IMG/VR virus record: IMGVR_UViG_3300049489_000400
Span: 1-64,000 of that record
DNA: 64,000 nt
Reading direction: 5' to 3' (one strand)
DNA from: a virus
Positions 1 to 64,000 of the stretch are shown one piece after another. The notes under the pieces are model-generated. The model searched no databases and was not told where the DNA came from. It was given only the letters and a program-made list of their open reading frames with translations. Made by a program: the position numbers and the translations under genes. The first letter of the stretch is position 1. Each line of letters starts with the position of its first letter.

Positions 1-259
1 GGTTATTATTGGTTTTAGATAAATCTGATTTCAAATGACCGCTTTCTATCAAACATTGAGCATATACAACTTCTGGAAATCTGATATTAGAACTTTCTAT
101 GAATTCTTTCAAAGATGACTTATCTAATGAATCATGCTTCTTTTCCGAATAATCATTATTTATGAATTTGTAAATTGTAACCTGCTTTTCTTCTCTTGAT
201 AACAAAACAGAACATAACACAATATTCACTAATGATAATAAAATTAACAACTTTTTCAT
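1..259 (-). CDS. Glucosaminidase (GH73-like) cell-wall hydrolase/endolysin with N-terminal hydrophobic segment; 3' end runs off the window
   Basis: Not in ORF track. Hand translation from ATG 259 gives MKKLLILLSLVNIVLCSVLLS...IRFPEVVYAQCLIESGHLKSDLSKTNNN, matching the 'AQxxLESG...NNLFG' glucosaminidase motif; ATGA overlap with the upstream gene. Confidence 0.7.
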   Translation of the reverse strand, partial: MKKLLILLSLVNIVLCSVLLSREEKQVTIYKFINNDYSEKKHDSLDKSSLKEFIESSNIRFPEVVYAQCLIESGHLKSDLSKTNNN

Positions 260-498
260 GGCTTATAGTATTTGTAGATTTTCGCTCCATATTTAGAAAG
301 GAGCAGTTTTTTAGTTAAAGGTTTTAATTCTTGAGTGAATCTTAAATTCACATATTTGCCTCGCCCAGATACGAATATCAAATTGAACTCAGTATCTCCC
401 TGAAGCATGTCTTTCGCTAATTGTTTTAGTTCTTTACTAATACACTTTTGATTTGACGCTTCCTCAATCTGTTTTTCGATTCTTAATCTCCAATTCAT
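256..498 (-). CDS. Hypothetical protein
   Basis: ORF track; coupled to the downstream gene; CAAAGTTA motif 8 nt upstream. Confidence 0.7.
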   Translation of the reverse strand: MNWRLRIEKQIEEASNQKCISKELKQLAKDMLQGDTEFNLIFVSGRGKYVNLRFTQELKPLTKKLLLSKYGAKIYKYYKP

Positions 499-518
499 AT
501 AAAAGATAACTTTGTATT

Positions 519-547
519 AAAACAAAAGGAGGATTTTCATCCTCCTT
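519..547 (-). terminator. Intrinsic terminator
   Basis: AAGGAGGAT-tttc-ATCCTCCTT hairpin followed by a T-rich tract on the minus strand. Confidence 0.75.
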
Positions 548-554
548 CATTATT

Positions 555-899
555 TTACAAATAAAGTTCTTTTAAAGATACGAAGCACTCGTGGTCTTTG
601 ATATCCTTGAAACGCTTTCTCAGTATATCACCTACTTTGATAGAAGTTTCATAGATTGTCTTCTCATCAAGTTTAGTTCCTGGTTTAATCTCTCTCAATA
701 CGAAGGTCTTAATCAGAGTCTTGTTGTCCAACAAAGCAGTGAATCCACTTTCTACAACACTTAGCGGCAATACTCTAATTCCTATTCTCTCCATATCCAA
801 TTTAACCTTGTCATCTTCTATAGATATAACTGTTGCCATTCTATTGTCACGATTTGAGATTATCGCTTTACTACCGATTAATGTTACTAAATTTTCCAT
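555..899 (-). CDS. Hypothetical early protein
   Basis: ORF track; monocistron between promoter P1 and a terminator. Confidence 0.7.
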   Translation of the reverse strand: MENLVTLIGSKAIISNRDNRMATVISIEDDKVKLDMERIGIRVLPLSVVESGFTALLDNKTLIKTFVLREIKPGTKLDEKTIYETSIKVGDILRKRFKDIKDHECFVSLKELYL

Positions 900-942
900 C
901 TTTTTAAATTTTTACAAGTTTATAATTAAATTAATTCTGAAA

Positions 943-1003
943 CGAAGTTCTATGAAAAGATTTAAACTTCAATGAAAAAATTCAATTATTTTGTAAAATA
1001 TTT
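943..1003 (-). promoter_or_regulatory. Class A (host-RNAP type) promoter P1
   Basis: Minus strand ATTG(973-970)-N19-GAACTTCG(950-943) with upstream AAATATTTTACAAAATAATT; resembles the Bacteroidota TTTG-N19-21-TAnnTTTG consensus. Confidence 0.75.
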
Positions 1004-1026
1004 TTGAAAGTGTACAAATACTAGGA

Positions 1027-1980
1027 TTAATTTACAGTACTAGTCATAGCATAAATTGCCATATCTCTCCAAATTTCTTCGTTTTCTGAATCTGTTCTTA
1101 TTCCTATCACTTTGATAAGAGTACGCATATTCAAATCTCCGCAATGATTTTTGTTCTCTTCTATAAGATTCAAGCATTCTTCTTTTACCTCCATCGGAAC
1201 AATTGTTTTGATTTTAGGTAGGATTGCTCTCATTCGTTGAATCTTAGTGTCTGTATCCATAGAAAGGTCAATTGACATACTTCTACTTAGGATGGCTTGA
1301 TCAACCTTATATTGAGGAAGATTAGAAATAAAGATTATTTGACCCTCGAACTCAAAACTAGATGGCAGGTCATCAGAAAAGGAATTAGTGATCCAACTTA
1401 TTATTCGCTCATCGTAACTGTCCAAAGCACCTTTGAGAATATTTTTCGCAACATCATTCTTCAAAACTTCATCGCAATCATCGAATACGATTAGCTTATC
1501 TGAATTTTCATATAGCGTTCTGTACAAGCCTTTTGCTGTGGAGAAACCCTTAATAGTGATATAATCGGAATTTTCTTCCAACTTTCTCTTTTTGATTTCT
1601 TGCATAACAGTATAAGTCTTACCAAGACCGCCTTCACCTGTTATGACCATAGATACAGCTGTCTTTTTAACAACCATACCTACCATATTCTCTAGGAATT
1701 TGAATTTGTCATTAATATCAAATTGTTTTGGAGGCATCATATGATGAGGCATATTAGTATTTTGAGGTTGTGCAGAACTAGGATGCATATTGCCAGCATG
1801 AAAATCAACATCAGATTCTTTGACTATTTTGATTTTCTCTAATTTTCTGTCGTAAGTTTGACCATCTGATGTTCTGACAGTATGATAACCATTCTTACCT
1901 TCTTTCTCGTATTTTCCGAATACTAACTCACCTGTTCTTAATCTGATTGATACTGGTGTTCCTCTTTCTAATTTATCCAT
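1027..1980 (-). CDS. AAA+/P-loop ATPase with small N-terminal SH3/KOW-like domain
   Basis: Walker A GEGGLGKT, Walker B LIVFDD, 'ILSRS' arginine finger; start re-set to ATG 1980 (MDKLERG) because the track's TTG start lies in the U-tract of a hairpin. Confidence 0.8.
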   Translation of the reverse strand: MDKLERGTPVSIRLRTGELVFGKYEKEGKNGYHTVRTSDGQTYDRKLEKIKIVKESDVDFHAGNMHPSSAQPQNTNMPHHMMPPKQFDINDKFKFLENMVGMVVKKTAVSMVITGEGGLGKTYTVMQEIKKRKLEENSDYITIKGFSTAKGLYRTLYENSDKLIVFDDCDEVLKNDVAKNILKGALDSYDERIISWITNSFSDDLPSSFEFEGQIIFISNLPQYKVDQAILSRSMSIDLSMDTDTKIQRMRAILPKIKTIVPMEVKEECLNLIEENKNHCGDLNMRTLIKVIGIRTDSENEEIWRDMAIYAMTSTVN

Positions 1981-2000
1981 GACTGATATTATACAAAACA

Positions 2001-2044
2001 AAAACTGAATGCTATCTATAACTTTGTAAATAACATTCAGTTTA
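2001..2044 (-). terminator. Long hairpin/terminator with class B motif in its loop
   Basis: AAAACTGAATGTTAT...ATAGCATTCAGTTTT stem followed by TGTTTTG; loop contains CAAAGTTA. Confidence 0.6.
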
Positions 2045-2068
2045 TATAAAAAATGTAATATTTGTAAA

Positions 2069-2581
2069 TCAATAATTTTTCATTATTGTTTTCCAATTAT
2101 TTGCATCGCAATATTCCTTAACCATCTTAGGTGTAAATTTGTAAGATTCAGGTATCATGTGACACCATGTTGCAAATTCGCTACAAACATATTTGTCGTT
2201 TCTTTCAAATTTAGAATTAACATCAGATTTAATTCCAACTTCATCCTTTGCTATTTCTGACGGATGTTCAAGCAATAACAATTTTAAATCGTACTTACTT
2301 CCTGATTTAGACATCGCTCTCATAGCAAAAGGCTTCTCTTCCATACAGAAAGGATTCCTTTGAACCTCAAATTTATATCCATACTCAGCCATCCAAGTTC
2401 CAAAAGGTCTTGGGAATACTCCAGGTTTTTGAGCATCAATTACATATAATTGTCCCCAAATATGAATAGCGACAGCAGTATGTGTTATTTTTGACCCAGT
2501 AAAGAATGAAATTGCTCTAGGTATGAATCCACTCCCTTGACAATGAAGCAAATCTCCTGTTTTTATTACAGATAAATCCAT
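2069..2581 (-). CDS. Permuted papain-like amidase (YaeF/YiiX, C92 family)
   Basis: 'GDLL', 'THTAV', 'YVIDA', 'KYD', 'YVCSEF'; His precedes Cys (permuted order). Confidence 0.75.
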   Translation of the reverse strand: MDLSVIKTGDLLHCQGSGFIPRAISFFTGSKITHTAVAIHIWGQLYVIDAQKPGVFPRPFGTWMAEYGYKFEVQRNPFCMEEKPFAMRAMSKSGSKYDLKLLLLEHPSEIAKDEVGIKSDVNSKFERNDKYVCSEFATWCHMIPESYKFTPKMVKEYCDANNWKTIMKNY

Positions 2582-2591
2582 ATGATTGATT

Positions 2592-2909
2592 TTAGTAGTT
2601 TGCAGCTATGTAGTTTGTAATAGTATTATAAATCCTATCCCAAAGTTCTTGAGTGACATATCCAGCAACAGGTACAAGTTCGCACTTCTCTTTAGCAGTT
2701 ACCCACCATCCTAATTGAATAGAATTTATAACCTCAGCAAATGCTTCTTCAATACTTCTATTAACCTCTCTAGGGTAATTATTTTGTAAAGCATTCAATC
2801 TCAATTCAGCCATCATTAAATTCAGGCTCTGAAGACCATCTCTCTGTCTTTTTTCATATTGTATGAATTCATCAGAAATAGGATTTTTATTATCTAATTG
2901 ATTTTCCAT
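2592..2909 (-). CDS. Hypothetical protein, possible fibre assembly chaperone
   Basis: ORF track; directly downstream of the fibre gene. Confidence 0.55.
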   Translation of the reverse strand: MENQLDNKNPISDEFIQYEKRQRDGLQSLNLMMAELRLNALQNNYPREVNRSIEEAFAEVINSIQLGWWVTAKEKCELVPVAGYVTQELWDRIYNTITNYIAANY

Positions 2910-2914
2910 GATTA

Positions 2915-3976
2915 TTAATTATGTAGTAAATCCATTCTTGAAAAATGCAACAATTTAGAACCTGTTGTAGTGTTGATTATTTCTGCACAGAAACCTAATC
3001 TTGTTCCAATAGGAATTATTGAAGTCAACTCTACTTCTACTGATCCATTTACAGAAAAATAATACTTATTAGCAGCATAATCTGTTCTTATCTTGAATTT
3101 GTAGATTGTATTAGGTTGTATCGTCCCTATTGCTGCAGTAAGTTGCTGAGTGGTATTATTATCAACTACACCTCTCCAAGATGTATCTCCTGCTGCTGTA
3201 GAATATCTAAATGAAATATTTACACCAGGCTGATTATCAAGATTTTGAAGTGTCTGATTGATCATACCTACCCAAATCCTTTGATTAGTTATATCAGAAC
3301 CAGTCTTTATAACACATTCAAAATCAGGATTTGACGCAATAGGATGCTCTATGAATGATGCTGTCTCAATCCCTGCAAAACTTCCAGCAGAATTTCCTGT
3401 TGTGTAGCCTGTTAAATTAGTAACATCATCGGTAGTATTAGCTGCTGTTCCAAATCCTGTAGTCACCGTTCCCGATGAAACACGACTTCCATTAGTTGCT
3501 CTTACAAAATAGTAAGATTTAACAGTCGCTCTTCTTACATCTACAGAATCCCCAGGGTCACCCTTTGGTCCTTGAATACCTTGATCTCCTTGTAATCCTT
3601 GCAAACCTTGAATACCTTGATCACCAGTATCTCCTTTGTCGCCTTTGTCACCCTTATCCCCCTTTATTCCTTGTATACCTTGGATTCCTTGTATACCCTG
3701 AATACCTTGGATTCCTTGTTCACCCTTTTCACCATTAGTTACTTGAAAAGTTCCTAATATCAATGTTTCAGATGAATCTCCATAAACAGTATATGTATCT
3801 GTAAAGCCTTGCTCTCCAGAAGTTCCTCCAGGATTAGTAGTAGAAGTAAATTCTATATGATCAATACCTTGACCGTCAGCACCATCTCTTCCTGGTTCTC
3901 CCTGTGGTCCAGGTGCTCCTCCCCCAGAATCCTTCTTTCTGAGTTTACCTAAAATTGCATCGAATGTAATAGCCAT
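2915..3976 (-). CDS. Collagen-like (Gly-X-Y) fibre protein with C-terminal lectin-like beta domain
   Basis: GIQ/GDK triplet repeats; beta-rich C-terminus; start re-set to ATG 3976 (TAATG coupling). Confidence 0.75.
   Translation of the reverse strand: MAITFDAILGKLRKKDSGGGAPGPQGEPGRDGADGQGIDHIEFTSTTNPGGTSGEQGFTDTYTVYGDSSETLILGTFQVTNGEKGEQGIQGIQGIQGIQGIQGIKGDKGDKGDKGDTGDQGIQGLQGLQGDQGIQGPKGDPGDSVDVRRATVKSYYFVRATNGSRVSSGTVTTGFGTAANTTDDVTNLTGYTTGNSAGSFAGIETASFIEHPIASNPDFECVIKTGSDITNQRIWVGMINQTLQNLDNQPGVNISFRYSTAAGDTSWRGVVDNNTTQQLTAAIGTIQPNTIYKFKIRTDYAANKYYFSVNGSVEVELTSIIPIGTRLGFCAEIINTTTGSKLLHFSRMDLLHN
3550..3732 (-). repeat. 9-nt tandem repeats encoding collagen triplets (GIQ)n and (GDK)n
   Basis: Plus strand cttgtatacc/ttggattcc/ctttgtcgcc type units. 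Confidence 0.85.
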
Positions 3977-4227
3977 TATCTTGAGTATGATAGTGTCGCT
4001 CTTTCTGACCACTTGTTTTTAAACTCCGTAGAACCAGATGCATATTCTGGAGTTGTCAAACCTCCTGCCTCTGTTATTCGGATTATAAGCCATTCTGGTT
4101 TATCAAATCCTGTTCCTAATCTCTTACAATATCCGATATATGTGACACCACCTACAACTTCTGTCATAGGTAGTGGAACACTTTGGTCGAAATTTAAAAA
4201 AGTCGGTGCTAATTTACTTCCAAACAT
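3976..4227 (-). CDS. Small virion-associated hypothetical protein
   Basis: 'TYIGY...W.I.RI...W..R..LSY' pattern often seen next to fibre genes. Confidence 0.6.
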   Translation of the reverse strand: MFGSKLAPTFLNFDQSVPLPMTEVVGGVTYIGYCKRLGTGFDKPEWLIIRITEAGGLTTPEYASGSTEFKNKWSERATLSYSR

Positions 4228-4238
4228 ATCTCTAATTA

Positions 4239-5084
4239 TTAAAATTTCAACGCAATCATTTGTCTTGCTGTTAATTCATATTCTTTCTTATCATCAAGAT
4301 GATTAGCATACAAATCAATCATTTTCAATTCAGCACAAGAATCAATCCATTTGTAAACAAGATTGTTGTACTTACTGTTAGCTTCTGCTTCTTCAGGTGT
4401 GTTACAGGCACGACAACTTTCGTCAGAATCAGAAACATCATGCATAGAATTGTTAGTGTTATAATAAGTTTGATTCCAATTAAACACTTTGTAAGGCACA
4501 ACAATTGATTCTCTATTACCCCATAAATTAGGTTTTTCTGAAGGGGTCATAGTGCATTTTTCTAATGCTTCTTCAATCTCCTCAGCAATCTTATCGTTTT
4601 CTGCTTGTTCGGCCACTCTCGCTGCTGCGAATTGAGCCTTGATATCTTTACCAGATTTCTTAAAAACGATTTTGTCTGAGTACTCAAAAGCATCTAAATG
4701 AGATTTTTCCAACTCATCCCCTTCTTTCCCTTTTTGAAGTTCCTCAACATTCTTAGATTTCTCCATCACATAAACATAACGCTCCATACCTGGGCCATCA
4801 TTAATGAAGATTCTTTCTAATTTTTGCATGTCGCTTTTTGCTTTCTCTAAGATAGCATTTACTTCTGGAGTATCATTGAAACCTCCCTTGATGATTTCCC
4901 CTCCGACAGCTTCAGAGACATTTTTCACGAAACTATCAATACCAGCCTTTTCAAGAACAATGAATTTGTCTTTCGGAAATGACATATTGAATTCTTCAGT
5001 TGAATAAGATTTTTCGATGTTGGTGAAACCGCTCATATTAAGTCTATGAGAGAATTTATTAGAATCTAAGAATAAATTTTCCAT
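4239..5084 (-). CDS. Putative head-internal protein with repeated [LIM]-x-K-[SAG] motifs
   Basis: IEKS, LEKA, IIKG, LEKA, MEKS, LQKG and LEKS all lie in the N-terminal half. Confidence 0.55.
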   Translation of the reverse strand: MENLFLDSNKFSHRLNMSGFTNIEKSYSTEEFNMSFPKDKFIVLEKAGIDSFVKNVSEAVGGEIIKGGFNDTPEVNAILEKAKSDMQKLERIFINDGPGMERYVYVMEKSKNVEELQKGKEGDELEKSHLDAFEYSDKIVFKKSGKDIKAQFAAARVAEQAENDKIAEEIEEALEKCTMTPSEKPNLWGNRESIVVPYKVFNWNQTYYNTNNSMHDVSDSDESCRACNTPEEAEANSKYNNLVYKWIDSCAELKMIDLYANHLDDKKEYELTARQMIALKF

Positions 5085-5129
5085 TTTTTATCGTTTTACT
5101 CCAATAATATCTGTATGACCAGATAACAT

Positions 5130-5160
5130 AAAAATTGACGATATACTTAAACATCGTCAA
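5130..5160 (-). terminator. Probable intrinsic terminator
   Basis: TTGACGAT...ATCGTCAA hairpin plus T tract on the minus strand. Confidence 0.55.
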
Positions 5161-5187
5161 CTTCTAAGAATTAATTTATTGTAAAAC

Positions 5188-5988
5188 TCAACCTATCATT
5201 TTTCTTTGTATAGGCTTGGAAGTACCAACTCCCTTATTGATTTGAACATTACGTCCAGTCTCAACCCCTTTAGAATAAGCACCTCCAGCGTGACTCATCT
5301 TAGTTCCTCTAGCTTTTCCAGACCTCCCCCATTTCTTATCGACAAAGCTAGTCAAAGCAGCTTCATTATTTTTTACGATAACTAAGGCAGAACAACCAAT
5401 CTCAGCAATCGCTTCTTCAGTACTGTTCTCTTTAACGAATTTCTCCATTTCAGCACGAAGTTTATCATCAAGTCCGTCAGCACATCCCTTTATGAAAGTT
5501 CTCATATAGGTATCTAATCCTACTGCTGGTTCGATGTTTAAACCATCTGCTTTCATTTGATTCCATTCTGGAATGTACTCTTCTTTGTATTTCTTCTTTC
5601 CTACTTTAAGGAATATTGGAGTAACAACTGAATGTATGTATTTGCAGATTTCGATATTTTCTGGAGTACCTACAATAATCATTTGATTATCCTTACCTTT
5701 TCCGATTATGTAAGCCTTACACCAGTTGTTTCTAGCAATAGCGTTAAATATCCAGAAATTAGTTCTACTTCCAATACTAGGTATTTTTAAAGCGAAACTG
5801 CTTTCTGTTATTTCATCCTCTCTCTTTTCGATACTTATATCTCCAATTGAAAGATTGTATTTGTTAAGTAAATTTTGAATCTTCGTAGCAAACGCTTCTG
5901 CCTCTTCTACAGAACCCATCTCAAGTGCTGACTGCTGGTGAGCCATCAACTTCTTGATTTTTTCCATTATTTCTTTAGACTTTTCCAT
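5188..5988 (-). CDS. DUF2786-family protein
   Basis: N-terminal 'EKIKKLMA...EEAEAFATKIQNLLNKYNLS' and C-terminal 'AYSKGVETGRNVQIN' are typical of the family. Confidence 0.75.
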   Translation of the reverse strand: MEKSKEIMEKIKKLMAHQQSALEMGSVEEAEAFATKIQNLLNKYNLSIGDISIEKREDEITESSFALKIPSIGSRTNFWIFNAIARNNWCKAYIIGKGKDNQMIIVGTPENIEICKYIHSVVTPIFLKVGKKKYKEEYIPEWNQMKADGLNIEPAVGLDTYMRTFIKGCADGLDDKLRAEMEKFVKENSTEEAIAEIGCSALVIVKNNEAALTSFVDKKWGRSGKARGTKMSHAGGAYSKGVETGRNVQINKGVGTSKPIQRKMIG

Positions 5989-5990
5989 GA

Positions 5991-6116
5991 TTAACCTCCT
6001 ATTAAGATTAGAAAATAATACATTCCGAATATCATACTCAAATATACCACGCTAAGTATCAATTCTTTAGGCTCATTCTTAGCCGCACTGTACAAAACTT
6101 TAAACATTGTTTTCAT
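5991..6116 (-). CDS. Small membrane protein (41 aa)
   Basis: Hand translation MKTMFKVLYSAAKNEPKELILSVVYLSMIFGMYYFLILIGG; fills the gap exactly. Confidence 0.6.
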   Translation of the reverse strand: MKTMFKVLYSAAKNEPKELILSVVYLSMIFGMYYFLILIGG

Positions 6117-6131
6117 AGTAACTTTGTTAGA

Positions 6132-6398
6132 TTAATCTTGTAAAAAATTTCCAATATATAATTTACCTTCTACGAAAGTAGGTTCATACTCCTTATGATC
6201 AGCTGTCATATCATCTAACTCGTAGAATTCAGTAGTACAAGCTAGTTTTAATTCGTTACATACAGCAATTACTGGATACTCATCTCCCTTAAATGGGTGC
6301 TCAACAAAGATGATTTCTTGACCTAGACTATTAATCATTCTACCGTACTCAGTAGGATTATTAGACATCAATTTTTCGTAGTTTAACATATTATTCAT
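6132..6398 (-). CDS. Hypothetical early protein
   Basis: ORF track; first gene after promoter P2. Confidence 0.7.
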   Translation of the reverse strand: MNNMLNYEKLMSNNPTEYGRMINSLGQEIIFVEHPFKGDEYPVIAVCNELKLACTTEFYELDDMTADHKEYEPTFVEGKLYIGNFLQD

Positions 6399-6426
6399 TT
6401 TTTACAAGTTTTAATTAATTCTGAAA

Positions 6427-6487
6427 CGAAGTTCTATGTTATTTTACAAACTACAAAATTTTTTTACAATTATTTTGTAAAATATTT
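6427..6487 (-). promoter_or_regulatory. Class A promoter P2
   Basis: TTTG(6457-6454)-N19-GAACTTCG(6434-6427); shares CATAGAACTTCGTTTCAGAATTAATT and the upstream 20-mer with P1. Confidence 0.8.
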
Positions 6488-6876
6488 TATATTTTGTCGT
6501 AAACGCTAACTAATCTATCGTTGCTATCAAAGAATAAATCTTCAATAGAATCAAGATTTTCAGGATTTACCCACTTATAATCTTCATGTTCGTCACTAAT
6601 CGAAACATTTGAATTCTTATCTAAATCAACAGAAAAATAGCTTGATATTGTCTCGTCTTCATTTTTAATAGAAGTTACATACATAACTCTATCAACAACT
6701 ATGCCAGTTTCTTCAAACAGTTCTCTTATCGCTGCCTCTTGAATATTTTCACCCTTATCTACCTTACCTCCAGGCAAAGACCATTTCAAAGGTTCAAGGT
6801 CATCCTCTGAACTCCTTCTTAACAATAATATATCACCGTTGTTGTTATGAACAAATATGTCTGAATATAATCTCAT
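6487..6876 (-). CDS. Nudix hydrolase
   Basis: Nudix box GGKVDKGENIQEAAIRELFEETGI; SDEH motif. Confidence 0.9.
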   Translation of the reverse strand: MRLYSDIFVHNNNGDILLLRRSSEDDLEPLKWSLPGGKVDKGENIQEAAIRELFEETGIVVDRVMYVTSIKNEDETISSYFSVDLDKNSNVSISDEHEDYKWVNPENLDSIEDLFFDSNDRLVSVYDKI

Positions 6877-6877
6877 C

Positions 6878-7444
6878 TTAGTCGTTATTATAGTCTGGAT
6901 GCTCTCTGTTGTACATTATAAAATCACTCCATTCGTAAAGAGTTTCTGGCTCTACGATTTCTTCATATTCTTTCTTCCTGATTTTCAGTTCAAGTTTCTC
7001 CATTAATTCAGGAAGTTTTTCATAACGTTTTCTCATCTCTTTAATCTTCCAAGATGGAGCATCTAATCTCTGATCATACAAATCACCATGTTCAGCTTCA
7101 AAGAATTCATCTAATTTGCCTTGTTCACGATATAGTTCTATGTATTTTTTAGCAGCATTTTCAGAAGCAATATTTCTTTTAGTAGATTCTTTAGTTTCAA
7201 CAAATTTAGAATCTGATTCTTTTTTAGGCTGTCTTCTCCAATCGAATTTCCCATTAGGTAATTTTGTCCAAACTCTGGTTATCCCATCCTTACCAACTTT
7301 TGTTTCACCAACATTTCTTGCCTTTTCTAAAAGTTGATTCGATGTAGAATCTTTGATTCTCACATCATCTTTATTGACGATACCTTTAAGAATATTCACC
7401 TTACGCTCTTCTATTCTGTTTTGTATAGACTTTTCGATTTCCAT
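6878..7444 (-). CDS. Putative head-internal protein
   Basis: IEKS, ILKG and LEKA motifs followed by 'RNVGETKVGKDGITRVWTKLPNGKFDWRR'; adjacent to TerL. Confidence 0.5.
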   Translation of the reverse strand: MEIEKSIQNRIEERKVNILKGIVNKDDVRIKDSTSNQLLEKARNVGETKVGKDGITRVWTKLPNGKFDWRRQPKKESDSKFVETKESTKRNIASENAAKKYIELYREQGKLDEFFEAEHGDLYDQRLDAPSWKIKEMRKRYEKLPELMEKLELKIRKKEYEEIVEPETLYEWSDFIMYNREHPDYNND

Positions 7445-7471
7445 ATTGCAAACTTTTAAAGATTATAGTTG

Positions 7472-9154
7472 TTACAAGAATCTGAAATTAAATCCTTCAC
7501 TTATCTTCTTAGCTGCTACAGATGTTAACCATAAAGACATAGCCTGGTCATCATGTTCGCCCACTCCTTCAAGTCCTTTGTCAGTCCAAGTGACTGAAGA
7601 AAGTTCTAAAGCAAGAGAATCGCTTATGTCCTTTGACTCTTGATTTCCTCTTGGAGTTCTTATCTTTCCTCGCTCGTAAAGTATTGCTAGTCCTGGCAAA
7701 CCAGCTTTCAAATCGTATTTATTCTTACCAGTCGTATGACCTTGAACTGGTAGTCCAGCCTTTTCTGATTCTTGAACGAATATTTGCTGGAATACGTTAT
7801 CCTCCATAACCATTATATCAGGCTGAAATGACTGATTTATCCCTTTAAGAACCGCTAACTGCTCAGCAAATGTTTTTCCTTTAAATCTAGTGATATTCAT
7901 CAACCACATATTGTCGTTCTCATCTATACCAGCTGTTATGATAACCGTATAATCGGCTCCAACCGAACTAGATATTGAAAAGTCAATCCCACAAACAACT
8001 CTATCGAATGTTCTTTTGTAAGCACTTCTACTTCTTACGAAAGTATAATCTTCCATTCTAACATAAGACAATTCTATGATATGTTGCGGGAAAATAGATG
8101 ACTCGTTGGTAACTGGTCTACATAAATTCTCTCTTGAGAAAATCATATTGCCTTGAGTTTCTCTTTTGTCCATCAATCCTTCAAATCCCCAACGCTCACG
8201 CCAAAGGATTCTACCATCTGGGAAGATAGCAGGATATTCACGAACATGCCAGTTAGCTTTTGTTTTTAAATCTCCATAAAGGTCATTAGCATGGAATGGT
8301 GTTCCTACAACTCCTACTTGACCATCAGGAACAATCATGTTCATAATTACCGCATGGAAATAGTCTATTGACTTCTTTCTCTGAACAGATGAATAGATAA
8401 CGTTATCTTTCAGACCGTCATCAATCATAATGTAACCAGGGTGAGCACCACGAACCGATGATCCAAAACCTTTCGTTGTTACTCTGGCTCCATTCTTGGC
8501 TACAATATCCGTTTTCGCCCATCCGTCACCACGACCTGGAAATAGTTTCTCCCTTAATTCATCATTTTCTTCAATAGTCGATTTCAGAATATCTAAAAGG
8601 TCAACCGCCTGTTGTTGAGAGAATGAGAACAAGAAACCTCTTTTGGACAATGCTAAATCCTTTCTAGGTCTTCCAAATCCTACAACAGGCTGATAACGGT
8701 ACATTTTCCAAGCAAAGTAAGCATTACTCCAGTAGTAAGATTTACCGTGGTCACGAGCAGCAATTATGTTAAACTTGTTATACCTCTGCGCAATGTCTCC
8801 CCATTCTAAGTGATGCCAATTCAAATCGAATTGAGGCATTTTAGAAAGTATGAAATATGTTAAATTCTCAATACATAAAGTTTCTTCGATTGTTGAAGTC
8901 AAGTGGTCCATATAACCTAACTTAGCATCAATAGCATTCTTTCTTCCATAAAGAACACCATATGTCTCTTCGATTATGATTTTGTAAATTTCATCTACAT
9001 CACTTTCATAACCTCCCATCAACTCCTTCAACCCTGTTTCGTCAAGATTGACTATGACCTCATCGAGAATACGATATGCCTCATCCATCTTTTCAATAGA
9101 CAAGGCATTACCGAACTTCCCTAGAATCGAATAATCTTCATCCTCTAAGAACAT
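7472..9154 (-). CDS. terL: Terminase large subunit
   Basis: Walker A AARDHGKS, Walker B IMIDD, 'VGTP' motif, nuclease GIDFS...ADYT...HDD. Confidence 0.92.
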   Translation of the reverse strand: MFLEDEDYSILGKFGNALSIEKMDEAYRILDEVIVNLDETGLKELMGGYESDVDEIYKIIIEETYGVLYGRKNAIDAKLGYMDHLTSTIEETLCIENLTYFILSKMPQFDLNWHHLEWGDIAQRYNKFNIIAARDHGKSYYWSNAYFAWKMYRYQPVVGFGRPRKDLALSKRGFLFSFSQQQAVDLLDILKSTIEENDELREKLFPGRGDGWAKTDIVAKNGARVTTKGFGSSVRGAHPGYIMIDDGLKDNVIYSSVQRKKSIDYFHAVIMNMIVPDGQVGVVGTPFHANDLYGDLKTKANWHVREYPAIFPDGRILWRERWGFEGLMDKRETQGNMIFSRENLCRPVTNESSIFPQHIIELSYVRMEDYTFVRSRSAYKRTFDRVVCGIDFSISSSVGADYTVIITAGIDENDNMWLMNITRFKGKTFAEQLAVLKGINQSFQPDIMVMEDNVFQQIFVQESEKAGLPVQGHTTGKNKYDLKAGLPGLAILYERGKIRTPRGNQESKDISDSLALELSSVTWTDKGLEGVGEHDDQAMSLWLTSVAAKKISEGFNFRFL

Positions 9155-9158
9155 ATGA

Positions 9159-9776
9159 CTAGAATTTTACTTTCAAACTCTTTTTTAAGGCTTCAATTTT
9201 CTTTGAATCAACTTTACCTTCTGCGCTCTTCTGAAGTGAAATCAACTGACCTACAGCAAAATCAAGTGTTCTTTGAATCTCCATCTTTCTGTTATCGATG
9301 ATACTTTGTTCATCAACGATAATTTTTAATCGGTCTTTGTTACCATCAGATGGCCAAGCTACAAAACCGAACATATCCAAAGTACCAATAACCTCATCGA
9401 ACTGCTTCCAAGACCATTTAGTAGCTTTCTTGATTGAAGATTTATAAACAAAACCTTTATCAAATGCTTCTCCAAATCTAGTTACAAATTCCAAAGCTAA
9501 AGAATGAGCACGTTGTTTATGTCGGTCATCATCTAAGAATGACTCAACTTCTTTCTGACGTTGTTCGCCTACACGATTAGCAACGATTAAATCCATCTCA
9601 TCTTTAGATAGGATAATTAATGAGCAATCCTTCTGAGATTTCATATACTTCGTGATTCGGTCAACTTCTTCTGTTTGACCTAGAAACAGAAATTTTTGCT
9701 TAACCTCTTTTACAATTGGAGCATTATCCTCCTGAGATGTTTCCATCGTTGTCTCTTCGACATCTGAACCTTTCAT
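9159..9776 (-). CDS. Hypothetical protein
   Basis: ORF track; tight packing. Confidence 0.7.
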   Translation of the reverse strand: MKGSDVEETTMETSQEDNAPIVKEVKQKFLFLGQTEEVDRITKYMKSQKDCSLIILSKDEMDLIVANRVGEQRQKEVESFLDDDRHKQRAHSLALEFVTRFGEAFDKGFVYKSSIKKATKWSWKQFDEVIGTLDMFGFVAWPSDGNKDRLKIIVDEQSIIDNRKMEIQRTLDFAVGQLISLQKSAEGKVDSKKIEALKKSLKVKF

Positions 9777-9781
9777 ACAAT

Positions 9782-10408
9782 TTAGAATTGAAATTTTAAA
9801 CGTGATTTTTTGTTTTCGATATTAACTTTGGAAGTTCCTCCAGAACTTCTTAGCTTGCTTGTAAAATACCTGAATAGTTCAGTCGTGGCTATAACATCAT
9901 TCATAGCCTTGTGAGCATCATTTAATTTGATACCAGCTTGCTCGCAGACCTTCTCTAATTTCAAGGAATCAGTATCTGGAAAGCACATCTTAGCTTGAAC
10001 CATAGTACATAATGATGAATCACTTACGAATGAAAATAAATCCTTTTTACAAGACTCAAATAAATAGAATATGAACCCTATATCGAATTGAACATTATGA
10101 CCTACAAGAACAGGTCTGTTCTCTCTTCTATTATTGACTACGTTCTTTTTGAAATACTTCATCAAAACATCGACAGCTTCTTTCTTATCTAAGCCTTTCT
10201 GAATATCAGACATTTTCAATCCAGTAATATTCAATGCATCTTTAGTGATAACTAAATCATCATAAGGCTTTATGTAAGTTTCAAATCTGTCTTTTTCTTC
10301 TAAAGTTTTACCGTCAATTGTAAGAAGTGCTATTTGAGTTATAGGATTTTTTTCATAATCGAAACCTCCTGTCTCACAGTCAAAGATTATAAAATCTGCT
10401 TGCTTCAT
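9782..10408 (-). CDS. DEDDh 3'-5' exonuclease (DnaQ/Pol III epsilon-like)
   Basis: DCETGG, GHNVQFD, AHKAMND motifs. Confidence 0.9.
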   Translation of the reverse strand: MKQADFIIFDCETGGFDYEKNPITQIALLTIDGKTLEEKDRFETYIKPYDDLVITKDALNITGLKMSDIQKGLDKKEAVDVLMKYFKKNVVNNRRENRPVLVGHNVQFDIGFIFYLFESCKKDLFSFVSDSSLCTMVQAKMCFPDTDSLKLEKVCEQAGIKLNDAHKAMNDVIATTELFRYFTSKLRSSGGTSKVNIENKKSRLKFQF

Positions 10409-10647
10409 GCTCTACCTTTACTTTTAATAAGTTTGATCAACTCAACCTTATCTTTTGGAGAATACTTCTTGAAATTCTTTCTTGAAAAAGAACTAATATT
10501 TTGACCTCCGTTGTGATGAACTCTTACGTATTGAGTTCCATCGTATTTTTCGTCTTGTATTTCCATTACGATTTCACCTATCACTAAAGGATTAGGTAAA
10601 TACTTATTCGCACTGTCTACACTAATAACTTCAAGAAATTTAGCCAT
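10405..10647 (-). CDS. Hypothetical protein
   Basis: ORF track; ATGA overlap. Confidence 0.65.
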   Translation of the reverse strand: MAKFLEVISVDSANKYLPNPLVIGEIVMEIQDEKYDGTQYVRVHHNGGQNISSFSRKNFKKYSPKDKVELIKLIKSKGRA

Positions 10648-10662
10648 TTTATTTTTAGATAA

Positions 10663-11172
10663 CTATGATAACTCCTGACGAAGCATAATTACATACTTGC
10701 CTTTGGTAGCAATATTAGCCAAACTATCAACAGATTTTCTGTAGAATCTGTCGTTTAATTTCAATATTCCTAGTTCATAATGTTGCCATTTAGAATCCGA
10801 AATTTGATGAATGTAAGTATCTGCTAATTTCTGAGTAGAAAGAACTCCACTTTCGACAAATCTTTTATGAACAGAATATCTATATCCTGGCTTATCATCA
10901 GGCTTTATTTCATAATAAGGATAACCAGCAACAGACGATATTTCACCATCTTCCCACTTCTGATCCATATAATACCTTACTCTTGACCCGATAACCACTT
11001 CTCCAGTCTGTTTCATCATGTCTGCGGTACTTCCTGAGAAAAGAACTTCACGAACTCCAGCCTCATTTATTAAAGTAAGCTGTTTTTGGTATTTCTTTTT
11101 ATCATCAAAAAGCAATACAGAATACAAAAATCCGTCCTTTTTATTTGTCTCGATGTAGTTCAAATTGTTCAT
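10663..11172 (-). CDS. Hypothetical protein
   Basis: ORF track. Confidence 0.65.
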   Translation of the reverse strand: MNNLNYIETNKKDGFLYSVLLFDDKKKYQKQLTLINEAGVREVLFSGSTADMMKQTGEVVIGSRVRYYMDQKWEDGEISSVAGYPYYEIKPDDKPGYRYSVHKRFVESGVLSTQKLADTYIHQISDSKWQHYELGILKLNDRFYRKSVDSLANIATKGKYVIMLRQELS

Positions 11173-11173
11173 A

Positions 11174-11380
11174 TTAATCTATTTTTAAGATACAAGAAGG
11201 GTGTAGCAATAAGCAAGTCCCATCTTCTTTCTTTATTAAATAGTTGTCATTTGATATTACATCACCATTATGAACAATACTGACTAAAACTTTATCCACA
11301 ACTTCACCTTTAGCTTCTTTCGATTGCTCATTTGAACCGTCAGATTCTACAAATCTAACTAACACATTTCTTCCTATCAT
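11174..11380 (-). CDS. Hypothetical protein
   Basis: ORF track. Confidence 0.6.
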   Translation of the reverse strand: MIGRNVLVRFVESDGSNEQSKEAKGEVVDKVLVSIVHNGDVISNDNYLIKKEDGTCLLLHPSCILKID

Positions 11381-11399
11381 AACAATAATTTTTGAAAAT

Positions 11400-11428
11400 A
11401 AAAAACCCTCTACTTTTTAGCAGAGGGT
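11400..11428 (-). terminator. Intrinsic terminator
   Basis: ACCCTCT...AGAGGGT hairpin plus T6 on the minus strand. Confidence 0.75.
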
Positions 11429-11451
11429 CTCCAACCTATGAACAACCAGAA

Positions 11452-11649
11452 TTACTCCCAACCAGTTCCTTTTTTCGCATCTTTGTTTTTCAATGCTTCT
11501 TTCACTTTCGCTTCTCCCATTACAGCAGACATTTTAGTCCCATCTGATCCAGTTCCACTTGCGAAATAACGATTTCCGTTTTTGTTGATAACAACATCTT
11601 TCATCGCTTCTTTTTTCTTCAACTTTACGTTGTAACCTTCGATAGCCAT
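11452..11649 (-). CDS. Small basic protein, DUF5679-like (Cys-less variant), possible DNA-binding protein
   Basis: 'GYNVKLKKKEAMKD...NGNRYFASGTGSDGTKM' follows the AYCVKC...NGR...GxCxxCGTKM pattern but without cysteines. Confidence 0.55.
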   Translation of the reverse strand: MAIEGYNVKLKKKEAMKDVVINKNGNRYFASGTGSDGTKMSAVMGEAKVKEALKNKDAKKGTGWE

Positions 11650-11699
11650 AACTACTTGTTTTTATTTGATTATTAATAATACGACTTTAATAAACCCTG

Positions 11700-12146
11700 T
11701 TAATGACTAATAGCAGTCATAGCCATATTAGGATTCGACAACTCAAGATTAGCATCTAAGAAGTCATATAAAATTGGAGAATTTTTCTTCAATTCTAACA
11801 TCTCAGCTTCAGCTATTTCCATAGCTTCTGCTCTCTTCTTATTGATTAACTCTTCTTGCTCTTTTTGATTGTTGATAATTAACGCTTCAGACAATAAAGA
11901 TTCAGCACGGTCTAACTTGTAATTCAAAGTGTTCAAAGTATCGTACTGATGAATATCTAGCATAACACTTACTCTTTCATTTACAGCTGGGTCAGTCATA
12001 CGGACTTGAGCACATAATGCAGACTCAATATCACCTTTACCGAAACCATATGATCTAGTTCCTACTTTTTGAACATTCAATCCGTTCACCTTCAGGTCAT
12101 TTATCCTTTTAAGGATAACCTCTTTTGTTAATTCTTGTTTTTCCAT
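11700..12146 (-). CDS. Hypothetical protein
   Basis: ORF track. Confidence 0.7.
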   Translation of the reverse strand: MEKQELTKEVILKRINDLKVNGLNVQKVGTRSYGFGKGDIESALCAQVRMTDPAVNERVSVMLDIHQYDTLNTLNYKLDRAESLLSEALIINNQKEQEELINKKRAEAMEIAEAEMLELKKNSPILYDFLDANLELSNPNMAMTAISH

Positions 12147-12175
12147 CTTAGATTTTTATAAAGATAGTAACTATG

Positions 12176-12640
12176 TTATTTACCAGTAGAACCGAATCCA
12201 CCTTCACCTCTTGAAGTGTCAGACAACTCTTCTGCTTCTACTGGGTTAGGCAATGCAATAGGAACGATCAACAATTGAGCAACCTTTTCTCCTACAGAAT
12301 AATGATAGTGTTTTTCTTCCTTATCAGCACACATGAATCTTGCTCTGATTTCCCCACGATAGCCTGAGTCAATTACTCCTACCGAATTTTTCAACATCAT
12401 CTGCTTATTAGTTACAGAACTTCTAGGGAAAAGCAATCCTACATATCCTTCAGGAATTTCAACCGCTAATCCTGTTCCGTATTCGATAAATGAAACATCT
12501 CTACTATGCTCTGTTCCATCTTCATTTTTACACATTTCAGCCTTCTGACTAGTGGCAATTAAATCCAAACCAGCATCGGTAGGATTTGCTCTTTGAGGAA
12601 TTACAGCCTCAGGAACTAATTTTTTGAACTTTATCTCCAT
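12176..12640 (-). CDS. dut: dUTPase (trimeric)
   Basis: All five motifs: AGLDL, PRSS, GVIDSGYRGEI, AQL, RGEGGFGSTG. Confidence 0.95.
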   Translation of the reverse strand: MEIKFKKLVPEAVIPQRANPTDAGLDLIATSQKAEMCKNEDGTEHSRDVSFIEYGTGLAVEIPEGYVGLLFPRSSVTNKQMMLKNSVGVIDSGYRGEIRARFMCADKEEKHYHYSVGEKVAQLLIVPIALPNPVEAEELSDTSRGEGGFGSTGK

Positions 12641-12651
12641 TTTTAAAATAA

Positions 12652-12903
12652 TTACAAAAGTGTTATATGTTCGATGTCTTCCAATCTTATCAGCAACTCT
12701 TCAAATCTATCATTTCGATATTGTTCATCGAAATATGTAAATTTGTAAGTTTTGAGATATTGTAAATCATCAAGATTCTTATTAAAATAGATACGATATA
12801 CTAATTTTTGTAAATCGTCATCCCATTCGTCAATCTTCTCAATATCCCCTATTTTGAATACATCAATTACTTTACCTTCAAACTCCAAAAGTGTCTTTGC
12901 CAT
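12652..12903 (-). CDS. Hypothetical protein
   Basis: ORF track. Confidence 0.65.
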   Translation of the reverse strand: MAKTLLEFEGKVIDVFKIGDIEKIDEWDDDLQKLVYRIYFNKNLDDLQYLKTYKFTYFDEQYRNDRFEELLIRLEDIEHITLL

Positions 12904-13039
12904 GATTTCCGTTGTGTTTAATTTCTTCTACCTTTTTACCTGAGAAGTCGTTATCATGATTCTTGTTGAACTTTTCTTGTTCTTTTTTAGCCTTTTCATT
13001 CTTAACGATTTTGCTAGCACCTTTCTTTTCGTAAGCCAT
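12878..13039 (-). CDS. Small charged hypothetical protein (53 aa)
   Basis: Hand translation MAYEKKGASKIVKNEKAKKEQEKF...GKDTFGV; fills the gap. Confidence 0.55.
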   Translation of the reverse strand: MAYEKKGASKIVKNEKAKKEQEKFNKNHDNDFSGKKVEEIKHNGNHGKDTFGV

Positions 13040-13044
13040 AATAT

Positions 13045-13689
13045 TTACCAATTAGTTTTTATCTTCACTACCGATGGTTCTTCAGGTTGACTCTTTGCCC
13101 ACTCTGACTCATACTCAAATTTATAACCATTGCAAGATTTCTTTGAACCGCTTAAACATTGAAGAATATCAGGTATATCGCATTCCAACACTGATGAAGC
13201 AACTTCTAAACAAGAAAATGAATATACAAATCCACTATCACTTCTCATGCTAGGTATTTCTGATATCAACCTTTTGTAACTTTCATCTTGCTCTGGGGTA
13301 CGCTCTTTATTCAGCGTCAAATTAGTAAGCTGAATCTCCAGACCTTCTAATTCAAGCAAATCTCTATACGCTACGATATTTTCTTTTTTATTGTAGAAAT
13401 TTTTGATTATGCTGAATGTCTGTTTTATGTATTCAAATTCACACAAAACCTTATCTTGTTTTTCGGATTTCAATTCATGAAAATCCTCTGATGAAATGAA
13501 CCTAAGCAACTTAAACATGTAAGATTCTATGTAACGAATATCAGGAATTGTACCTTGATTTGTTACTAGATCAAGATTCTTCTTTTCTAGTTCTTGAATC
13601 CTACATTCTAATTCGTAATTTTTATTTTCAAGAAAACCCTTTTCTATTTCTAGTTCCTCGATTTTTTGTTTGTATTTTCCGCCAAACAT
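13045..13689 (-). CDS. Coiled-coil protein with C-terminal NUMOD1-like HTH
   Basis: 'FSCLEVASSVLECDIPDILQCLSGSKKSCNGYKFEY' resembles NUMOD1; no nuclease motif seen. Confidence 0.55.
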   Translation of the reverse strand: MFGGKYKQKIEELEIEKGFLENKNYELECRIQELEKKNLDLVTNQGTIPDIRYIESYMFKLLRFISSEDFHELKSEKQDKVLCEFEYIKQTFSIIKNFYNKKENIVAYRDLLELEGLEIQLTNLTLNKERTPEQDESYKRLISEIPSMRSDSGFVYSFSCLEVASSVLECDIPDILQCLSGSKKSCNGYKFEYESEWAKSQPEEPSVVKIKTNW

Positions 13690-13898
13690 TATTCTACAAT
13701 TAAATTGTAACGATTCTCAACGCAAGATTCTTCAAGTTTTTTGAGTTCATCCGAACCTTTTACAGTGAAGCAGAAAAATTTACCACCTTCTTTTGTTTTG
13801 GAAGTCGATACATTTTTTAAGTCAAACTGTTTTAGGAAATTCTTATGCTCTGCTGACTGCGTGAATGAAGTCTCAAGTTTCGCTCTAATCTTGCTCAT
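13689..13898 (-). CDS. Hypothetical protein
   Basis: ORF track. Confidence 0.6.
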   Translation of the reverse strand: MSKIRAKLETSFTQSAEHKNFLKQFDLKNVSTSKTKEGGKFFCFTVKGSDELKKLEESCVENRYNLIVE

Positions 13899-14346
13899 AA
13901 ATTACTACGGTTATATTTAAATCGTTAAACTCTGAAATAAGCATATGTTCTACTTCATCCCAATCTCCACCTCCTATTCCGCAACCAATCAAAGGTATGC
14001 CGATTCTTAGGTCAGAAAATTTCTCTCTTACTCTTAGAAGTACAGATTGTAAGTGAACAAGCTTGAAGTCTGGACCAGGCTTAAACTGAGTATAGGCATT
14101 CATCACCTTTAAATTTGTGTCTGCTTTTGTCTTAACATCTACAACAGTGTAAGAACCTAGTTTATTACAGTCACCTCTTTTTGTCAAGGCATCGATTTTC
14201 TTTGCCTCTGGCCATCTTCGTCCGATTGGATAGGCTATTCCAGCAGCCATAGTCGCAAAGCAATTACAACCGTGGATTATCATATCGAACTCACCATCGT
14301 CTGCTAACTTTATCAAGTCGCCTTTGACGTAATTTAAACTTTCCAT
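13885..14346 (-). CDS. Macro domain (ADP-ribose processing) protein
   Basis: KGDL, HGCNCFATMAAGIA, NAYTQ, PLIGCGIGGGDW. Confidence 0.9.
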   Translation of the reverse strand: MESLNYVKGDLIKLADDGEFDMIIHGCNCFATMAAGIAYPIGRRWPEAKKIDALTKRGDCNKLGSYTVVDVKTKADTNLKVMNAYTQFKPGPDFKLVHLQSVLLRVREKFSDLRIGIPLIGCGIGGGDWDEVEHMLISEFNDLNITVVIYEQD

Positions 14347-14360
14347 CTTAAAAATTTTTG

Positions 14361-14437
14361 TAGTCTTGAGTGGAATCGAACCACCGACCTTTTATGCTAC
14401 CAACATAAACGCTCTAACCAACTGAGCTTCCAAGACC
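14361..14437 (-). tRNA. Atypical tRNA, anticodon GGT (Thr) if functional; no encoded CCA
   Basis: GGTCTTG/CAAGACT acceptor, GCTC-AGTTGGTTA-GAGC D arm, TTTATG-TTGGTAG-CATAAA anticodon arm, GGTGG-TTCGATT-CCACT T arm. Confidence 0.75.
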
Positions 14438-14460
14438 GCCAGAACTAAAGTCGAAAACCT

Positions 14461-14859
14461 TTAGTTCAATCTTTTACCTAAAACATAATAATAGTTATCC
14501 CCATCTGAGGCATTAGGATTCTGCACCCAGATGTATCTGCTATATGTAGTGTCGTTTGCAGAAGACATTTCCCATTCGTCTAAGGAATAATTAACATTAT
14601 TTACAGTAACAATAGCACCTACAGATTCATAGTCAGCACTTGTAACATTCGCTACTTCCAGAGCATTCACCCCATCCCATTCGTAGTTAGCCACAGTTGT
14701 GTCTCCCTGAGAAGAAATACTGATAGTTCCTTTCTCCAGAACGTCCCAATTGCCGTTCAACTCTGTTACCGATTTCGGTGTAGGATTTACATCCTCTTTT
14801 TTACATGACGTAACGAACAACAGTCCGATAATCGCCAACAATCCAAATAACTTTTTCAT
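14461..14859 (-). CDS. Lipoprotein (lipocalin-like), probably surface exposed
   Basis: Signal MKKLFGLLAIIGLLFVTS-C followed by KKED; 'LNGNWDV' lipocalin-like GxW. Confidence 0.75.
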   Translation of the reverse strand: MKKLFGLLAIIGLLFVTSCKKEDVNPTPKSVTELNGNWDVLEKGTISISSQGDTTVANYEWDGVNALEVANVTSADYESVGAIVTVNNVNYSLDEWEMSSANDTTYSRYIWVQNPNASDGDNYYYVLGKRLN

Positions 14860-14883
14860 CTTTTGTTTTTTAAGTTAACTTTG

Positions 14884-15270
14884 TTAATAATTTACTGAAC
14901 AGACCTCCGTATAAAAAGTCTTACTATTGGTCTTATTAATAATTGTAGTGCAAGAATTTGAGAAGTCCCAATCCATAACTCCTACACTTTTTCCGTTATA
15001 CCAAACCGATGCGAAATACGTTCCTTCACCAGTATACAAACCGTAAACTTGATTAACTACACCATTTACGATTAACTCTCCAGTTACTTTATTTCCTGAC
15101 TGTCGGTACCAGAATACCACCCCTTCTGTTTCGAACTTCTTAACAGGAAGTTTAGTATCAGTTACGATATACTGTTTGTAAGTATCAATCATATCTTGTT
15201 CTATTTCGTCATATTGAGAATAAGATACAAAACTTACAGACAAACAGATTAAAAATAACAACTTTTTCAT
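14884..15270 (-). CDS. Secreted/periplasmic hypothetical protein
   Basis: Signal peptide MKKLLFLICLSVSFVSYS-Q (Gln at +1, common in Bacteroidota). Confidence 0.7.
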   Translation of the reverse strand: MKKLLFLICLSVSFVSYSQYDEIEQDMIDTYKQYIVTDTKLPVKKFETEGVVFWYRQSGNKVTGELIVNGVVNQVYGLYTGEGTYFASVWYNGKSVGVMDWDFSNSCTTIINKTNSKTFYTEVCSVNY

Positions 15271-15292
15271 GACTTATCGTTTAATTATGATA

Positions 15293-15343
15293 CTAAGTAA
15301 TAACGAATTTTTTGAATAACAAAATTTTTTACAAATTATTTTG
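15293..15343 (-). promoter_or_regulatory. Class A promoter P3
   Basis: AAAATAATTTGTAAAAAAT-TTTG(15323-15320)-N19-TTACTTAG(15300-15293). Confidence 0.65.
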
Positions 15344-15350
15344 TGTCGAC

Positions 15351-15665
15351 TCAAAAGGAACTATCTTTATATACTTGTATTCCAGAAGACTTAGGATGGA
15401 TTTGTGAGTGTAATATTCCTCCATTTTGCTGTAAGGAATTATTTTGACCCTTTGCGAACCATAAACATGGTCTGAGAATCTCGATGTTGTTCTGCTGAGA
15501 ATATTCAATCTTAGGTTTGTTAAGATAAATTTCCATCATAGATTCTAGGAAAACTCTTCTCAAGCTAGGAAACTCATTTCTAAACTTATTCAGATTCCAT
15601 CTCTTCATGTAATTTTTAGCATGCTTGTCTAGAATCTTTTCAAACACTTCTACTTCTTTCTTCAT
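15351..15665 (-). CDS. Hypothetical protein (3' half may be frameshifted)
   Basis: ATGA overlap at 15665; an alternative open frame continues to 15329. Confidence 0.5.
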   Translation of the reverse strand: MKKEVEVFEKILDKHAKNYMKRWNLNKFRNEFPSLRRVFLESMMEIYLNKPKIEYSQQNNIEILRPCLWFAKGQNNSLQQNGGILHSQIHPKSSGIQVYKDSSF

Positions 15666-16120
15666 AACCAATCAGGTTTATCACGTTTTGTCCAATTTGA
15701 TATAGGCATCTTTTCACCCAAATAATATGCTCGATATGATTCTACAGCTGAGCCTAATTTGTATTGATCAGGCATAGCTAAAGCAAAATCCGTCATTTCT
15801 TTCTTCTCAAAATTAGGCATGTTCTTCAAACAGTATTCGATAACCGCCTTGCTTTTATGTACTTTGTTGTATCTGAAAGTATATTCCTTACATAGAAACA
15901 AACCTAACTTAACAAGCCATAAATAATTCGCTTTACTTTCTCTTGCCCATATTGCGCTAGGGTGATTAACATGAGTACATTTGTACGGTGCTTCACCTCC
16001 GTTAACGATAATTGAAGTACATAACAATTGAGCAGTTTCAAGAATCATCTTTACAACGTGCTTATCGTTGTGCATTTGAGCAGCAATCTTAGGGTTGTTA
16101 TGTAAAACAAATATGTTCAT
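15662..16120 (-). CDS. Pyrimidine-dimer DNA glycosylase / endonuclease V family protein
   Basis: MNIFVL...DKHVVKMILETAQLL...THVNHPSAIW...EYTFRYNKVHKS...SYRAYY. Confidence 0.85.
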   Translation of the reverse strand: MNIFVLHNNPKIAAQMHNDKHVVKMILETAQLLCTSIIVNGGEAPYKCTHVNHPSAIWARESKANYLWLVKLGLFLCKEYTFRYNKVHKSKAVIEYCLKNMPNFEKKEMTDFALAMPDQYKLGSAVESYRAYYLGEKMPISNWTKRDKPDWL

Positions 16121-16136
16121 ACCTTATATAACTTTG

Positions 16137-16397
16137 TTATTTTACAAGATGATCATACCCCATACGTTTGTAAATCTCCATATTGGCGTCAAATGCTCCT
16201 TTGCATCTGTTATTCGCTTTTCTATTCTCACCTTCTGTTCCATGACAGATTTGATGAGCCTTGAATAATGTTCTTTGTTGAACTTCTGCGGCTAAAGTAG
16301 GATTCAACTGACGTCCGTTCTCGTCAGGCTTGAAAGGACAAGTCTTACAGTAATTCTTCATTACTGGTAACTCGTGAGCAGGTACTTTAGTCTTCAT
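16137..16397 (-). CDS. Small Cys/His zinc-binding hypothetical protein
   Basis: CKTCPF...CH...CKGA pattern. Confidence 0.65.
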   Translation of the reverse strand: MKTKVPAHELPVMKNYCKTCPFKPDENGRQLNPTLAAEVQQRTLFKAHQICHGTEGENRKANNRCKGAFDANMEIYKRMGYDHLVK

Positions 16398-17070
16398 CCT
16401 CTTCAGATTCCTTTTCTTCTTTCGGTTGTTGTTTGTCTAAAAATCCTTTCCAATCGAACTGACCCGACATGACTTGTTCTACATCGATAGCAACCCATCC
16501 TTTTCTTTTAGACACTTCTGTAAAGTCGTAATCAAAATTGTCTATTTCAACAAGACATTTTTCGATGAACTTTAACTCGGTCTCAACTTGAATTTTTACA
16601 TTACCAATATGCTCTAATTTAGATTGTAGAATCTTAGCCATGATATTCTCTTTACCATTCTTCGATTTACAACGCTCAATAGCATGTTCATAATGAGCTT
16701 TCTTCTCAAGCAACTCGTGTATGTTTTTCTTGCCGATTCTGATCAAACCTCTGATATGCTCTTTCGCTTCTTTCATCAAATCGAAATTCAAATCTTTAGC
16801 GTTTTCAATCAAAGGAATAATTTGACTAGCAACAAATCCAAAGAATTGTTCTTCAAATCCTCGTTCTTTTTCCGTCTCACCAGTTGAGTCGTATTTCGCT
16901 CTCCTTTCGGTATCTGATAGGACGTCATAAGCCATCTGTATTCTGCTGAACTCTTCTTTGCTACCGCCTTTATCTGGGTGGTGAATCTTAGCCAGATTTC
17001 GGTATGCTGCTTTGATTTCCTCTGGAGTACTGTTTTTATGAACTCCTAATATGTCGTACAAATTATTCAT
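16387..17070 (-). CDS. J-domain (DnaJ-like) protein
   Basis: LYDILGV...IKAAYRNLAKIHHPDKGG...AYDVLSD. Confidence 0.9.
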   Translation of the reverse strand: MNNLYDILGVHKNSTPEEIKAAYRNLAKIHHPDKGGSKEEFSRIQMAYDVLSDTERRAKYDSTGETEKERGFEEQFFGFVASQIIPLIENAKDLNFDLMKEAKEHIRGLIRIGKKNIHELLEKKAHYEHAIERCKSKNGKENIMAKILQSKLEHIGNVKIQVETELKFIEKCLVEIDNFDYDFTEVSKRKGWVAIDVEQVMSGQFDWKGFLDKQQPKEEKESEEDED

Positions 17071-17180
17071 CTTCTTTTTCTTATTGCGTCACCGATTTCG
17101 TTTATGATGATTATCGACATTATGAATAGACAAAATGTAGTTCCAGGATAATCATATATCGCTTGTAAAATATTTCTCAT
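17067..17180 (-). CDS. Small membrane protein (37 aa)
   Basis: Hand translation MRNILQAIYDYPGTTFCLFIMSIIIINEIGDAIRKRR; ATGA coupling; class B motif 8 nt upstream. Confidence 0.6.
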   Translation of the reverse strand: MRNILQAIYDYPGTTFCLFIMSIIIINEIGDAIRKRR

Positions 17181-17197
17181 AAGTCCTATAACTTTGG

Positions 17198-17596
17198 TTA
17201 TTCGTTTTGTCTGAGTTTATATTCTCTGTATCTTTTACAAGATTCAACAACTTCATTTATTGTATCTTGTAAGTCTAAATATTGCAATCTTTTAACATGA
17301 GCGAAAAATTCAAACGGTGTTCTTAAATATGCCAAATTTGTAACTAGGTCTTTTCGACTTCCAAAGCACCCTCCGTTCTTACTGAATCTATCTTTAGATG
17401 CGTAATGACCTTGAGGAAATTTATGCAAATCAAAATTATTTTCAAGAACCTCTAAACACTTATTCCCTTCTGCATTTGCTTCTTCCAAAGTATCAAAAAC
17501 TCCTATTGTTATTGTTTTAGAAATATAGTCAGAGTCATCTTTATTAGGCTTCTTATCACGATACCTAAATTCTATGTCTACAAGAAATTTCTCCAT
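17198..17596 (-). CDS. Hypothetical protein
   Basis: ORF track. Confidence 0.7.
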   Translation of the reverse strand: MEKFLVDIEFRYRDKKPNKDDSDYISKTITIGVFDTLEEANAEGNKCLEVLENNFDLHKFPQGHYASKDRFSKNGGCFGSRKDLVTNLAYLRTPFEFFAHVKRLQYLDLQDTINEVVESCKRYREYKLRQNE

Positions 17597-17598
17597 AA

Positions 17599-17955
17599 CT
17601 ATTTAAATTTTAGGAATTGAGATGCTCTTGGAGAAGCATCAACCTTTATGTTATGATTCCTTTCAAATCTTCTCAAGAACTGCGCAATCTCATGAATACT
17701 GCTGTCTCCTAATTCAATGAACTTTATGAAATCAGCTTTCCTACCTTGTAAAGATATTACAGCCCAACTAGGTGAATACTTACTATATTCATGAACATCT
17801 ACAGAAACATCGATGTTGCCTAGAACCTCTCTGATCTGAGAAAGATGTATTTTAGCATCTTCGATTCTCTTATCAAGTTCCTTTTCCTTTAGATTCAATC
17901 TGTCGATTTCTTCTTTTAAAGCAAATCTGAATATCTTGCGAATTAACTTTTTCAT
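17599..17955 (-). CDS. Hypothetical protein
   Basis: ORF track. Confidence 0.7.
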   Translation of the reverse strand: MKKLIRKIFRFALKEEIDRLNLKEKELDKRIEDAKIHLSQIREVLGNIDVSVDVHEYSKYSPSWAVISLQGRKADFIKFIELGDSSIHEIAQFLRRFERNHNIKVDASPRASQFLKFK

Positions 17956-17956
17956 A

Positions 17957-18349
17957 CTAAATGTATTGTTTAAGAACTTCTAATGCATCATCTGGCGTAT
18001 CGTACTGGCCCAGATAAATTCTTTTACCTAACCTTGTAATCTGAACTCGGAATAGTAAACGCTCTTTATCAAAATATACACCCTTCAAACCCTTACAAAT
18101 TTGAGTGCATTTAGTTATGTAAAGAGGCAGATTTCTGTAACGAAGATGCTTGATTTTTTCGTAGGTACTTTTACGCTCGAAAAATTTATGATAACGAATT
18201 GCTGCTTGTAACTTATCAGCATAATATTTCGCTTTGGCTTCGTAAACCTTGTCGCCAGTTTGTTTGTAAACTGTTTCGCATAAATGCTTGTCGTTCTGAA
18301 GTGAGTGAATCGTCTCTTCAATACTTTCGGTGATGATCAAGAATGCCAT
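17957..18349 (-). CDS. AP2-domain DNA-binding protein
   Basis: 'KGVYFDK...FRVQITRLGKRIYLGQYDTPDDA'. Confidence 0.75.
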   Translation of the reverse strand: MAFLIITESIEETIHSLQNDKHLCETVYKQTGDKVYEAKAKYYADKLQAAIRYHKFFERKSTYEKIKHLRYRNLPLYITKCTQICKGLKGVYFDKERLLFRVQITRLGKRIYLGQYDTPDDALEVLKQYI

Positions 18350-18351
18350 GC

Positions 18352-18510
18352 TTATCGGTTTAAAAAGTCCTTAATTTGTTTTACAGACAGTCCGTTGACT
18401 TTCTCTTCTAAAGATTCTCTTGAACCCTTAAATTCCATTCCGTAGAATTGTAAAATGTCTTCTACTTTCTTTCGACTCCCTAGATGGGTCTTGATTAGAT
18501 TTTGTTTCAT
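18352..18510 (-). CDS. Hypothetical protein (52 aa)
   Basis: Hand translation MKQNLIKTHLGSRKKVEDILQFYG...IKDFLNR; fills the gap. Confidence 0.6.
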   Translation of the reverse strand: MKQNLIKTHLGSRKKVEDILQFYGMEFKGSRESLEEKVNGLSVKQIKDFLNR

Positions 18511-18514
18511 CTTA

Positions 18515-18814
18515 TTATTTGTTTATGGTTTTACATTTTTCAAAATGACTTCCGCAAGGCTCACAATCGGGAAACTTATCGCAACGCTTAATGCAGATTC
18601 CTTTCTCATCCTTTTTAAAGGTCTGTAACGCTTCGTACAGTTCACCTTCTAGCATTCGGACTACCATCGGTCTTGAACCTGGGTCTGCGTCTTGCTCTAG
18701 CCAGTGTTCGATAAATAGGTCAATCTGGTCTTCCTGAAGTGCATACTTTGCAGCTGGAGTCCATACTCCAAACTTTCCTTCTGCTATTATCTGAGTGAAT
18801 TCCTTCTTAGTCAT
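18515..18814 (-). CDS. Hypothetical protein with C-terminal Cys cluster
   Basis: ORF track. Confidence 0.65.
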   Translation of the reverse strand: MTKKEFTQIIAEGKFGVWTPAAKYALQEDQIDLFIEHWLEQDADPGSRPMVVRMLEGELYEALQTFKKDEKGICIKRCDKFPDCEPCGSHFEKCKTINK

Positions 18815-18824
18815 CTTGTAAGAT

Positions 18825-19448
18825 TTAACTTTGTTTTGTTTTCTCTAATGAAATTTGAGAATTTAGAAACATGCTTTTCAGCAACTTATTTTCCTCCTCT
18901 AGCTCAGCATTCCTGTTTTCAAGTTCTATTACTTTCAACGATAATGAATTCAAAGTGTCAACGATTTCTCTTTTGTAATTAATTTCGTCTTTCTTTTCAT
19001 TTATTTCTTGCTTTGTTTCTTTAACTACTTCGTCAGGCTCTATTTCTACAAGTTCACCCAATTCACCTCTTCTATACTGGTCAGCCCAAGAATAAATAGC
19101 ACCTGTCGATGCACCGAACTTTTCAGAAGCAATATGTATGCCGTATTTCTGATATGTCTTTACTGCTCTTATCTTGGTTTCTGTAAGGAATCTTTTAACT
19201 CCTTTAGTTTTTTCAAAACTTTGGACATGCGTTTCTGAATCCACATCCTTCAACTTTTTATAAAATCCATGCTTGACTCTTTCTACATACCCTTCACTAA
19301 TCAAAAAATCTACATAATTTTCTGCTGTTTTGTAAGGCATTTCTAAAAGTTCAGCCAAAGCTATCAAATCCTGTTTAGTAAAATCTTCTGATAAATTCTT
19401 TAAAAGACCCATCGCTGATTTTCTCCTGATTGAATTTCTATTTTTCAT
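18825..19448 (-). CDS. Winged-helix + HTH + coiled-coil DNA-binding protein (early regulator candidate)
   Basis: 'LAELLEMPYKTAENYVDFLISEGYVERVKHGFY' and 'ASEKFGASTGAIYSW'. Confidence 0.65.
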   Translation of the reverse strand: MKNRNSIRRKSAMGLLKNLSEDFTKQDLIALAELLEMPYKTAENYVDFLISEGYVERVKHGFYKKLKDVDSETHVQSFEKTKGVKRFLTETKIRAVKTYQKYGIHIASEKFGASTGAIYSWADQYRRGELGELVEIEPDEVVKETKQEINEKKDEINYKREIVDTLNSLSLKVIELENRNAELEEENKLLKSMFLNSQISLEKTKQS

Positions 19449-19453
19449 AATCC

Positions 19454-19606
19454 TTAGTTTTCTTCATTAGTTACTCGTTTTACTCCAGCGTCATCGATAG
19501 CTTGCTTTAAATCGCTTGCTAATTTGATGCCTTGATTGAAAGTTAGTCCTGAAATATCATATCCTAACTTTTCTAATGCTTCGAAAATTATTACTAAATC
19601 TTTCAT
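19454..19606 (-). CDS. Hypothetical early protein (50 aa)
   Basis: Start re-set to ATG 19606; the track's 5' extension overlaps promoter P4. Confidence 0.65.
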   Translation of the reverse strand: MKDLVIIFEALEKLGYDISGLTFNQGIKLASDLKQAIDDAGVKRVTNEEN

Positions 19607-19636
19607 CTTATTTCGTTTTACAATTAATTCTGAATA

Positions 19637-19697
19637 CGAAGGTCTATGTTTATTTTTATATAGCAATGAAAAAATTCAAATATTTTACAAAATAATT
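19637..19697 (-). promoter_or_regulatory. Class A promoter P4
   Basis: ATTG(19667-19664)-N19-GACCTTCG(19644-19637), followed by TATTCAGAATTAATT as in P1/P2. Confidence 0.8.
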
Positions 19698-19721
19698 TAC
19701 AAAGTCCTATTTTTGTACAAT

Positions 19722-19754
19722 AAAAAAGGACACCTCGCATATGTGATGTCCTTT
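19722..19754 (-). terminator. Intrinsic terminator
   Basis: AAAGGACA...TGTCCTTT hairpin plus T tract. Confidence 0.7.
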
Positions 19755-19800
19755 CCTTTTTATCCATGCTATTGTATGTCGGTCAACTTTTCTTATCAGC

Positions 19801-20175
19801 TTATTCCTTACATGAGTACGTATATACAATTGACCTCGCCTTGGGCTGACCTTCCCATAGAGACATTCGACTTTTGTTCCAACTGGTCGAAGTCTTTTTA
19901 TTGTCGATAATCATGGGAGGATTCTCGCAACAGTTATCAGCTGGGTTAAAAATATGTGCTTTTGTTTCGTTGATAAAGATGAGAGCACTAGAATCTAATT
20001 TGCCGAAACATAATCTTTTTCGGCTCGGAAAATCCGTGTTAAAATGCAGAGGAACAGCCAAGGCAGCATCTTCAAATCGCCAAGGGTGTTTATCTCCGTC
20101 AGGAAGCACTTGAGCATGCGTAACGGTCGCAGCAAAAGCAATAAACACGGAACATATGACTCTAGTTACTCTCAT
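19801..20175 (-). CDS. Secreted hypothetical protein
   Basis: Signal peptide ending ATVTHA-Q. Confidence 0.6.
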   Translation of the reverse strand: MRVTRVICSVFIAFAATVTHAQVLPDGDKHPWRFEDAALAVPLHFNTDFPSRKRLCFGKLDSSALIFINETKAHIFNPADNCCENPPMIIDNKKTSTSWNKSRMSLWEGQPKARSIVYTYSCKE

Positions 20176-20205
20176 CCTTTTCTAGCTAGACTTTTTCTAA
20201 CTTTG

Positions 20206-20616
20206 TTAATTGTTTTTAAATTGTTCAATATCTATTTTCATTTTGTCGATACTGATGCCTAGATTTCTTTGTCGCAGAACTTCTTGACCTAATCTCTTAA
20301 AATCATATTCACCCTTGATGTCTTCATCATATTCAGGAACATCGATTTCACCTAATAAGTCTTCAATATATTTTTTAGGAACCCAAATAGGAAATAAGTA
20401 ATGCTGTATCATATATCCATCGAAACATTCATTACCAACGCCTTCTGAAAATGCTTCTTCATGACTGGCAATTTTCATCACAAATGCTGCAACTGCATCG
20501 ACTCTAAAAATCTTACCTTCTTTCAATTTCTCTGAATACAAGTCAACCCTAAATTCTTTCATCTTCTCTTTATCATTCAATAATTCTCTTATTGAAGATA
20601 TTGTCAATTTTTCCAT
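20206..20616 (-). CDS. Hypothetical protein
   Basis: ORF track. Confidence 0.65.
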   Translation of the reverse strand: MEKLTISSIRELLNDKEKMKEFRVDLYSEKLKEGKIFRVDAVAAFVMKIASHEEAFSEGVGNECFDGYMIQHYLFPIWVPKKYIEDLLGEIDVPEYDEDIKGEYDFKRLGQEVLRQRNLGISIDKMKIDIEQFKNN

Positions 20617-20627
20617 ATTATTTGATT

Positions 20628-20795
20628 TTAAAATTTACTCTTGTATTCGACAGCGTACACGAACAATATCGTTGCAAATATGTCTCCATTTGACGGCTCA
20701 ACTTGATTCCATAGGTACTCGTAACCTACCTTTCCAACAAATACTGTAAACATTAACAGCACGATAATTTTCCAAACTAATACGATATTACTCAT
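20628..20795 (-). CDS. Small two-helix membrane protein
   Basis: Start re-set to ATG 20795 (MSNIVLVW). Confidence 0.55.
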   Translation of the reverse strand: MSNIVLVWKIIVLLMFTVFVGKVGYEYLWNQVEPSNGDIFATILFVYAVEYKSKF

Positions 20796-21255
20796 GACCT
20801 TCGATTTCTTTACGTAACTCTGATAGAATGTTAGGCAGCATAAGTTTTTCATTGAACGACATTTCGTCATATTCTCTTCTTGACTTCATCGCTGCTTCGT
20901 AAACTCTAGTGATATCCATATTGGCATTATTGTGTTTTCGCCTGATTTCCTCCACTTCCTCGTCTGACTTACCTTCTTTTATCGCTTGGATTATTTCTTT
21001 GTGTCCTACTCCGTAAATCTGACCTGTCGCATTCTCAAGATGCACGACAAGACCTTTCACGTGAGATTTAAGATTCTGTTTGAATAATCCTTCTTGCTCA
21101 AGTGATTCTAAATCTTCAAATAAGGCTTGAGCATTAATCATTACATTACATAACCTACTTACTTGGTCTTTGTAAATGAAGTTCTTTTTATCTAGCATTC
21201 TGTTGGGTATTAACAGGACAAAATCCGTAACTTTTAATGAATCTGATTTGAGCAT
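20788..21255 (-). CDS. Hypothetical protein
   Basis: ORF track. Confidence 0.65.
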   Translation of the reverse strand: MLKSDSLKVTDFVLLIPNRMLDKKNFIYKDQVSRLCNVMINAQALFEDLESLEQEGLFKQNLKSHVKGLVVHLENATGQIYGVGHKEIIQAIKEGKSDEEVEEIRRKHNNANMDITRVYEAAMKSRREYDEMSFNEKLMLPNILSELRKEIEGHE

Positions 21256-21739
21256 TTAAACCGAACATATCATCAATCTTTTTGTCGATGACTTGTTTAG
21301 CTTCAGCGAATGCATTATCTAATCCTTCATCCGTAACTCCGTGAATGAAATGTATTCTGTATCTGTCCTCTTCATCAATAGCATATCGGTACTGGTACTC
21401 CTTTTGATCACGTACAATTTCGGTATCTATTTGATGAGTGTCTTTGTAAAGGTAAATGTTGATACCCTTCGACATTACTTTCTGAAGATGGTTCTGTATC
21501 ATCACTATGAAAGAGTTCATGATGTAATCGTCATACCCTTCTTTCATTTCTAACATCTCAAGCGGTGTTCGGTAGTGATATCTTTTATCGAGCAACTTGA
21601 TAATTTTTGTTTCGACAACGCTCATATCTACAGATGAACCTCCTTCAGCCATTAATGAAACTGAATTCATAGCAGCTTGAGTTATTATCTTTATTTCGGG
21701 AACTCCTTGCGGAACTCTTCTCATTTCACCCCTTTTCAT
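21188..21739 (-). CDS. Hypothetical protein
   Basis: ORF track. Confidence 0.65.
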   Translation of the reverse strand: MKRGEMRRVPQGVPEIKIITQAAMNSVSLMAEGGSSVDMSVVETKIIKLLDKRYHYRTPLEMLEMKEGYDDYIMNSFIVMIQNHLQKVMSKGINIYLYKDTHQIDTEIVRDQKEYQYRYAIDEEDRYRIHFIHGVTDEGLDNAFAEAKQVIDKKIDDMFGLNAQIRFIKSYGFCPVNTQQNAR

Positions 21740-22016
21740 ACTCTCTGATTATTTCTTCCAACTCTTCGATTTCTTTCTTGATAGCTTCTATAATCTTGCG
21801 ATTGATTCCTCTCATAGCGTATTTGTGCTTCATTTGTAATGTAGCAAAACCTTTATTGTCTTCAAAACGCTTATGCTGGTAGCTTAAAGATATTTTTACA
21901 AGTTCACGCTTGTGATTTACATCGTCTGCGAATTTGAGGAACTGTTTTAATTCATTCAGTTCCTCCCTTTTGTAATTCGCCATGTATTCATTGTGAGTAG
22001 TTTGATTTTCAGACAT
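21726..22016 (-). CDS. Hypothetical protein
   Basis: ORF track. Confidence 0.65.
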   Translation of the reverse strand: MSENQTTHNEYMANYKREELNELKQFLKFADDVNHKRELVKISLSYQHKRFEDNKGFATLQMKHKYAMRGINRKIIEAIKKEIEELEEIIREYEKG

Positions 22017-22017
22017 A

Positions 22018-22248
22018 CTATCTTTCTAAATACATAAACCAAAGAATGATTCTAGCCACTCCTACTGAAGCAAAGAACCCTAGAATCAAGAATGCTAAAA
22101 GAACCTTGAATCCACCCTCTCTTCTGTTCGCTTCCCAGCGTGTCTCATCGTGATAGATTCTTGACGGCTTAATCATCTTCATTAGAATCACCCATAAGAT
22201 GAAAACTAACAAAGTGATAACGATAAATGTGATAGTCCAAGTTCTCAT
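22018..22248 (-). CDS. Two-TM membrane protein
   Basis: Two hydrophobic segments. Confidence 0.65.
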   Translation of the reverse strand: MRTWTITFIVITLLVFILWVILMKMIKPSRIYHDETRWEANRREGGFKVLLAFLILGFFASVGVARIILWFMYLER

Positions 22249-22251
22249 AGC

Positions 22252-22506
22252 TTATCCGATTGATGCAACTTGTTCGGCAATCTGTCTGATTGTCATTTGA
22301 TTCCAATCCTCAGCCATCGTGTCTGGGATACCAATATTGAACTCCTTTTCGACTTCCATACAAACCTCAACGCAGTCAAGACTATCTAAACCGTAGTCAT
22401 CATGCATCTTTTTGTTCTCTACATCGATTTCTTCTGAACCGATTCCGAATTTTTCGTCAAACATTCTAATCAAGAACAACTCGACATTCTCTTTCGTATT
22501 TTTCAT
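22252..22506 (-). CDS. acpP: Acyl carrier protein
   Basis: DYGLDSLDCVEVCMEVEKEFNIGIPD: phosphopantetheine Ser motif; 84 aa, acidic. Confidence 0.88.
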   Translation of the reverse strand: MKNTKENVELFLIRMFDEKFGIGSEEIDVENKKMHDDYGLDSLDCVEVCMEVEKEFNIGIPDTMAEDWNQMTIRQIAEQVASIG

Positions 22507-22527
22507 TTATGTTGATTTGATAATTAA

Positions 22528-22767
22528 TTACATTTTATCTACATCGATGCTTCTGATTATTCTCAGTCTGATTCCGTAGAAATTGTAAGTCAGATTTGTT
22601 TTAGGCTCTGACGAAAGTACGTGACCAGTAGTCATTACCTTGTTGAACTCTTCAATGATTTCTGTCCACTCGTCATGCGTAACTACCAGTAAACCTTCTG
22701 TCGTGTAATTTCGACAATCATTCTTTGTCTCAGCAATCAGGTTATTTATCGTATCTAAAATATTCAT
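22528..22767 (-). CDS. Hypothetical protein
   Basis: ORF track. Confidence 0.6.
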   Translation of the reverse strand: MNILDTINNLIAETKNDCRNYTTEGLLVVTHDEWTEIIEEFNKVMTTGHVLSSEPKTNLTYNFYGIRLRIIRSIDVDKM

Positions 22768-23912
22768 TACTTTTTAGATTTGTATTTGTAGTTATCCTTA
22801 ACTTTGTCCTTTTCCTCTACTGCTGCTTTATTATTGACCGCTGCTTTCATCCCCATCGCTTTCTCCTTTTTCCTAGCTATTTTTTCAAGCATCTCTTGTT
22901 TGATTCTTTCGGCTCTGGAAAGGTCTTTCTCATCCTTGTTCTCTTCAACAATGATAGCATCTTCGATTTCTTCATCACGCTTCTGCGCTTCACGTTTGAT
23001 TCTTTCAAAGTCGTAATTCATCTGACTAGGATAAACCACCTCAGTAGAATTAGCGGCATCCTCATCGAAAGTTCCTAGCACATTGGAAAACTTATTGTAA
23101 AATGAGTTATTTAATGAGTAGATTAACTTTACTGGGCTAATCCCCATTCTGGCTGCAACACGACCTAAAATTATCTCTTTTAGATTTAAAGATTTGTAAA
23201 CCTCTTCACGCAAATGCATATGTACATTCGCTTCGTAACTTACATCTACTTTACCATTAATCGTCAACCTGTCTCCTTCTGCTTCTTTTCGGATATGGTC
23301 CAGAGTTGATAATAACAGCTTGTAATCTTCACGTGCGTTCGTGTCGATGTATTTGTCTTTCTGACGTCCGTACAAATAAACTAACTCTTCAAGCCTGCTT
23401 CGTTTTACACCTAGTCGAATGTCTGAATACGATGCCTTGAAGATTTCGATTCTCTTCTCAATCTCTTCTCTGTTGTCTGTCCTGAAACGCTTAACAGTAT
23501 CTTTAGAAACAGGTATGCCCCATTCCTTGTTAACTATCTTTAGGATTTCGTCTACATTAAACATGCGTCCGAATAACTCTACAAGTTCCGTACGTCTGTC
23601 TGATAGCAAGCTGTTAGTTCCTTTTGCGTTAGCACCTCCTTGAGGCTTACCAAATGCCTTTCTTTTGACGGCAGTCAGCTTATTCTGAAGCTTGTAATAG
23701 ATTTGCTTTTTCGTCAAAATGCTATTCTGTTCTTCGACAGGCAAGTGCTCGACTAACTTAGTTATTAAGTGCGGGAATAATGCTAAATTAACCTCTGTTC
23801 CGTCTGAGGCTATCATTATCTTTTTGCTATTTAATATAGGGTTGACAGATAATTTCAAATACTCTTTGTACGCTTCTTTATCAACCACTCCTTCTGGGAC
23901 ATTCTCTTCCAT
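22767..23912 (-). CDS. DUF2280-like HTH protein, candidate terminase small subunit
   Basis: 'EILKIVNKEWGIPVSKDTVKRF...IRLGVKRSRLEEL...LDHIRKEAEG' resembles DUF2280. Confidence 0.5.
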   Translation of the reverse strand: MEENVPEGVVDKEAYKEYLKLSVNPILNSKKIMIASDGTEVNLALFPHLITKLVEHLPVEEQNSILTKKQIYYKLQNKLTAVKRKAFGKPQGGANAKGTNSLLSDRRTELVELFGRMFNVDEILKIVNKEWGIPVSKDTVKRFRTDNREEIEKRIEIFKASYSDIRLGVKRSRLEELVYLYGRQKDKYIDTNAREDYKLLLSTLDHIRKEAEGDRLTINGKVDVSYEANVHMHLREEVYKSLNLKEIILGRVAARMGISPVKLIYSLNNSFYNKFSNVLGTFDEDAANSTEVVYPSQMNYDFERIKREAQKRDEEIEDAIIVEENKDEKDLSRAERIKQEMLEKIARKKEKAMGMKAAVNNKAAVEEKDKVKDNYKYKSKK

Positions 23913-24012
23913 AATTAACTACTTCACAAACATAATTGGACTTGTTGATAATAATACTTGTTGCTTATGAACCTATCATAGGAACGGATATGAAATTATT
24001 GCTATGTTGCTT

Positions 24013-24363
24013 CTACTTTAAAATCAACAGATAAACAGACAATACAAATAATATTCCTAATCCTATCATAATTAAGACAAATGTTCTAAACAGCTTATCT
24101 CTTTTAAATTCAATCGGCTCGTCTAAGTCGAATTCAAAACTATCTTCTTCCAACGCTTCTAATTTCTTTTCGTTATTTACAGCGTCTCTGATTCTGTCTC
24201 CCATTACAGATTGGAATCCATTTCTACAACAGAAAGGTCTTTTAGGATCAAATTTACATTTAGATTCACAATTTTCATCCTCTTCATTATTCTTGCAACC
24301 TCCGTAAACTCCGAACCAATCTGCTAATTGTTCGACAAGGTCATCTACAGTTTCTATTTCCAT
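24013..24363 (-). CDS. Cys-rich protein with C-terminal TM anchor
   Basis: ORF track. Confidence 0.6.
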   Translation of the reverse strand: MEIETVDDLVEQLADWFGVYGGCKNNEEDENCESKCKFDPKRPFCCRNGFQSVMGDRIRDAVNNEKKLEALEEDSFEFDLDEPIEFKRDKLFRTFVLIMIGLGILFVLSVYLLILK

Positions 24364-24366
24364 TCG

Positions 24367-24651
24367 CTATCTCTTTTTACGTTTAGAAATTATTTGAGTT
24401 ATGGCAATCTTTCCTATCTCTACTTGTTCGTATTTTGGAGTATAAATAAAGTCTTGTATGAAATAGTTAAATGTCGACCTAATATTTTTACAAGGTCTCA
24501 CCTGGAACATATACTCACCTGACACTACCTTAATTATTTCTCCAAGTCCTTGACGTTCTCCTAAACTATCAATCAAAGGTATTTTGTAAGATGTAATCAT
24601 ACTTTCTTTTACTTCTCCTTCAATTTCTAAAATAAACAAATCATTACTCAT
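24367..24651 (-). CDS. Hypothetical protein
   Basis: ORF track. Confidence 0.6.
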   Translation of the reverse strand: MSNDLFILEIEGEVKESMITSYKIPLIDSLGERQGLGEIIKVVSGEYMFQVRPCKNIRSTFNYFIQDFIYTPKYEQVEIGKIAITQIISKRKKR

Positions 24652-24654
24652 ATT

Positions 24655-25053
24655 TTAGCTTCTTGGGTAAGTAATGTCGTTAATCATATCATCGTCTCCA
24701 AGTCCGTTCTCTTCCATGAATTTGATTTTATTCAAATCATCTTGTAACCATTCCTTAACAACTTCTGGAACGTCTTCTCTTGGGATTAATCGGTTGTAAT
24801 AACCTCTTATTAACAATCCTCTGCTTTCAACCGCTTTACCTTCATAGTGTTGCTTTTGTCTCTCAAGGATTACATTAACATCTTTGATACTGATCAGCGT
24901 ATCTTCTGCTCCTTTTCTACCTTTAACTTCAGCGTGTAATGCTTCGTTATTGTCAAGGTATTCTTGTAGAAATTTATTTGTTTCCATACTTATCCTTTCT
25001 TTCTTTTGCTCTTCTTTCTCTTCTGTTTGATTTTCCGTCATTTGTCTTCCCAT
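24655..25053 (-). CDS. Hypothetical protein
   Basis: ORF track; start uncertain. Confidence 0.6.
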   Translation of the reverse strand: MGRQMTENQTEEKEEQKKERISMETNKFLQEYLDNNEALHAEVKGRKGAEDTLISIKDVNVILERQKQHYEGKAVESRGLLIRGYYNRLIPREDVPEVVKEWLQDDLNKIKFMEENGLGDDDMINDITYPRS

Positions 25054-25528
25054 AACCGTTTGAATGAATAAGAACAGTATTAGGATTTGGGTCTGGCAGA
25101 CTCGCTTTAATTCCTTGTTCTTTTATTTCTTCAGGGTCACCTACAATCAGGATTTTCTTTCCATGATCTTTCATCATAGCAATAATAGCTTCTTTTGTTG
25201 AACAAGTTGTTCCATGTCCTACGTGACCTATTATTCTTATTTTTGGCCCAAGAGTTTGTCTGTTCAGGTTGTCTTCGTATTCTCTCATTCGCTGATTAAT
25301 CGCTTCAGCAACCCATCTTCCTAATTCGTCTTGAAATAAAGCAGCTTTGTCTAGGTCTAATGATCCATCTTCTTTTTTGTAAAGATATTGTATTGAACCC
25401 CATCCTCTCATGTCGAGAATCATCTGGTCGCCTTCTTTCTCGTTTCTTGCGAATACAGAACCGCATCCCTCATCGTACCAAACTTCTTTTCCTAAGAATC
25501 TGACGATGTCGATTTCATCAATCTTCAT
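24974..25528 (-). CDS. Hypothetical protein
   Basis: ORF track; 'DMRGWGSIQY...FQDELGRWVAEAINQ' block. Confidence 0.65.
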   Translation of the reverse strand: MKIDEIDIVRFLGKEVWYDEGCGSVFARNEKEGDQMILDMRGWGSIQYLYKKEDGSLDLDKAALFQDELGRWVAEAINQRMREYEDNLNRQTLGPKIRIIGHVGHGTTCSTKEAIIAMMKDHGKKILIVGDPEEIKEQGIKASLPDPNPNTVLIHSNGYGKTNDGKSNRRERRAKERKDKYGNK

Positions 25529-25901
25529 TATTTATAATTTTTAGATTGTTTTTAAGATTCTCAAATTCTTCAAGCCATTCTTTCATCGGCTCTACTCCTG
25601 CATTTTTGTATCTTTCAATACATTCTCCTAATTCCTTGAATCTCTGTTCGTCTGCTAGCCATTTCGGTTTAATTCCGATAGGTGGTCTCATAGTATGATT
25701 GTCGAACAATCCTTTCTCTACAAGTTTTTCTTCAGTAACATTACTAGCATACGCTGTAGATAGTCCTGAACAACTAGTCACCTTAAATTTCTTTCTGTTT
25801 GTTTTCAGATTCTTTTTACCTTGTAAAAGGTAATTTTTATATCCGAATGTAAAGACAAGAATATCTTCCCATCTAGTCCAATTACTGCTGAATATTCTCA
25901 T
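25518..25901 (-). CDS. Hypothetical protein
   Basis: ORF track. Confidence 0.65.
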   Translation of the reverse strand: MRIFSSNWTRWEDILVFTFGYKNYLLQGKKNLKTNRKKFKVTSCSGLSTAYASNVTEEKLVEKGLFDNHTMRPPIGIKPKWLADEQRFKELGECIERYKNAGVEPMKEWLEEFENLKNNLKIINNED

Positions 25902-26415
25902 TTTCCTTTATTTCTTGTTTGTAACCTTTAGCATAAACACCTCCTGATAAACCAAGCTGTCTCTTCATCCTGTCGTATCTAGTCCAATAAACAACTTCAA
26001 AACCTCCTTTGTAGTAATTATTCAAGAACCTGATCAACTTATCAGCATCGTCAGATTTGAATTTCATTGGACCAGTATAATCTCCAGAATCGTGATAATC
26101 TTCTATACTAAAGAACTTGTTTGAATTTCCGTATTGTATTAAGAACCACCCCTGTCTTATTCTAACCTTTTTCCATTTAAAATTAGAATCAAAATATTGT
26201 TTAACTTTCGGGTGTCTTTCTCTTTTCTTTTCCTCCATATACCGTTTGAAGTCTTTTCTGTAGAATCCGTACTCAAACATAATCCAAAGCGTCACGAAAT
26301 GCTTTGAAAGAAAATCCATAATCTTGCCGAATATGTAAAACGATAGTATTAACATTCCGACAACAAGACATAAGTAGAAAACTGTTATTCCTACATACTG
26401 GTAAATCATCTCCAT
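25882..26415 (-). CDS. Membrane-anchored hypothetical protein
   Basis: Start re-set to ATG 26415 (MEMIYQY); the track's extension crosses a terminator. Confidence 0.6.
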   Translation of the reverse strand: MEMIYQYVGITVFYLCLVVGMLILSFYIFGKIMDFLSKHFVTLWIMFEYGFYRKDFKRYMEEKKRERHPKVKQYFDSNFKWKKVRIRQGWFLIQYGNSNKFFSIEDYHDSGDYTGPMKFKSDDADKLIRFLNNYYKGGFEVVYWTRYDRMKRQLGLSGGVYAKGYKQEIKENENIQQ

Positions 26416-26444
26416 TTTTATCTTTTTAGATAGTAACGTTGTAT

Positions 26445-26474
26445 AAAAAAGAAACACCCCTACCAGAGGGGTGT
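26445..26474 (-). terminator. Intrinsic terminator
   Basis: ACACCCCT-N5-AGGGGTGT plus TTCTTTTTT. Confidence 0.8.
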
Positions 26475-26515
26475 CACCAACCATAAACTTCAATAATGTA
26501 AAAAGAGAAACAAAA

Positions 26516-26686
26516 TTAGACTTTAATTAACTTTGTAGATTTTATGTATCCAAGTTTTCTCGCTTTCTTTTTTGCTCTTTTCAGACTTTTAGCCTAAACG
26601 TAACCTTTTCCGAATCCGTATGGTCTCAGACCTTTCTCAAATTTAATACGAATTAGCTCACGAGACTCAGTTTCACTCCAATCCAT
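26516..26686 (-). pseudogene. Small basic ORF interrupted by one in-frame TAG
   Basis: MDWSETESRELIRIKFEKGLRPYGFGKGYV*AKSLKRAKKKARKLGYIKSTKLIKV; TAG at 26594-26596. Confidence 0.5.
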
Positions 26687-26692
26687 AGCACT

Positions 26693-27559
26693 TTAATTAG
26701 ATGATTTAATAATCTGGTCTAATCTTCTATCGTACAAAGAACCATCCTCTTCAATCGTTACAGTTTTACAAGTATGAACTTCACCTTTATAAGATTCACG
26801 ACCAGGAATATTCATAGCTACAATTACACCATCTACATGAGTTCCTAGAACATTTCTAAACTTAACTTTATCACCTACTGTTACTGTTAATCTATTCGCT
26901 GGATTATTAGCTTCTACACGATAAACAAGGCTATCATTAGTCTTTCTACCAGTTTGTAAATGTCGCTTAGTTACAGCTTGTTTCTTTTCTTTTGTCTTTT
27001 CCTCTTTTTTAGAGGGAAATGGTTCTCTCCATTCCTTTAATCCATACAAATACTTTCCTCTACTGCCTTTCTTGTTATTAGGATTCAGGAATTTAGATAT
27101 ATGCTTTTGAATATTGTTGATTTGAACAGACAAATTAGAATCTGTTCCACAGAAACCGATAGCATCCTTTATTTCGCCAGAAGTCATCGAATGACCCTTT
27201 TCTGAGATGGCTTCAATGACCTTTTCTCTAAATGTTTTAGCTTTTGAAACAGGCTTTAAAGATTCAAAATTAGCTTCTATAATTTTAGATTCCTTTCCGT
27301 TACTTACAAATACCTGTTCTACTTTCTTTTCCTCAACAGAAACTACAGAAACAGCAGTAACATCTTCACCTTTAGCTTCGTCCAATCCGCCAGTAATCAG
27401 TTCTAATGTTTCAGGAGCATTCTCTACTTCTAAAATCATCTTAACTAATTGCGCTGTAACTTCTGCTCTTCTGAAATCAACCTCTTTATCAGAATTTTGT
27501 ACTATTGTTTGTTGATTCAATAATTTGTTTATCAAATCGTCTTTTACTTCTCTTTTCAT
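26693..27559 (-). CDS. Winged-helix DNA-binding protein with C-terminal SH3/KOW-like domain
   Basis: 'TFREKVIEAISEKGHSMTSGEIKDAIG...YLYGLKEW'; C-terminal 'VGDKVKF...EDGSLYDRRLDQI'. Confidence 0.6.
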   Translation of the reverse strand: MKREVKDDLINKLLNQQTIVQNSDKEVDFRRAEVTAQLVKMILEVENAPETLELITGGLDEAKGEDVTAVSVVSVEEKKVEQVFVSNGKESKIIEANFESLKPVSKAKTFREKVIEAISEKGHSMTSGEIKDAIGFCGTDSNLSVQINNIQKHISKFLNPNNKKGSRGKYLYGLKEWREPFPSKKEEKTKEKKQAVTKRHLQTGRKTNDSLVYRVEANNPANRLTVTVGDKVKFRNVLGTHVDGVIVAMNIPGRESYKGEVHTCKTVTIEEDGSLYDRRLDQIIKSSN

Positions 27560-27783
27560 GCCTCCGTAGTTGGTTTTGGAATATCAATAACAGGATAAAT
27601 TTTAAATCTACATTTATTGATTATAAATGTCGTATCAAGTTCAGAGTCTTTTTCCATATCCGCAAACATGGTTATTAGCCTATATTGGTCTTCATTGATC
27701 AACATAACCATTTTAGGTTTTTTAACATTATTCTGCATATCCAGAACTTCACCTATTTCTAATCTGTAAACTTGCTGACTCAT
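27556..27783 (-). CDS. Hypothetical protein
   Basis: ORF track. Confidence 0.6.
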   Translation of the reverse strand: MSQQVYRLEIGEVLDMQNNVKKPKMVMLINEDQYRLITMFADMEKDSELDTTFIINKCRFKIYPVIDIPKPTTEA

Positions 27784-27938
27784 CGCTTCGATTTTTCACT
27801 ACTAACTTTGCTCTTTTTCACTAGACCGCAATTAGCGCATTTCTTAATTATTATCCCACCTTCTATTCTAATTCCAGACCTGCCATAATCATGATATTTG
27901 GAAACTGGACAAGGGGAATCATTAAATTTCCCCTTCAT
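27780..27938 (-). CDS. Small zinc-finger protein (52 aa)
   Basis: Hand translation MKGKFNDSPCPVSKYHDY...KKCANCGLVKKSK...; C-x5-H...CxxC; ATGA coupling. Confidence 0.6.
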   Translation of the reverse strand: MKGKFNDSPCPVSKYHDYGRSGIRIEGGIIIKKCANCGLVKKSKVSSEKSKR

Positions 27939-28215
27939 AGTCTTCGTATTTGTACGTTATCAAACCTTTACATTCTTCTGGTATAATCTCAACCTCCAGA
28001 ATTAACTTTTTTAAATCTGTATCGACAAATAATTCCTTACCTCCTTCAAGGTCAATTCTTTTCACCCTATTCATAGTGATGCCGAATGTTTTCATTTGAT
28101 CTTCTAGCATGTTGCTAGTCCTACATCTAACATCTTTTATGAAGTCAGAATATGGACTAACAACAGGAACTTCCACACTTCTTGGGAATCCTAGAGAATT
28201 TAATAATGCTTCCAT
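27922..28215 (-). CDS. Hypothetical protein
   Basis: ORF track. Confidence 0.6.
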   Translation of the reverse strand: MEALLNSLGFPRSVEVPVVSPYSDFIKDVRCRTSNMLEDQMKTFGITMNRVKRIDLEGGKELFVDTDLKKLILEVEIIPEECKGLITYKYEDYEGEI

Positions 28216-28275
28216 TACAATTCTTTTACGATTGGATCAACTTCATCCCCTCCATCGCTCACGATGATAATAATT

Positions 28276-28821
28276 CTACCTTCCATAATTAAAAAATTTG
28301 TCTTTACAAGAATTAAAACTCTGTCCTTTCATATCTCTATCACTGAGATTTACATCTGAAAAATCTACACCCCAATCAATATTCAATTCCTCATCAAAAG
28401 CAAATATTGATCTTTCAAATTCAGGAGCATACTGAAAATCTACTGCATAATTAACAACAGTATCATCTTCTAAACATAAGAATCCATGAGCAAAACCTTT
28501 AGGAATCAATATAGTTTTCCTGTCTTTGTCGTCCAAAACAACTTTAAAATTCTGACCGAATGTTTCAGAATCAGGTCTCAAATCTACAACAACATCTAAA
28601 ATAGAACCTTTTGAGCACCAAACTATCTTAGACTGTTCAAAAGGCTTTTCTTGGAAATGTAAACCTCTCAAAACACCTCTTTTAGACAAGGACTGATTTA
28701 GCTGAACCATATTGAAATTAAATTCTTTATGATAAAAAACTACGTTAAAAGTTCCTCTTTTGTCTTTAAATAAATCTGGCTGTAGTACGAATAAGCCATT
28801 TGCTAACTCCAATGATTCCAT
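28276..28821 (-). CDS. rmlC: dTDP-4-dehydrorhamnose 3,5-epimerase
   Basis: DKRG, GVLRGLHFQ, QSKIV, DVVVDLRPDSETFG, IPKGFAHGF, LSDRD. Confidence 0.92.
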   Translation of the reverse strand: MESLELANGLFVLQPDLFKDKRGTFNVVFYHKEFNFNMVQLNQSLSKRGVLRGLHFQEKPFEQSKIVWCSKGSILDVVVDLRPDSETFGQNFKVVLDDKDRKTILIPKGFAHGFLCLEDDTVVNYAVDFQYAPEFERSIFAFDEELNIDWGVDFSDVNLSDRDMKGQSFNSCKDKFFNYGR

Positions 28822-28822
28822 A

Positions 28823-29038
28823 TTAATGATTGAATTTTTTGTAAGCAGAAAACCAACGAACTTTAGGATATTTTTTCCTCATTATTGCCTTCCACTTTTT
28901 ATATTCTTTACTAGTGTAGAACTCGTAATTATTAACCAATATGCAATACATTCCGTCATTCATATCAGTTTCTTCTAAATCCCAATCATATTGTGGGAAT
29001 TTATCTGCTAAACCAAATACTACGTTTTCAATTGACAT
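28823..29038 (-). CDS. Hypothetical protein
   Basis: ORF track. Confidence 0.6.
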   Translation of the reverse strand: MSIENVVFGLADKFPQYDWDLEETDMNDGMYCILVNNYEFYTSKEYKKWKAIMRKKYPKVRWFSAYKKFNH

Positions 29039-29478
29039 ATTAGATATTTTCTTGCTTCTCCAGCTAAAAAATCTACTCTTTCATTATTTTCAATTCCAGA
29101 GTGTCCTTTAACCTTTACGAATTTGATTTTTAATAACCTTGTATAGTGGAGCATTTCTTCCCATTTGTCTCTGTTTTTGATATCATCCCAGTCCATTTCA
29201 ATCCAACGGATGTACCATTTTTCAAGAAAGCAATTGACTACATAGGCACTATCAGAATGTATATTGATACGCTCATTAATTTTATTTTTATGAGCATACT
29301 TTAAGGCTTGTATTACAGCTTCCATCTCCATTCTTGTAGAAGTGGTCGACTCTTCATACCCAAGGTCTTCAAATAGAGTTTCGCCATCCTTAATTACGGA
29401 AAAAGCCCAACCACCAATTCCGCAATTCTCATGCTTCTTGTTATTATTACAAGAACCATCAGTCCAAATATCAATCAT
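29020..29478 (-). CDS. rnhA: Ribonuclease HI
   Basis: WTDGSC, TSTRMEM, SDSAYV, NRDKW, VKGHSG.ENNERVD. Confidence 0.93.
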   Translation of the reverse strand: MIDIWTDGSCNNNKKHENCGIGGWAFSVIKDGETLFEDLGYEESTTSTRMEMEAVIQALKYAHKNKINERINIHSDSAYVVNCFLEKWYIRWIEMDWDDIKNRDKWEEMLHYTRLLKIKFVKVKGHSGIENNERVDFLAGEARKYLICQLKT

Positions 29479-29741
29479 CGTCCAAGAACCTCTACAGATT
29501 CATTCTCTTTCTTATAAACACCTGGACCACCAAATTCAGGGTCTTGCATGACTCTTAAACCTTTATATTTTCTCAATACGAACCCTTCATTACTAATGTG
29601 GATTTGTAACTCTTTAGCGCCATCTTTCAAAGTAGAATAAGATAGATGTCCAAGCACTAGTACTAATGGCTCTATTCCTTTGCTTCTAAGCTGCTTTAAT
29701 TGTTGCTCGATTTCTTGATCAATCTGTTCGAATTTTTTCAT
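29475..29741 (-). CDS. Hypothetical protein
   Basis: ORF track. Confidence 0.6.
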   Translation of the reverse strand: MKKFEQIDQEIEQQLKQLRSKGIEPLVLVLGHLSYSTLKDGAKELQIHISNEGFVLRKYKGLRVMQDPEFGGPGVYKKENESVEVLGR

Positions 29742-31225
29742 AACTCTTTTCTGTTTTGCAATATAGCTTTTTGATTCTCAATAACCTCCTCATAATCAGA
29801 CAAGAAAACTAATTTCTTCTTCGCTCTTGTAATCGCTACATATAACAAATTATCTTCCTGTTTCAACTGCCATTCCTGAACTGCGAATCTGCTAGGTATT
29901 AACTCTGGACAGAGAATAAATACATTGTCGTTTTCAAGACCTTTAGATTTATGTATTGTAGAAAGACATATACCTTCACCTTGTTCTTTAAAAATCTGCT
30001 TAATGTTTTCCTTCAAATCCTTAGTGTAAGAAACACCTTCTGATAGAACAGATAGTATATCGAATTTCTGATTCATTCCGTCAATTTTCTCAGAATTATC
30101 AGGATTCTTCATCCCAAGTTTGATCAGCTTTAGTCTTTCTTTTTGTATAGTTTGTCGATATTTAACTAACATGCTCTTAGTTGTTTCACACCCTATTTTA
30201 TTCACTAAAGCAATAAGTCCTACTCCAATATCCTTACCCTTAACATATGATTTTATACCCATAGATAAGAAATAAAGATTAGACAAAACAAGTGGTTTTA
30301 AATTCCTACAAAGAACCCAATCCCCACTTCGTATTTCATCTATGAACCCCTCTCTAACTATCCCTGGTTTATTCCCACTGAAAGGTTCAATCTGAGGATT
30401 AATCTTTTTAGCAGCTTCTACTATTCTTGTTCCACAACGATAATTTACCGATAAAGGCAGTTCAATTGTGTTATCGAATAAAGTTTTTAATCTCGAATAA
30501 CTATCAATGTCTGCGCCAGCAAAACCATATATAGCCTGATTAGGGTCTCCAACAGCAACTAATCTCCCACCTCTCTTTAAAATCTTAGTTATAATACTTT
30601 GTTGACATCTAGACAAATCTTGACTTTCATCTACAAATACATAATCGAATTTAGCTACTTTTAAGTCCTCTGAAACGACACGATAAATCATATCCGTAAA
30701 ATCGAACAGATGATCATCCTTATCCATTAATTTTAGAACTTCAATCGCCATTTGAGCTTCCTCATCATTTATGTTCAAATCATGATGAGATGCTAATTCT
30801 ACTACTTTTTCTACATCGAATGTTAGAGTCATTCTCATCAAATCTACAATAGTAGAAAGAACATATTGGTAGTAAGCAGTTTTCTTAATGTCGATTTTAT
30901 TTTTCAATAAGACCTTTTTGATATGTTCTAAGGATTTATTAGGCTTTAATTCAGCCTTATAACCTCTGTTCTTCATTATTGAACGCCAACAAAAAGAGTG
31001 CATTGTAGTAACAAGGACATCTTTTCTTTTTATCCTTGTTTTTAATTCGTCTACAATTGAATTATTGAATGCTAAAAATGCTATATCCTTACCTTTAGGA
31101 ACTAAATCTAAACAACCCATTAGGGTGGTTGTTTTGCCAGACCCAGCTACAGCACCGATGATAATATTTGTATTAGAATCTCTAATTTCATTATAGATTC
31201 TTGTCTGATATTTTGAATCTTCCAT
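29738..31225 (-). CDS. UvrD/Rep-family SF1 helicase
   Basis: AVAGSGKTT, VDESQD, VGDPNQAIYGFAGA, NYRC, TIHKSKGLE, YVAITRAK. Confidence 0.92.
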   Translation of the reverse strand: MEDSKYQTRIYNEIRDSNTNIIIGAVAGSGKTTTLMGCLDLVPKGKDIAFLAFNNSIVDELKTRIKRKDVLVTTMHSFCWRSIMKNRGYKAELKPNKSLEHIKKVLLKNKIDIKKTAYYQYVLSTIVDLMRMTLTFDVEKVVELASHHDLNINDEEAQMAIEVLKLMDKDDHLFDFTDMIYRVVSEDLKVAKFDYVFVDESQDLSRCQQSIITKILKRGGRLVAVGDPNQAIYGFAGADIDSYSRLKTLFDNTIELPLSVNYRCGTRIVEAAKKINPQIEPFSGNKPGIVREGFIDEIRSGDWVLCRNLKPLVLSNLYFLSMGIKSYVKGKDIGVGLIALVNKIGCETTKSMLVKYRQTIQKERLKLIKLGMKNPDNSEKIDGMNQKFDILSVLSEGVSYTKDLKENIKQIFKEQGEGICLSTIHKSKGLENDNVFILCPELIPSRFAVQEWQLKQEDNLLYVAITRAKKKLVFLSDYEEVIENQKAILQNRKEL

Positions 31226-31226
31226 C

Positions 31227-31553
31227 TTAATTAGTATAGAATCTCCACTGATGATTTTCGCTTAATTTGAACTTCAATTTGCTTTTAATTGCATATTTTT
31301 GATCAAATACAGAATTAAATCCAGCTACATCCCCCTGATTGAATATCGAATTACAAAGAAATTCGTTTATCAGTACACCTTCAAACTGAAGATATGGAGC
31401 TGTATGAACAGTTCCTCCTACTGGAGGCTCAAAAGAACTTACAAGAAAGAAATTTATATTTCCGTCCATATTAACTTCTAGGATATCATGTCCATTTTCC
31501 GTCAACGCATTAACCTCGTTAAACAACTCTGAGTATGATTTACTGTTCTTCAT
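31227..31553 (-). CDS. Hypothetical protein
   Basis: ORF track. Confidence 0.6.
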   Translation of the reverse strand: MKNSKSYSELFNEVNALTENGHDILEVNMDGNINFFLVSSFEPPVGGTVHTAPYLQFEGVLINEFLCNSIFNQGDVAGFNSVFDQKYAIKSKLKFKLSENHQWRFYTN

Positions 31554-32163
31554 CTTCGTTAAAAATTACAATTTGCTTTTTGATTTTCTTGATAGAATTT
31601 TGGTATTGAGATGATGTTATTCTCTTTTTTCTATCAAGGAACTCATCTTTCTTTTCGTTTAATAACTTTGACCGTAGAACCATCTTATCTACTTTATCCA
31701 AATCTAGGAATGATATTAAAAAGTCAATATCATATTGAGAAGAGTTTTGTATAACAGGTCTGAATATCTCATGCTTCTGAAAATCTTGAAACTTTTCGCT
31801 GTTTCTAACTTCTTTCTGAAACATTCTGAATAGACTCCTGGTTAACGACTTATTGTAGTAAAAATAGAAACAGCTTTTAGAATGCACCTTGTAGTTACTC
31901 ACACACTTATCCAGCACTATGTAACATTCTGTTTCTATTTCATCTTTCTCAAGGCACTCGTGAGTAACACTTGAATTTCTAAACAACATCTGATAGTTTG
32001 TAACGTTCTTAATGACTATTTTCTTCATCATCTTAAACAGTTCAAACTTTAATTCAGACACTAATCTTTCATTAGTGCTTTTTTGTATCTTTAGAATATA
32101 GCCATTAACTTTCTTTCTGTTGAACTCTGGCTCTGCTATTTTGAATAAAGTAAAATGCATCAT
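31540..32163 (-). CDS. Divergent sigma-70-like factor (second)
   Basis: 'EKDEIETECYIVLDKCVSNYK...FYFYYNKSL' resembles sigma region 2; C-terminal region-4-like helices. Confidence 0.5.
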   Translation of the reverse strand: MMHFTLFKIAEPEFNRKKVNGYILKIQKSTNERLVSELKFELFKMMKKIVIKNVTNYQMLFRNSSVTHECLEKDEIETECYIVLDKCVSNYKVHSKSCFYFYYNKSLTRSLFRMFQKEVRNSEKFQDFQKHEIFRPVIQNSSQYDIDFLISFLDLDKVDKMVLRSKLLNEKKDEFLDRKKRITSSQYQNSIKKIKKQIVIFNEDEEQ

Positions 32164-32468
32164 CCTTTAAATTTTTCGATTAACTCTTTGTTTTTAACGT
32201 ATTTTTGCTCCTTGATATCTTTCTTATAATGCTCTCTGGAACGCTTCGTTAAAACGGCTTGTTTTTGGTCAGGGGTCATGGAATTAAATTTGTTGACCCC
32301 CCAAGAAGGAATATAACCTAAACATTTAAGAACCTTAGATTCATCATTAGGACATTTTACATCATTTTCTTCTTTTTCCTGTTCCGTCATTTCTATGACG
32401 AAATTATTTCTATTGTTACCGCATGAGCAATCTAAACAACAGAAATTGAATTTCTTAGTACTATCCAT
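32160..32468 (-). CDS. FmdB-like zinc-ribbon protein
   Basis: 'FNFCCLDCSC...VKCPND'. Confidence 0.55.
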   Translation of the reverse strand: MDSTKKFNFCCLDCSCGNNRNNFVIEMTEQEKEENDVKCPNDESKVLKCLGYIPSWGVNKFNSMTPDQKQAVLTKRSREHYKKDIKEQKYVKNKELIEKFKG

Positions 32469-33003
32469 TTATCTTAGATTTTAGTAAGTGTAAAATATGA
32501 ATAGCATCTGCTTCATTATCATCAGAACCTTTATAGCCCCATAATTTATCAGCAAATTCAATCATTAAAGGTTTACCAGCATTTCCATTAGAAGTTGCGA
32601 ATTTCTTTATCTCTGAAGCAGAAAATTCAATGTACTCAATTTCTAATTCCGTACTCAATTTTTCAATTATACAAATTAACTTACTAGAATGTATGATTGG
32701 ATTGATGTTACGTCCTGATGGTAATTCATAAGCAATGACGTTAATCTTATTCTTAACAAGAAAATCTCTTAATCTTGATTCGAATCTAATCCACTTCATA
32801 CCTTGACTTTCTTTACTCTTTATGGATAAGTCCCATAATTCGTAATTATAATCAGAACCTACTAATTGCCAAGCAATTCCACATTTAGTAGCCTGGTCGA
32901 TAGCCATAAGATTCATAGAAACAGGCTTGAGAGCAGTTTTTATTTTCCTTGCTCTTCCTACTTTGTCATCTATCGCTTTTTGTTTCGATTTCGTTTTAGC
33001 CAT
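32461..33003 (-). CDS. RuvC-like Holliday junction resolvase
   Basis: AIDQAT, YE, 'SEIKKFATSNGNAGK', 'DNEADA'. Confidence 0.82.
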   Translation of the reverse strand: MAKTKSKQKAIDDKVGRARKIKTALKPVSMNLMAIDQATKCGIAWQLVGSDYNYELWDLSIKSKESQGMKWIRFESRLRDFLVKNKINVIAYELPSGRNINPIIHSSKLICIIEKLSTELEIEYIEFSASEIKKFATSNGNAGKPLMIEFADKLWGYKGSDDNEADAIHILHLLKSKING

Positions 33004-33004
33004 C

Positions 33005-34870
33005 TTAGTTTAATATTCGACTGACACCGTCAATCTTTTTAATGTATAATTCGTTTTCTGCTCCTATTGGATCATTTCTATGAGATACGACCATAGTAGT
33101 AACACCTATGTGTTCTAATATGTTTACAACATCTCTTTGTCCAGTCGCATCAAGACCATCGAAAACTTCATCTAGTATCAACAAATTAAGTCCACCTGTT
33201 GGAGCAGACATATTCATCAATTTCTGAAGACCCACGATATTAGCAAGATTTATACGACCTTTCTCACCTCCAGAATATCTCTTAAAACTACCTAAATTAT
33301 TACCATTTCTCAAAATTGAAACGCTAATTTTCTCAGATAGTTCACCGTTTTTTAACTCTGTAAATCCATCAATCTGAACTTGCAAATCTGAGTTGAATTT
33401 CTTCAGATAACTATTTGTCATTCCTTCGATAATCTTCACACTCTTATTACTTAAATAGGTGCTAAAGCCTTTTTTACCAAAATGGTAAATCCAGAAGTCT
33501 ATATCGGAAATTTCTTTTGAAATTGAATCTAATTCTTCTGTTTTAGCATGCTTATGCTTTTCTGTTTCAGCAAGCTTCAATCTGACTTCTTTTATTTTTT
33601 CTTTGTTGTCAGAGACCTTAGAAAGTTTTTCGATAGAATCTTTTAATTTTGAAATACTTCTATCATTGACAGATATTTCGTCATTTGTTCCTCTTATCTT
33701 ATTTTCAAGTCGATTTATTTTCTGTTCTATTTCTTGCTTTTTGTCGGTCTGCTGCTTGATAGTCTTAATGTCTGATTCCTTTACTTCTATTTTCTTTTGT
33801 ATTCTTTTAACATTAGATTTAGCAATTGTTAACTCTTCTGTAGAATACTCAATCAGTTCATCAACCTCAGAAACATCTATATCAGATGAAGGATTGAATT
33901 CATGATTACATTCTGGACAAGTTATCGCTCCATCTTTTATAGTGCTAAGGTGGTCGATAGTAGATTCAATATTTCTTACTTTAGTTTTTGTTTTCTTTAA
34001 TTTTTCCTCCAGTAACTCAATTGATTTCTTAACCTCTTTTATATGGTTAGAATCTACCTTTATTAGGTCATTTTCAGCCTTTAACTGCTCTATTTTTTCC
34101 TTGCATTCTAATTTGTAAATCTCTAGTCCTTTTGACTCTGATTCTAATTCTTTTATATCAGATTCGATTTCTTTTATCTTGTCATCATTTGAATTAGTTT
34201 TAGATTTTTTCAAATCTTCAATTTCTTGTTCATAAACTTCTATTTTAGACTCAAGTGAATTTATTGAATCCTCTACTTTTCTTAGTTTAGTAGATTCAAG
34301 TTCCTTTTTTTCAGCTTTCAAATTTTCTATTATCTTGCTGATTTTATCGGTATTAGAAAGTCTTGATATGATGTTTTTCTTTTCTGTATCATTTACAGTC
34401 AAGAATGAGAAATTGGTATCTTGTCCAATTATGAAAAAATGTAGTAAATCCTCTCTGGATAAGCCTATTAATTCATATACTCTCTGGTTAGCTTCATTAA
34501 CAGATGTTATTTCTTTATTCAGCTCATTATTTTCCCATATTTCAACCTTTGCTGATTTCTTTCTATGGAACCATCTTTTTATTGTGAGATCATTTACATC
34601 TCCTAACTTGTTCTCAAGAGTAAATTCTACATAAGCAGAATTTTCACCATCCTGAATGAAGTCTTCTTTATTTACATCTCTACAAGTCAATCCAGTAGTA
34701 GCTAGTGATATGGCTTCTATCAGAGTAGATTTTCCAGAACCGTTACTATCTGCACCAGGGTCTGATTCATTAACCCCGAATATCATAGTACAACTATTTC
34801 TTGAGAACTCGTACTCTGTTTCTGAGTGCGTCATCAAGGCTGTCATCTTTATTGACTTTGCTTGCCACAT
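33005..34870 (-). CDS. SbcC/Rad50/gp46-like ATPase
   Basis: NGSGKS, coiled coil with CPEC zinc hook, YSGGE, LILDE. Confidence 0.92.
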   Translation of the reverse strand: MWQAKSIKMTALMTHSETEYEFSRNSCTMIFGVNESDPGADSNGSGKSTLIEAISLATTGLTCRDVNKEDFIQDGENSAYVEFTLENKLGDVNDLTIKRWFHRKKSAKVEIWENNELNKEITSVNEANQRVYELIGLSREDLLHFFIIGQDTNFSFLTVNDTEKKNIISRLSNTDKISKIIENLKAEKKELESTKLRKVEDSINSLESKIEVYEQEIEDLKKSKTNSNDDKIKEIESDIKELESESKGLEIYKLECKEKIEQLKAENDLIKVDSNHIKEVKKSIELLEEKLKKTKTKVRNIESTIDHLSTIKDGAITCPECNHEFNPSSDIDVSEVDELIEYSTEELTIAKSNVKRIQKKIEVKESDIKTIKQQTDKKQEIEQKINRLENKIRGTNDEISVNDRSISKLKDSIEKLSKVSDNKEKIKEVRLKLAETEKHKHAKTEELDSISKEISDIDFWIYHFGKKGFSTYLSNKSVKIIEGMTNSYLKKFNSDLQVQIDGFTELKNGELSEKISVSILRNGNNLGSFKRYSGGEKGRINLANIVGLQKLMNMSAPTGGLNLLILDEVFDGLDATGQRDVVNILEHIGVTTMVVSHRNDPIGAENELYIKKIDGVSRILN

Positions 34871-35228
34871 ACTTTACTTTATTTGGATTTTGTACAAATT
34901 TAAAATTAGGTGGTAAATAAATATCACCTACCTTTTTATGAATCGCTTTCACTAAATCTAACTTTGATTTAGAAGACATTACGTCATTTGCTGATTTAAT
35001 CGCTTTTGATAATTTGGTAAAGTAAGGTGTCAATCTTGCTCCAGTAACCGCTTCTGTTACACACCAAACAATTAATTTACCCTTTAATTTCTTATAAAGG
35101 AAAAAATCAAAATTTTCAAACTCTTTGATTTTCAAAGGTTTTCCGTCAACCTTCTTGAAATAATTGCCACATCTTATATAGCAATCTTCAGAATGTCTCT
35201 TATACTTTCTTGCTATGACTTTATTCAT
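34794..35228 (-). CDS. Hypothetical basic protein
   Basis: ORF track; inserted between sbcD and sbcC homologs. Confidence 0.6.
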   Translation of the reverse strand: MNKVIARKYKRHSEDCYIRCGNYFKKVDGKPLKIKEFENFDFFLYKKLKGKLIVWCVTEAVTGARLTPYFTKLSKAIKSANDVMSSKSKLDLVKAIHKKVGDIYLPPNFKFVQNPNKVKYVASKVNKDDSLDDALRNRVRVLKK

Positions 35229-36256
35229 AACTTCAGATATTTCAGACCTTGTTTTCTATTATCTGAGCTGATTCCTTGAATCTTGCAATATTCTAAGAAA
35301 TGTTTTGTTATTTTCTTAGAATCCATCTGCTCAAAATCCCCCTCCTCAACCTTCAATATTTCACCGTTGATTTCTTCAGACTCAAATTTACAATCAATAC
35401 CCTCATCGGTAAATTTTGACAAATTTATCTTTTCGATATCAGTTTTAGTTCCTTGGAAAATGAATCTGACATTATCATCAGTTCCTTTATGAAATTCTAA
35501 TTCATTTTCTATTGAAGAAATATCAGATGCATCAAGTTTTACCTTTATGTATTTTTTGAACTTACTAGGAACAAATTCCAAACTACCATCCGATTTTATA
35601 AGGGTGAATCCCTTATCAGAAATATCCTCTCCATAGTTTGCTTGATAAGCAGAACCTACATAGTGTATGTTTTTACCTATTATAGAAGAGTCGTGATAAT
35701 GTCCTACAAGTACTTTATCCCAATATTTCATTCTTTTAGTAGGAATACCATCTTCAACGATGCTACCGTCATTATTCCTAACTCCATTAAATGATTTATG
35801 AGTTATTAGTATATTTACAGCTTTGTCCTTGCTCCTAGATATTTTTTCTAATTCATCTAGTCTTTTTGAGTAAGAACTGGTAAAATACGGTAGAAAACCG
35901 ATAAATACATCTCCCTTGATTACAAATCCCTTATCTCTTATTAGATTAAAGGATTTGTAATCAGAGAAAACATCTAAATAACTAGATTCGCTGTCTTGGT
36001 CTGTCTTATCGTGATTGCCAGGAATCCCTACAATTTCTAAACCATACGAATCAACAATATTGAAAATTTTCTTCATTCTTAATAAAGTCTGAAGATTCTG
36101 ACCTATCCTGTTTGTAAACCAATCACCAGCGTGAGTAATAGTTTTACAATTTTCTTCTACACACAGCTCACAAGCCTGAACAAAAATATCCTCAACTAAA
36201 TCAAGATTATCCTTTTTCAAATGTGTGTCAGTAAGTAGAACGGAAACTGTTTTCAT
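35225..36256 (-). CDS. SbcD/Mre11/gp47-like nuclease
   Basis: DTH, GDWF, GNHD, GHYH metallophosphoesterase motifs. Confidence 0.9.
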   Translation of the reverse strand: MKTVSVLLTDTHLKKDNLDLVEDIFVQACELCVEENCKTITHAGDWFTNRIGQNLQTLLRMKKIFNIVDSYGLEIVGIPGNHDKTDQDSESSYLDVFSDYKSFNLIRDKGFVIKGDVFIGFLPYFTSSYSKRLDELEKISRSKDKAVNILITHKSFNGVRNNDGSIVEDGIPTKRMKYWDKVLVGHYHDSSIIGKNIHYVGSAYQANYGEDISDKGFTLIKSDGSLEFVPSKFKKYIKVKLDASDISSIENELEFHKGTDDNVRFIFQGTKTDIEKINLSKFTDEGIDCKFESEEINGEILKVEEGDFEQMDSKKITKHFLEYCKIQGISSDNRKQGLKYLKL

Positions 36257-36272
36257 ATAACGACTTTTATTT

Positions 36273-37361
36273 CTATAACTTTGGATATCTCTCCTCCATT
36301 ACATCGTCATGTCTAGCTTCTGTTATTTTTTTAGTTAAAACGTCTAACAACTTGTTTCTTTCATAATACAAATCAAAGAATGTTCTTTTGCTCTTCCATT
36401 GCATTTTACCCATGAAGTCAAAAACAGTTGCAGATTTCTTTTTCACTATACCTTTTTCTACAGCATACTGTATATCTTCATCAGATAAAATGATACCATA
36501 TCCTAACAATATAGTTATCTTAGTTTTTCTGCGGCTTCCAAAGTCATTTTTCACTGTCTTAATTTCAGTATATTGAGCAACCTCAACATCATCTATTTTC
36601 TCATGACCTATCAAAGTTGTTCTCAATCTAATTGTAGGAAAAAACTGTATCCATTCTCCACCTCCAGATTTTTTCTCCTTAGACATACCTCCAATCTGAT
36701 CATGTACGTGATTCAATATTACAAAATGAACAATAGAATCGTACATCTCACCAGTTAGATATTTAGCGAACATCTTGGCAGATTTTGCAAATGAAGCCAT
36801 TTGAGCATGCTTCAGTTCAGACATATCCTTACCTTTTTCCAATGCTTTCTCCATTGTTTTAGTATTATCGTCTAAAGTATCCAATTCTGCCTTAGATAGC
36901 GTAGCGCCAAGAGAATCCCACATGAAATAGAACTTAGGTGTCTCACCAATCTCTTCTTCAATGAATATTTTCTTTGAGTCTTCAATCAGTTTCTTAACTT
37001 TCATGAACATCTCTTCTACATATCTAATTTTAATGATAAGCACTTTGTCTGGATCAATACCTATCTTTATGGCGTAATCTTTATTATCCCTGTTCTCTGA
37101 GGATAGGATGACAGCAATTCCATTCTTTTGTTTCTTCAAGAAATGTTTCATTCCTTGTAAAGCAAGAGTTGTCTTACCTGACCTGGATAGACCAGCTATT
37201 TCTATCATACCAGTAGGGAAACCTAATATTCCAAGGTTATAATCTAGTTCAGGACTTCCTGTTGGAACCCAGCTTTTATTATCCTTGAAATTATCTTTGT
37301 CGGTAAATTTCACAACATCTTCACTGTTAAATCTCTTAACAAGTTTATCTACTATGCTCAT
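36273..37361 (-). CDS. recA: RecA/UvsX-like recombinase
   Basis: PTGSPELD, EIAGLSRSGKTT, WDSLGA, ILNH, GGEW, VKND. Confidence 0.88.
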   Translation of the reverse strand: MSIVDKLVKRFNSEDVVKFTDKDNFKDNKSWVPTGSPELDYNLGILGFPTGMIEIAGLSRSGKTTLALQGMKHFLKKQKNGIAVILSSENRDNKDYAIKIGIDPDKVLIIKIRYVEEMFMKVKKLIEDSKKIFIEEEIGETPKFYFMWDSLGATLSKAELDTLDDNTKTMEKALEKGKDMSELKHAQMASFAKSAKMFAKYLTGEMYDSIVHFVILNHVHDQIGGMSKEKKSGGGEWIQFFPTIRLRTTLIGHEKIDDVEVAQYTEIKTVKNDFGSRRKTKITILLGYGIILSDEDIQYAVEKGIVKKKSATVFDFMGKMQWKSKRTFFDLYYERNKLLDVLTKKITEARHDDVMEERYPKL

Positions 37362-37374
37362 AATTTATTGTATT

Positions 37375-37399
37375 AAAAAAGGGGCACTATGACCCCTTT
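37375..37399 (-). terminator. Intrinsic terminator
   Basis: AAAGGGG...CCCCTTT hairpin plus T6. Confidence 0.65.
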
Positions 37400-37418
37400 C
37401 TATGTTAAATGAAAATTA

Positions 37419-38585
37419 TTATTTCTTTCCTTTTTTGAGTCTAGCACGAATATCATCCATACTCATTTTACCTTTCTTCTTGGCAGGCTTTTCTTCCTCC
37501 TCATCGTCGTCATCGGAATCATCTTCATCGTCGTCTGAGTCTTCGTCCTCATCTTCCTCATCTTCCTCAACTACTTTTTTCTTAGAAGATGATTTTTTCT
37601 TTGGAGTTTCTTCCTCTTCTTCATCGTCATCGTCTGAATCGTCTTCATCCTCGTCCTCATCTTCCTCTTCAACTACTTTTTTAGCAGCTTTCTTTTTAGG
37701 TTCAGGTTTTTTAGATGATTTCTTTTTAGGTTTTTCATCCTCTTCTTCATCGTCATCATCGTCAGAATCCTCATATTGAGATTTAACTTTTTCTACGATT
37801 TCCAACCAATCTTCATCTTCAAAGAAGTCGATTTCATTTTCAGTATCAAAAAATCTCAAACCTTCTAATGCTAGTTCAAAATCCTTCAATCCGTAAACAT
37901 TCAAATAAAGTTCTTGTAAAGATTTAGCCTTGTCGAATTTCTCAAGATTTTCATCTGAGATTGGAGTAGCTTTCTTACCAACAGACACTTCGTAATAATC
38001 TTCACCTTTCTTCTTGTTAGGCTTTGAATTATACTTGATCAATAATGGTAAACCGTCATCTGGGTCAGTGAATGGGTCAACTTCGATAGGCTCATCATCA
38101 TCCTCTACAAAAGTAGCTTTGTTGATAGCATCACGAACAGTCTTTTTGAATGAGATCAATCCAAATTCTCTTTCTTCTTTTGAAATCTTCTCAGCGTAAG
38201 CAATCCAAGAATGTTCAGCACCTAAACCGCCTTTCCAATCAGTAACTTTAGAAAGTTTTTCCTTATCAGACAGATTCTTTTGACAAAAAGAAACATATTC
38301 TTCAATAATATCCTTTTTAGTTCCTCCGTGCTGTCTTGAATTCAAAACTGTTCTTTTTACAGGGTCTCCATTTTCACCCTCAATTGTAAGCCAGTGTCTT
38401 TTTCTTAATACGAAAAAATCTACTCCTTCATGAGCAGGGAAAAGTCTAAATTTGTTAGTTTTTCCTTCCTCAATTTCAAGAAATTCGCTTCTGGAGTGAG
38501 CTCCAATAAGTTCATTCTCTTTGTCTACTTTTTGTTTAAGTAAATCGACCTTGGCTGGCTTATACTTACTTCTTAAATTTGCCAT
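37419..38585 (-). CDS. ssDNA-binding protein (gp32-like) with long acidic/basic disordered tail
   Basis: N-terminal 'KFRLFP...HW...DPFTDPDDG...YEV' core; position between UvsY-like and RecA; tail of alternating D/E and K blocks. Confidence 0.7.
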   Translation of the reverse strand: MANLRSKYKPAKVDLLKQKVDKENELIGAHSRSEFLEIEEGKTNKFRLFPAHEGVDFFVLRKRHWLTIEGENGDPVKRTVLNSRQHGGTKKDIIEEYVSFCQKNLSDKEKLSKVTDWKGGLGAEHSWIAYAEKISKEEREFGLISFKKTVRDAINKATFVEDDDEPIEVDPFTDPDDGLPLLIKYNSKPNKKKGEDYYEVSVGKKATPISDENLEKFDKAKSLQELYLNVYGLKDFELALEGLRFFDTENEIDFFEDEDWLEIVEKVKSQYEDSDDDDDEEEDEKPKKKSSKKPEPKKKAAKKVVEEEDEDEDEDDSDDDDEEEEETPKKKSSSKKKVVEEDEEDEDEDSDDDEDDSDDDDEEEEKPAKKKGKMSMDDIRARLKKGKK

Positions 38586-38616
38586 TAGATTTCTTTTTTA
38601 TTTTTAATTAACGTTG

Positions 38617-39150
38617 TTACTTAATCCTACCTTCTTTTATCTTAAAATAGATATTGTTCATTTGTTTTTGAATTATATCTAAATCAACATCTCCAGGTCT
38701 AAGCGTCATGCTCAATTTATCTAGCTTAGTTGACTTGTCTCTAGCAGCCTGATAAATAGAATACATATATTCTTTTTCTTTTTGTATTCTATGCATTTTA
38801 GTCCTTTTGACCTTCCAAATCTTGTCGCACAAAAGTGCACTTTCTACTTCATCGACAGTGGCTCTTTTAACTTTACCCTTCTCATCTGAAGTTTCTAATT
38901 CCTCTCTTAACTGATTTTTTCGTTTTGCCTCATAAATAGACAAATCTAATTTTGCCTGCTGAAACTCATTATCCATATCAGCTGCTAACAAACCTAGTTT
39001 ATTTACAACTACTGGGAAGGTTATCAATTCAGCCATAAGATTAGAATAATCAATCTTCAAGATTTTGTCGATGTCTATGTCATTAAAGTCACCAACTTCA
39101 AATTTGACTACCTTTTCGCCAATATTGAATATTAATTCTCTTTGTTTCAT
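38617..39150 (-). CDS. UvsY-like recombination mediator
   Basis: 'LKIDYSNL..EL...', 'ATVDEVESAL' helical pattern; gene context. Confidence 0.55.
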   Translation of the reverse strand: MKQRELIFNIGEKVVKFEVGDFNDIDIDKILKIDYSNLMAELITFPVVVNKLGLLAADMDNEFQQAKLDLSIYEAKRKNQLREELETSDEKGKVKRATVDEVESALLCDKIWKVKRTKMHRIQKEKEYMYSIYQAARDKSTKLDKLSMTLRPGDVDLDIIQKQMNNIYFKIKEGRIK

Positions 39151-39413
39151 TCTATGACTTCTTTCTTGTTAGTATTAAGATTTTCATGAACTTCAATCAT
39201 TCTATTCAAATAATCTCTAGCTTTCAATAAATCTGTTAAATTCTTAGCTTTTGTAGAACCAGGTCTTGTAAACCTGTCTAAATATCGCTTTACATTTTCT
39301 GAAGCCCAGATGTCTCCATAATCAGTACCTTTTCTGTAGTTCAGGGAAATTTGATCAAATTCCTTATCTCCATACTTGGCTCTGTTAGATTTCTCTAATT
39401 CATTTACGTCCAT
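39147..39413 (-). CDS. DUF3310-like protein
   Basis: 'NVKRYLDRF...K...DLLKARDYLNR'. Confidence 0.65.
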   Translation of the reverse strand: MDVNELEKSNRAKYGDKEFDQISLNYRKGTDYGDIWASENVKRYLDRFTRPGSTKAKNLTDLLKARDYLNRMIEVHENLNTNKKEVIE

Positions 39414-40000
39414 AACTCTTTATCTATTATTTCTTGTAAAATCGAAGTGTCCTTACCTTCTAAATAAGGAATCAATTCTTTACAAGAAAGTTTAACTTTC
39501 TCTACACAATAAAATTGTTGATTCAATAATGATGTATTGCCAAGATTTAATTCCTTCTTTAGGTAAAATAACATAGACAACCAGTCAGCCACCTTAACTA
39601 TTTTCTTAACTAGGAATGGGACTGAAGTCATTATGTCAGATAACAATTTTTCAGATTCTCTGTCCTTATTGAATTTAGCATTAACCTTATCTTTTATAAT
39701 TAAGTCAAGCAAATTTCTCATTTCTTCACCGTAAGCATTTCCGTATTTCACTCCATGAACTATGTCTCCTGTGAACATCTCATCAAAATCGTGAAATATA
39801 GCATAAGTTGTTATTTGAAGCTTCAAATTTATGTCATCTTCATTCAGGATTTCCTCAGCAAGTAATCTGCTTACCATAGCCACAAAGAATGAATGATGAG
39901 CAACAGTTTCGTCTTTGATTCTATTCAAACCATTCCATCTGACCATATTGTTAAGTTGGTCAAAATCTGGATCATGAAAAATCTTATCAATTATATTCAT
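39404..40000 (-). CDS. HD-domain 5'-deoxynucleotidase/dNTPase (YfbR/DatZ-like)
   Basis: RW...ETVAHHSFFV...HDFDEMFTGDI...VKVAD. Confidence 0.88.
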   Translation of the reverse strand: MNIIDKIFHDPDFDQLNNMVRWNGLNRIKDETVAHHSFFVAMVSRLLAEEILNEDDINLKLQITTYAIFHDFDEMFTGDIVHGVKYGNAYGEEMRNLLDLIIKDKVNAKFNKDRESEKLLSDIMTSVPFLVKKIVKVADWLSMLFYLKKELNLGNTSLLNQQFYCVEKVKLSCKELIPYLEGKDTSILQEIIDKELWT

Positions 40001-40316
40001 TTGCTAAAATTTCTTGTTCAATTATACTTAACTCTGCTTCATTAAATTCCTCTAATTCAGCTTCTTGTCTTTTTTCAAATCTCCAAGTAGCAAAAGCTGG
40101 TTCTTGCTTTCTGCCTATCAATTTTATGAATACAATTGGATTTGAAATTTCTTCCAACAATATACCGACTACAATATCATCGTTATGTAATATTTCTCTG
40201 ATTGTGTAAATTCTGCCCTTCTTAACCCAATTTACATACATATTGATAACTGGGAATAGCATCTCCACCTTTATAGAATCATCTACACATAAAACCTTAT
40301 CACCTACTTCTAACAT
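39987..40316 (-). CDS. Hypothetical protein
   Basis: 'VGDKVLCVDD...YTIRE...FATWRF' small SH3-like phage family. Confidence 0.65.
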   Translation of the reverse strand: MLEVGDKVLCVDDSIKVEMLFPVINMYVNWVKKGRIYTIREILHNDDIVVGILLEEISNPIVFIKLIGRKQEPAFATWRFEKRQEAELEEFNEAELSIIEQEILANEYN

Positions 40317-40320
40317 AGAA

Positions 40321-43300
40321 TCAATTTATAACTAAGAACTCTGTCCTATTCCTAGTAGAACCTCTTCTTTCACTAATGCTATTCAAAGATTTTCCATATT
40401 CCTTTTGATAATTTATCTCACAATTAACTGCTATCAAAGATTTTTTAGCTTCAAGTTTTTCCATCTTTTCTAAAACACGCTCGTAGCAATCATTCCAAAC
40501 AGTCAAAATCATAACTACATTGTTAGATTCTATAGAAACTCTAGCATAGGGTAATTTGGATTGTTTGTACTTCAAGTGTTTGATATACATTATTCTCCCC
40601 ACTATTGTAGCTTCTTTAGGTGATTTTAATTCCTTATAAGATTTCTTATCATATTCCTCAGCAGAAACATAATTCTTGACAAGATTTTTAATCTTGCTTT
40701 TCTTTTCATATTTCTGTAAAAGTGACAGAAAGTTTATATCTCCAAATCCCGTCAATGCCTTTTGTTCTGTTACCCAATACCAGTTTGAATTACTATTCTC
40801 GTTTAAAACTTCTGGATATGGCTCCGATTTGGTTAAATTAGCATGAAATTCTAAAAGTGATTTTCTCACTTTCTCTTCATCGATTTTTAGACCATATTGT
40901 CCTCCTATATTATCAAAAGCACCAGCTATAATCAAAGCCTTTACAACTCTTTTGTTTACTTTGTTTTTAGGAACTCTATTTATAAAATCTTCCAAGTCAG
41001 AAAAGTCACCATTCTGATTTCTTTCGTTCAGTATCACTCTGGCTGCGACATCGCCTACATTTTTGATTTTAGTAAGAGACCAATAAATGCTATTGTCGTC
41101 AGGGAAACCAACGAAAAATAGGTCAGATTTATTGACACAAGGTGGCTTAATCTGAATATCCGAACCAATCTTTCTTATCTCAGAAATTCTGTTAGGTACT
41201 TCCTCTTCATAGTTTGCAAAATTCAAACTTGCTGTCCAGAACTCTAAAGGATATTTCACCTTCAAATATTGACACCAATATCCCATTAGAGCATAAGCGG
41301 CAGCATGAGACCTGTTGAACCCGTAGCTAGAAAACGCATTCATCTTATCCCATATTTTTACAGCATCTTCCTCTTTATCCCCACCTAGTAAATTATTGTA
41401 ATATTCAACAAATCTGCTCTTAAATAAATTAAGATTTTCCTTGTCGAATTTTTTCATATAAGTCCTTACTTGATCAGATTCTGCAAGTGACAAACCTCCA
41501 GCGACCACCATCGCCTGCATAATCTGTTCTTGATAAACATAAAGACCAAATGTATTCTTAGTAACTTCTTTTAAGAATGGATCATAAACAGGCTTTTTCT
41601 TTCCATGTTTAATTTCAGCAAAATCCTTATGTGCATTGGAATCCATTGGGCCAGGTCTAAATAAGGCATTCATTGAAATTAAATCTTCAACACCATCAGG
41701 TTTCACTTGTTTAGAATACGTTTTCAATCCTGACGTTCCGAACTGAAAAACATCTTCATTCCATCCGTTTTTGAAAAATTCCATCACGCTTGGAATATCA
41801 ATTTTTATCTTGTTTAGATTTACCTTTTTGCCTCTATTTTTCTTTATCAAATCTAATGTGTTCCTGAACTTATCCAGCTGAGCAATTCCTAATATATCAG
41901 CCTTCAAAAATCCAGCAGCATCGATGAACTTACCTTCCCATTCAGAAACTAATTGGTCATCTATCTTTTTAACAGGCATCCAATCATATATAGTCATAGG
42001 ATTCCCTGATTTATCCTGCTTAGGAACAATCAGTACCGCAGACGCATGTATGGAAGATGTTTTAGGTTGATTGATAGAAATTCTAACTAAATCACAAACT
42101 TCAGCATTATTCTGAACGAACTTTTTCAGCACAGGTTTTTCAACTGCATTTTCAAATATATCACCCCAAGAACTTTTACCGATAACATCAGGTATTTCCT
42201 TAGTGGCAAAATTTGCATCTTGAAAAGAAACTCCAGAAACCCTAGAAAAATCTTTCAAAGCTGACTTGACTTTCATTCTAGCATAAGTACCAATAGAACA
42301 AACATTGTTATAAGTATATTTTTCTTCAATATATCTTTTAACATCACCTCTTCTCAACCCTTCAAAATCTATATCAATATCAGGCAATGCATCCGCTGAC
42401 TTAGCACGCTCTCCTGAAACCCTCGTCTTGTTCAAAAAACGCTCAAATAGTAGATTGTATTGAATAGGGTCTATTTCTATAATCCCCAGAAGATAGGCTA
42501 CCAAAGAACCTCCTGCCGAACCCCTACCAGGACCAACTAGAATATCTTTTGTTTTGCACCATTCAACAATATCCCATAATATCAAGAAATAATCAACGAA
42601 TCCCGCACCTACAATTACACTATTTTCTTCTTCAAGTCTTTCGTAATATTGTATTATTTTATCCTCATCATCTGGGAACTTGTCAATGACCTTTCTTTGA
42701 AAACCTTTTTCTAATAATTCATGATATAAAGACTCTGAATCTGGATGTTCAAACTTAGGCAATTTATGATTACCAGTATCTATCATATAGTCGCACTTTT
42801 CGGCAATTTCTACAGTATTTGAAACAGATTCTAGTATTAAATCAAACTTATCAGGATTCTTTGAAAAATGAGGCATTAATTTATCTAAAGTCTCATCTAT
42901 TGTTTTGTAATATTGATCACTAGATGACAATTGAGTTTTCTTATCTACCTTATTAAGAACAGATTTGATTTTGTAATCAGATTTTTCGATGTAATAAGAA
43001 TCGTTAATCAAAACAGGCTTCAATACATCACTATAATTATCCATATAGTATCTGATATTTCTAAGATTTTGTATATCAACAGAATCGTCATCGAACTCAA
43101 CAGAATCTATCTGATAATACAAATCTCCTTTAAAAATCTTTTTGTATTTTTTAATCATTTTTCTACCAATGTCATTTTTGATATTGGAATTAAAATAACT
43201 ATCTGTAGGTATGACACATATCAATCCTTCAGAATGATTCAAGAAGTCCTCTTCAGAAACAAATTTGTCATTGTCTACATTTATGAATTTACCAATTCTT

Positions 43301-43920
43301 AATAGGTTTTTCCAACCTATTTCATTTTTTACAAATAGCTTTATATCGAATAAAGAATGGTGTTCATCATCCTGATTATATTCGTAAGCTACTGATATTG
43401 TTTCTCCAAGGATAGATTTTACACCCTTCTTTTTACAAGCTAATTGAAAAGGTAAAGTTGCAGCTAATGTATTTTTATCAGACAGACCTAAAATCTTCTG
43501 ACCTAAGAAAACTGTTTTAGCTACCCACTGTTCTGGTTCTGCTGAGCCGTTTAATAACTCGTATCCAGTATGGACTCCTAAGTGGATAAAATCTATTTCC
43601 AAATCTGAATCGTACGAACCAACATTTATGAATTCTTTGAACTCTGGGATAAAAATATCTTCATTGTATTCATCCTTCTTTGTCTTTTTAGAAGAATAAT
43701 AGAACTTGTCTCCCCACTTAAATAATATGTGAGTAATATCTTCCTCATAGATTCTGTAGAACTCTTCTTCAGTAAGAATGAAGGAAAAATCATTCGATAT
43801 GACCTTTCCTTCTTTCTCTTCTACAAAAACTAATTTCCCAAGTCCTTCTATTTCTACAATATTCCCTTCAATATTGCATTTTATAGATTTTTGTTCAATC
43901 CAGTTTTTTAATTCTTTCAT
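40321..43920 (-). CDS. dnaE: DNA polymerase III alpha subunit (family C)
   Basis: PHP HLGVHTGY, GPGRGSAGGSLVAYLLGI, FERFLN, PDIDIDF, KADILG, YGFNRSHAAAY; about 110-aa N-terminal extension. Confidence 0.95.
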   Translation of the reverse strand: MKELKNWIEQKSIKCNIEGNIVEIEGLGKLVFVEEKEGKVISNDFSFILTEEEFYRIYEEDITHILFKWGDKFYYSSKKTKKDEYNEDIFIPEFKEFINVGSYDSDLEIDFIHLGVHTGYELLNGSAEPEQWVAKTVFLGQKILGLSDKNTLAATLPFQLACKKKGVKSILGETISVAYEYNQDDEHHSLFDIKLFVKNEIGWKNLLRIGKFINVDNDKFVSEEDFLNHSEGLICVIPTDSYFNSNIKNDIGRKMIKKYKKIFKGDLYYQIDSVEFDDDSVDIQNLRNIRYYMDNYSDVLKPVLINDSYYIEKSDYKIKSVLNKVDKKTQLSSSDQYYKTIDETLDKLMPHFSKNPDKFDLILESVSNTVEIAEKCDYMIDTGNHKLPKFEHPDSESLYHELLEKGFQRKVIDKFPDDEDKIIQYYERLEEENSVIVGAGFVDYFLILWDIVEWCKTKDILVGPGRGSAGGSLVAYLLGIIEIDPIQYNLLFERFLNKTRVSGERAKSADALPDIDIDFEGLRRGDVKRYIEEKYTYNNVCSIGTYARMKVKSALKDFSRVSGVSFQDANFATKEIPDVIGKSSWGDIFENAVEKPVLKKFVQNNAEVCDLVRISINQPKTSSIHASAVLIVPKQDKSGNPMTIYDWMPVKKIDDQLVSEWEGKFIDAAGFLKADILGIAQLDKFRNTLDLIKKNRGKKVNLNKIKIDIPSVMEFFKNGWNEDVFQFGTSGLKTYSKQVKPDGVEDLISMNALFRPGPMDSNAHKDFAEIKHGKKKPVYDPFLKEVTKNTFGLYVYQEQIMQAMVVAGGLSLAESDQVRTYMKKFDKENLNLFKSRFVEYYNNLLGGDKEEDAVKIWDKMNAFSSYGFNRSHAAAYALMGYWCQYLKVKYPLEFWTASLNFANYEEEVPNRISEIRKIGSDIQIKPPCVNKSDLFFVGFPDDNSIYWSLTKIKNVGDVAARVILNERNQNGDFSDLEDFINRVPKNKVNKRVVKALIIAGAFDNIGGQYGLKIDEEKVRKSLLEFHANLTKSEPYPEVLNENSNSNWYWVTEQKALTGFGDINFLSLLQKYEKKSKIKNLVKNYVSAEEYDKKSYKELKSPKEATIVGRIMYIKHLKYKQSKLPYARVSIESNNVVMILTVWNDCYERVLEKMEKLEAKKSLIAVNCEINYQKEYGKSLNSISERRGSTRNRTEFLVIN

Positions 43921-45110
43921 TACATTTTTCCAATTGGAGAAGTCAAATTAACAGAAACTATCTCTTTGTCTTTAACCTTAGAAGCAAAGAAATTAACAGC
44001 TAATGCTATTATATCTAACGATGGGTAAAAGTTAGAAAGATTAGATATTTTGTCAATCGTTTTCCACTTGTCTGAGTCAGTTCTCGAAGTCGATTTGTAT
44101 TCTACATACATCATCAAAAGATCATAAACCAAATGAAGATATTTTGAGAAATGCATCAATGTTTGCTCTTCTGTTTCTGTTATTCTTTTTCCAGACTTTA
44201 TTGAGTCTATGATCATGCTAAGGAAATAATCTACCTCTGCTAATCTAGGTTCAATTGATTCTGAATCGAAATTCATATCCATTCTTGCTGGAACAAATAC
44301 ATCGTACAAATCTTCAAACTGACCATTACTCAACTGAACCTCATCATACATTTTCCAAGCAATAGGATTATCATTATATATATGAAGACTTTGAGAATTG
44401 TGAGTTTGAGTGCCTAACTCAATACCTAAAATGTTAGCCATAATTTCAGTCAAGAAACTGAATTGGAAAACATTAGTGGGTAAACCCCAATGTAAATCAT
44501 TACTTCTGTTAGAAATAGTCGTTCTCAATTTTCCATTTCTGATTTTCAAGAATACCATATCGTTACAAGGCAAATCCTTAGATTTAGTTCCTAAGTCCAA
44601 ATCTGCATTCCAAATCTGCATAACTGCTCTTCTGGTTTCAGAATCTTTATGAAGGTCTTTTAGGGTCTGAAGAATCTGATCAACACCTTTATTCATTTGC
44701 TCTACTGCGTGACCATTATTCTCTGGTGAGGTAGGTAAAGTCCTATCGAAAGAGGAAACACCATGTTTTCTCAGTCTAAACCCATATGGAGCATGGAAAT
44801 TAACCCCATCGTCAGAATAATTCTTCATATTAGAATTGAAGATATCAAGAAATGCTACATCTTTCTCTCCTTTGAAAATCCAAATAGCTTCAGCAAGAAG
44901 GAAAAATATGTTTATATCTCTACCATTGTTTCCTACACAACGTCTGTACGGATTAGTGATTGTTGTCTTGAAGTCTATAATTTCTTTAGTATCCCCATTT
45001 CTGCTCTCTACAGAATCTCCATTCTCAATAACGTACTTGTTTATGAAAGGATAAGTTGAAGAGAAATTACTTGTCACAACAGAATCATTAATAATATTTT
45101 TCAAAGTCAT
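43920..45110 (-). CDS. Thymidylate-synthase-family enzyme, dUMP hydroxymethylase-like
   Basis: SRNG, YSDDG, YGFRL, RRAV, DLPCN, NRSNDLHWGLPTN, SLHIY; C-terminal extension. Confidence 0.8.
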   Translation of the reverse strand: MTLKNIINDSVVTSNFSSTYPFINKYVIENGDSVESRNGDTKEIIDFKTTITNPYRRCVGNNGRDINIFFLLAEAIWIFKGEKDVAFLDIFNSNMKNYSDDGVNFHAPYGFRLRKHGVSSFDRTLPTSPENNGHAVEQMNKGVDQILQTLKDLHKDSETRRAVMQIWNADLDLGTKSKDLPCNDMVFLKIRNGKLRTTISNRSNDLHWGLPTNVFQFSFLTEIMANILGIELGTQTHNSQSLHIYNDNPIAWKMYDEVQLSNGQFEDLYDVFVPARMDMNFDSESIEPRLAEVDYFLSMIIDSIKSGKRITETEEQTLMHFSKYLHLVYDLLMMYVEYKSTSRTDSDKWKTIDKISNLSNFYPSLDIIALAVNFFASKVKDKEIVSVNLTSPIGKM

Positions 45111-45140
45111 AATAAAGATTTTTATTTTTAGTAACTATGC

Positions 45141-45168
45141 GAAAAAGGCACCCAATCGAGTGCCTTTT
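45141..45168 (-). terminator. Intrinsic terminator
   Basis: AAAAGGCAC...GTGCCTTTT hairpin. Confidence 0.75.
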
Positions 45169-45187
45169 ACAAATCTTAAAAGTATTA

Positions 45188-46201
45188 TTACTTCTTAGCT
45201 TTCTTTTTCGCAGGAGCAGCTGGCGCTTCTTCTTTCTTTGAAGATTTAACTTTCTCAGCTTTTTTCGCATTTGAAGATTTCAAATCTTTCTCCATCTTCT
45301 CACGATTTTTCCCAAGCTTGTCATCTTTCTTAGAAAGGTTAGCTACAACTTCATCGAAACCATCTTTGTTTTCTTTGATACATTCTACCAACTCATCTAA
45401 TGAGATTCCCATCACAAGCATGTTACCAGACCATGATTTTTTGATTTCAAAATCTTCTCCGAACAAATCACGTAAAACATTCTCGTCACGTACTGAAGAC
45501 ATGTAAACACGTCCGATGATTTCTCCATCTTTCGTAACTTTAGGTGAATCGAAAGACATGAATACTTTCTTGTTATTCTTACCTAAGAATTTAACAGAAA
45601 CACCTCCGTTAGCAATAAAGTTGTATTCAAAATCTTTTCCTAATGCTTTCTTCAACGCATCGAATTTTTTCGCATCCTCTTCTGACTGTAAAGGATTCAA
45701 ACGCTTAGAAACTTTCGGCTCAGCTTTTGCTTTCTCCTTTTTTGTAGTTTCTTTTTTAGCTTTCTTATCAGCTGATTTTTGAACTTTGTCGTTCTTTTTC
45801 TCAACTTCTACACTTTTCTTAGAAGATGATTTTTTCTTTGGAGCAGGCTCTTCATCTTCCTCTTCTTCATCCTCGTCCTCATCTTCCTCTTCTTCATCCT
45901 CGTCGTCTGAATCATCCTCATCCTCATCCTCGTCATCAGAATCTTCGTCTTCATCTTCTGAATCCTCGTCCTCAACTTCGTCAGCTAAATCGTCATTAGC
46001 TTGTTCGCTATCTTCATACATAGCATCTACCATTTCGAACAAATCTTCATACGAATCATCGTCCACGTCTTCGATATCATTCTCATTCAAGAATTCAATC
46101 ATTTGCTTTCTCGCTTCTTCAACGGTACTAACACCTTTGATTCCTACGCCAGCAAGTTCCTTAACTTGTTCCTTGCTCAACTTTACTTCTTTCTTTGCCA
46201 T
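45188..46201 (-). CDS. Protein with long acidic tract and Lys/Ala-rich tail (nucleoid/replication-associated candidate)
   Basis: About 45-residue D/E run, PKKKSSSKK, histone-H1-like APAAPAKKKAKK end; monocistron with its own promoter and terminator. Confidence 0.7.
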   Translation of the reverse strand: MAKKEVKLSKEQVKELAGVGIKGVSTVEEARKQMIEFLNENDIEDVDDDSYEDLFEMVDAMYEDSEQANDDLADEVEDEDSEDEDEDSDDEDEDEDDSDDEDEEEEDEDEDEEEEDEEPAPKKKSSSKKSVEVEKKNDKVQKSADKKAKKETTKKEKAKAEPKVSKRLNPLQSEEDAKKFDALKKALGKDFEYNFIANGGVSVKFLGKNNKKVFMSFDSPKVTKDGEIIGRVYMSSVRDENVLRDLFGEDFEIKKSWSGNMLVMGISLDELVECIKENKDGFDEVVANLSKKDDKLGKNREKMEKDLKSSNAKKAEKVKSSKKEEAPAAPAKKKAKK

Positions 46202-46278
46202 AGCACTTTACAATTTAAAAATTAAAAATTATTCCTTGTTATTTGTTCTATTTAACTTTGTTAGAAACAATTATACAG

Positions 46279-46329
46279 CTAAATTAGAAACTATTTTTTA
46301 CTCTACAAAATTTTTTCCAAATTATTTTT
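46279..46329 (-). promoter_or_regulatory. Class A promoter P5
   Basis: AAAAATAATTTGGAAAAAAT-TTTG(46309-46306)-N19-TAATTTAG(46286-46279). Confidence 0.75.
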
Positions 46330-46337
46330 GAAAAATT

Positions 46338-46922
46338 TTAATCTTCTTGATAACTTACTGAAAACTCTCTAACTTCTGTATTGTTATTCAGTAAATAATC
46401 TTTAAGTATTTTCAAATTTATTTTATTCGTTTCAGTTGGGTCTAATTTACTATTTTTGAAAATCTTCTCAATCTTAGTTTTATCAGCACCCTTTAGATGG
46501 AATTTTATCATCTTTCTTTCTTGACCTTTAAATAGGCTCAATACATCGAAACCGTCAATTACAAATTCCATATTTTCCGCATCAAGAATTTCTTTATGCT
46601 CTCTTCCATAATCAAAGTTAATTTGAGACATAGGAATCATTTTAACTTTATTTATGTCTTTGATGAAGTCTCTTGATTTATTCAATAATGCGCTTCTAAG
46701 ATAGGCTTCCATCGGAACTGGCTTACAACGTCCTGTTTTCTTGTACTCTGCCCATTTCTTAGCGTACATCTTAATAGAAGTGAACAATTTCTCCTTTAAT
46801 TCTTGAACAATATCTTGTTTCTCCATTCCGATATTGTTTTCAGACCAAATCTTGTCTGCATAATACTTCGCTAAATGCTCGAACTTGAAGTAGTATCTTT
46901 CTGTTAAAGTCATCTTATTCAT
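46338..46922 (-). CDS. Sigma-70-like factor (early-expressed)
   Basis: 'HLAKYYA...MEKQDIVQEL...Y...MEAYLRSALLNKSRDFIK' resembles region 2. Confidence 0.65.
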   Translation of the reverse strand: MNKMTLTERYYFKFEHLAKYYADKIWSENNIGMEKQDIVQELKEKLFTSIKMYAKKWAEYKKTGRCKPVPMEAYLRSALLNKSRDFIKDINKVKMIPMSQINFDYGREHKEILDAENMEFVIDGFDVLSLFKGQERKMIKFHLKGADKTKIEKIFKNSKLDPTETNKINLKILKDYLLNNNTEVREFSVSYQED

Positions 46923-47179
46923 GCTTCGAATGTTTCAGCGTTATCAAATAATTCCATTAACAATTCTCTCAAATCATCAATCTTCATCCAACCCACTAAA
47001 TCATCGTTAACATAAATATCCCCTGATACAGGATTAGCATCGTCTTCATTCCATTTATAGAAATTGACTTTAATTTCATCACCCTCTTTTATTTGAATAG
47101 CGTTACCATCGATAATGGTTTGGGTGTTTCTTTCTGACTTTCTCGTTCTGATGAACTCAGTCGTACCAACTTTTGACAT
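46919..47179 (-). CDS. Hypothetical early protein
   Basis: ORF track; first gene after P6. Confidence 0.65.
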   Translation of the reverse strand: MSKVGTTEFIRTRKSERNTQTIIDGNAIQIKEGDEIKVNFYKWNEDDANPVSGDIYVNDDLVGWMKIDDLRELLMELFDNAETFEA

Positions 47180-47219
47180 AATTTACAGTTTAATAGTTTA
47201 CAATAATAAAATTCTAAAG

Positions 47220-47270
47220 CGAATTTCTAAACTATTTTTTAATAGGCAAAATTTTTTCCAAATTATTTTT
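47220..47270 (-). promoter_or_regulatory. Class A promoter P6
   Basis: AAAAATAATTTGGAAAAAAT-TTTG(47250-47247)-N19-GAAATTCG(47227-47220); upstream block identical to P5. Confidence 0.75.
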
Positions 47271-47694
47271 AAAAAATTCTACGAATCTGTATTAAACCTA
47301 CAGAAATATTTTCTGAATTTTTTTCTATAATAGCTGTACTATCAAATAAATCGTAACTTATCAATCGACATCCTTGACCGTTATAAGAAAAATCTGACCC
47401 AATAAAGTAGTAGAAGTATTTGTCTCTTTTGTTAAAACCTTCAGGCATATTTTCTGAACCGAAAAGTTGCTCAGTCATATCTCTTTTCAATTCTTCATCA
47501 TCGAAAATAGAAATTAACATATTCTTTTTAGATATGTCATTTATTTTGTCTTTTTTGAATTGTAGAACCTTTTTGAACTTAGCCTTATCATCTGACGATG
47601 GGTAAATCTTTGTTCTTAGTTCATACAATAAATATTCCAATTGCAATCTATTGAAATATTCAAGAATCGAAATATGTCTGTCTTTCGGCTTCAT
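47269..47694 (-). CDS. Hypothetical protein
   Basis: ORF track; coupled to primase. Confidence 0.7.
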   Translation of the reverse strand: MKPKDRHISILEYFNRLQLEYLLYELRTKIYPSSDDKAKFKKVLQFKKDKINDISKKNMLISIFDDEELKRDMTEQLFGSENMPEGFNKRDKYFYYFIGSDFSYNGQGCRLISYDLFDSTAIIEKNSENISVGLIQIRRIF

Positions 47695-48677
47695 AACTTG
47701 ATCTTTACAGCTCTTCTATTAAATTTTTCCACTGACATTAATCTATCAAACATATTAATAACATCCTCTTCTGAAGAGTCATTTATATCCTTACCAATAG
47801 TATAAGTCATTTCAACTTGGAAGAAATTTGACAATATGCTACCATACTTTTTCATTTCTGGTATTGCATCATCATCGAAAATCAGAATGATTTTCTTCAA
47901 ATTCTTACTCAACATTTTTAATATCTGAAATTGGCTGATCTTTTTGCCGAATGTAGCACAACATTTTATTTCGTCTTGTTCGTCAAGACACAATATGTTA
48001 TCTAATGTTATCTTATCAATTAGACCTTCTACTAATATCAAAGTATTTGTATTTTCATTGATTTCGTCATAACCAAAAAGAAGATTTGAAAATTTAGCAC
48101 CTTTGTCATTTCTGTATCTCGGCTTCTTGATTCCTGTCTCTTTCTCGTATTTCTTTATCTTTTCCTTGCTCCAATTCAACCTGGCTACATAACCTTTAAC
48201 TTCAGATTCCTCCTTAATAAGGAATATGACATAGTCTTTTAATGAAGGTTTTAAATCTGTATAACCAATATCGAATTTATGGAAATTATCAGAATTTATT
48301 TTTCGATTTTCAAGATATTTATCTGAATAGACTCTCTTGAAACCAACAGGTTTTTTCCTTTCAGGTGTTTCTACATCAATTTCTTCTTCAAATTCTGAAA
48401 TCTCAGTAAGTAAGGTTATTTTGTTTCTATCAATAGATTTGTATTCTCCTAATAGAAATAACTTATTTACAGCTACAAGTAACTTTATTATGTTACCCTC
48501 TTCACCGCATTTTTTACAATCCCAAAGTTGAGTATCTCTTTGAATATAAAAGTGACCATTCTTTCCACATAATGGACAATCTGAAATGTAGTGATTCCTA
48601 GAACCAAGTTTAACCTTACCAAGTATTGATTTTAAATCCTCATCCGATATTTTTGAGTTATTCCTCATCGTCCTCAA
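47691..48677 (-). CDS. DNA primase (Zn-binding + TOPRIM)
   Basis: CPLC...HFY...CKKC; LVEGLID; FDDDA. Confidence 0.88.
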   Translation of the reverse strand: MRTMRNNSKISDEDLKSILGKVKLGSRNHYISDCPLCGKNGHFYIQRDTQLWDCKKCGEEGNIIKLLVAVNKLFLLGEYKSIDRNKITLLTEISEFEEEIDVETPERKKPVGFKRVYSDKYLENRKINSDNFHKFDIGYTDLKPSLKDYVIFLIKEESEVKGYVARLNWSKEKIKKYEKETGIKKPRYRNDKGAKFSNLLFGYDEINENTNTLILVEGLIDKITLDNILCLDEQDEIKCCATFGKKISQFQILKMLSKNLKKIILIFDDDAIPEMKKYGSILSNFFQVEMTYTIGKDINDSSEEDVINMFDRLMSVEKFNRRAVKIKL

Positions 48678-50022
48678 AATCTAAGATATATTCGATTGTT
48701 TTCTTTCTGTCGTAGAATCTCGACCTTGAATAATTTGTAATCAATTTAACAGTTTGACCTGAAGCATATTCACGCATCTTATCTATGAATATCCTAACTC
48801 TAGGACAGCTATCTCCATTTTTGTCTACGAATTTCATTTCATCATAAGACTGATTAAGAGTGAAGAAAAAGTCAAATGGTCTAATTTTACCCTTATCTTC
48901 AGACAAATATTCCCTAGTCATAACAAAATTTATATCCTTCTTCAACTCTGAAGGTAGGCTTGATGCTTGTGTTACAGTAGCTACAACTACATCGAACTCC
49001 ATAGCAATCTCTTTTAGATGACGACCTATTTTCTGTTGTCGGTGACGTTCATTCGTTGGCCCATATACTATTCCATCTCCTAACTCAATCAACTCTAAAT
49101 AGTCAATACAAACCAAATCTAACTCATCTCCGTAAATCTTTTTTAAGTCCTTTACGTTTTTACGAATATCATTGATTGTAGCACCTCCGAATTTTTCATA
49201 TGCTTCTACAAAAATTTCACCTCTCATCTTTTTCAAGACAGCTTTTACTTTTTTGTATCGGTCATCTTCAATCTCACCTCTTTTTATATCATGGTATAAT
49301 GCTCCTGTCCAAGCAGCATCTAATCTATTCATGACTTGTTTTTCAGTACCTTCTATTTGAAATAAAGCAACTTTAGAACCTCTTCTTGAAGTTTGAACAG
49401 CATAATGGACAAGGAACTGAGATTTACCCATCCCTGATTCTGCCATTAATAAAACTGTTTCACCTGTCTCTGGACCACCTTTAGAAACATCGTCCATCTG
49501 TTCTATACAGAATGGTACTTTCCTTCTAGGTGATTCATTCAACATCCTTTCAATCTGACGACTTTCAAAATCGCCATATACTTTGTTGAAATACTTCTCT
49601 TTGATTGAAAATTTTGAAAGTTCTTCAGCACCTTTTATAAAAGTAGAATAAGCCTTGCTTTGCTCACCTCTATTGTATAATTCTCCAGAAGATTGAAACA
49701 ACTCTACAAATTTACTTTCTTTTATAAAATCCTGAAATGATTCAATAACAGTATTCTGGTCTACATTGTCAACTACCTTTATCTCATAAATTAAATCCCT
49801 TACCTTTTCATCTTTTCTAAACTCAATTTGAAGAACCCCGAGTGAAGGAATCTTGCCATTTAATGTATAAAGTTGTAAAGCCTTTTTCCACAACTTCTTT
49901 TCGTGCTCGTGAGTGAGATATGAATATTTTAAATGCTCTGTTAAAACCTCGAAAAAATTATTATTTCTAAATGCACAGTTGAATAGCTCAATCACATATT
50001 CATCAGTCAAATTATTCTCCAT
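48658..50022 (-). CDS. Replicative DnaB-like helicase
   Basis: AESGMGKS, IDYLEL, TVTQ, DKMR. Confidence 0.9.
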   Translation of the reverse strand: MENNLTDEYVIELFNCAFRNNNFFEVLTEHLKYSYLTHEHEKKLWKKALQLYTLNGKIPSLGVLQIEFRKDEKVRDLIYEIKVVDNVDQNTVIESFQDFIKESKFVELFQSSGELYNRGEQSKAYSTFIKGAEELSKFSIKEKYFNKVYGDFESRQIERMLNESPRRKVPFCIEQMDDVSKGGPETGETVLLMAESGMGKSQFLVHYAVQTSRRGSKVALFQIEGTEKQVMNRLDAAWTGALYHDIKRGEIEDDRYKKVKAVLKKMRGEIFVEAYEKFGGATINDIRKNVKDLKKIYGDELDLVCIDYLELIELGDGIVYGPTNERHRQQKIGRHLKEIAMEFDVVVATVTQASSLPSELKKDINFVMTREYLSEDKGKIRPFDFFFTLNQSYDEMKFVDKNGDSCPRVRIFIDKMREYASGQTVKLITNYSRSRFYDRKKTIEYILDFEDDEE

Positions 50023-50356
50023 GTAATATCTTCTTAATTTCCGTATATCCTAACGGTGTTACGGTTACTTTTTGCACCAAACCTCTAAAACCTTTACGGT
50101 CAACCATCTCACCTCTTTGTATGAACCATTGAAGTCCTAGATACTTTTGAAATGGTAAATATCTACCTTGAACAGATTTTCCAAGAATCTGCTTTGAAGT
50201 TAAAACAGACAAAAATTTCTTATAAGAAACACCGCAATACTTAGCAGCTTGTTGCATGGTTATTTCCTTTAAAACCTTATTATTTATAGGTGTTACGTCT
50301 GGAAATGGAATCTCAGGATGCTTTTCTTTATCGAAATCAAATCTTAATTGACTCAT
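50012..50356 (-). CDS. KilAC/antirepressor-like DNA-binding protein
   Basis: 'AAKYCGV...L...ILG...PFQKY...WF...TVTPLG'. Confidence 0.65.
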   Translation of the reverse strand: MSQLRFDFDKEKHPEIPFPDVTPINNKVLKEITMQQAAKYCGVSYKKFLSVLTSKQILGKSVQGRYLPFQKYLGLQWFIQRGEMVDRKGFRGLVQKVTVTPLGYTEIKKILHGE

Positions 50357-50361
50357 AAGTT

Positions 50362-50976
50362 TTAATTTTTATAGTAACCTCTAAGTTTGTACACTTTATT
50401 GTAATTTTCTTCTAAATACTTCTTACATTCAGAAGACTTGTTACAAATACTGCAATACTTCGATTTATGATTATATAACGATGTACTTATAAGGCAATAA
50501 CCAAATCCCTTAGAAGTGTTATGAAATCTAGCCTTTTCTTGCTCTTCGTGATCAGATACCTCTAAAAGTATCTTTTTGTATTCATTCGATGATTGATTGT
50601 CTCTCTCTTCAAATTTAACATCCTTCTTCAGATTTTTACGAATGATAAAATCAGTCTTTTTCTTTTGCTTGTCAGTTCTTGAATTCCAACGCTCAATAGC
50701 TTTAGAACCAATAATCCACTCTATCTGGATAGAAGTTCCTTTGCCATATTTAGCGTCATGCTTATACCAATAATTGAATTGATACTCCATGAACTTCTTC
50801 AAGTTATCCTCAGCTACAAAATCAGAATTAGTTATTGATTTGAATAATTCTATGAAATTAAGAATCATAGTATTCCTAGTTGGAGTCATCTTGAATTTAT
50901 AAGATTTATTTTTTGTAATTTGTATAGTGTAATACTTATACAAATCTACCACAAGTCTTAAATCTTTATTCATCAA
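50362..50976 (-). CDS. Hypothetical protein with C-terminal Cys cluster (replication-associated)
   Basis: ORF track; CSICNKSSEC. Confidence 0.65.
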   Translation of the reverse strand: MMNKDLRLVVDLYKYYTIQITKNKSYKFKMTPTRNTMILNFIELFKSITNSDFVAEDNLKKFMEYQFNYWYKHDAKYGKGTSIQIEWIIGSKAIERWNSRTDKQKKKTDFIIRKNLKKDVKFEERDNQSSNEYKKILLEVSDHEEQEKARFHNTSKGFGYCLISTSLYNHKSKYCSICNKSSECKKYLEENYNKVYKLRGYYKN

Positions 50977-52441
50977 ACCATTCTTTAATTGATTGTTCTA
51001 CATCTAATAAGTCTGTTTCATCATAAACCTCTATTCTATCAGAACCTACACTATCAGAATAAACCTCCAACCTATTCAAGCTATGGTCTGAAAAATAGTC
51101 TTCCTGAATATCCATAATGTCAAGTATCACAGCACGACTTTTGTTTTCCACAGCACCTAATACACGACCTTTCTTTTGCATTATAGAACTTCCTTCCAAA
51201 CCTCCATCAGCAATTATAAGTATCTCCACCTCTGGAAGAGTTATACCCTTCTTGTAGATATTACTAGCTAACAAGACTTTACCACGACCTCTTAGGAATT
51301 TTTCTTTCTCTTCATTTCGCTTTTCTGTTTTATCATCACCACAAATGAATATACATTCTGACAGTTCACTGATTAAATATCCATGTTGTTTTGAATTGAA
51401 AATCATCAAAGTCTTCCACTTATTCTTTTTACACATCTGTATCAGCTGTAATAGAATCATATTTCTGTCTTTGTTTTCATGTATCAGTTTCTTCAAATAT
51501 TGCTGATACTTAGATTCATCTTCAGATACTCTAACTCTTTTTGTATGTTGATGAGATATTAGAATAACTTTATCTGTAGATAACCACCCCTCATCTTGAA
51601 GTCTTTCGATTGGGACTTCATATACAATTCCTCCGAAAAATTCTTTGATTTGCAAGTTACCTATTAAATTGCCCTGTTTGAATGGCGTAGCTGACAAACC
51701 TAGCAAGAAATTAACGTTCTTGCATTTCTTCATAAGTTTCATCCGATTATCAGACATGAACTCTTGAATTTCATCAACTATCAAACAATTCAAATTTCTA
51801 AAATACTTATCAAGTATTTTTGTCTCAGGTTTTTTTCTGCTATATATAGAAGTCACTGTTTGTATCATAGCAACAGTGACTTGCCTTATATTTACTCCGA
51901 AAGAATCTATTGTTCCTATTGATTTTTCCTGTATGTTCAAGAATTTAGCTAGTTCTTCTACAGTTTGACTAAACAAATCCGTAGTATCTACATAAAACAA
52001 AAAATCTGACTTAGGATTGCTAGCAATTATCTGTCTTATTATTTCTCCAGAAACGAATGTTTTCCCACCTCTTGTAGGAATTTTTATTATTCCAATATTT
52101 GCTTTGAAAAATGCATTAACTGCTTCTCCTTGATGTGGTCTGAGCGAATCCTTTAGAACAAAATTATCAACAATCTCATTTCTATAATCGCTTTCTATAA
52201 TTTTGTATGTAACTTTGCTTTTATTTAGAAAATACAATAGTTCATCCAACAAACCGACTTCAAATTCAAGTGCTGGCGTAAAAAATTTTTTATAACCATC
52301 CCATTTTCCTTCTTTGAATAGGTCTGAATATTGACAACCTTCAATCCAAACTTTTAAAGCCTTTTTACATATTGCTAGTTCTCTGGGAATGTTAGAACTG
52401 AATCTGTATTTACGAAAATTAATTCTGGTAATAGTAACCAT
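50966..52441 (-). CDS. SF2 DNA helicase (UvsW-like)
   Basis: LRPHQ, PTRGGKT, VDEIQ, SATP, QKKGRVL. Confidence 0.9.
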   Translation of the reverse strand: MVTITRINFRKYRFSSNIPRELAICKKALKVWIEGCQYSDLFKEGKWDGYKKFFTPALEFEVGLLDELLYFLNKSKVTYKIIESDYRNEIVDNFVLKDSLRPHQGEAVNAFFKANIGIIKIPTRGGKTFVSGEIIRQIIASNPKSDFLFYVDTTDLFSQTVEELAKFLNIQEKSIGTIDSFGVNIRQVTVAMIQTVTSIYSRKKPETKILDKYFRNLNCLIVDEIQEFMSDNRMKLMKKCKNVNFLLGLSATPFKQGNLIGNLQIKEFFGGIVYEVPIERLQDEGWLSTDKVILISHQHTKRVRVSEDESKYQQYLKKLIHENKDRNMILLQLIQMCKKNKWKTLMIFNSKQHGYLISELSECIFICGDDKTEKRNEEKEKFLRGRGKVLLASNIYKKGITLPEVEILIIADGGLEGSSIMQKKGRVLGAVENKSRAVILDIMDIQEDYFSDHSLNRLEVYSDSVGSDRIEVYDETDLLDVEQSIKEWFDE

Positions 52442-52786
52442 GTCTGTGCGATATTAATAATTTTACTCAGAGTAAAAGGTCTCAAAGACAAAACCCCCTT
52501 ACCCCCTTAATGAAAAGTATTTACTCATCATAATTAGGTTGACGCAACTGACAAACCCCGAAAAACAATATGCGTCATTTAACTCAATACCGAATAACTT
52601 TGGCGTAATGAGTTAATAAATGAAACTTTTTTTAAAAAACATAGGATTTAAGCCACTTTCGACCACCCTCACACCCGTAGTCCACTTTCGACTTTTCCAA
52701 TTTGGATTTATTGGTCTAAATTCTGTTTACAAATAAAAATGCCCTCAATCGAAGGCATTTAAAATTGGAGGCTGCTATGGCAAGCC
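52442..52786. other. Structured intergenic region (candidate origin or ncRNA)
   Basis: Several inverted repeats, direct repeat CCACTTTCGAC x2, ACCCCCTT x2. Confidence 0.5.
52731..52760 (-). terminator. Probable terminator of the tail operon
   Basis: AAATGCC...GGCATTT hairpin plus TTATTT. Confidence 0.6.
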
Positions 52787-53593
52787 TTAATCGTAGGAAA
52801 ATATTACCTCCAATGTCTCTTTGGTATTTGTTTTACAAGAAATATCTTCACATTCCTCATTTTCACAAGAATCATTTTTTATGATTTCTCTTTTTATCCA
52901 AAATGCTATTGCCTTTTTAGGTTTTAATTCCTCTATTATTAAAGTAGTACCATCTTCAAATCCTGACAAATTAGAATCGAATAGTTCAGCTGTTCCTGGC
53001 GTTACCAATTCTACTAATTCATTAGTTTCTTGATTGTCTCTTCTCTGTATCAGAAATGATTCAGTAGAAGTTTTTTCAACAAAGAAATTTTCATTATTCT
53101 TGAAAGCCTTAACTATATCGTCAACCAAACTCTCCTTAGTATTCCCAGATAATTCAAATTCAACATCGAATAGACTAACAGCGTCGCCAATAGAACCACC
53201 TAATTTCACCTTACAATTACTGTATTCTCTAGTCGTTGTAGGTTGGAACCATTCTACATTAAAAGGCTCTTCCTTTCTGCTATTTATTTTTTCTATTTGT
53301 ATAGCATCTCCTTCTGTAGGTGAAACTGCTCCCCAATAGAAGTCGCAATCAGAATTAGTTTGAATGATTTGTTCTAATTTAAGATTTACTATATTCTCAT
53401 TAGTATCGTTATATAAGAAAATAGCCATACATTCTTTAGAACCAACCATCTTTCCGTATATAGAAATATCTCCAAACAAGAAATTCATTCTAGCATTAGG
53501 AACTGGAGTGGAAGACATGAATCCTCCTGTGCTGCTAATAGGTGACTTTTGTTCACCCATAAAAAATGTTGCTCCTGATAAAAGTAGTTTCAT
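52787..53593 (-). CDS. Virion structural protein (tail module)
   Basis: 'SSTGGFMSSTPVPN...LFGDIS' and 'AIAFWIKR'; module context. Confidence 0.6.
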   Translation of the reverse strand: MKLLLSGATFFMGEQKSPISSTGGFMSSTPVPNARMNFLFGDISIYGKMVGSKECMAIFLYNDTNENIVNLKLEQIIQTNSDCDFYWGAVSPTEGDAIQIEKINSRKEEPFNVEWFQPTTTREYSNCKVKLGGSIGDAVSLFDVEFELSGNTKESLVDDIVKAFKNNENFFVEKTSTESFLIQRRDNQETNELVELVTPGTAELFDSNLSGFEDGTTLIIEELKPKKAIAFWIKREIIKNDSCENEECEDISCKTNTKETLEVIFSYD

Positions 53594-53595
53594 GA

Positions 53596-54078
53596 TTAAT
53601 CGTTTACTGCTATTATAATTACTAGAGTTGCCTTAGATTCATCTGGAACTACAATGTTTGATATTCTTATATCCGTAGATAAATTCTTAACATTAGTCAA
53701 AGAAAATTCAGACATATTTCCAAGAGACATCTCAACATCTTCCAAATACACATCAAATCTTATTGGAGTTCTAAAGGAATTTATAGAATTTGATTCATAG
53801 CAGAAAACATGCAAACTAGCTATATTGTCTATAGAATCACATCTAATAACATCTTGTTGTAAAAGAACATCAAATGTATTACCAGGCTTTAATTCATAAA
53901 CGAATTTATTTGCATTTGTTAATTTGAAATCATTGGTTGCTAACCCATCTTCGGAATTATCAATAATTTCTTCTGAGTCACCTATGCAAGTCCAATCAAA
54001 TGAACCTGTATTCCCATCCTTTCTCATGTCTGAGGATGAGTCTTTGAACTCTATTCTATTTGATACTTTGATTATCAT
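53596..54078 (-). CDS. Virion structural protein (tail module)
   Basis: Beta-rich; context. Confidence 0.55.
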   Translation of the reverse strand: MIIKVSNRIEFKDSSSDMRKDGNTGSFDWTCIGDSEEIIDNSEDGLATNDFKLTNANKFVYELKPGNTFDVLLQQDVIRCDSIDNIASLHVFCYESNSINSFRTPIRFDVYLEDVEMSLGNMSEFSLTNVKNLSTDIRISNIVVPDESKATLVIIIAVND

Positions 54079-54079
54079 C

Positions 54080-56575
54080 TTAAACCATTTTTTGTATGTA
54101 TAATAAACCTTTATAACTAGGTCTGTTGTCTATTGCATTAGGTGTGGTTACACCACCAGCATTAGAAGTCGTTCCTGAAAAAGTGTGATTGTGAGAACCA
54201 CCACTAAGAACTCCAGATGCTTCACCATTAGGATAATTTACAGTTCCTTGATTAGAATTTCTACCTACAAGACCAGGTATACCAGAAGTACCCCCATCTC
54301 TAACATTCAATTGTAAAGTATGAGTGTGTGCTCCATCTGTCGTAGTCGTGCCTGAAAAGGTGTGATTATGTTCAGGCATTTGTGAAGCACTTAAAGTATA
54401 TGAGTTTTGACCTCCTGAAGAACCAGTTGATGATGGAGTAGCAACTCCCATAGGGAATGAATTTATCATATCTAATGAACCATTTTGCCCATTACATATT
54501 TGCCAACCCCAAACGCCTTTCTTTATTCCTGCTCCTAAAGCATCAAAATATGAGTTAGCAACCCCATGCAACATTCTAACTGTTCCTTTAGGAGTAATGT
54601 CAGATTCAAACTGTACAATCCAATGATTCAATTCATTAAATGTACATCTTATCATTAAGCCACGCTTTTCTGATTGAGTAGCATTATCAATTGTTTGATT
54701 TCTAATGTAGAAAGTCTCATTACTGGTTATTTCAGACAGCAAAGTGAAACTCGTAGGATTGACGTAGTCTTCTACTATTCTCAATCTAAAAGTATCTAAT
54801 GTTATCCATTGTTCTAAGTGAAGTAGGAAAAAGTTACCTTCACGGAAATAAGCACCACTAGCATCAGTTCTTTTAAGATGAATGAACATATCTGCAGAAA
54901 GAACGAAAGAACCTTTATAATGTTGATATTGTTTATCCACCCCAACTTCCAATTCAACTACAGGAATTGAGTTATCTAAAGCAGTAGTATTAACTCCAAT
55001 TAAATCTCCTGTTTGTACTTGCTCTTGGAAATTTTGAAAAGAGTCTGGAGCCTCACATATTTTAATAAATCCAAACTCTGCATGGCCAGTATAAGGAACT
55101 TGAACACGGTCTATCGGATTAGGATTTATGTTACCATAATTATCGAATGACGTTTCATCGAAGTAACCTACTGAATCACTTGGGAAAACCAACCAATCAG
55201 TATATCCAAAGAAAGTCTTGTATCTGAACGTGACATTATATTTATAACATCCATCAAGAGTTTGAATAAGACACTTAGCTACTGGTGTATTTATGTTAAA
55301 CTCGAATTTCTTTTCCAATATAGGATATGGGAAAATTTCTGCGACGTCTGCATCACCATCAACATCACCAGTATCTATCAATAATCCATCTCTTCTGAAT
55401 CTTAACTCGATACCCTCAAATGGAGGAGCAATGAATAAATCATCCGCATTTCCGTACTCATCAATATTTAGAACATCTAATGTTATTACTATTTGAGTTC
55501 CAGATTGTTGAGAATCTATAATATTTTGGTAATTACCATTTTTAGAATACAATCTCCAACCAGTAAAATCTCCAGAACTAAAGAAAGATGTGTCTTTGAA
55601 AACACCGCCTTGACCTATGAGTATAGATATTTTCTTTGAAGAAGTATCAATTGTATAACTTGAAAATCTAAATCCCCAAGCTAAATTAACCTCATTGGAT
55701 TCTCTAGTTGAATTAGGATGAGTATATTTAACTGATTCAACACCAATTAAAGGGTTGAAATGTGAAGTTCTATTTAAATAAGTAACTAGATTTTCTGCCT
55801 GAGTTCTCCACCAATCTTCTCTTTTGTCTTCCAACTGCAAAGTAAGTCCAGTATTTCTTACACGTGCAATATAAAACTCTTCGTCAGCAATTGCAGAAGG
55901 TCTAGTATTAAGTGTTGTTTCTTGTACAAGTGTTATTTCTACAGAATCATACTCAAATATCTTTTGATCAGCAACAGGAACTACATAGCCTGGAGTAAAA
56001 GTACCCACAACAGCAAATTTTAAATTCGATTCTGTTATGAAATCTCCTTGTATAATAGCTTGAGTCTGACCAAGAACTCTTACAACTTCGTAATCGTTTC
56101 CGTTACCAGCAGTTGAATTTAAAAATCTTATTTTTGTTGGGAAATTTGGTTGACCTCTGAATATATTTTCAAATTCTGTTCCTACCCCATTTAAATTTCC
56201 AAAAGTGTCTACTGATACAGTTCCCTCTTCTTCATTTGAAAATGCATGTTTGATTTTTATCCAATACCAAATACCGTCATTAGGTATTTGTATATTTTGA
56301 AAATCTTTATTGAGAATGAAATTTGCATTTATGTCTATTGCTAAACCTGGATACACCTTAACTTCATCAGTTGGTGTTCCAGCTTTTTCTACATAGAATG
56401 AATCTTCTTTATTTATAACTCCAAGGTCTGGAAATGTACAATCTTTAACTATACCAAATTCTCTGGTATTAGCCAATCTTTGTCTTTTATAACCCCAATC
56501 TCCAAGAGTTTGTTTGAGTCTGTTTAACTCAGCAACTTCAAGGAATAAATTTGAACTTATCTTTACATTACTCAT
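54080..56575 (-). CDS. Baseplate wedge/short tail fibre protein with C-terminal collar and HxH needle
   Basis: GWQICNGQNG...MPEHNH...AHTH...SHNH...NRPSY (T4 gp12/gp10-like tip). Confidence 0.75.
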   Translation of the reverse strand: MSNVKISSNLFLEVAELNRLKQTLGDWGYKRQRLANTREFGIVKDCTFPDLGVINKEDSFYVEKAGTPTDEVKVYPGLAIDINANFILNKDFQNIQIPNDGIWYWIKIKHAFSNEEEGTVSVDTFGNLNGVGTEFENIFRGQPNFPTKIRFLNSTAGNGNDYEVVRVLGQTQAIIQGDFITESNLKFAVVGTFTPGYVVPVADQKIFEYDSVEITLVQETTLNTRPSAIADEEFYIARVRNTGLTLQLEDKREDWWRTQAENLVTYLNRTSHFNPLIGVESVKYTHPNSTRESNEVNLAWGFRFSSYTIDTSSKKISILIGQGGVFKDTSFFSSGDFTGWRLYSKNGNYQNIIDSQQSGTQIVITLDVLNIDEYGNADDLFIAPPFEGIELRFRRDGLLIDTGDVDGDADVAEIFPYPILEKKFEFNINTPVAKCLIQTLDGCYKYNVTFRYKTFFGYTDWLVFPSDSVGYFDETSFDNYGNINPNPIDRVQVPYTGHAEFGFIKICEAPDSFQNFQEQVQTGDLIGVNTTALDNSIPVVELEVGVDKQYQHYKGSFVLSADMFIHLKRTDASGAYFREGNFFLLHLEQWITLDTFRLRIVEDYVNPTSFTLLSEITSNETFYIRNQTIDNATQSEKRGLMIRCTFNELNHWIVQFESDITPKGTVRMLHGVANSYFDALGAGIKKGVWGWQICNGQNGSLDMINSFPMGVATPSSTGSSGGQNSYTLSASQMPEHNHTFSGTTTTDGAHTHTLQLNVRDGGTSGIPGLVGRNSNQGTVNYPNGEASGVLSGGSHNHTFSGTTSNAGGVTTPNAIDNRPSYKGLLYIQKMV

Positions 56576-56586
56576 GATTAATCGTC

Positions 56587-58314
56587 TTAATTTATATCTA
56601 GTAATACCTGCCTATCATTAATTTTAGGGGTCAAACTGTACTGTGTCAATCTGTTTTGATATGGTATCAAAAAGTCTTCTATGAAATTTTGAATCTCCCA
56701 ATCAGCCATTCCGTTTGAATTATTTCTGAACCAATTTAAAATAAATCCGCTACCTTGTAAAAATTGTGGATTTTTAATATGTGGCTCTAAACCGCTTGTC
56801 AAAGGTCTTGAATTTTTACCTCTTACAAGTGGTCTCATTTTGAAGTCATGAATTTTATAGACATCATTTGAATCATTAGAATCTAAATATAAAGATATTT
56901 TTATTTTTTCGACATCTTCATTAGAATTAAATCTCAAATTTATACCTTGATTTACATTCAATTTTCGCTCTGGTCCAGTTATAGGCTGACTATCAGCAGC
57001 ATATATTATCGCTCTTACAAAATACCATTCATTTTCTATTTTAGTTATAGATTGAGTATTATCTAACAAGAATGTATTTTCTGTAAGTAAGTTGTCTATT
57101 CTTTGGAATGACAAAGGCTTATATATGTTGTTTCTGTTATAACCTGTTACTCCAAATCGGATAGTTCCAGAAGTTCCTATATTCCTTTTTATTAAAAAAG
57201 TTATCTCGTAATCAATTTCTTTGTCTACGATTATTAACTGTTCTGGTAAAGTTATTGTCTCTGGATTATCTAAGTCAAATCCGAATCCTTGCAATCCTGC
57301 TCCACCTATTAACCCAGCTACAAATTTAGTTCCTTCATTAGTTATGAAGACATTATCTTCATTTATCAAATCATATTTAGAAAGATCAACAAAATCTTTT
57401 GTATTCTCTTCTGTTTTATTAATTTGAGTTGAAAAATAAGTCCCATTATACATAGGTGAAGATTGTCCGATACACCAACCGTGTTTATGTTTTTCTACAA
57501 CATCTACAAGAAATTCGTCATAGTGGTTTTTACAAATTAATCTTAACCATTCACCTCTAATCGGAACTTTAGAACCATTCAACAGATTTGAACCTTTCTC
57601 TTTGTAAATCATTTGAGTACCTCTCTTACGAATTTCGTCATAGAAATTGTTAGCTAGGAATTGTAAATCCATGAATGGTATTTGGTCTTCACAAAAAGCA
57701 ATATTTCTCTGCTTCATATACTCTATCAAATATTTCCTTTTGTAAAGTATAGTATCAAATTCATGCATGAATGCAGAAATATAAGCAAGAAAGAAACAAA
57801 CTGCTGACCATAAAGATACGAAATCAGTATCATCCACTCCTTCACCTCTTTCTATGAATTCTGGAAGTATCCCTGATTTGTAAATCTTCTTTAGAAGGTT
57901 ATTTGCAGTCGCTGAAGTTAATGCATCATTACAAACCAAATCCTCAAATATGCTTTCAAGACTTACCGTATTATTGCATATTTGTATGATTATATTACCT
58001 ATGAGTTGTAATCCTTGAAATTCTAGTATCCCAGTACCATCTGAACCTAATCTCTGGTATTTGAATTCAAAGAATATTAAACCAGGAACATTTCCTGTTA
58101 TATTAGATAGATTAGCATTTGTTAGAGACATCCAAGAACTGTAGTTCACCCCGTCAGTTGAGTATCTAAAACTTTTTGTAAAATATCTATTTGGAGTCTC
58201 ACCTTGAATTGTATCTACAAAACTTGTTATAGTTACATTCCCTGCAACTGCTCCTTGGGAGTATATAAATAAAACATCCCCAATTTCCGATACTGTATTT
58301 CCTACAACTGCCAT
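56587..58314 (-). CDS. Baseplate protein
   Basis: 'LPEFI...EIRKRGT' wedge-like block; follows baseplate J. Confidence 0.6.
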   Translation of the reverse strand: MAVVGNTVSEIGDVLFIYSQGAVAGNVTITSFVDTIQGETPNRYFTKSFRYSTDGVNYSSWMSLTNANLSNITGNVPGLIFFEFKYQRLGSDGTGILEFQGLQLIGNIIIQICNNTVSLESIFEDLVCNDALTSATANNLLKKIYKSGILPEFIERGEGVDDTDFVSLWSAVCFFLAYISAFMHEFDTILYKRKYLIEYMKQRNIAFCEDQIPFMDLQFLANNFYDEIRKRGTQMIYKEKGSNLLNGSKVPIRGEWLRLICKNHYDEFLVDVVEKHKHGWCIGQSSPMYNGTYFSTQINKTEENTKDFVDLSKYDLINEDNVFITNEGTKFVAGLIGGAGLQGFGFDLDNPETITLPEQLIIVDKEIDYEITFLIKRNIGTSGTIRFGVTGYNRNNIYKPLSFQRIDNLLTENTFLLDNTQSITKIENEWYFVRAIIYAADSQPITGPERKLNVNQGINLRFNSNEDVEKIKISLYLDSNDSNDVYKIHDFKMRPLVRGKNSRPLTSGLEPHIKNPQFLQGSGFILNWFRNNSNGMADWEIQNFIEDFLIPYQNRLTQYSLTPKINDRQVLLDIN

Positions 58315-58658
58315 TATTCGTAATTAAAATTCAATTGTGCAATATCATCTATGAAAAATTTCTCTGCTTCTTCATCGCTGACTATCAATTCACCAGTCAC
58401 ATCAACTTCTAGTATTATATCAATATCTTGATTTACAAGTAATTCATTTTCAATACCTTCAGTTCCATTTTTCAATTTTCTTCTTTCTAACAACTCAACT
58501 TCCTCAGTCGGTGCGTCTTTGAAAGTTACTAATTCAGAATCAACATTTACTACCTTATCATCGAAATTAACGGACATGGTGAAGGAACCATTATCGCTAG
58601 ATAAACTGGTAAGATTATCAACCTGACTTTTAGTTCTTGTATTTAATACCTTATCCAT
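58314..58658 (-). CDS. Hypothetical structural protein
   Basis: ORF track; context. Confidence 0.55.
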   Translation of the reverse strand: MDKVLNTRTKSQVDNLTSLSSDNGSFTMSVNFDDKVVNVDSELVTFKDAPTEEVELLERRKLKNGTEGIENELLVNQDIDIILEVDVTGELIVSDEEAEKFFIDDIAQLNFNYE

Positions 58659-58659
58659 A

Positions 58660-59856
58660 TTACAAAGACTTTAAAACTGTAATCTGATAAGCGAAATCAG
58701 ACTCAGCTGGGTAATATACTGGGTTCAGTGTTCCTGAAACATTTTCAAGAATATTGCCATTTATATTCATCATAAGGAAACCTCTGAATCTCGGCAAATA
58801 ACCTCTCGGTATTGTGAAATTAGTATTTGGATAAAAATAGTTATCTAATACAAGATTTACTCCTGGTACAGATTTAACAGCGTTGATTAAATCAATCCAT
58901 TCGATTACAGTATCTTGCTTCCAGAATCTCCAATCAACTACCTTACTTAAAGCTATTTGACACTGTTTTCTTATTTCATCTGTAGAGTACGAATTATCTA
59001 TATCAACTCTACAGCTAACATCTATTACAAAATAAGGAACATTCTTTATTTTTATTCCATAATTTTGAAGACCATCTGGCTTCAATTCACATAAACTCAA
59101 ATATTGTTCTGCTTTAACTAAAAAGTCAGCAAGTTCTGCATTCGTAAAATCCACTCCGTTTACAGAAGCAACTCCTATGCATAAATCACCAACATTGTCC
59201 AAGCCTTGATTAAATACTCTTAAAACATTTGAATTGAATTTTCTGAATATCTGTTCCAAATATGAAATAGTAGTTCTTGCCAGTACATTTATCTCATCTT
59301 TTATTCTCATTCTGAATAAATCGTCGTCTTCAAAATCACGACCTCCAGTCATAGAAAATTCATTTATGACATATTCGTGTCCAGAAGGAACTGGAGTAAC
59401 AGAATTAACAGTGAGAGCATCCACATTTGTACTCACGCCAGTGTTTTGACTAGAAACCTTAACATAAGTATAGCCTTCAGCTGGTATAATTGCTATCTCT
59501 ACTACATCAAATTTTTGACCGCTTCCTGAAAAATAATTCGTTCCTGGAGTATAAGTTGTGCCTGGTGTTCCTACCACTCTAACAAAACCGCTGCTTTTTA
59601 ATGCGCCTTGTCTTGGAGCAACACCTTTAAGTTCTGCGATGGTATCCAAGTATTGACCAGTCGCTGAATCTGGGAATAGATGAGCTTCAATAACAGCTAC
59701 ATCCTTTAGAGTTTTTTGTGCTAATTTTGCTGCTCCGTAAGCAATCCCATTAACAACCGACCCAGGTGATACTTTAGTTATCTTGTCGGTTTGATTGAGT
59801 AATGTTTCAGAAAAAATCTGCTTTAACTCTTCTACCGTTGTTATCTTTGTAATCAT
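58660..59856 (-). CDS. Baseplate J-like wedge protein
   Basis: 'SATGQYLDTIA...GVAPR', 'GGRDFEDDDLFRMRI', 'VPGV'. Confidence 0.88.
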   Translation of the reverse strand: MITKITTVEELKQIFSETLLNQTDKITKVSPGSVVNGIAYGAAKLAQKTLKDVAVIEAHLFPDSATGQYLDTIAELKGVAPRQGALKSSGFVRVVGTPGTTYTPGTNYFSGSGQKFDVVEIAIIPAEGYTYVKVSSQNTGVSTNVDALTVNSVTPVPSGHEYVINEFSMTGGRDFEDDDLFRMRIKDEINVLARTTISYLEQIFRKFNSNVLRVFNQGLDNVGDLCIGVASVNGVDFTNAELADFLVKAEQYLSLCELKPDGLQNYGIKIKNVPYFVIDVSCRVDIDNSYSTDEIRKQCQIALSKVVDWRFWKQDTVIEWIDLINAVKSVPGVNLVLDNYFYPNTNFTIPRGYLPRFRGFLMMNINGNILENVSGTLNPVYYPAESDFAYQITVLKSL

Positions 59857-60785
59857 ATAACAGCTGTTTTAATGATCAATAAATTAAATTTTGTATTAAC
59901 TTCAAAGTCCACAAACAGGTCTCCATTATCATGAGACAATGCTGTTACTTTAAAATCTTTAAATAAGTCATCCGAACCAAATGATTTTGTCATTTCTCTA
60001 ACAATAGAAGGGTAATTCAATTGCGAATAATTTGAACCCTTGTAAATAGAACCATTCAATCCAAGACTAGGAAATTCAGGAATATCACCCTTTTCTAATT
60101 GAGACAGTATATCGACACTTTGATATACAGTTTCTTTATAACCAAGTACAACCAAGTCCTCCTCAGTTGTGTCGAAAGTTAAGAGTTTTTTCAAATCCTT
60201 ACCATATATTCTTTCTCCAATAGTATTATCTATCATAGAAGTAACAAGATTGTTTTGGAATGAATCGTTTCTTAACTCCAAATCTGTACCACCGTCAATG
60301 TCCCAATCGACTTCTCTCAAATCATTATCTAATGCTATATTTTGACCTGAATTTTGAAAATTAACATCTTTCAATACATTTCTAGCTACGTCTTCCATAG
60401 TCTCATTTGCAGACATCTGATATTGGAAGACAAAACCTCTACTTGTTTTTCCTTTTACGATGCTTGATCTCAGATATTTAGAAAGTTTCTGAGTTCTTTG
60501 TAATGATGTTTTAAGAACTTCAGCCATATCTAGTAAATCCCAAAAATCAGCTGTAGTCATCAAATTCTTTTTCTCTTTAAAAATAGAAGTCAATCTGATA
60601 GATTCTCTTTCAAGATTGTCTAATCCTACAAAATATTTTTTATCTATAAATTTCAAATCACCATTATAGAATTTTTCAATCTGTGGATACCCTACTTCAA
60701 AAAATCTTTTTGTAGCATAAAAAAAGTTGGTTATATCATAACCACTAATTTTATTAAATTTTTCTATTGTAGCTAAATCTGCCAT
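59853..60785 (-). CDS. Baseplate wedge protein (LysM-like + gp25-like)
   Basis: 'ETMEDVARNVL...IALDNDL', 'YGKDL', 'KGDIPEFPSLG'. Confidence 0.6.
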   Translation of the reverse strand: MADLATIEKFNKISGYDITNFFYATKRFFEVGYPQIEKFYNGDLKFIDKKYFVGLDNLERESIRLTSIFKEKKNLMTTADFWDLLDMAEVLKTSLQRTQKLSKYLRSSIVKGKTSRGFVFQYQMSANETMEDVARNVLKDVNFQNSGQNIALDNDLREVDWDIDGGTDLELRNDSFQNNLVTSMIDNTIGERIYGKDLKKLLTFDTTEEDLVVLGYKETVYQSVDILSQLEKGDIPEFPSLGLNGSIYKGSNYSQLNYPSIVREMTKSFGSDDLFKDFKVTALSHDNGDLFVDFEVNTKFNLLIIKTAVI

Positions 60786-60786
60786 A

Positions 60787-61527
60787 TTAAAAAAGAATCA
60801 TATCATTAAGTAATTGCGCCTTAGTTCTGAATACACCGCCAGCAGTCAAATTATCAAAAACTGTATTTGCTTGCTTATTCAACTTAGCATTAGTAAGTAG
60901 ATTTTTAAGTGATTTTTCGCTATCGAATCCTTGCAATTGTCTCACATCTCCTAATGCACGAATATCTAAACTGTAATTCCACATAGTGTTATTTTCCATG
61001 CTCTGATTGAACTGAAAATTCATAACTTCTATAATGAATTGCTGATTAAAAGTAAGATTGTACAAAATCAAGAATTTATGATTGGTAGAACCTTTAGTAT
61101 TTGATTCTGCAACCTCCTGACTTTGTAATATCATATCTTCTAACAGCTTAGTCGTTCCATAACCTGTCTTTACATTTAAATCATAATCTTTCAATCTTTT
61201 GTCACTTTCCTCTTTGTGAATCAAAAGTCTGAACTTCCTCCCGAAAGTTCCTTGAATTGAAAGATTATATGCTTGAAATGCATCTGTGTACTGAGTAAAG
61301 TATGCGTGTCCAGTCTTCTTTATATTCAATGGTGAAGTTCTTGAAATAGCAATAGCTGTAGGCATAACAGGGAAATGCATTATTTTCAGAGTGTTGAATT
61401 GACTATCAACTAACTCTAATGACATAGCATAATATTCAAAATCATTAGGATTTTTTGCATGTAGTGCTACCCTCCCCTCAGTTACGGCAAGTTCAGTCAC
61501 TTTCCTTCTTACAGATTCTACAGACAT
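60787..61527 (-). CDS. Tail tube initiator/baseplate organiser-like protein
   Basis: 'FPVMP...SIQGTFG...WNYSL'; context. Confidence 0.55.
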   Translation of the reverse strand: MSVESVRRKVTELAVTEGRVALHAKNPNDFEYYAMSLELVDSQFNTLKIMHFPVMPTAIAISRTSPLNIKKTGHAYFTQYTDAFQAYNLSIQGTFGRKFRLLIHKEESDKRLKDYDLNVKTGYGTTKLLEDMILQSQEVAESNTKGSTNHKFLILYNLTFNQQFIIEVMNFQFNQSMENNTMWNYSLDIRALGDVRQLQGFDSEKSLKNLLTNAKLNKQANTVFDNLTAGGVFRTKAQLLNDMILF

Positions 61528-61528
61528 T

Positions 61529-61987
61529 TTAATTCCAATTAGTTACTATACCACTTGAATTATTAATAGCTGTACCTGTCCTGAACCAAACATCTATAAT
61601 AGAAGATAACAAATCAGCTACTTCCTCGCTAGAACCACCAGATAATCCTAAAGAAAAGGCTGGAGTTAATACTACACTCGATGGTGGAATTACGCCAGTA
61701 AATGTAGGTTGCATTCCTGAAGCAAGCACTGTTGCATAAGATATTAACCCATTAACAAATCCTTGTTCTCCTAAAGTGGGAACGGTATTGAGATGAGCTT
61801 GTAATGATATAGTTGCTGCTTGAGAAGTTGAAGATAATGGAATAACAGAAGATGCATACGAATTTATAGCATTAGCCCATCTAACAGATGCTTCTGATAA
61901 CGAACTAGGGAAACCTTCATGTATTGGACTTTTTGCATCTATAATTTTCGTTATTTCATTTTTTAGATTTTGCTTCAATAACGGCAT
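61529..61987 (-). CDS. Baseplate-associated protein
   Basis: Follows the spike gene; 'WANAINSY' helical pattern. Confidence 0.5.
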   Translation of the reverse strand: MPLLKQNLKNEITKIIDAKSPIHEGFPSSLSEASVRWANAINSYASSVIPLSSTSQAATISLQAHLNTVPTLGEQGFVNGLISYATVLASGMQPTFTGVIPPSSVVLTPAFSLGLSGGSSEEVADLLSSIIDVWFRTGTAINNSSGIVTNWN

Positions 61988-61988
61988 A

Positions 61989-62924
61989 TCAATCTGTATT
62001 AGTTAATTTTGACAAGAAGTTATCAAACTGTTCTTTAACAGCAGTAAATTCACTAATATTTATAGGTGTTCCACTTGGACCAAATGCTGTAGGTACGGTT
62101 AATTTAGAAATAGCATCTACGATAGAATCTAAATGAGATTTCAATGTACTACCTAAAACAACTGGTTCTTTGCCTTCTCCAAATTTTATAACACTGGAAT
62201 CGTCTGCTTTGATTTGTATTTGGGATTTGTTTATCAATATCTTATTATTGAATTCGTCTTCATATAAGAATCTATCAATAGTTTCATCACTATTTCCATT
62301 CAAAACTGTTCTCACTGAAACTGTTCCGTCAGTTTTACAAGCTGCTGTTTCTATGGTTTTATCGGAAATACTAACTATTCTGCCAGAAGCATTAACTAAT
62401 ACATCTCCATTTACTTTCAGTTTAAACTTAGAATTATTGTTCCTTGAGTTTAATATGATTTCAATCTCACCTTGAGTATCTTTATCCAGACCACTAGCAG
62501 TAATGGTAATTTTACCAGACTTACCATCTAAATCTAGGTCAACCATATTACCATTCATCCCTCTAGTAATACGAACTCTTTGCTCACTTAAAGAATGATA
62601 TTCATCTTCATATTTCAAACAAGCTATAATTACTGGTTCGTTATGCTTAGGAATATTAACCCAAACAACTGGCGTACCTTGCTGTCCTGGTCTATCTGGG
62701 AATTTCAATCTCTGCAAAACTTCTCTATCTACAAGTACGTTATGAAAATCTCCATACCCATAACCCCCATTCATAGAAATTCTACCGCTTCTGTAAACGT
62801 CTTCTTTGTATACATCTATATCAACATTTTTAGGTACAATTATATACCCAACCCCTGCTGATAAATTACCACTCGGCAATCCCTTTATTCCTAAATTTTC
62901 TGCTTCTTCCATATCAACATTCAT
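61989..62924 (-). CDS. Baseplate central spike (gpV/gp5-like)
   Basis: N-terminal OB-like region, beta-helix repeats, 'EPVVLG...TVPTAFGPSGTPIN...LS' end. Confidence 0.7.
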   Translation of the reverse strand: MNVDMEEAENLGIKGLPSGNLSAGVGYIIVPKNVDIDVYKEDVYRSGRISMNGGYGYGDFHNVLVDREVLQRLKFPDRPGQQGTPVVWVNIPKHNEPVIIACLKYEDEYHSLSEQRVRITRGMNGNMVDLDLDGKSGKITITASGLDKDTQGEIEIILNSRNNNSKFKLKVNGDVLVNASGRIVSISDKTIETAACKTDGTVSVRTVLNGNSDETIDRFLYEDEFNNKILINKSQIQIKADDSSVIKFGEGKEPVVLGSTLKSHLDSIVDAISKLTVPTAFGPSGTPINISEFTAVKEQFDNFLSKLTNTD

Positions 62925-64000
62925 TTTGTTGTTTTCTTCTTAAAAAGAATTGAAAAACAGGGTCATTAACTTTCCAACCAATACCTTCTTGCGGAACTGA
63001 TTTTTTCTTAGTAACATTATGTTCCTTAACTACAAATTCAGCGAATCTTTCTAATGCTTTGATTTTTAATTTGTCTTTGTTGTCAGTTCTTGCTATTTCT
63101 TCCTTACTTGGAACTTTCTCATTTGTCATCAAACCATCTGGATCATACTTCGTAAGTTTTGAACCTCTTATAGATATTTTCTTATCCAATTGTTCCCTAG
63201 TAAGAGTATTGAATATTTGTAAATGTCTTTCTATTACAGCTTTCTTTAAAGTTTTGGCTCTGTTTATAGCTAAAATAGGTGTTTTACCTCCTTTGTCAGA
63301 ATCTACGTAACCGACACATTCAAAAGGTGCATTTGGATATTCATTTATCAAAGATGCAGCTTTGTCTATATTTATAACATTAGATTCATACAATTGTTGT
63401 CTAAGACCAGGAAAATCTCTAATCTGTCTCTCCATTTTCTTGTCCATTGTATCTTTAGAAGGTGGCCAAGATTCTTTTGGAATTATCAAGTAGCTTCTAT
63501 CGTTATCGAAATAAACCTGAACTGATTTCTTAGATACTTTTTCTGGGTAATCTACCACTTTCGGTGGCGGGTCAGAATAAAGTATTAGATTCCAATAACT
63601 ATTTGTGCTAGCATCTTCAGGAGCACTCATATATTTCATAACCATCCCTCTACTAACTCTTAGAGTTGTTAGAAAATTTGGACCATTATCAGTCATTTGA
63701 TAAGAATGAGAAACTGAATCTACATAAAATTCTTCACCAGTAGGTAAGTATTGTATTTTCTGACCTCTTCTATGTCTGTAATCGCCTTTTATGGTTATAG
63801 TTCCTTGTCTAGTGAAGGGTAAATAAACATTTGATTCAACCATATACCTTAAATCTTCTATGGCTTTTTCTAACATTATTTTTCCGTCACTTATTTTTAT
63901 GAAATTTAAATAGTTAGAAACTACTGATAAAGGTTTTGAGCCCCAAACTTCGGCATATTCTTCAAAAAATACAGCAGCAACATGTTGAAATATCAAATCT
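62914..64000 (-). CDS. Baseplate hub protein (5' end outside window) with inserted OmpA-like domain
   Basis: 'GTITIKGDYRHRRG...FYVDSVSHSY...TTLRVSRG' hub C-terminus, then an OmpA-like pattern. Confidence 0.7.
   Translation of the reverse strand, partial: DLIFQHVAAVFFEEYAEVWGSKPLSVVSNYLNFIKISDGKIMLEKAIEDLRYMVESNVYLPFTRQGTITIKGDYRHRRGQKIQYLPTGEEFYVDSVSHSYQMTDNGPNFLTTLRVSRGMVMKYMSAPEDASTNSYWNLILYSDPPPKVVDYPEKVSKKSVQVYFDNDRSYLIIPKESWPPSKDTMDKKMERQIRDFPGLRQQLYESNVINIDKAASLINEYPNAPFECVGYVDSDKGGKTPILAINRAKTLKKAVIERHLQIFNTLTREQLDKKISIRGSKLTKYDPDGLMTNEKVPSKEEIARTDNKDKLKIKALERFAEFVVKEHNVTKKKSVPQEGIGWKVNDPVFQFFLRRKQQNEC

Follow-up and report, generated by a model that had tools for sequence, protein, structure and literature searches.

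The locus analyzed here places a gene for a thymidylate synthase (TS) family enzyme ahead of a gene for a DNA polymerase and raises the question of whether the phage makes thymidylate or replaces thymine with 5-hydroxymethyluracil (hmU). The sequence comes from an uncultured phage of roughly 99 kb (IMG/VR record IMGVR_UViG_3300049489_000400, positions 1 to 64,000), and all coordinates refer to this 64,000-nt window. We consider it probable that the locus combines a dUMP hydroxymethylase, a DnaE polymerase that incorporates hmU, and an HD enzyme that excludes thymine. Thymine replacement by hmU is a known phage trick; new here would be the widespread lineage carrying it.

Organization and conservation of the unit

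The unit consists of six minus-strand genes that abut or overlap, in the order TS homolog, DnaE, 109-aa ORF, YfbR-type HD protein, 88-aa ORF, and UvsY-like protein (Table 1). The first five, whose order and coordinates agree with the first-pass annotation, overlap by 1 to 14 nt or are spaced by 4 nt at their boundaries (e.g., the DnaE start and the TS-homolog stop overlap by 1 nt). The UvsY-like gene had been left out. Given that the next intergenic copy of the recurrent upstream motif CAWMGTTA stands beyond this gene, the unit reaches the 177-aa protein and is one gene longer than first described. The motif was observed 28 times versus 10 expected, with 25 of the 28 copies on the coding strand, and the copy CATAGTTA ahead of the TS homolog is a candidate promoter element of the unit. 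The terminator said to precede the unit was recovered as a hairpin (arms, AAAAGGCAC/GTGCCTTTT) with a T-run that was read directly and was not reported by a consensus terminator scan. It lies past the stop of the upstream gene (45188-46201), which it ends.

Table 1. Features of the unit and associated elements in the 64,000-nt window.
Feature	Coordinates	Strand	Evidence or remark
Intrinsic-terminator-like hairpin	45142..45168	-	9-bp stem, 8-nt loop, T-run
CATAGTTA, copy of CAWMGTTA	45132..45139	-	22 nt before TS-homolog ATG at 45110
TS-family enzyme, 396 aa; predicted dUMP hydroxymethylase with C-terminal helical extension	43920..45110	-	PF00303 (E 4e-24)
DnaE-type (family C) DNA polymerase, 1199 aa	40321..43920	-	PHP, DNA_pol3_alpha, finger, and HHH_6 domains
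109-aa ORF, lineage specific	39987..40316	-	Ortholog in only 1/80 related loci
YfbR/OxsA-type HD deoxynucleotide phosphohydrolase, 198 aa	39404..40000	-	PF12917 (E 1.6e-19); phrog_7076 (E 1e-21)
88-aa ORF, weakly DUF3310/DUF1599-like (nucleotide-modification-associated small domain)	39147..39413	-	phrog_236 (E 1e-4)
UvsY-like recombination mediator, 177 aa; last gene of unit	38617..39150	-	AF2 model; ATGA overlap with 88-aa ORF
CAACGTTA, copy of CAWMGTTA	38609..38616	-	Start of next unit (SSB-like gene, 37419-38585)
Trimeric dUTPase	12176..12640	-	PF00692 (E 7e-20); TIGR00576 (115.2 bits; cut-off, 102.55)

An AF2 model of the 177-aa protein was built from 12 orthologs, and its top PDB matches were all T4 UvsY (E 0.02; TMt 0.75; rmsd 2.3-2.8). 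The unit belongs to a larger, general replication-recombination module, continued by UvsY-like, SSB-like, RecA-like, and SbcCD genes. Rather than an operon devoted to base replacement, as had been proposed, it forms the end of this module that deals with nucleotides and replication. Regarding the small ORFs, family searches with the 109-aa ORF gave no match. The window copy of the 88-aa ORF likewise had no match in Pfam, while an ortholog (58% identical) matched DUF3310 (E 0.028), the same-position ORF in a distant relative matched DUF1599 (E 5e-6), and hhalign against T7 gp1.7 gave an E value of 0.11. The earlier DUF3310-like label is thus weakly supported.

Among 80 related IMG/VR loci, DnaE lay behind the TS gene in 79 and an HD gene came next in 69 (many of the remaining loci were interrupted by contig ends), so the arrangement is not due to chance. 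The UvsY-like gene was conserved in 63 of the loci. The unit is conserved over a large uncultured clade of Bacteroidota phages with genomes of roughly 90 to 125 kb. The host group named in the first-pass annotation, Bacteroidota, is supported by the genomes holding hydroxymethylase homologs and by the closest relatives of the DnaE, which come from phages of Chryseobacterium, Cellulophaga, Tenacibaculum, and Bacteroides.

Assignment of the TS homolog

The sequence features claimed for the TS homolog (LPCND, NRSNDLHWGLPTN, and a C-terminal extension of approximately 140 aa) were all found. Its best phage matches were the proven dUMP hydroxymethylases of SPO1 (gp29; 39.5% identity; E 1e-40), SP8, and SP10. 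The top PHROG was phrog_5131 (E 6e-75), which was also the top family for SPO1 gp29, SP10 gp188, M6, P26218, and YungSlug; E. coli ThyA and T4 gp42 were assigned to phrog_160 instead. All eight NCBIfam ThyA equivalogs scored far under their cut-offs (e.g., 78.8 versus 174.55 bits). In a maximum likelihood tree of 30 proteins (264 core columns), all known dUMP hydroxymethylases grouped with the window clade (97/99) and a Pedobacter homolog (support for the joint clade, 100/99), apart from the six ThyA proteins and from the dCMP hydroxymethylases (100/100). The window sub-clade, composed of Bacteroidota-linked sequences, was a third branch beside the SPO1-type and ViI/M6-type hydroxymethylases, in a branching order not settled by this tree.

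In the alignment, the dUMP-binding and catalytic residues were retained (R37, E74, Y109, R160/161, C182, R202, S203, D205, N213, H243, and Y245). The PCN and RSND..WG signatures occurred in the TS homolog and in every dUMP hydroxymethylase compared, and Asn213 was invariant, whereas dCMP hydroxymethylases have Asp at this position. The ThyA TIWDEW segment and C-terminus had no equivalent. The AF2 model (pLDDT 88.8) matched the hydroxymethylase MilA (PDB 5B6D and 5JNH) best, over 360 to 370 columns that include the C-terminal helical extension as well as the TS core (TMq 0.64-0.68), while ThyA matched over only 280 to 295 columns (TMq about 0.5). In antibiotic biosynthesis, MilA hydroxymethylates CMP; it is about 21% identical to the window protein and has a different base-specificity residue. 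In the genome, rated 100% complete, the TS homolog was the sole PF00303 gene, and ThyX was not found. By best matches, PHROG, NCBIfam cut-offs, tree, and model, the enzyme groups with dUMP hydroxymethylases and not with ThyA, as the first-pass annotation had supposed and as the phylogeny that it suggested supports. These comparisons and the structural model predict that the most likely product of the enzyme is 5-hydroxymethyl-dUMP, not dTMP.

Two other activities were weighed. A divergent but ordinary TS that makes dTMP, leaving canonical DNA, would be in keeping with the TS fold, the full set of dUMP-binding residues, and the label "thymidylate synthase" that homologs carry in source databases. 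Placement outside the ThyA clade, failure at every ThyA equivalog cut-off, PCN in place of PCH, absence of the ThyA C-terminus, and an extension common to gp29, MilA, and the TS homolog make this extremely unlikely, and the genome also has a PF18723 gene, which SPO1 and the controls lack and which was otherwise seen in the tested thymidine-hypermodifying phages and in YungSlug (predicted only). It is very unlikely that a pyrimidine nucleotide other than dUMP (dCMP, CMP, or UMP) is hydroxymethylated or otherwise alkylated, giving hmC-type DNA or a non-DNA product: the nearest solved structure is indeed a CMP hydroxymethylase, but that match mostly reflects common architecture, and both the invariant Asn213 and the separate clade of the dCMP hydroxymethylases argue against this reading.

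The dUMP hydroxymethylases SPO1 gp29 and SP10 gp188 resemble the window protein in their TS core with PCN, NRSND.HWG, and uracil-type Asn, their C-terminal helical extension of roughly 130 aa, their best PHROG, an identity of about 40%, and a gene close to a phage DNA polymerase. Unlike them, the window protein belongs to a separate Bacteroidota-linked sub-branch, and the polymerase encoded next to it is a DnaE, where theirs is of family A; SPO1 also lacks both a YfbR-like HD gene and PF18723. The pairing with a family C polymerase had been singled out as possibly undescribed, and no DnaE was present in the five reference hmU phages that were examined. A polymerase gene lies near the hydroxymethylase gene in SPO1, SP10, and YungSlug as well, regardless of polymerase family.

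The HD phosphohydrolase

The HD protein had been described as YfbR/DatZ-like. The YfbR/OxsA part of this description holds: OxsA (7e-8) and YfbR (9e-8) were the top PDB matches and align with it at the RW, H, HD, E, D, and D residues, and the catalytic residues were conserved throughout the clade and in M6 and P26218. The protein scored under the NCBIfam YfbR equivalog cut-off (53 versus 122 bits). The likeness to DatZ is confined to the PHROG level, where the nearest annotated family is DatZ; a search of PDB sequences up to an E value of 1 returned no DatZ chain. In Z-genome (2-aminoadenine) phages, DatZ, a dATP triphosphohydrolase of the HD superfamily, removes the canonical nucleotide so that the modified one is incorporated (PMC10201439). 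The same concept is proposed here with a thymidine nucleotide as the substrate, and dTTPase and dTMPase activities through which thymidine nucleotides are depleted have been described for hmU phages (PMC8989533; PMC13458397). The HD enzyme is thus a candidate remover of dTMP/dTTP.

A YfbR-like HD gene also directly follows the hydroxymethylase gene in two other groups. In the thymidine-hypermodification cluster of Pseudomonas phage M6, gp51 to gp54 are followed by a PF18723 protein, the hydroxymethylase, and the HD protein. M6 has no DnaE, and it encodes further enzymes (a P-loop 5-hmdU DNA kinase, aGPT-Pplase2, and PLP and radical-SAM enzymes), none of which was detected in the genome studied here. 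Rhodoferax phage P26218-like podophages carry a nucleoside kinase, a "pyrimidine hmase," and an HD hydrolase, the latter two adjoining within the replication module, and their HD proteins are weakly homologous to that of the window (25% identity; E 3e-7). These phages differ in having 36- to 38-kb genomes, a family A polymerase, and no PF18723.

The hydroxymethylase could be genuine and the HD protein nonetheless unconnected with thymine exclusion, i.e., a general deoxynucleotide phosphatase or triphosphohydrolase serving salvage of host-DNA breakdown products, nucleotide-pool balance, or anti-defense, with thymine replacement then incomplete or brought about in another way. Members of the YfbR and OxsA families handle many deoxynucleotides, and the unit includes genes outside nucleotide-pool metabolism (DnaE and the UvsY-like gene). 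Moreover, no YfbR-like gene is present in four of the five reference hmU phages (SPO1, SP10, ViI-like SJ3, and phiW-14), so hmU pathways do not generally include a member of this family. Set against this, hydroxymethylase-HD adjacency recurs in three unrelated groups (M6, the P26218-like phages, and the window clade), which points to a functional link and would otherwise be hard to explain. We therefore regard an unconnected HD enzyme as unlikely.

Proposed route and final base

The analysis established the protein families, the conservation of catalytic residues, the position in the tree, and the synteny; from these we infer hydroxymethylation, the substrate of the HD enzyme, how far thymine is replaced, and the final chemical form of the base, as follows. 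By conserved TS chemistry, the Cys182 thiolate would attack C6 of dUMP and the one-carbon unit would come from methylene-tetrahydrofolate; the exocyclic methylene intermediate would be hydrated, not reduced, to yield 5-hydroxymethyl-dUMP. The dUMP would be supplied by the phage dUTPase, a bona fide member of its family as claimed (TIGR00576 above the cut-off) and a likely source. Given that the phage does not encode a thymidylate synthase, hmdUTP would feed the phage-encoded DnaE replicase, so that hmU, or a post-replication derivative, probably replaces thymine in the phage DNA. The HD phosphohydrolase, co-transcribed two genes downstream, would most likely dephosphorylate dTMP and/or dTTP, excluding host-made thymine. 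A genome search suggested in the first-pass annotation did not find an hmdUMP kinase, a thymidylate kinase, or a dCMP deaminase; the classical pathway is thus partly missing or resides in unrecognized genes.

PF18723 is a marker of thymidine hypermodification. It was present in SP10, M6, phiW-14, a ViI-like phage, and YungSlug and absent from SPO1 and all 14 control genomes. The 5-hmdU DNA kinase and aGPT-Pplase2 were sought in the genome and not found, and its PF18723 gene stands alone, outside the window and about 50 kb from the hydroxymethylase gene. Because this gene is present, the final base may be other than plain hmU, which may instead be an intermediate. A 97-kb relative carries the PF18723 gene as well.

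TS-family protein and its relationship to dUMP hydroxymethylases

The virus record (IMG/VR) is a single contig of 98,717 bp rated 100% complete, and the window covers its initial 64 kb; the G+C content is about 33%, nearly all genes lie on the minus strand, and the phage encodes terminase, portal, and baseplate genes. The sole thymidylate synthase (TS)-family gene of the whole genome encodes a protein matching PF00303 (see the table), and no ThyX was detected in the genome. The residues for dUMP phosphate and ribose binding and the catalytic Cys were all retained in the alignment: R37, E74, Y109, R160/161, C182, R202, S203, D205, H243, and Y245 each match the equivalent ThyA residue and do not vary among 22 homologs. 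The first-pass annotation, made from the sequence alone, had placed an Asn at the substrate-specificity position, and the alignment agreed. This residue (N213 in LPTN) is invariant in the clade and aligns with N177 of ThyA and with the Asn of the SPO1 dUMP hydroxymethylase gp29; at the same position, T4 gp42 has the cytosine-type Asp and the window protein the uracil-type Asn. The annotation's PCN/RSND/WG motifs in place of those of ThyA were likewise recovered: PCN, NRSND.HWG, and the uracil-type Asn are common to the protein and every dUMP hydroxymethylase compared, and the corresponding ThyA motifs are PCH and RSCD.FLG. In ThyA, the tryptophans of the TIWDEW segment lie packed against the folate, where they protect the methylene intermediate; in the alignment, neither this segment nor the ThyA C-terminus had a counterpart in the window protein. 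The C-terminal extension noted earlier is genuine, as a long C-terminus is common to the window protein (396 aa), gp29 (383 aa), and SP10 gp188 (382 aa). In an AlphaFold (AF2) model (pLDDT, 88.8), helices 286-388 superposed on the CMP 5-hydroxymethylase MilA, with 360 to 370 matched columns including the helical extension, versus only 280 to 295 for ThyA structures.

Regarding sequence similarity, the top matches by tblastn among 50,697 phage records were dUMP hydroxymethylases of proven function, namely SPO1 gp29 (39.5% identity; E = 1e-40), SP8, and SP10, with uncharacterized homologs from Bacillus phages and P26218-like podophages ranking alongside. The best PHROG family was phrog_5131 (E = 6e-75, versus 3e-37 for phrog_160), and the match reached residue 345. 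The same family was best for SPO1 gp29, SP10 gp188, and the M6, P26218, and YungSlug proteins; phrog_3676 was best for those of the ViI-like phage SJ3 and phiW-14, and phrog_160 for Escherichia coli ThyA and T4 gp42. In a maximum likelihood tree of 30 proteins (264 core columns), the window clade (support, 97/99), a Pedobacter chromosomal homolog, and all known dUMP hydroxymethylases formed one clade with support of 100/99, and the six ThyA proteins and three dCMP hydroxymethylases (100/100) fell outside it. Thus, the clustering with ThyA that would have contradicted the first reading was not what the phylogeny gave. The branching order among the SPO1-type, ViI/M6-type, and window-type branches received no resolution in this tree, which supersedes an earlier one containing one dCMP hydroxymethylase and two ThyA proteins, in which T4 gp42 sat on a branch of length 10 and was not placed with confidence.

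The protein could be a ThyA that makes dTMP, and we considered this identity, given the PF00303 match and the aligned residues. It is very unlikely on the basis of the PCN motif, the different C-terminus, the position outside the ThyA clade, and scores far under the cut-off for all eight NCBIfam ThyA equivalog models. Homology, signature residues, phylogeny, structure, and context together make a dUMP hydroxymethylase the central and well-supported reading. Thymine replacement by 5-hydroxymethyluracil (hmU) or a derivative of it is hence predicted for this phage.

Features discussed in the text (window coordinates unless marked as genome coordinates of the whole record)
Feature	Coordinates	Strand	Details
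Hairpin and T-run	45142-45168		
TS-family gene	45110-43920	minus	396 aa
DnaE-type polymerase	43920-40321	minus	1199 aa; PHP, Pol III alpha, finger, and HhH domains
109-aa ORF	40316-39987	minus	
YfbR-like HD protein	40000-39404	minus	
88-aa ORF	39413-39147	minus	
177-aa gene	39150-38617	minus	ATGA overlap with 88-aa ORF
Next intergenic CAWMGTTA copy	38609-38616		
RmlC (dTDP-4-dehydrorhamnose 3,5-epimerase)	28276-28821	minus	Pfam, E = 5.8e-54
Pyrimidine-dimer glycosylase-like protein	15662-16120	minus	phrog_624, E = 8e-61
Macro-domain/phosphatase-like protein	13885-14346	minus	phrog_335, E = 1e-51
Protein with weak I-HmuI NUMOD-like domain	13045-13689	minus	
dUTPase	12176-12640		
P-loop protein	1027-2001		
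Two ORFs	genome 84021-86118 (L018, later genome part: 2021-4118)		
PF18723 (HMUDK_hel) protein	genome 97476-98492 (L018: 15476-16492)	minus	338 aa, E = 4e-48
Pedobacter sp. V48 three-gene row	NZ_AWRU01000008.1 (L116) 44079-51119		247-kb contig of an isolate genome

Transcription unit and DnaE-type polymerase

Direct reading of the sequence placed a hairpin and T-run immediately past the stop of the upstream gene, followed by CATAGTTA and then by the start codon of the TS-family gene, in line with the first-pass view that the unit begins just after a terminator. The gene order that it had given (TS, DnaE, small ORF, HD, and 88-aa ORF) was also found, on the minus strand. The motif CAWMGTTA occurs in 28 copies versus 10 expected, 25 of them on the coding strand. 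Given the position of its next intergenic copy, the unit does not end at the 88-aa ORF as first proposed; it extends to the 177-aa gene. The conserved 177-aa protein is predicted to form a long helical hairpin, its top PDB matches were all T4 UvsY, and SSB-like, RecA-like, and SbcCD genes directly follow it. The transcription unit thus belongs to a broader module for replication and recombination and, contrary to the first proposal, is not dedicated to base replacement.

An ortholog of the 109-aa ORF was present in only 1 of 80 related loci. The 88-aa ORF, described earlier as DUF3310-like, had no Pfam match itself, and what stands of that description is a 58%-identical ortholog matching DUF3310 at 14.9 bits (gathering threshold, 24; E = 0.028). 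DUF3310 is carried by the T7 gp1.7 nucleotide kinase, and hhalign placed the 88-aa family on the DUF3310 region of gp1.7, with a nonsignificant E value of 0.11. In a distant relative, the ORF occupying the same place matched DUF1599 ("nucleotide modification associated domain 1") just above the gathering threshold (27.2 versus 25 bits). That the 88-aa ORF might be the missing hmdUMP kinase is a guess.

The polymerase contains its four Pfam domains in the order PHP, Pol III alpha core, fingers, and HhH (E = 2e-15 to 3e-64), and the closest DnaE proteins were those of Chryseobacterium, Cellulophaga, Tenacibaculum, and Bacteroides phages. None of the three nearest by DnaE (Chryseobacterium MA9V-3, Bacteroides BS-TP1, and a human fecal contig) had a relative of the TS-family protein. 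The phage collection searched yielded no cultured relative of the module, and the DNA-level search of it returned just short matches to the DnaE core. The first-pass annotation had stated that known hmU phages use family A or B polymerases; the Pol III alpha domain was detected in none of the five reference hmU phages (SPO1, SP10, ViI-like SJ3, M6, and phiW-14). The SPO1 group has family A polymerases fused to UDG, and T-even phages have family B polymerases (PMC10201439). We found no paper describing hmU with a DnaE replicase, and as far as could be checked, the combination of an hmU pathway and a DnaE replicase is undescribed. The hydroxymethylase gene also adjoins the polymerase gene in SPO1, SP10, and YungSlug. 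Their proximity comes from a shared location in the replication module, and there is no sign that the DnaE is specially adapted.

HD protein and the wider nucleotide pathway

Depletion of thymidine nucleotides has long been established biochemically in hmU phages, and the pairing of a hydroxymethylase with a YfbR-like HD protein offers a concrete candidate for this activity. The HD protein scored 70.7 bits against PF12917 (Pfam cut-off, 25.9), and its closest solved relatives were OxsA and E. coli YfbR (E of about 1e-7). The metal-binding and catalytic H, HD, E, D, and D residues, together with RW, align with those of YfbR (2PAQ), including the Glu mutated in PDB 2PAR, and are conserved across the clade. 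The YfbR half of the earlier label "YfbR/DatZ-like" is therefore upheld by PF12917 and these residues, and the DatZ half goes back to PHROG annotation only (phrog_7076, "dATP triphosphohydrolase"; E = 1e-21). No DatZ chain was among the PDB sequence matches at E values of up to 1, although DatZ structures are present in the PDB. With 53 bits versus a cut-off of 122, the protein did not reach the YfbR equivalog NF003009, and the substrate range of YfbR is accordingly not transferable to it.

The strongest argument for a functional link between the two enzymes is that the pairing recurs in unrelated phages: in Pseudomonas phage M6 and in P26218-like podophages, neither of which is related to the window phage, the gene immediately after that of the hydroxymethylase encodes a YfbR-like HD protein. 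A YfbR-like gene was absent from SPO1, SP10, SJ3, and phiW-14. Both dTTPase and dTMPase activities have been described in hmU phages, and phage 15599 has a dTTPase/dUTPase of the dUTPase fold (PMC8989533; PMC13458397); T-excluding enzymes, though from various folds, are therefore to be expected. We found no paper tying an HD-domain gene to a dUMP hydroxymethylase. We infer that the HD protein acts in thymine exclusion, as we do the extent of the replacement and the identity of the final base.

Regarding the steps before and after, the gene proposed earlier as a dUTPase is a bona fide one, and the dCMP deaminase, thymidylate kinase, and 5-hmdU DNA kinase that might have been encoded elsewhere in the genome were not detected. 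The genome does encode a protein of the thymidine-hypermodification marker family PF18723 (formerly aGPT-Pplase clade 1), with a conserved counterpart in a 97-kb relative (47% identity). One copy each was present in SP10, M6, phiW-14, SJ3, and YungSlug; SPO1 and the P26218-like phages lacked it, and no control genome scored above the cut-off. For the P-loop 5-hmdU DNA kinase, an M6 gp54 query matched SP10, phiW-14, and SJ3 and not the window phage genome, and an HMM of four kinases gave nothing under an E value of 0.5 in the six-frame genome translation. The P-loop protein listed in the table was tried as this kinase and discarded, as it had no match in SP10, M6, phiW-14, SJ3, or SPO1. For aGPT-Pplase clade 2 (the amino acid:DNA transferase), a 291-aa M6 ORF, which we take to be gp51 from its position upstream of gp54, had no phmmer match in the six-frame translation, a single-sequence search that could miss a distant homolog. 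With the kinase and aGPT-Pplase2 undetectable, hmU may undergo further processing along some unknown route; alternatively, PF18723 may act on hmU DNA in a different way. PF11440 (T4 alpha-glucosyltransferase, AGT) had no match in the genome, and the two ORFs in the later genome part had no Pfam or NCBIfam match at E values of up to 0.01.

Several other genes touch on nucleotide or DNA chemistry. RmlC acts on dTDP-sugars, in a phage for which depletion of thymidine nucleotides is predicted, and could be related to DNA or surface glycosylation. The macro-domain/phosphatase-like, pyrimidine-dimer glycosylase-like, and NUMOD-like proteins could act on modified or damaged DNA. In YungSlug (MT416612.2), a homolog of the 5-hmdU DNA kinase (four-kinase HMM, E = 8e-57), PF18723, and the hydroxymethylase are encoded within 5 kb and are annotated merely as hypothetical proteins or thymidylate synthase; judging from these genes, YungSlug is probably a thymidine-hypermodifying phage.

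Distribution in Bacteroidota-linked phages

A large protein collection contained 912 homologs of the TS-family protein (about 390 to 400 aa), many on contigs of 90 to 127 kb. The order p194, p337, TS, DnaE, HD, small ORF, UvsY-like, and SSB-like was kept in 80 IMG/VR loci (44 to 89% identity). Among species-representative genomes, homologs of the protein were found exclusively in Bacteroidota records, i.e., Chitinophagales, a 97-kb contig that binning assigned to a Bacteroidales MAG, Saprospiraceae, an unclassified bin, and the Pedobacter sp. V48 chromosome. A Bacteroidota host is therefore likely, although binning provides weak evidence. We found no paper describing hmU in Bacteroidota phages, save for one early comment, drawn from protein domains, about the ThyA of phiB124-14.

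Taken jointly, these data allow a broader reading, which we offer as doubtful in its entirety: thymine is replaced in a widespread clade of Bacteroidota phages via an undescribed pathway comprising a third dUMP hydroxymethylase lineage, a YfbR-type HD thymidine-nucleotide phosphatase from a family not yet tied to this classical activity, a DnaE, and a stand-alone PF18723 protein that turns the hmU of the DNA into a new derivative with neither the known 5-hmdU DNA kinase nor aGPT-Pplase2. If the central prediction of thymine replacement is right, a large uncultured group of approximately 100-kb Bacteroidota-linked phages (hundreds of contigs in IMG/VR and other assemblies, with hosts from Chitinophagales and Saprospiraceae to Bacteroidales) would have noncanonical thymine, which would bear on phage escape from restriction and CRISPR defenses and on recovery in standard sequencing libraries, and a family C replicase would join the polymerases that tolerate hmU templates. 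The PF18723 gene without a kinase is a chance to study that domain alone.

In many related IMG/VR loci (L035, L036, L045, L046, L050, L051, L074, and L079-L091), the best DnaE match began 1.7 to 2.5 kb past the hydroxymethylase gene, not directly after it, which suggests either that something has been inserted, such as a homing endonuclease, intron, or intein, or that DnaE is split. In Pedobacter sp. V48, three genes in a row encode a MazG-like pyrophosphatase, the hydroxymethylase homolog (37% identity), and a thymidylate-kinase-like P-loop protein; the row could be what remains of a prophage or, alternatively, a nucleotide-modification cassette of the cell.
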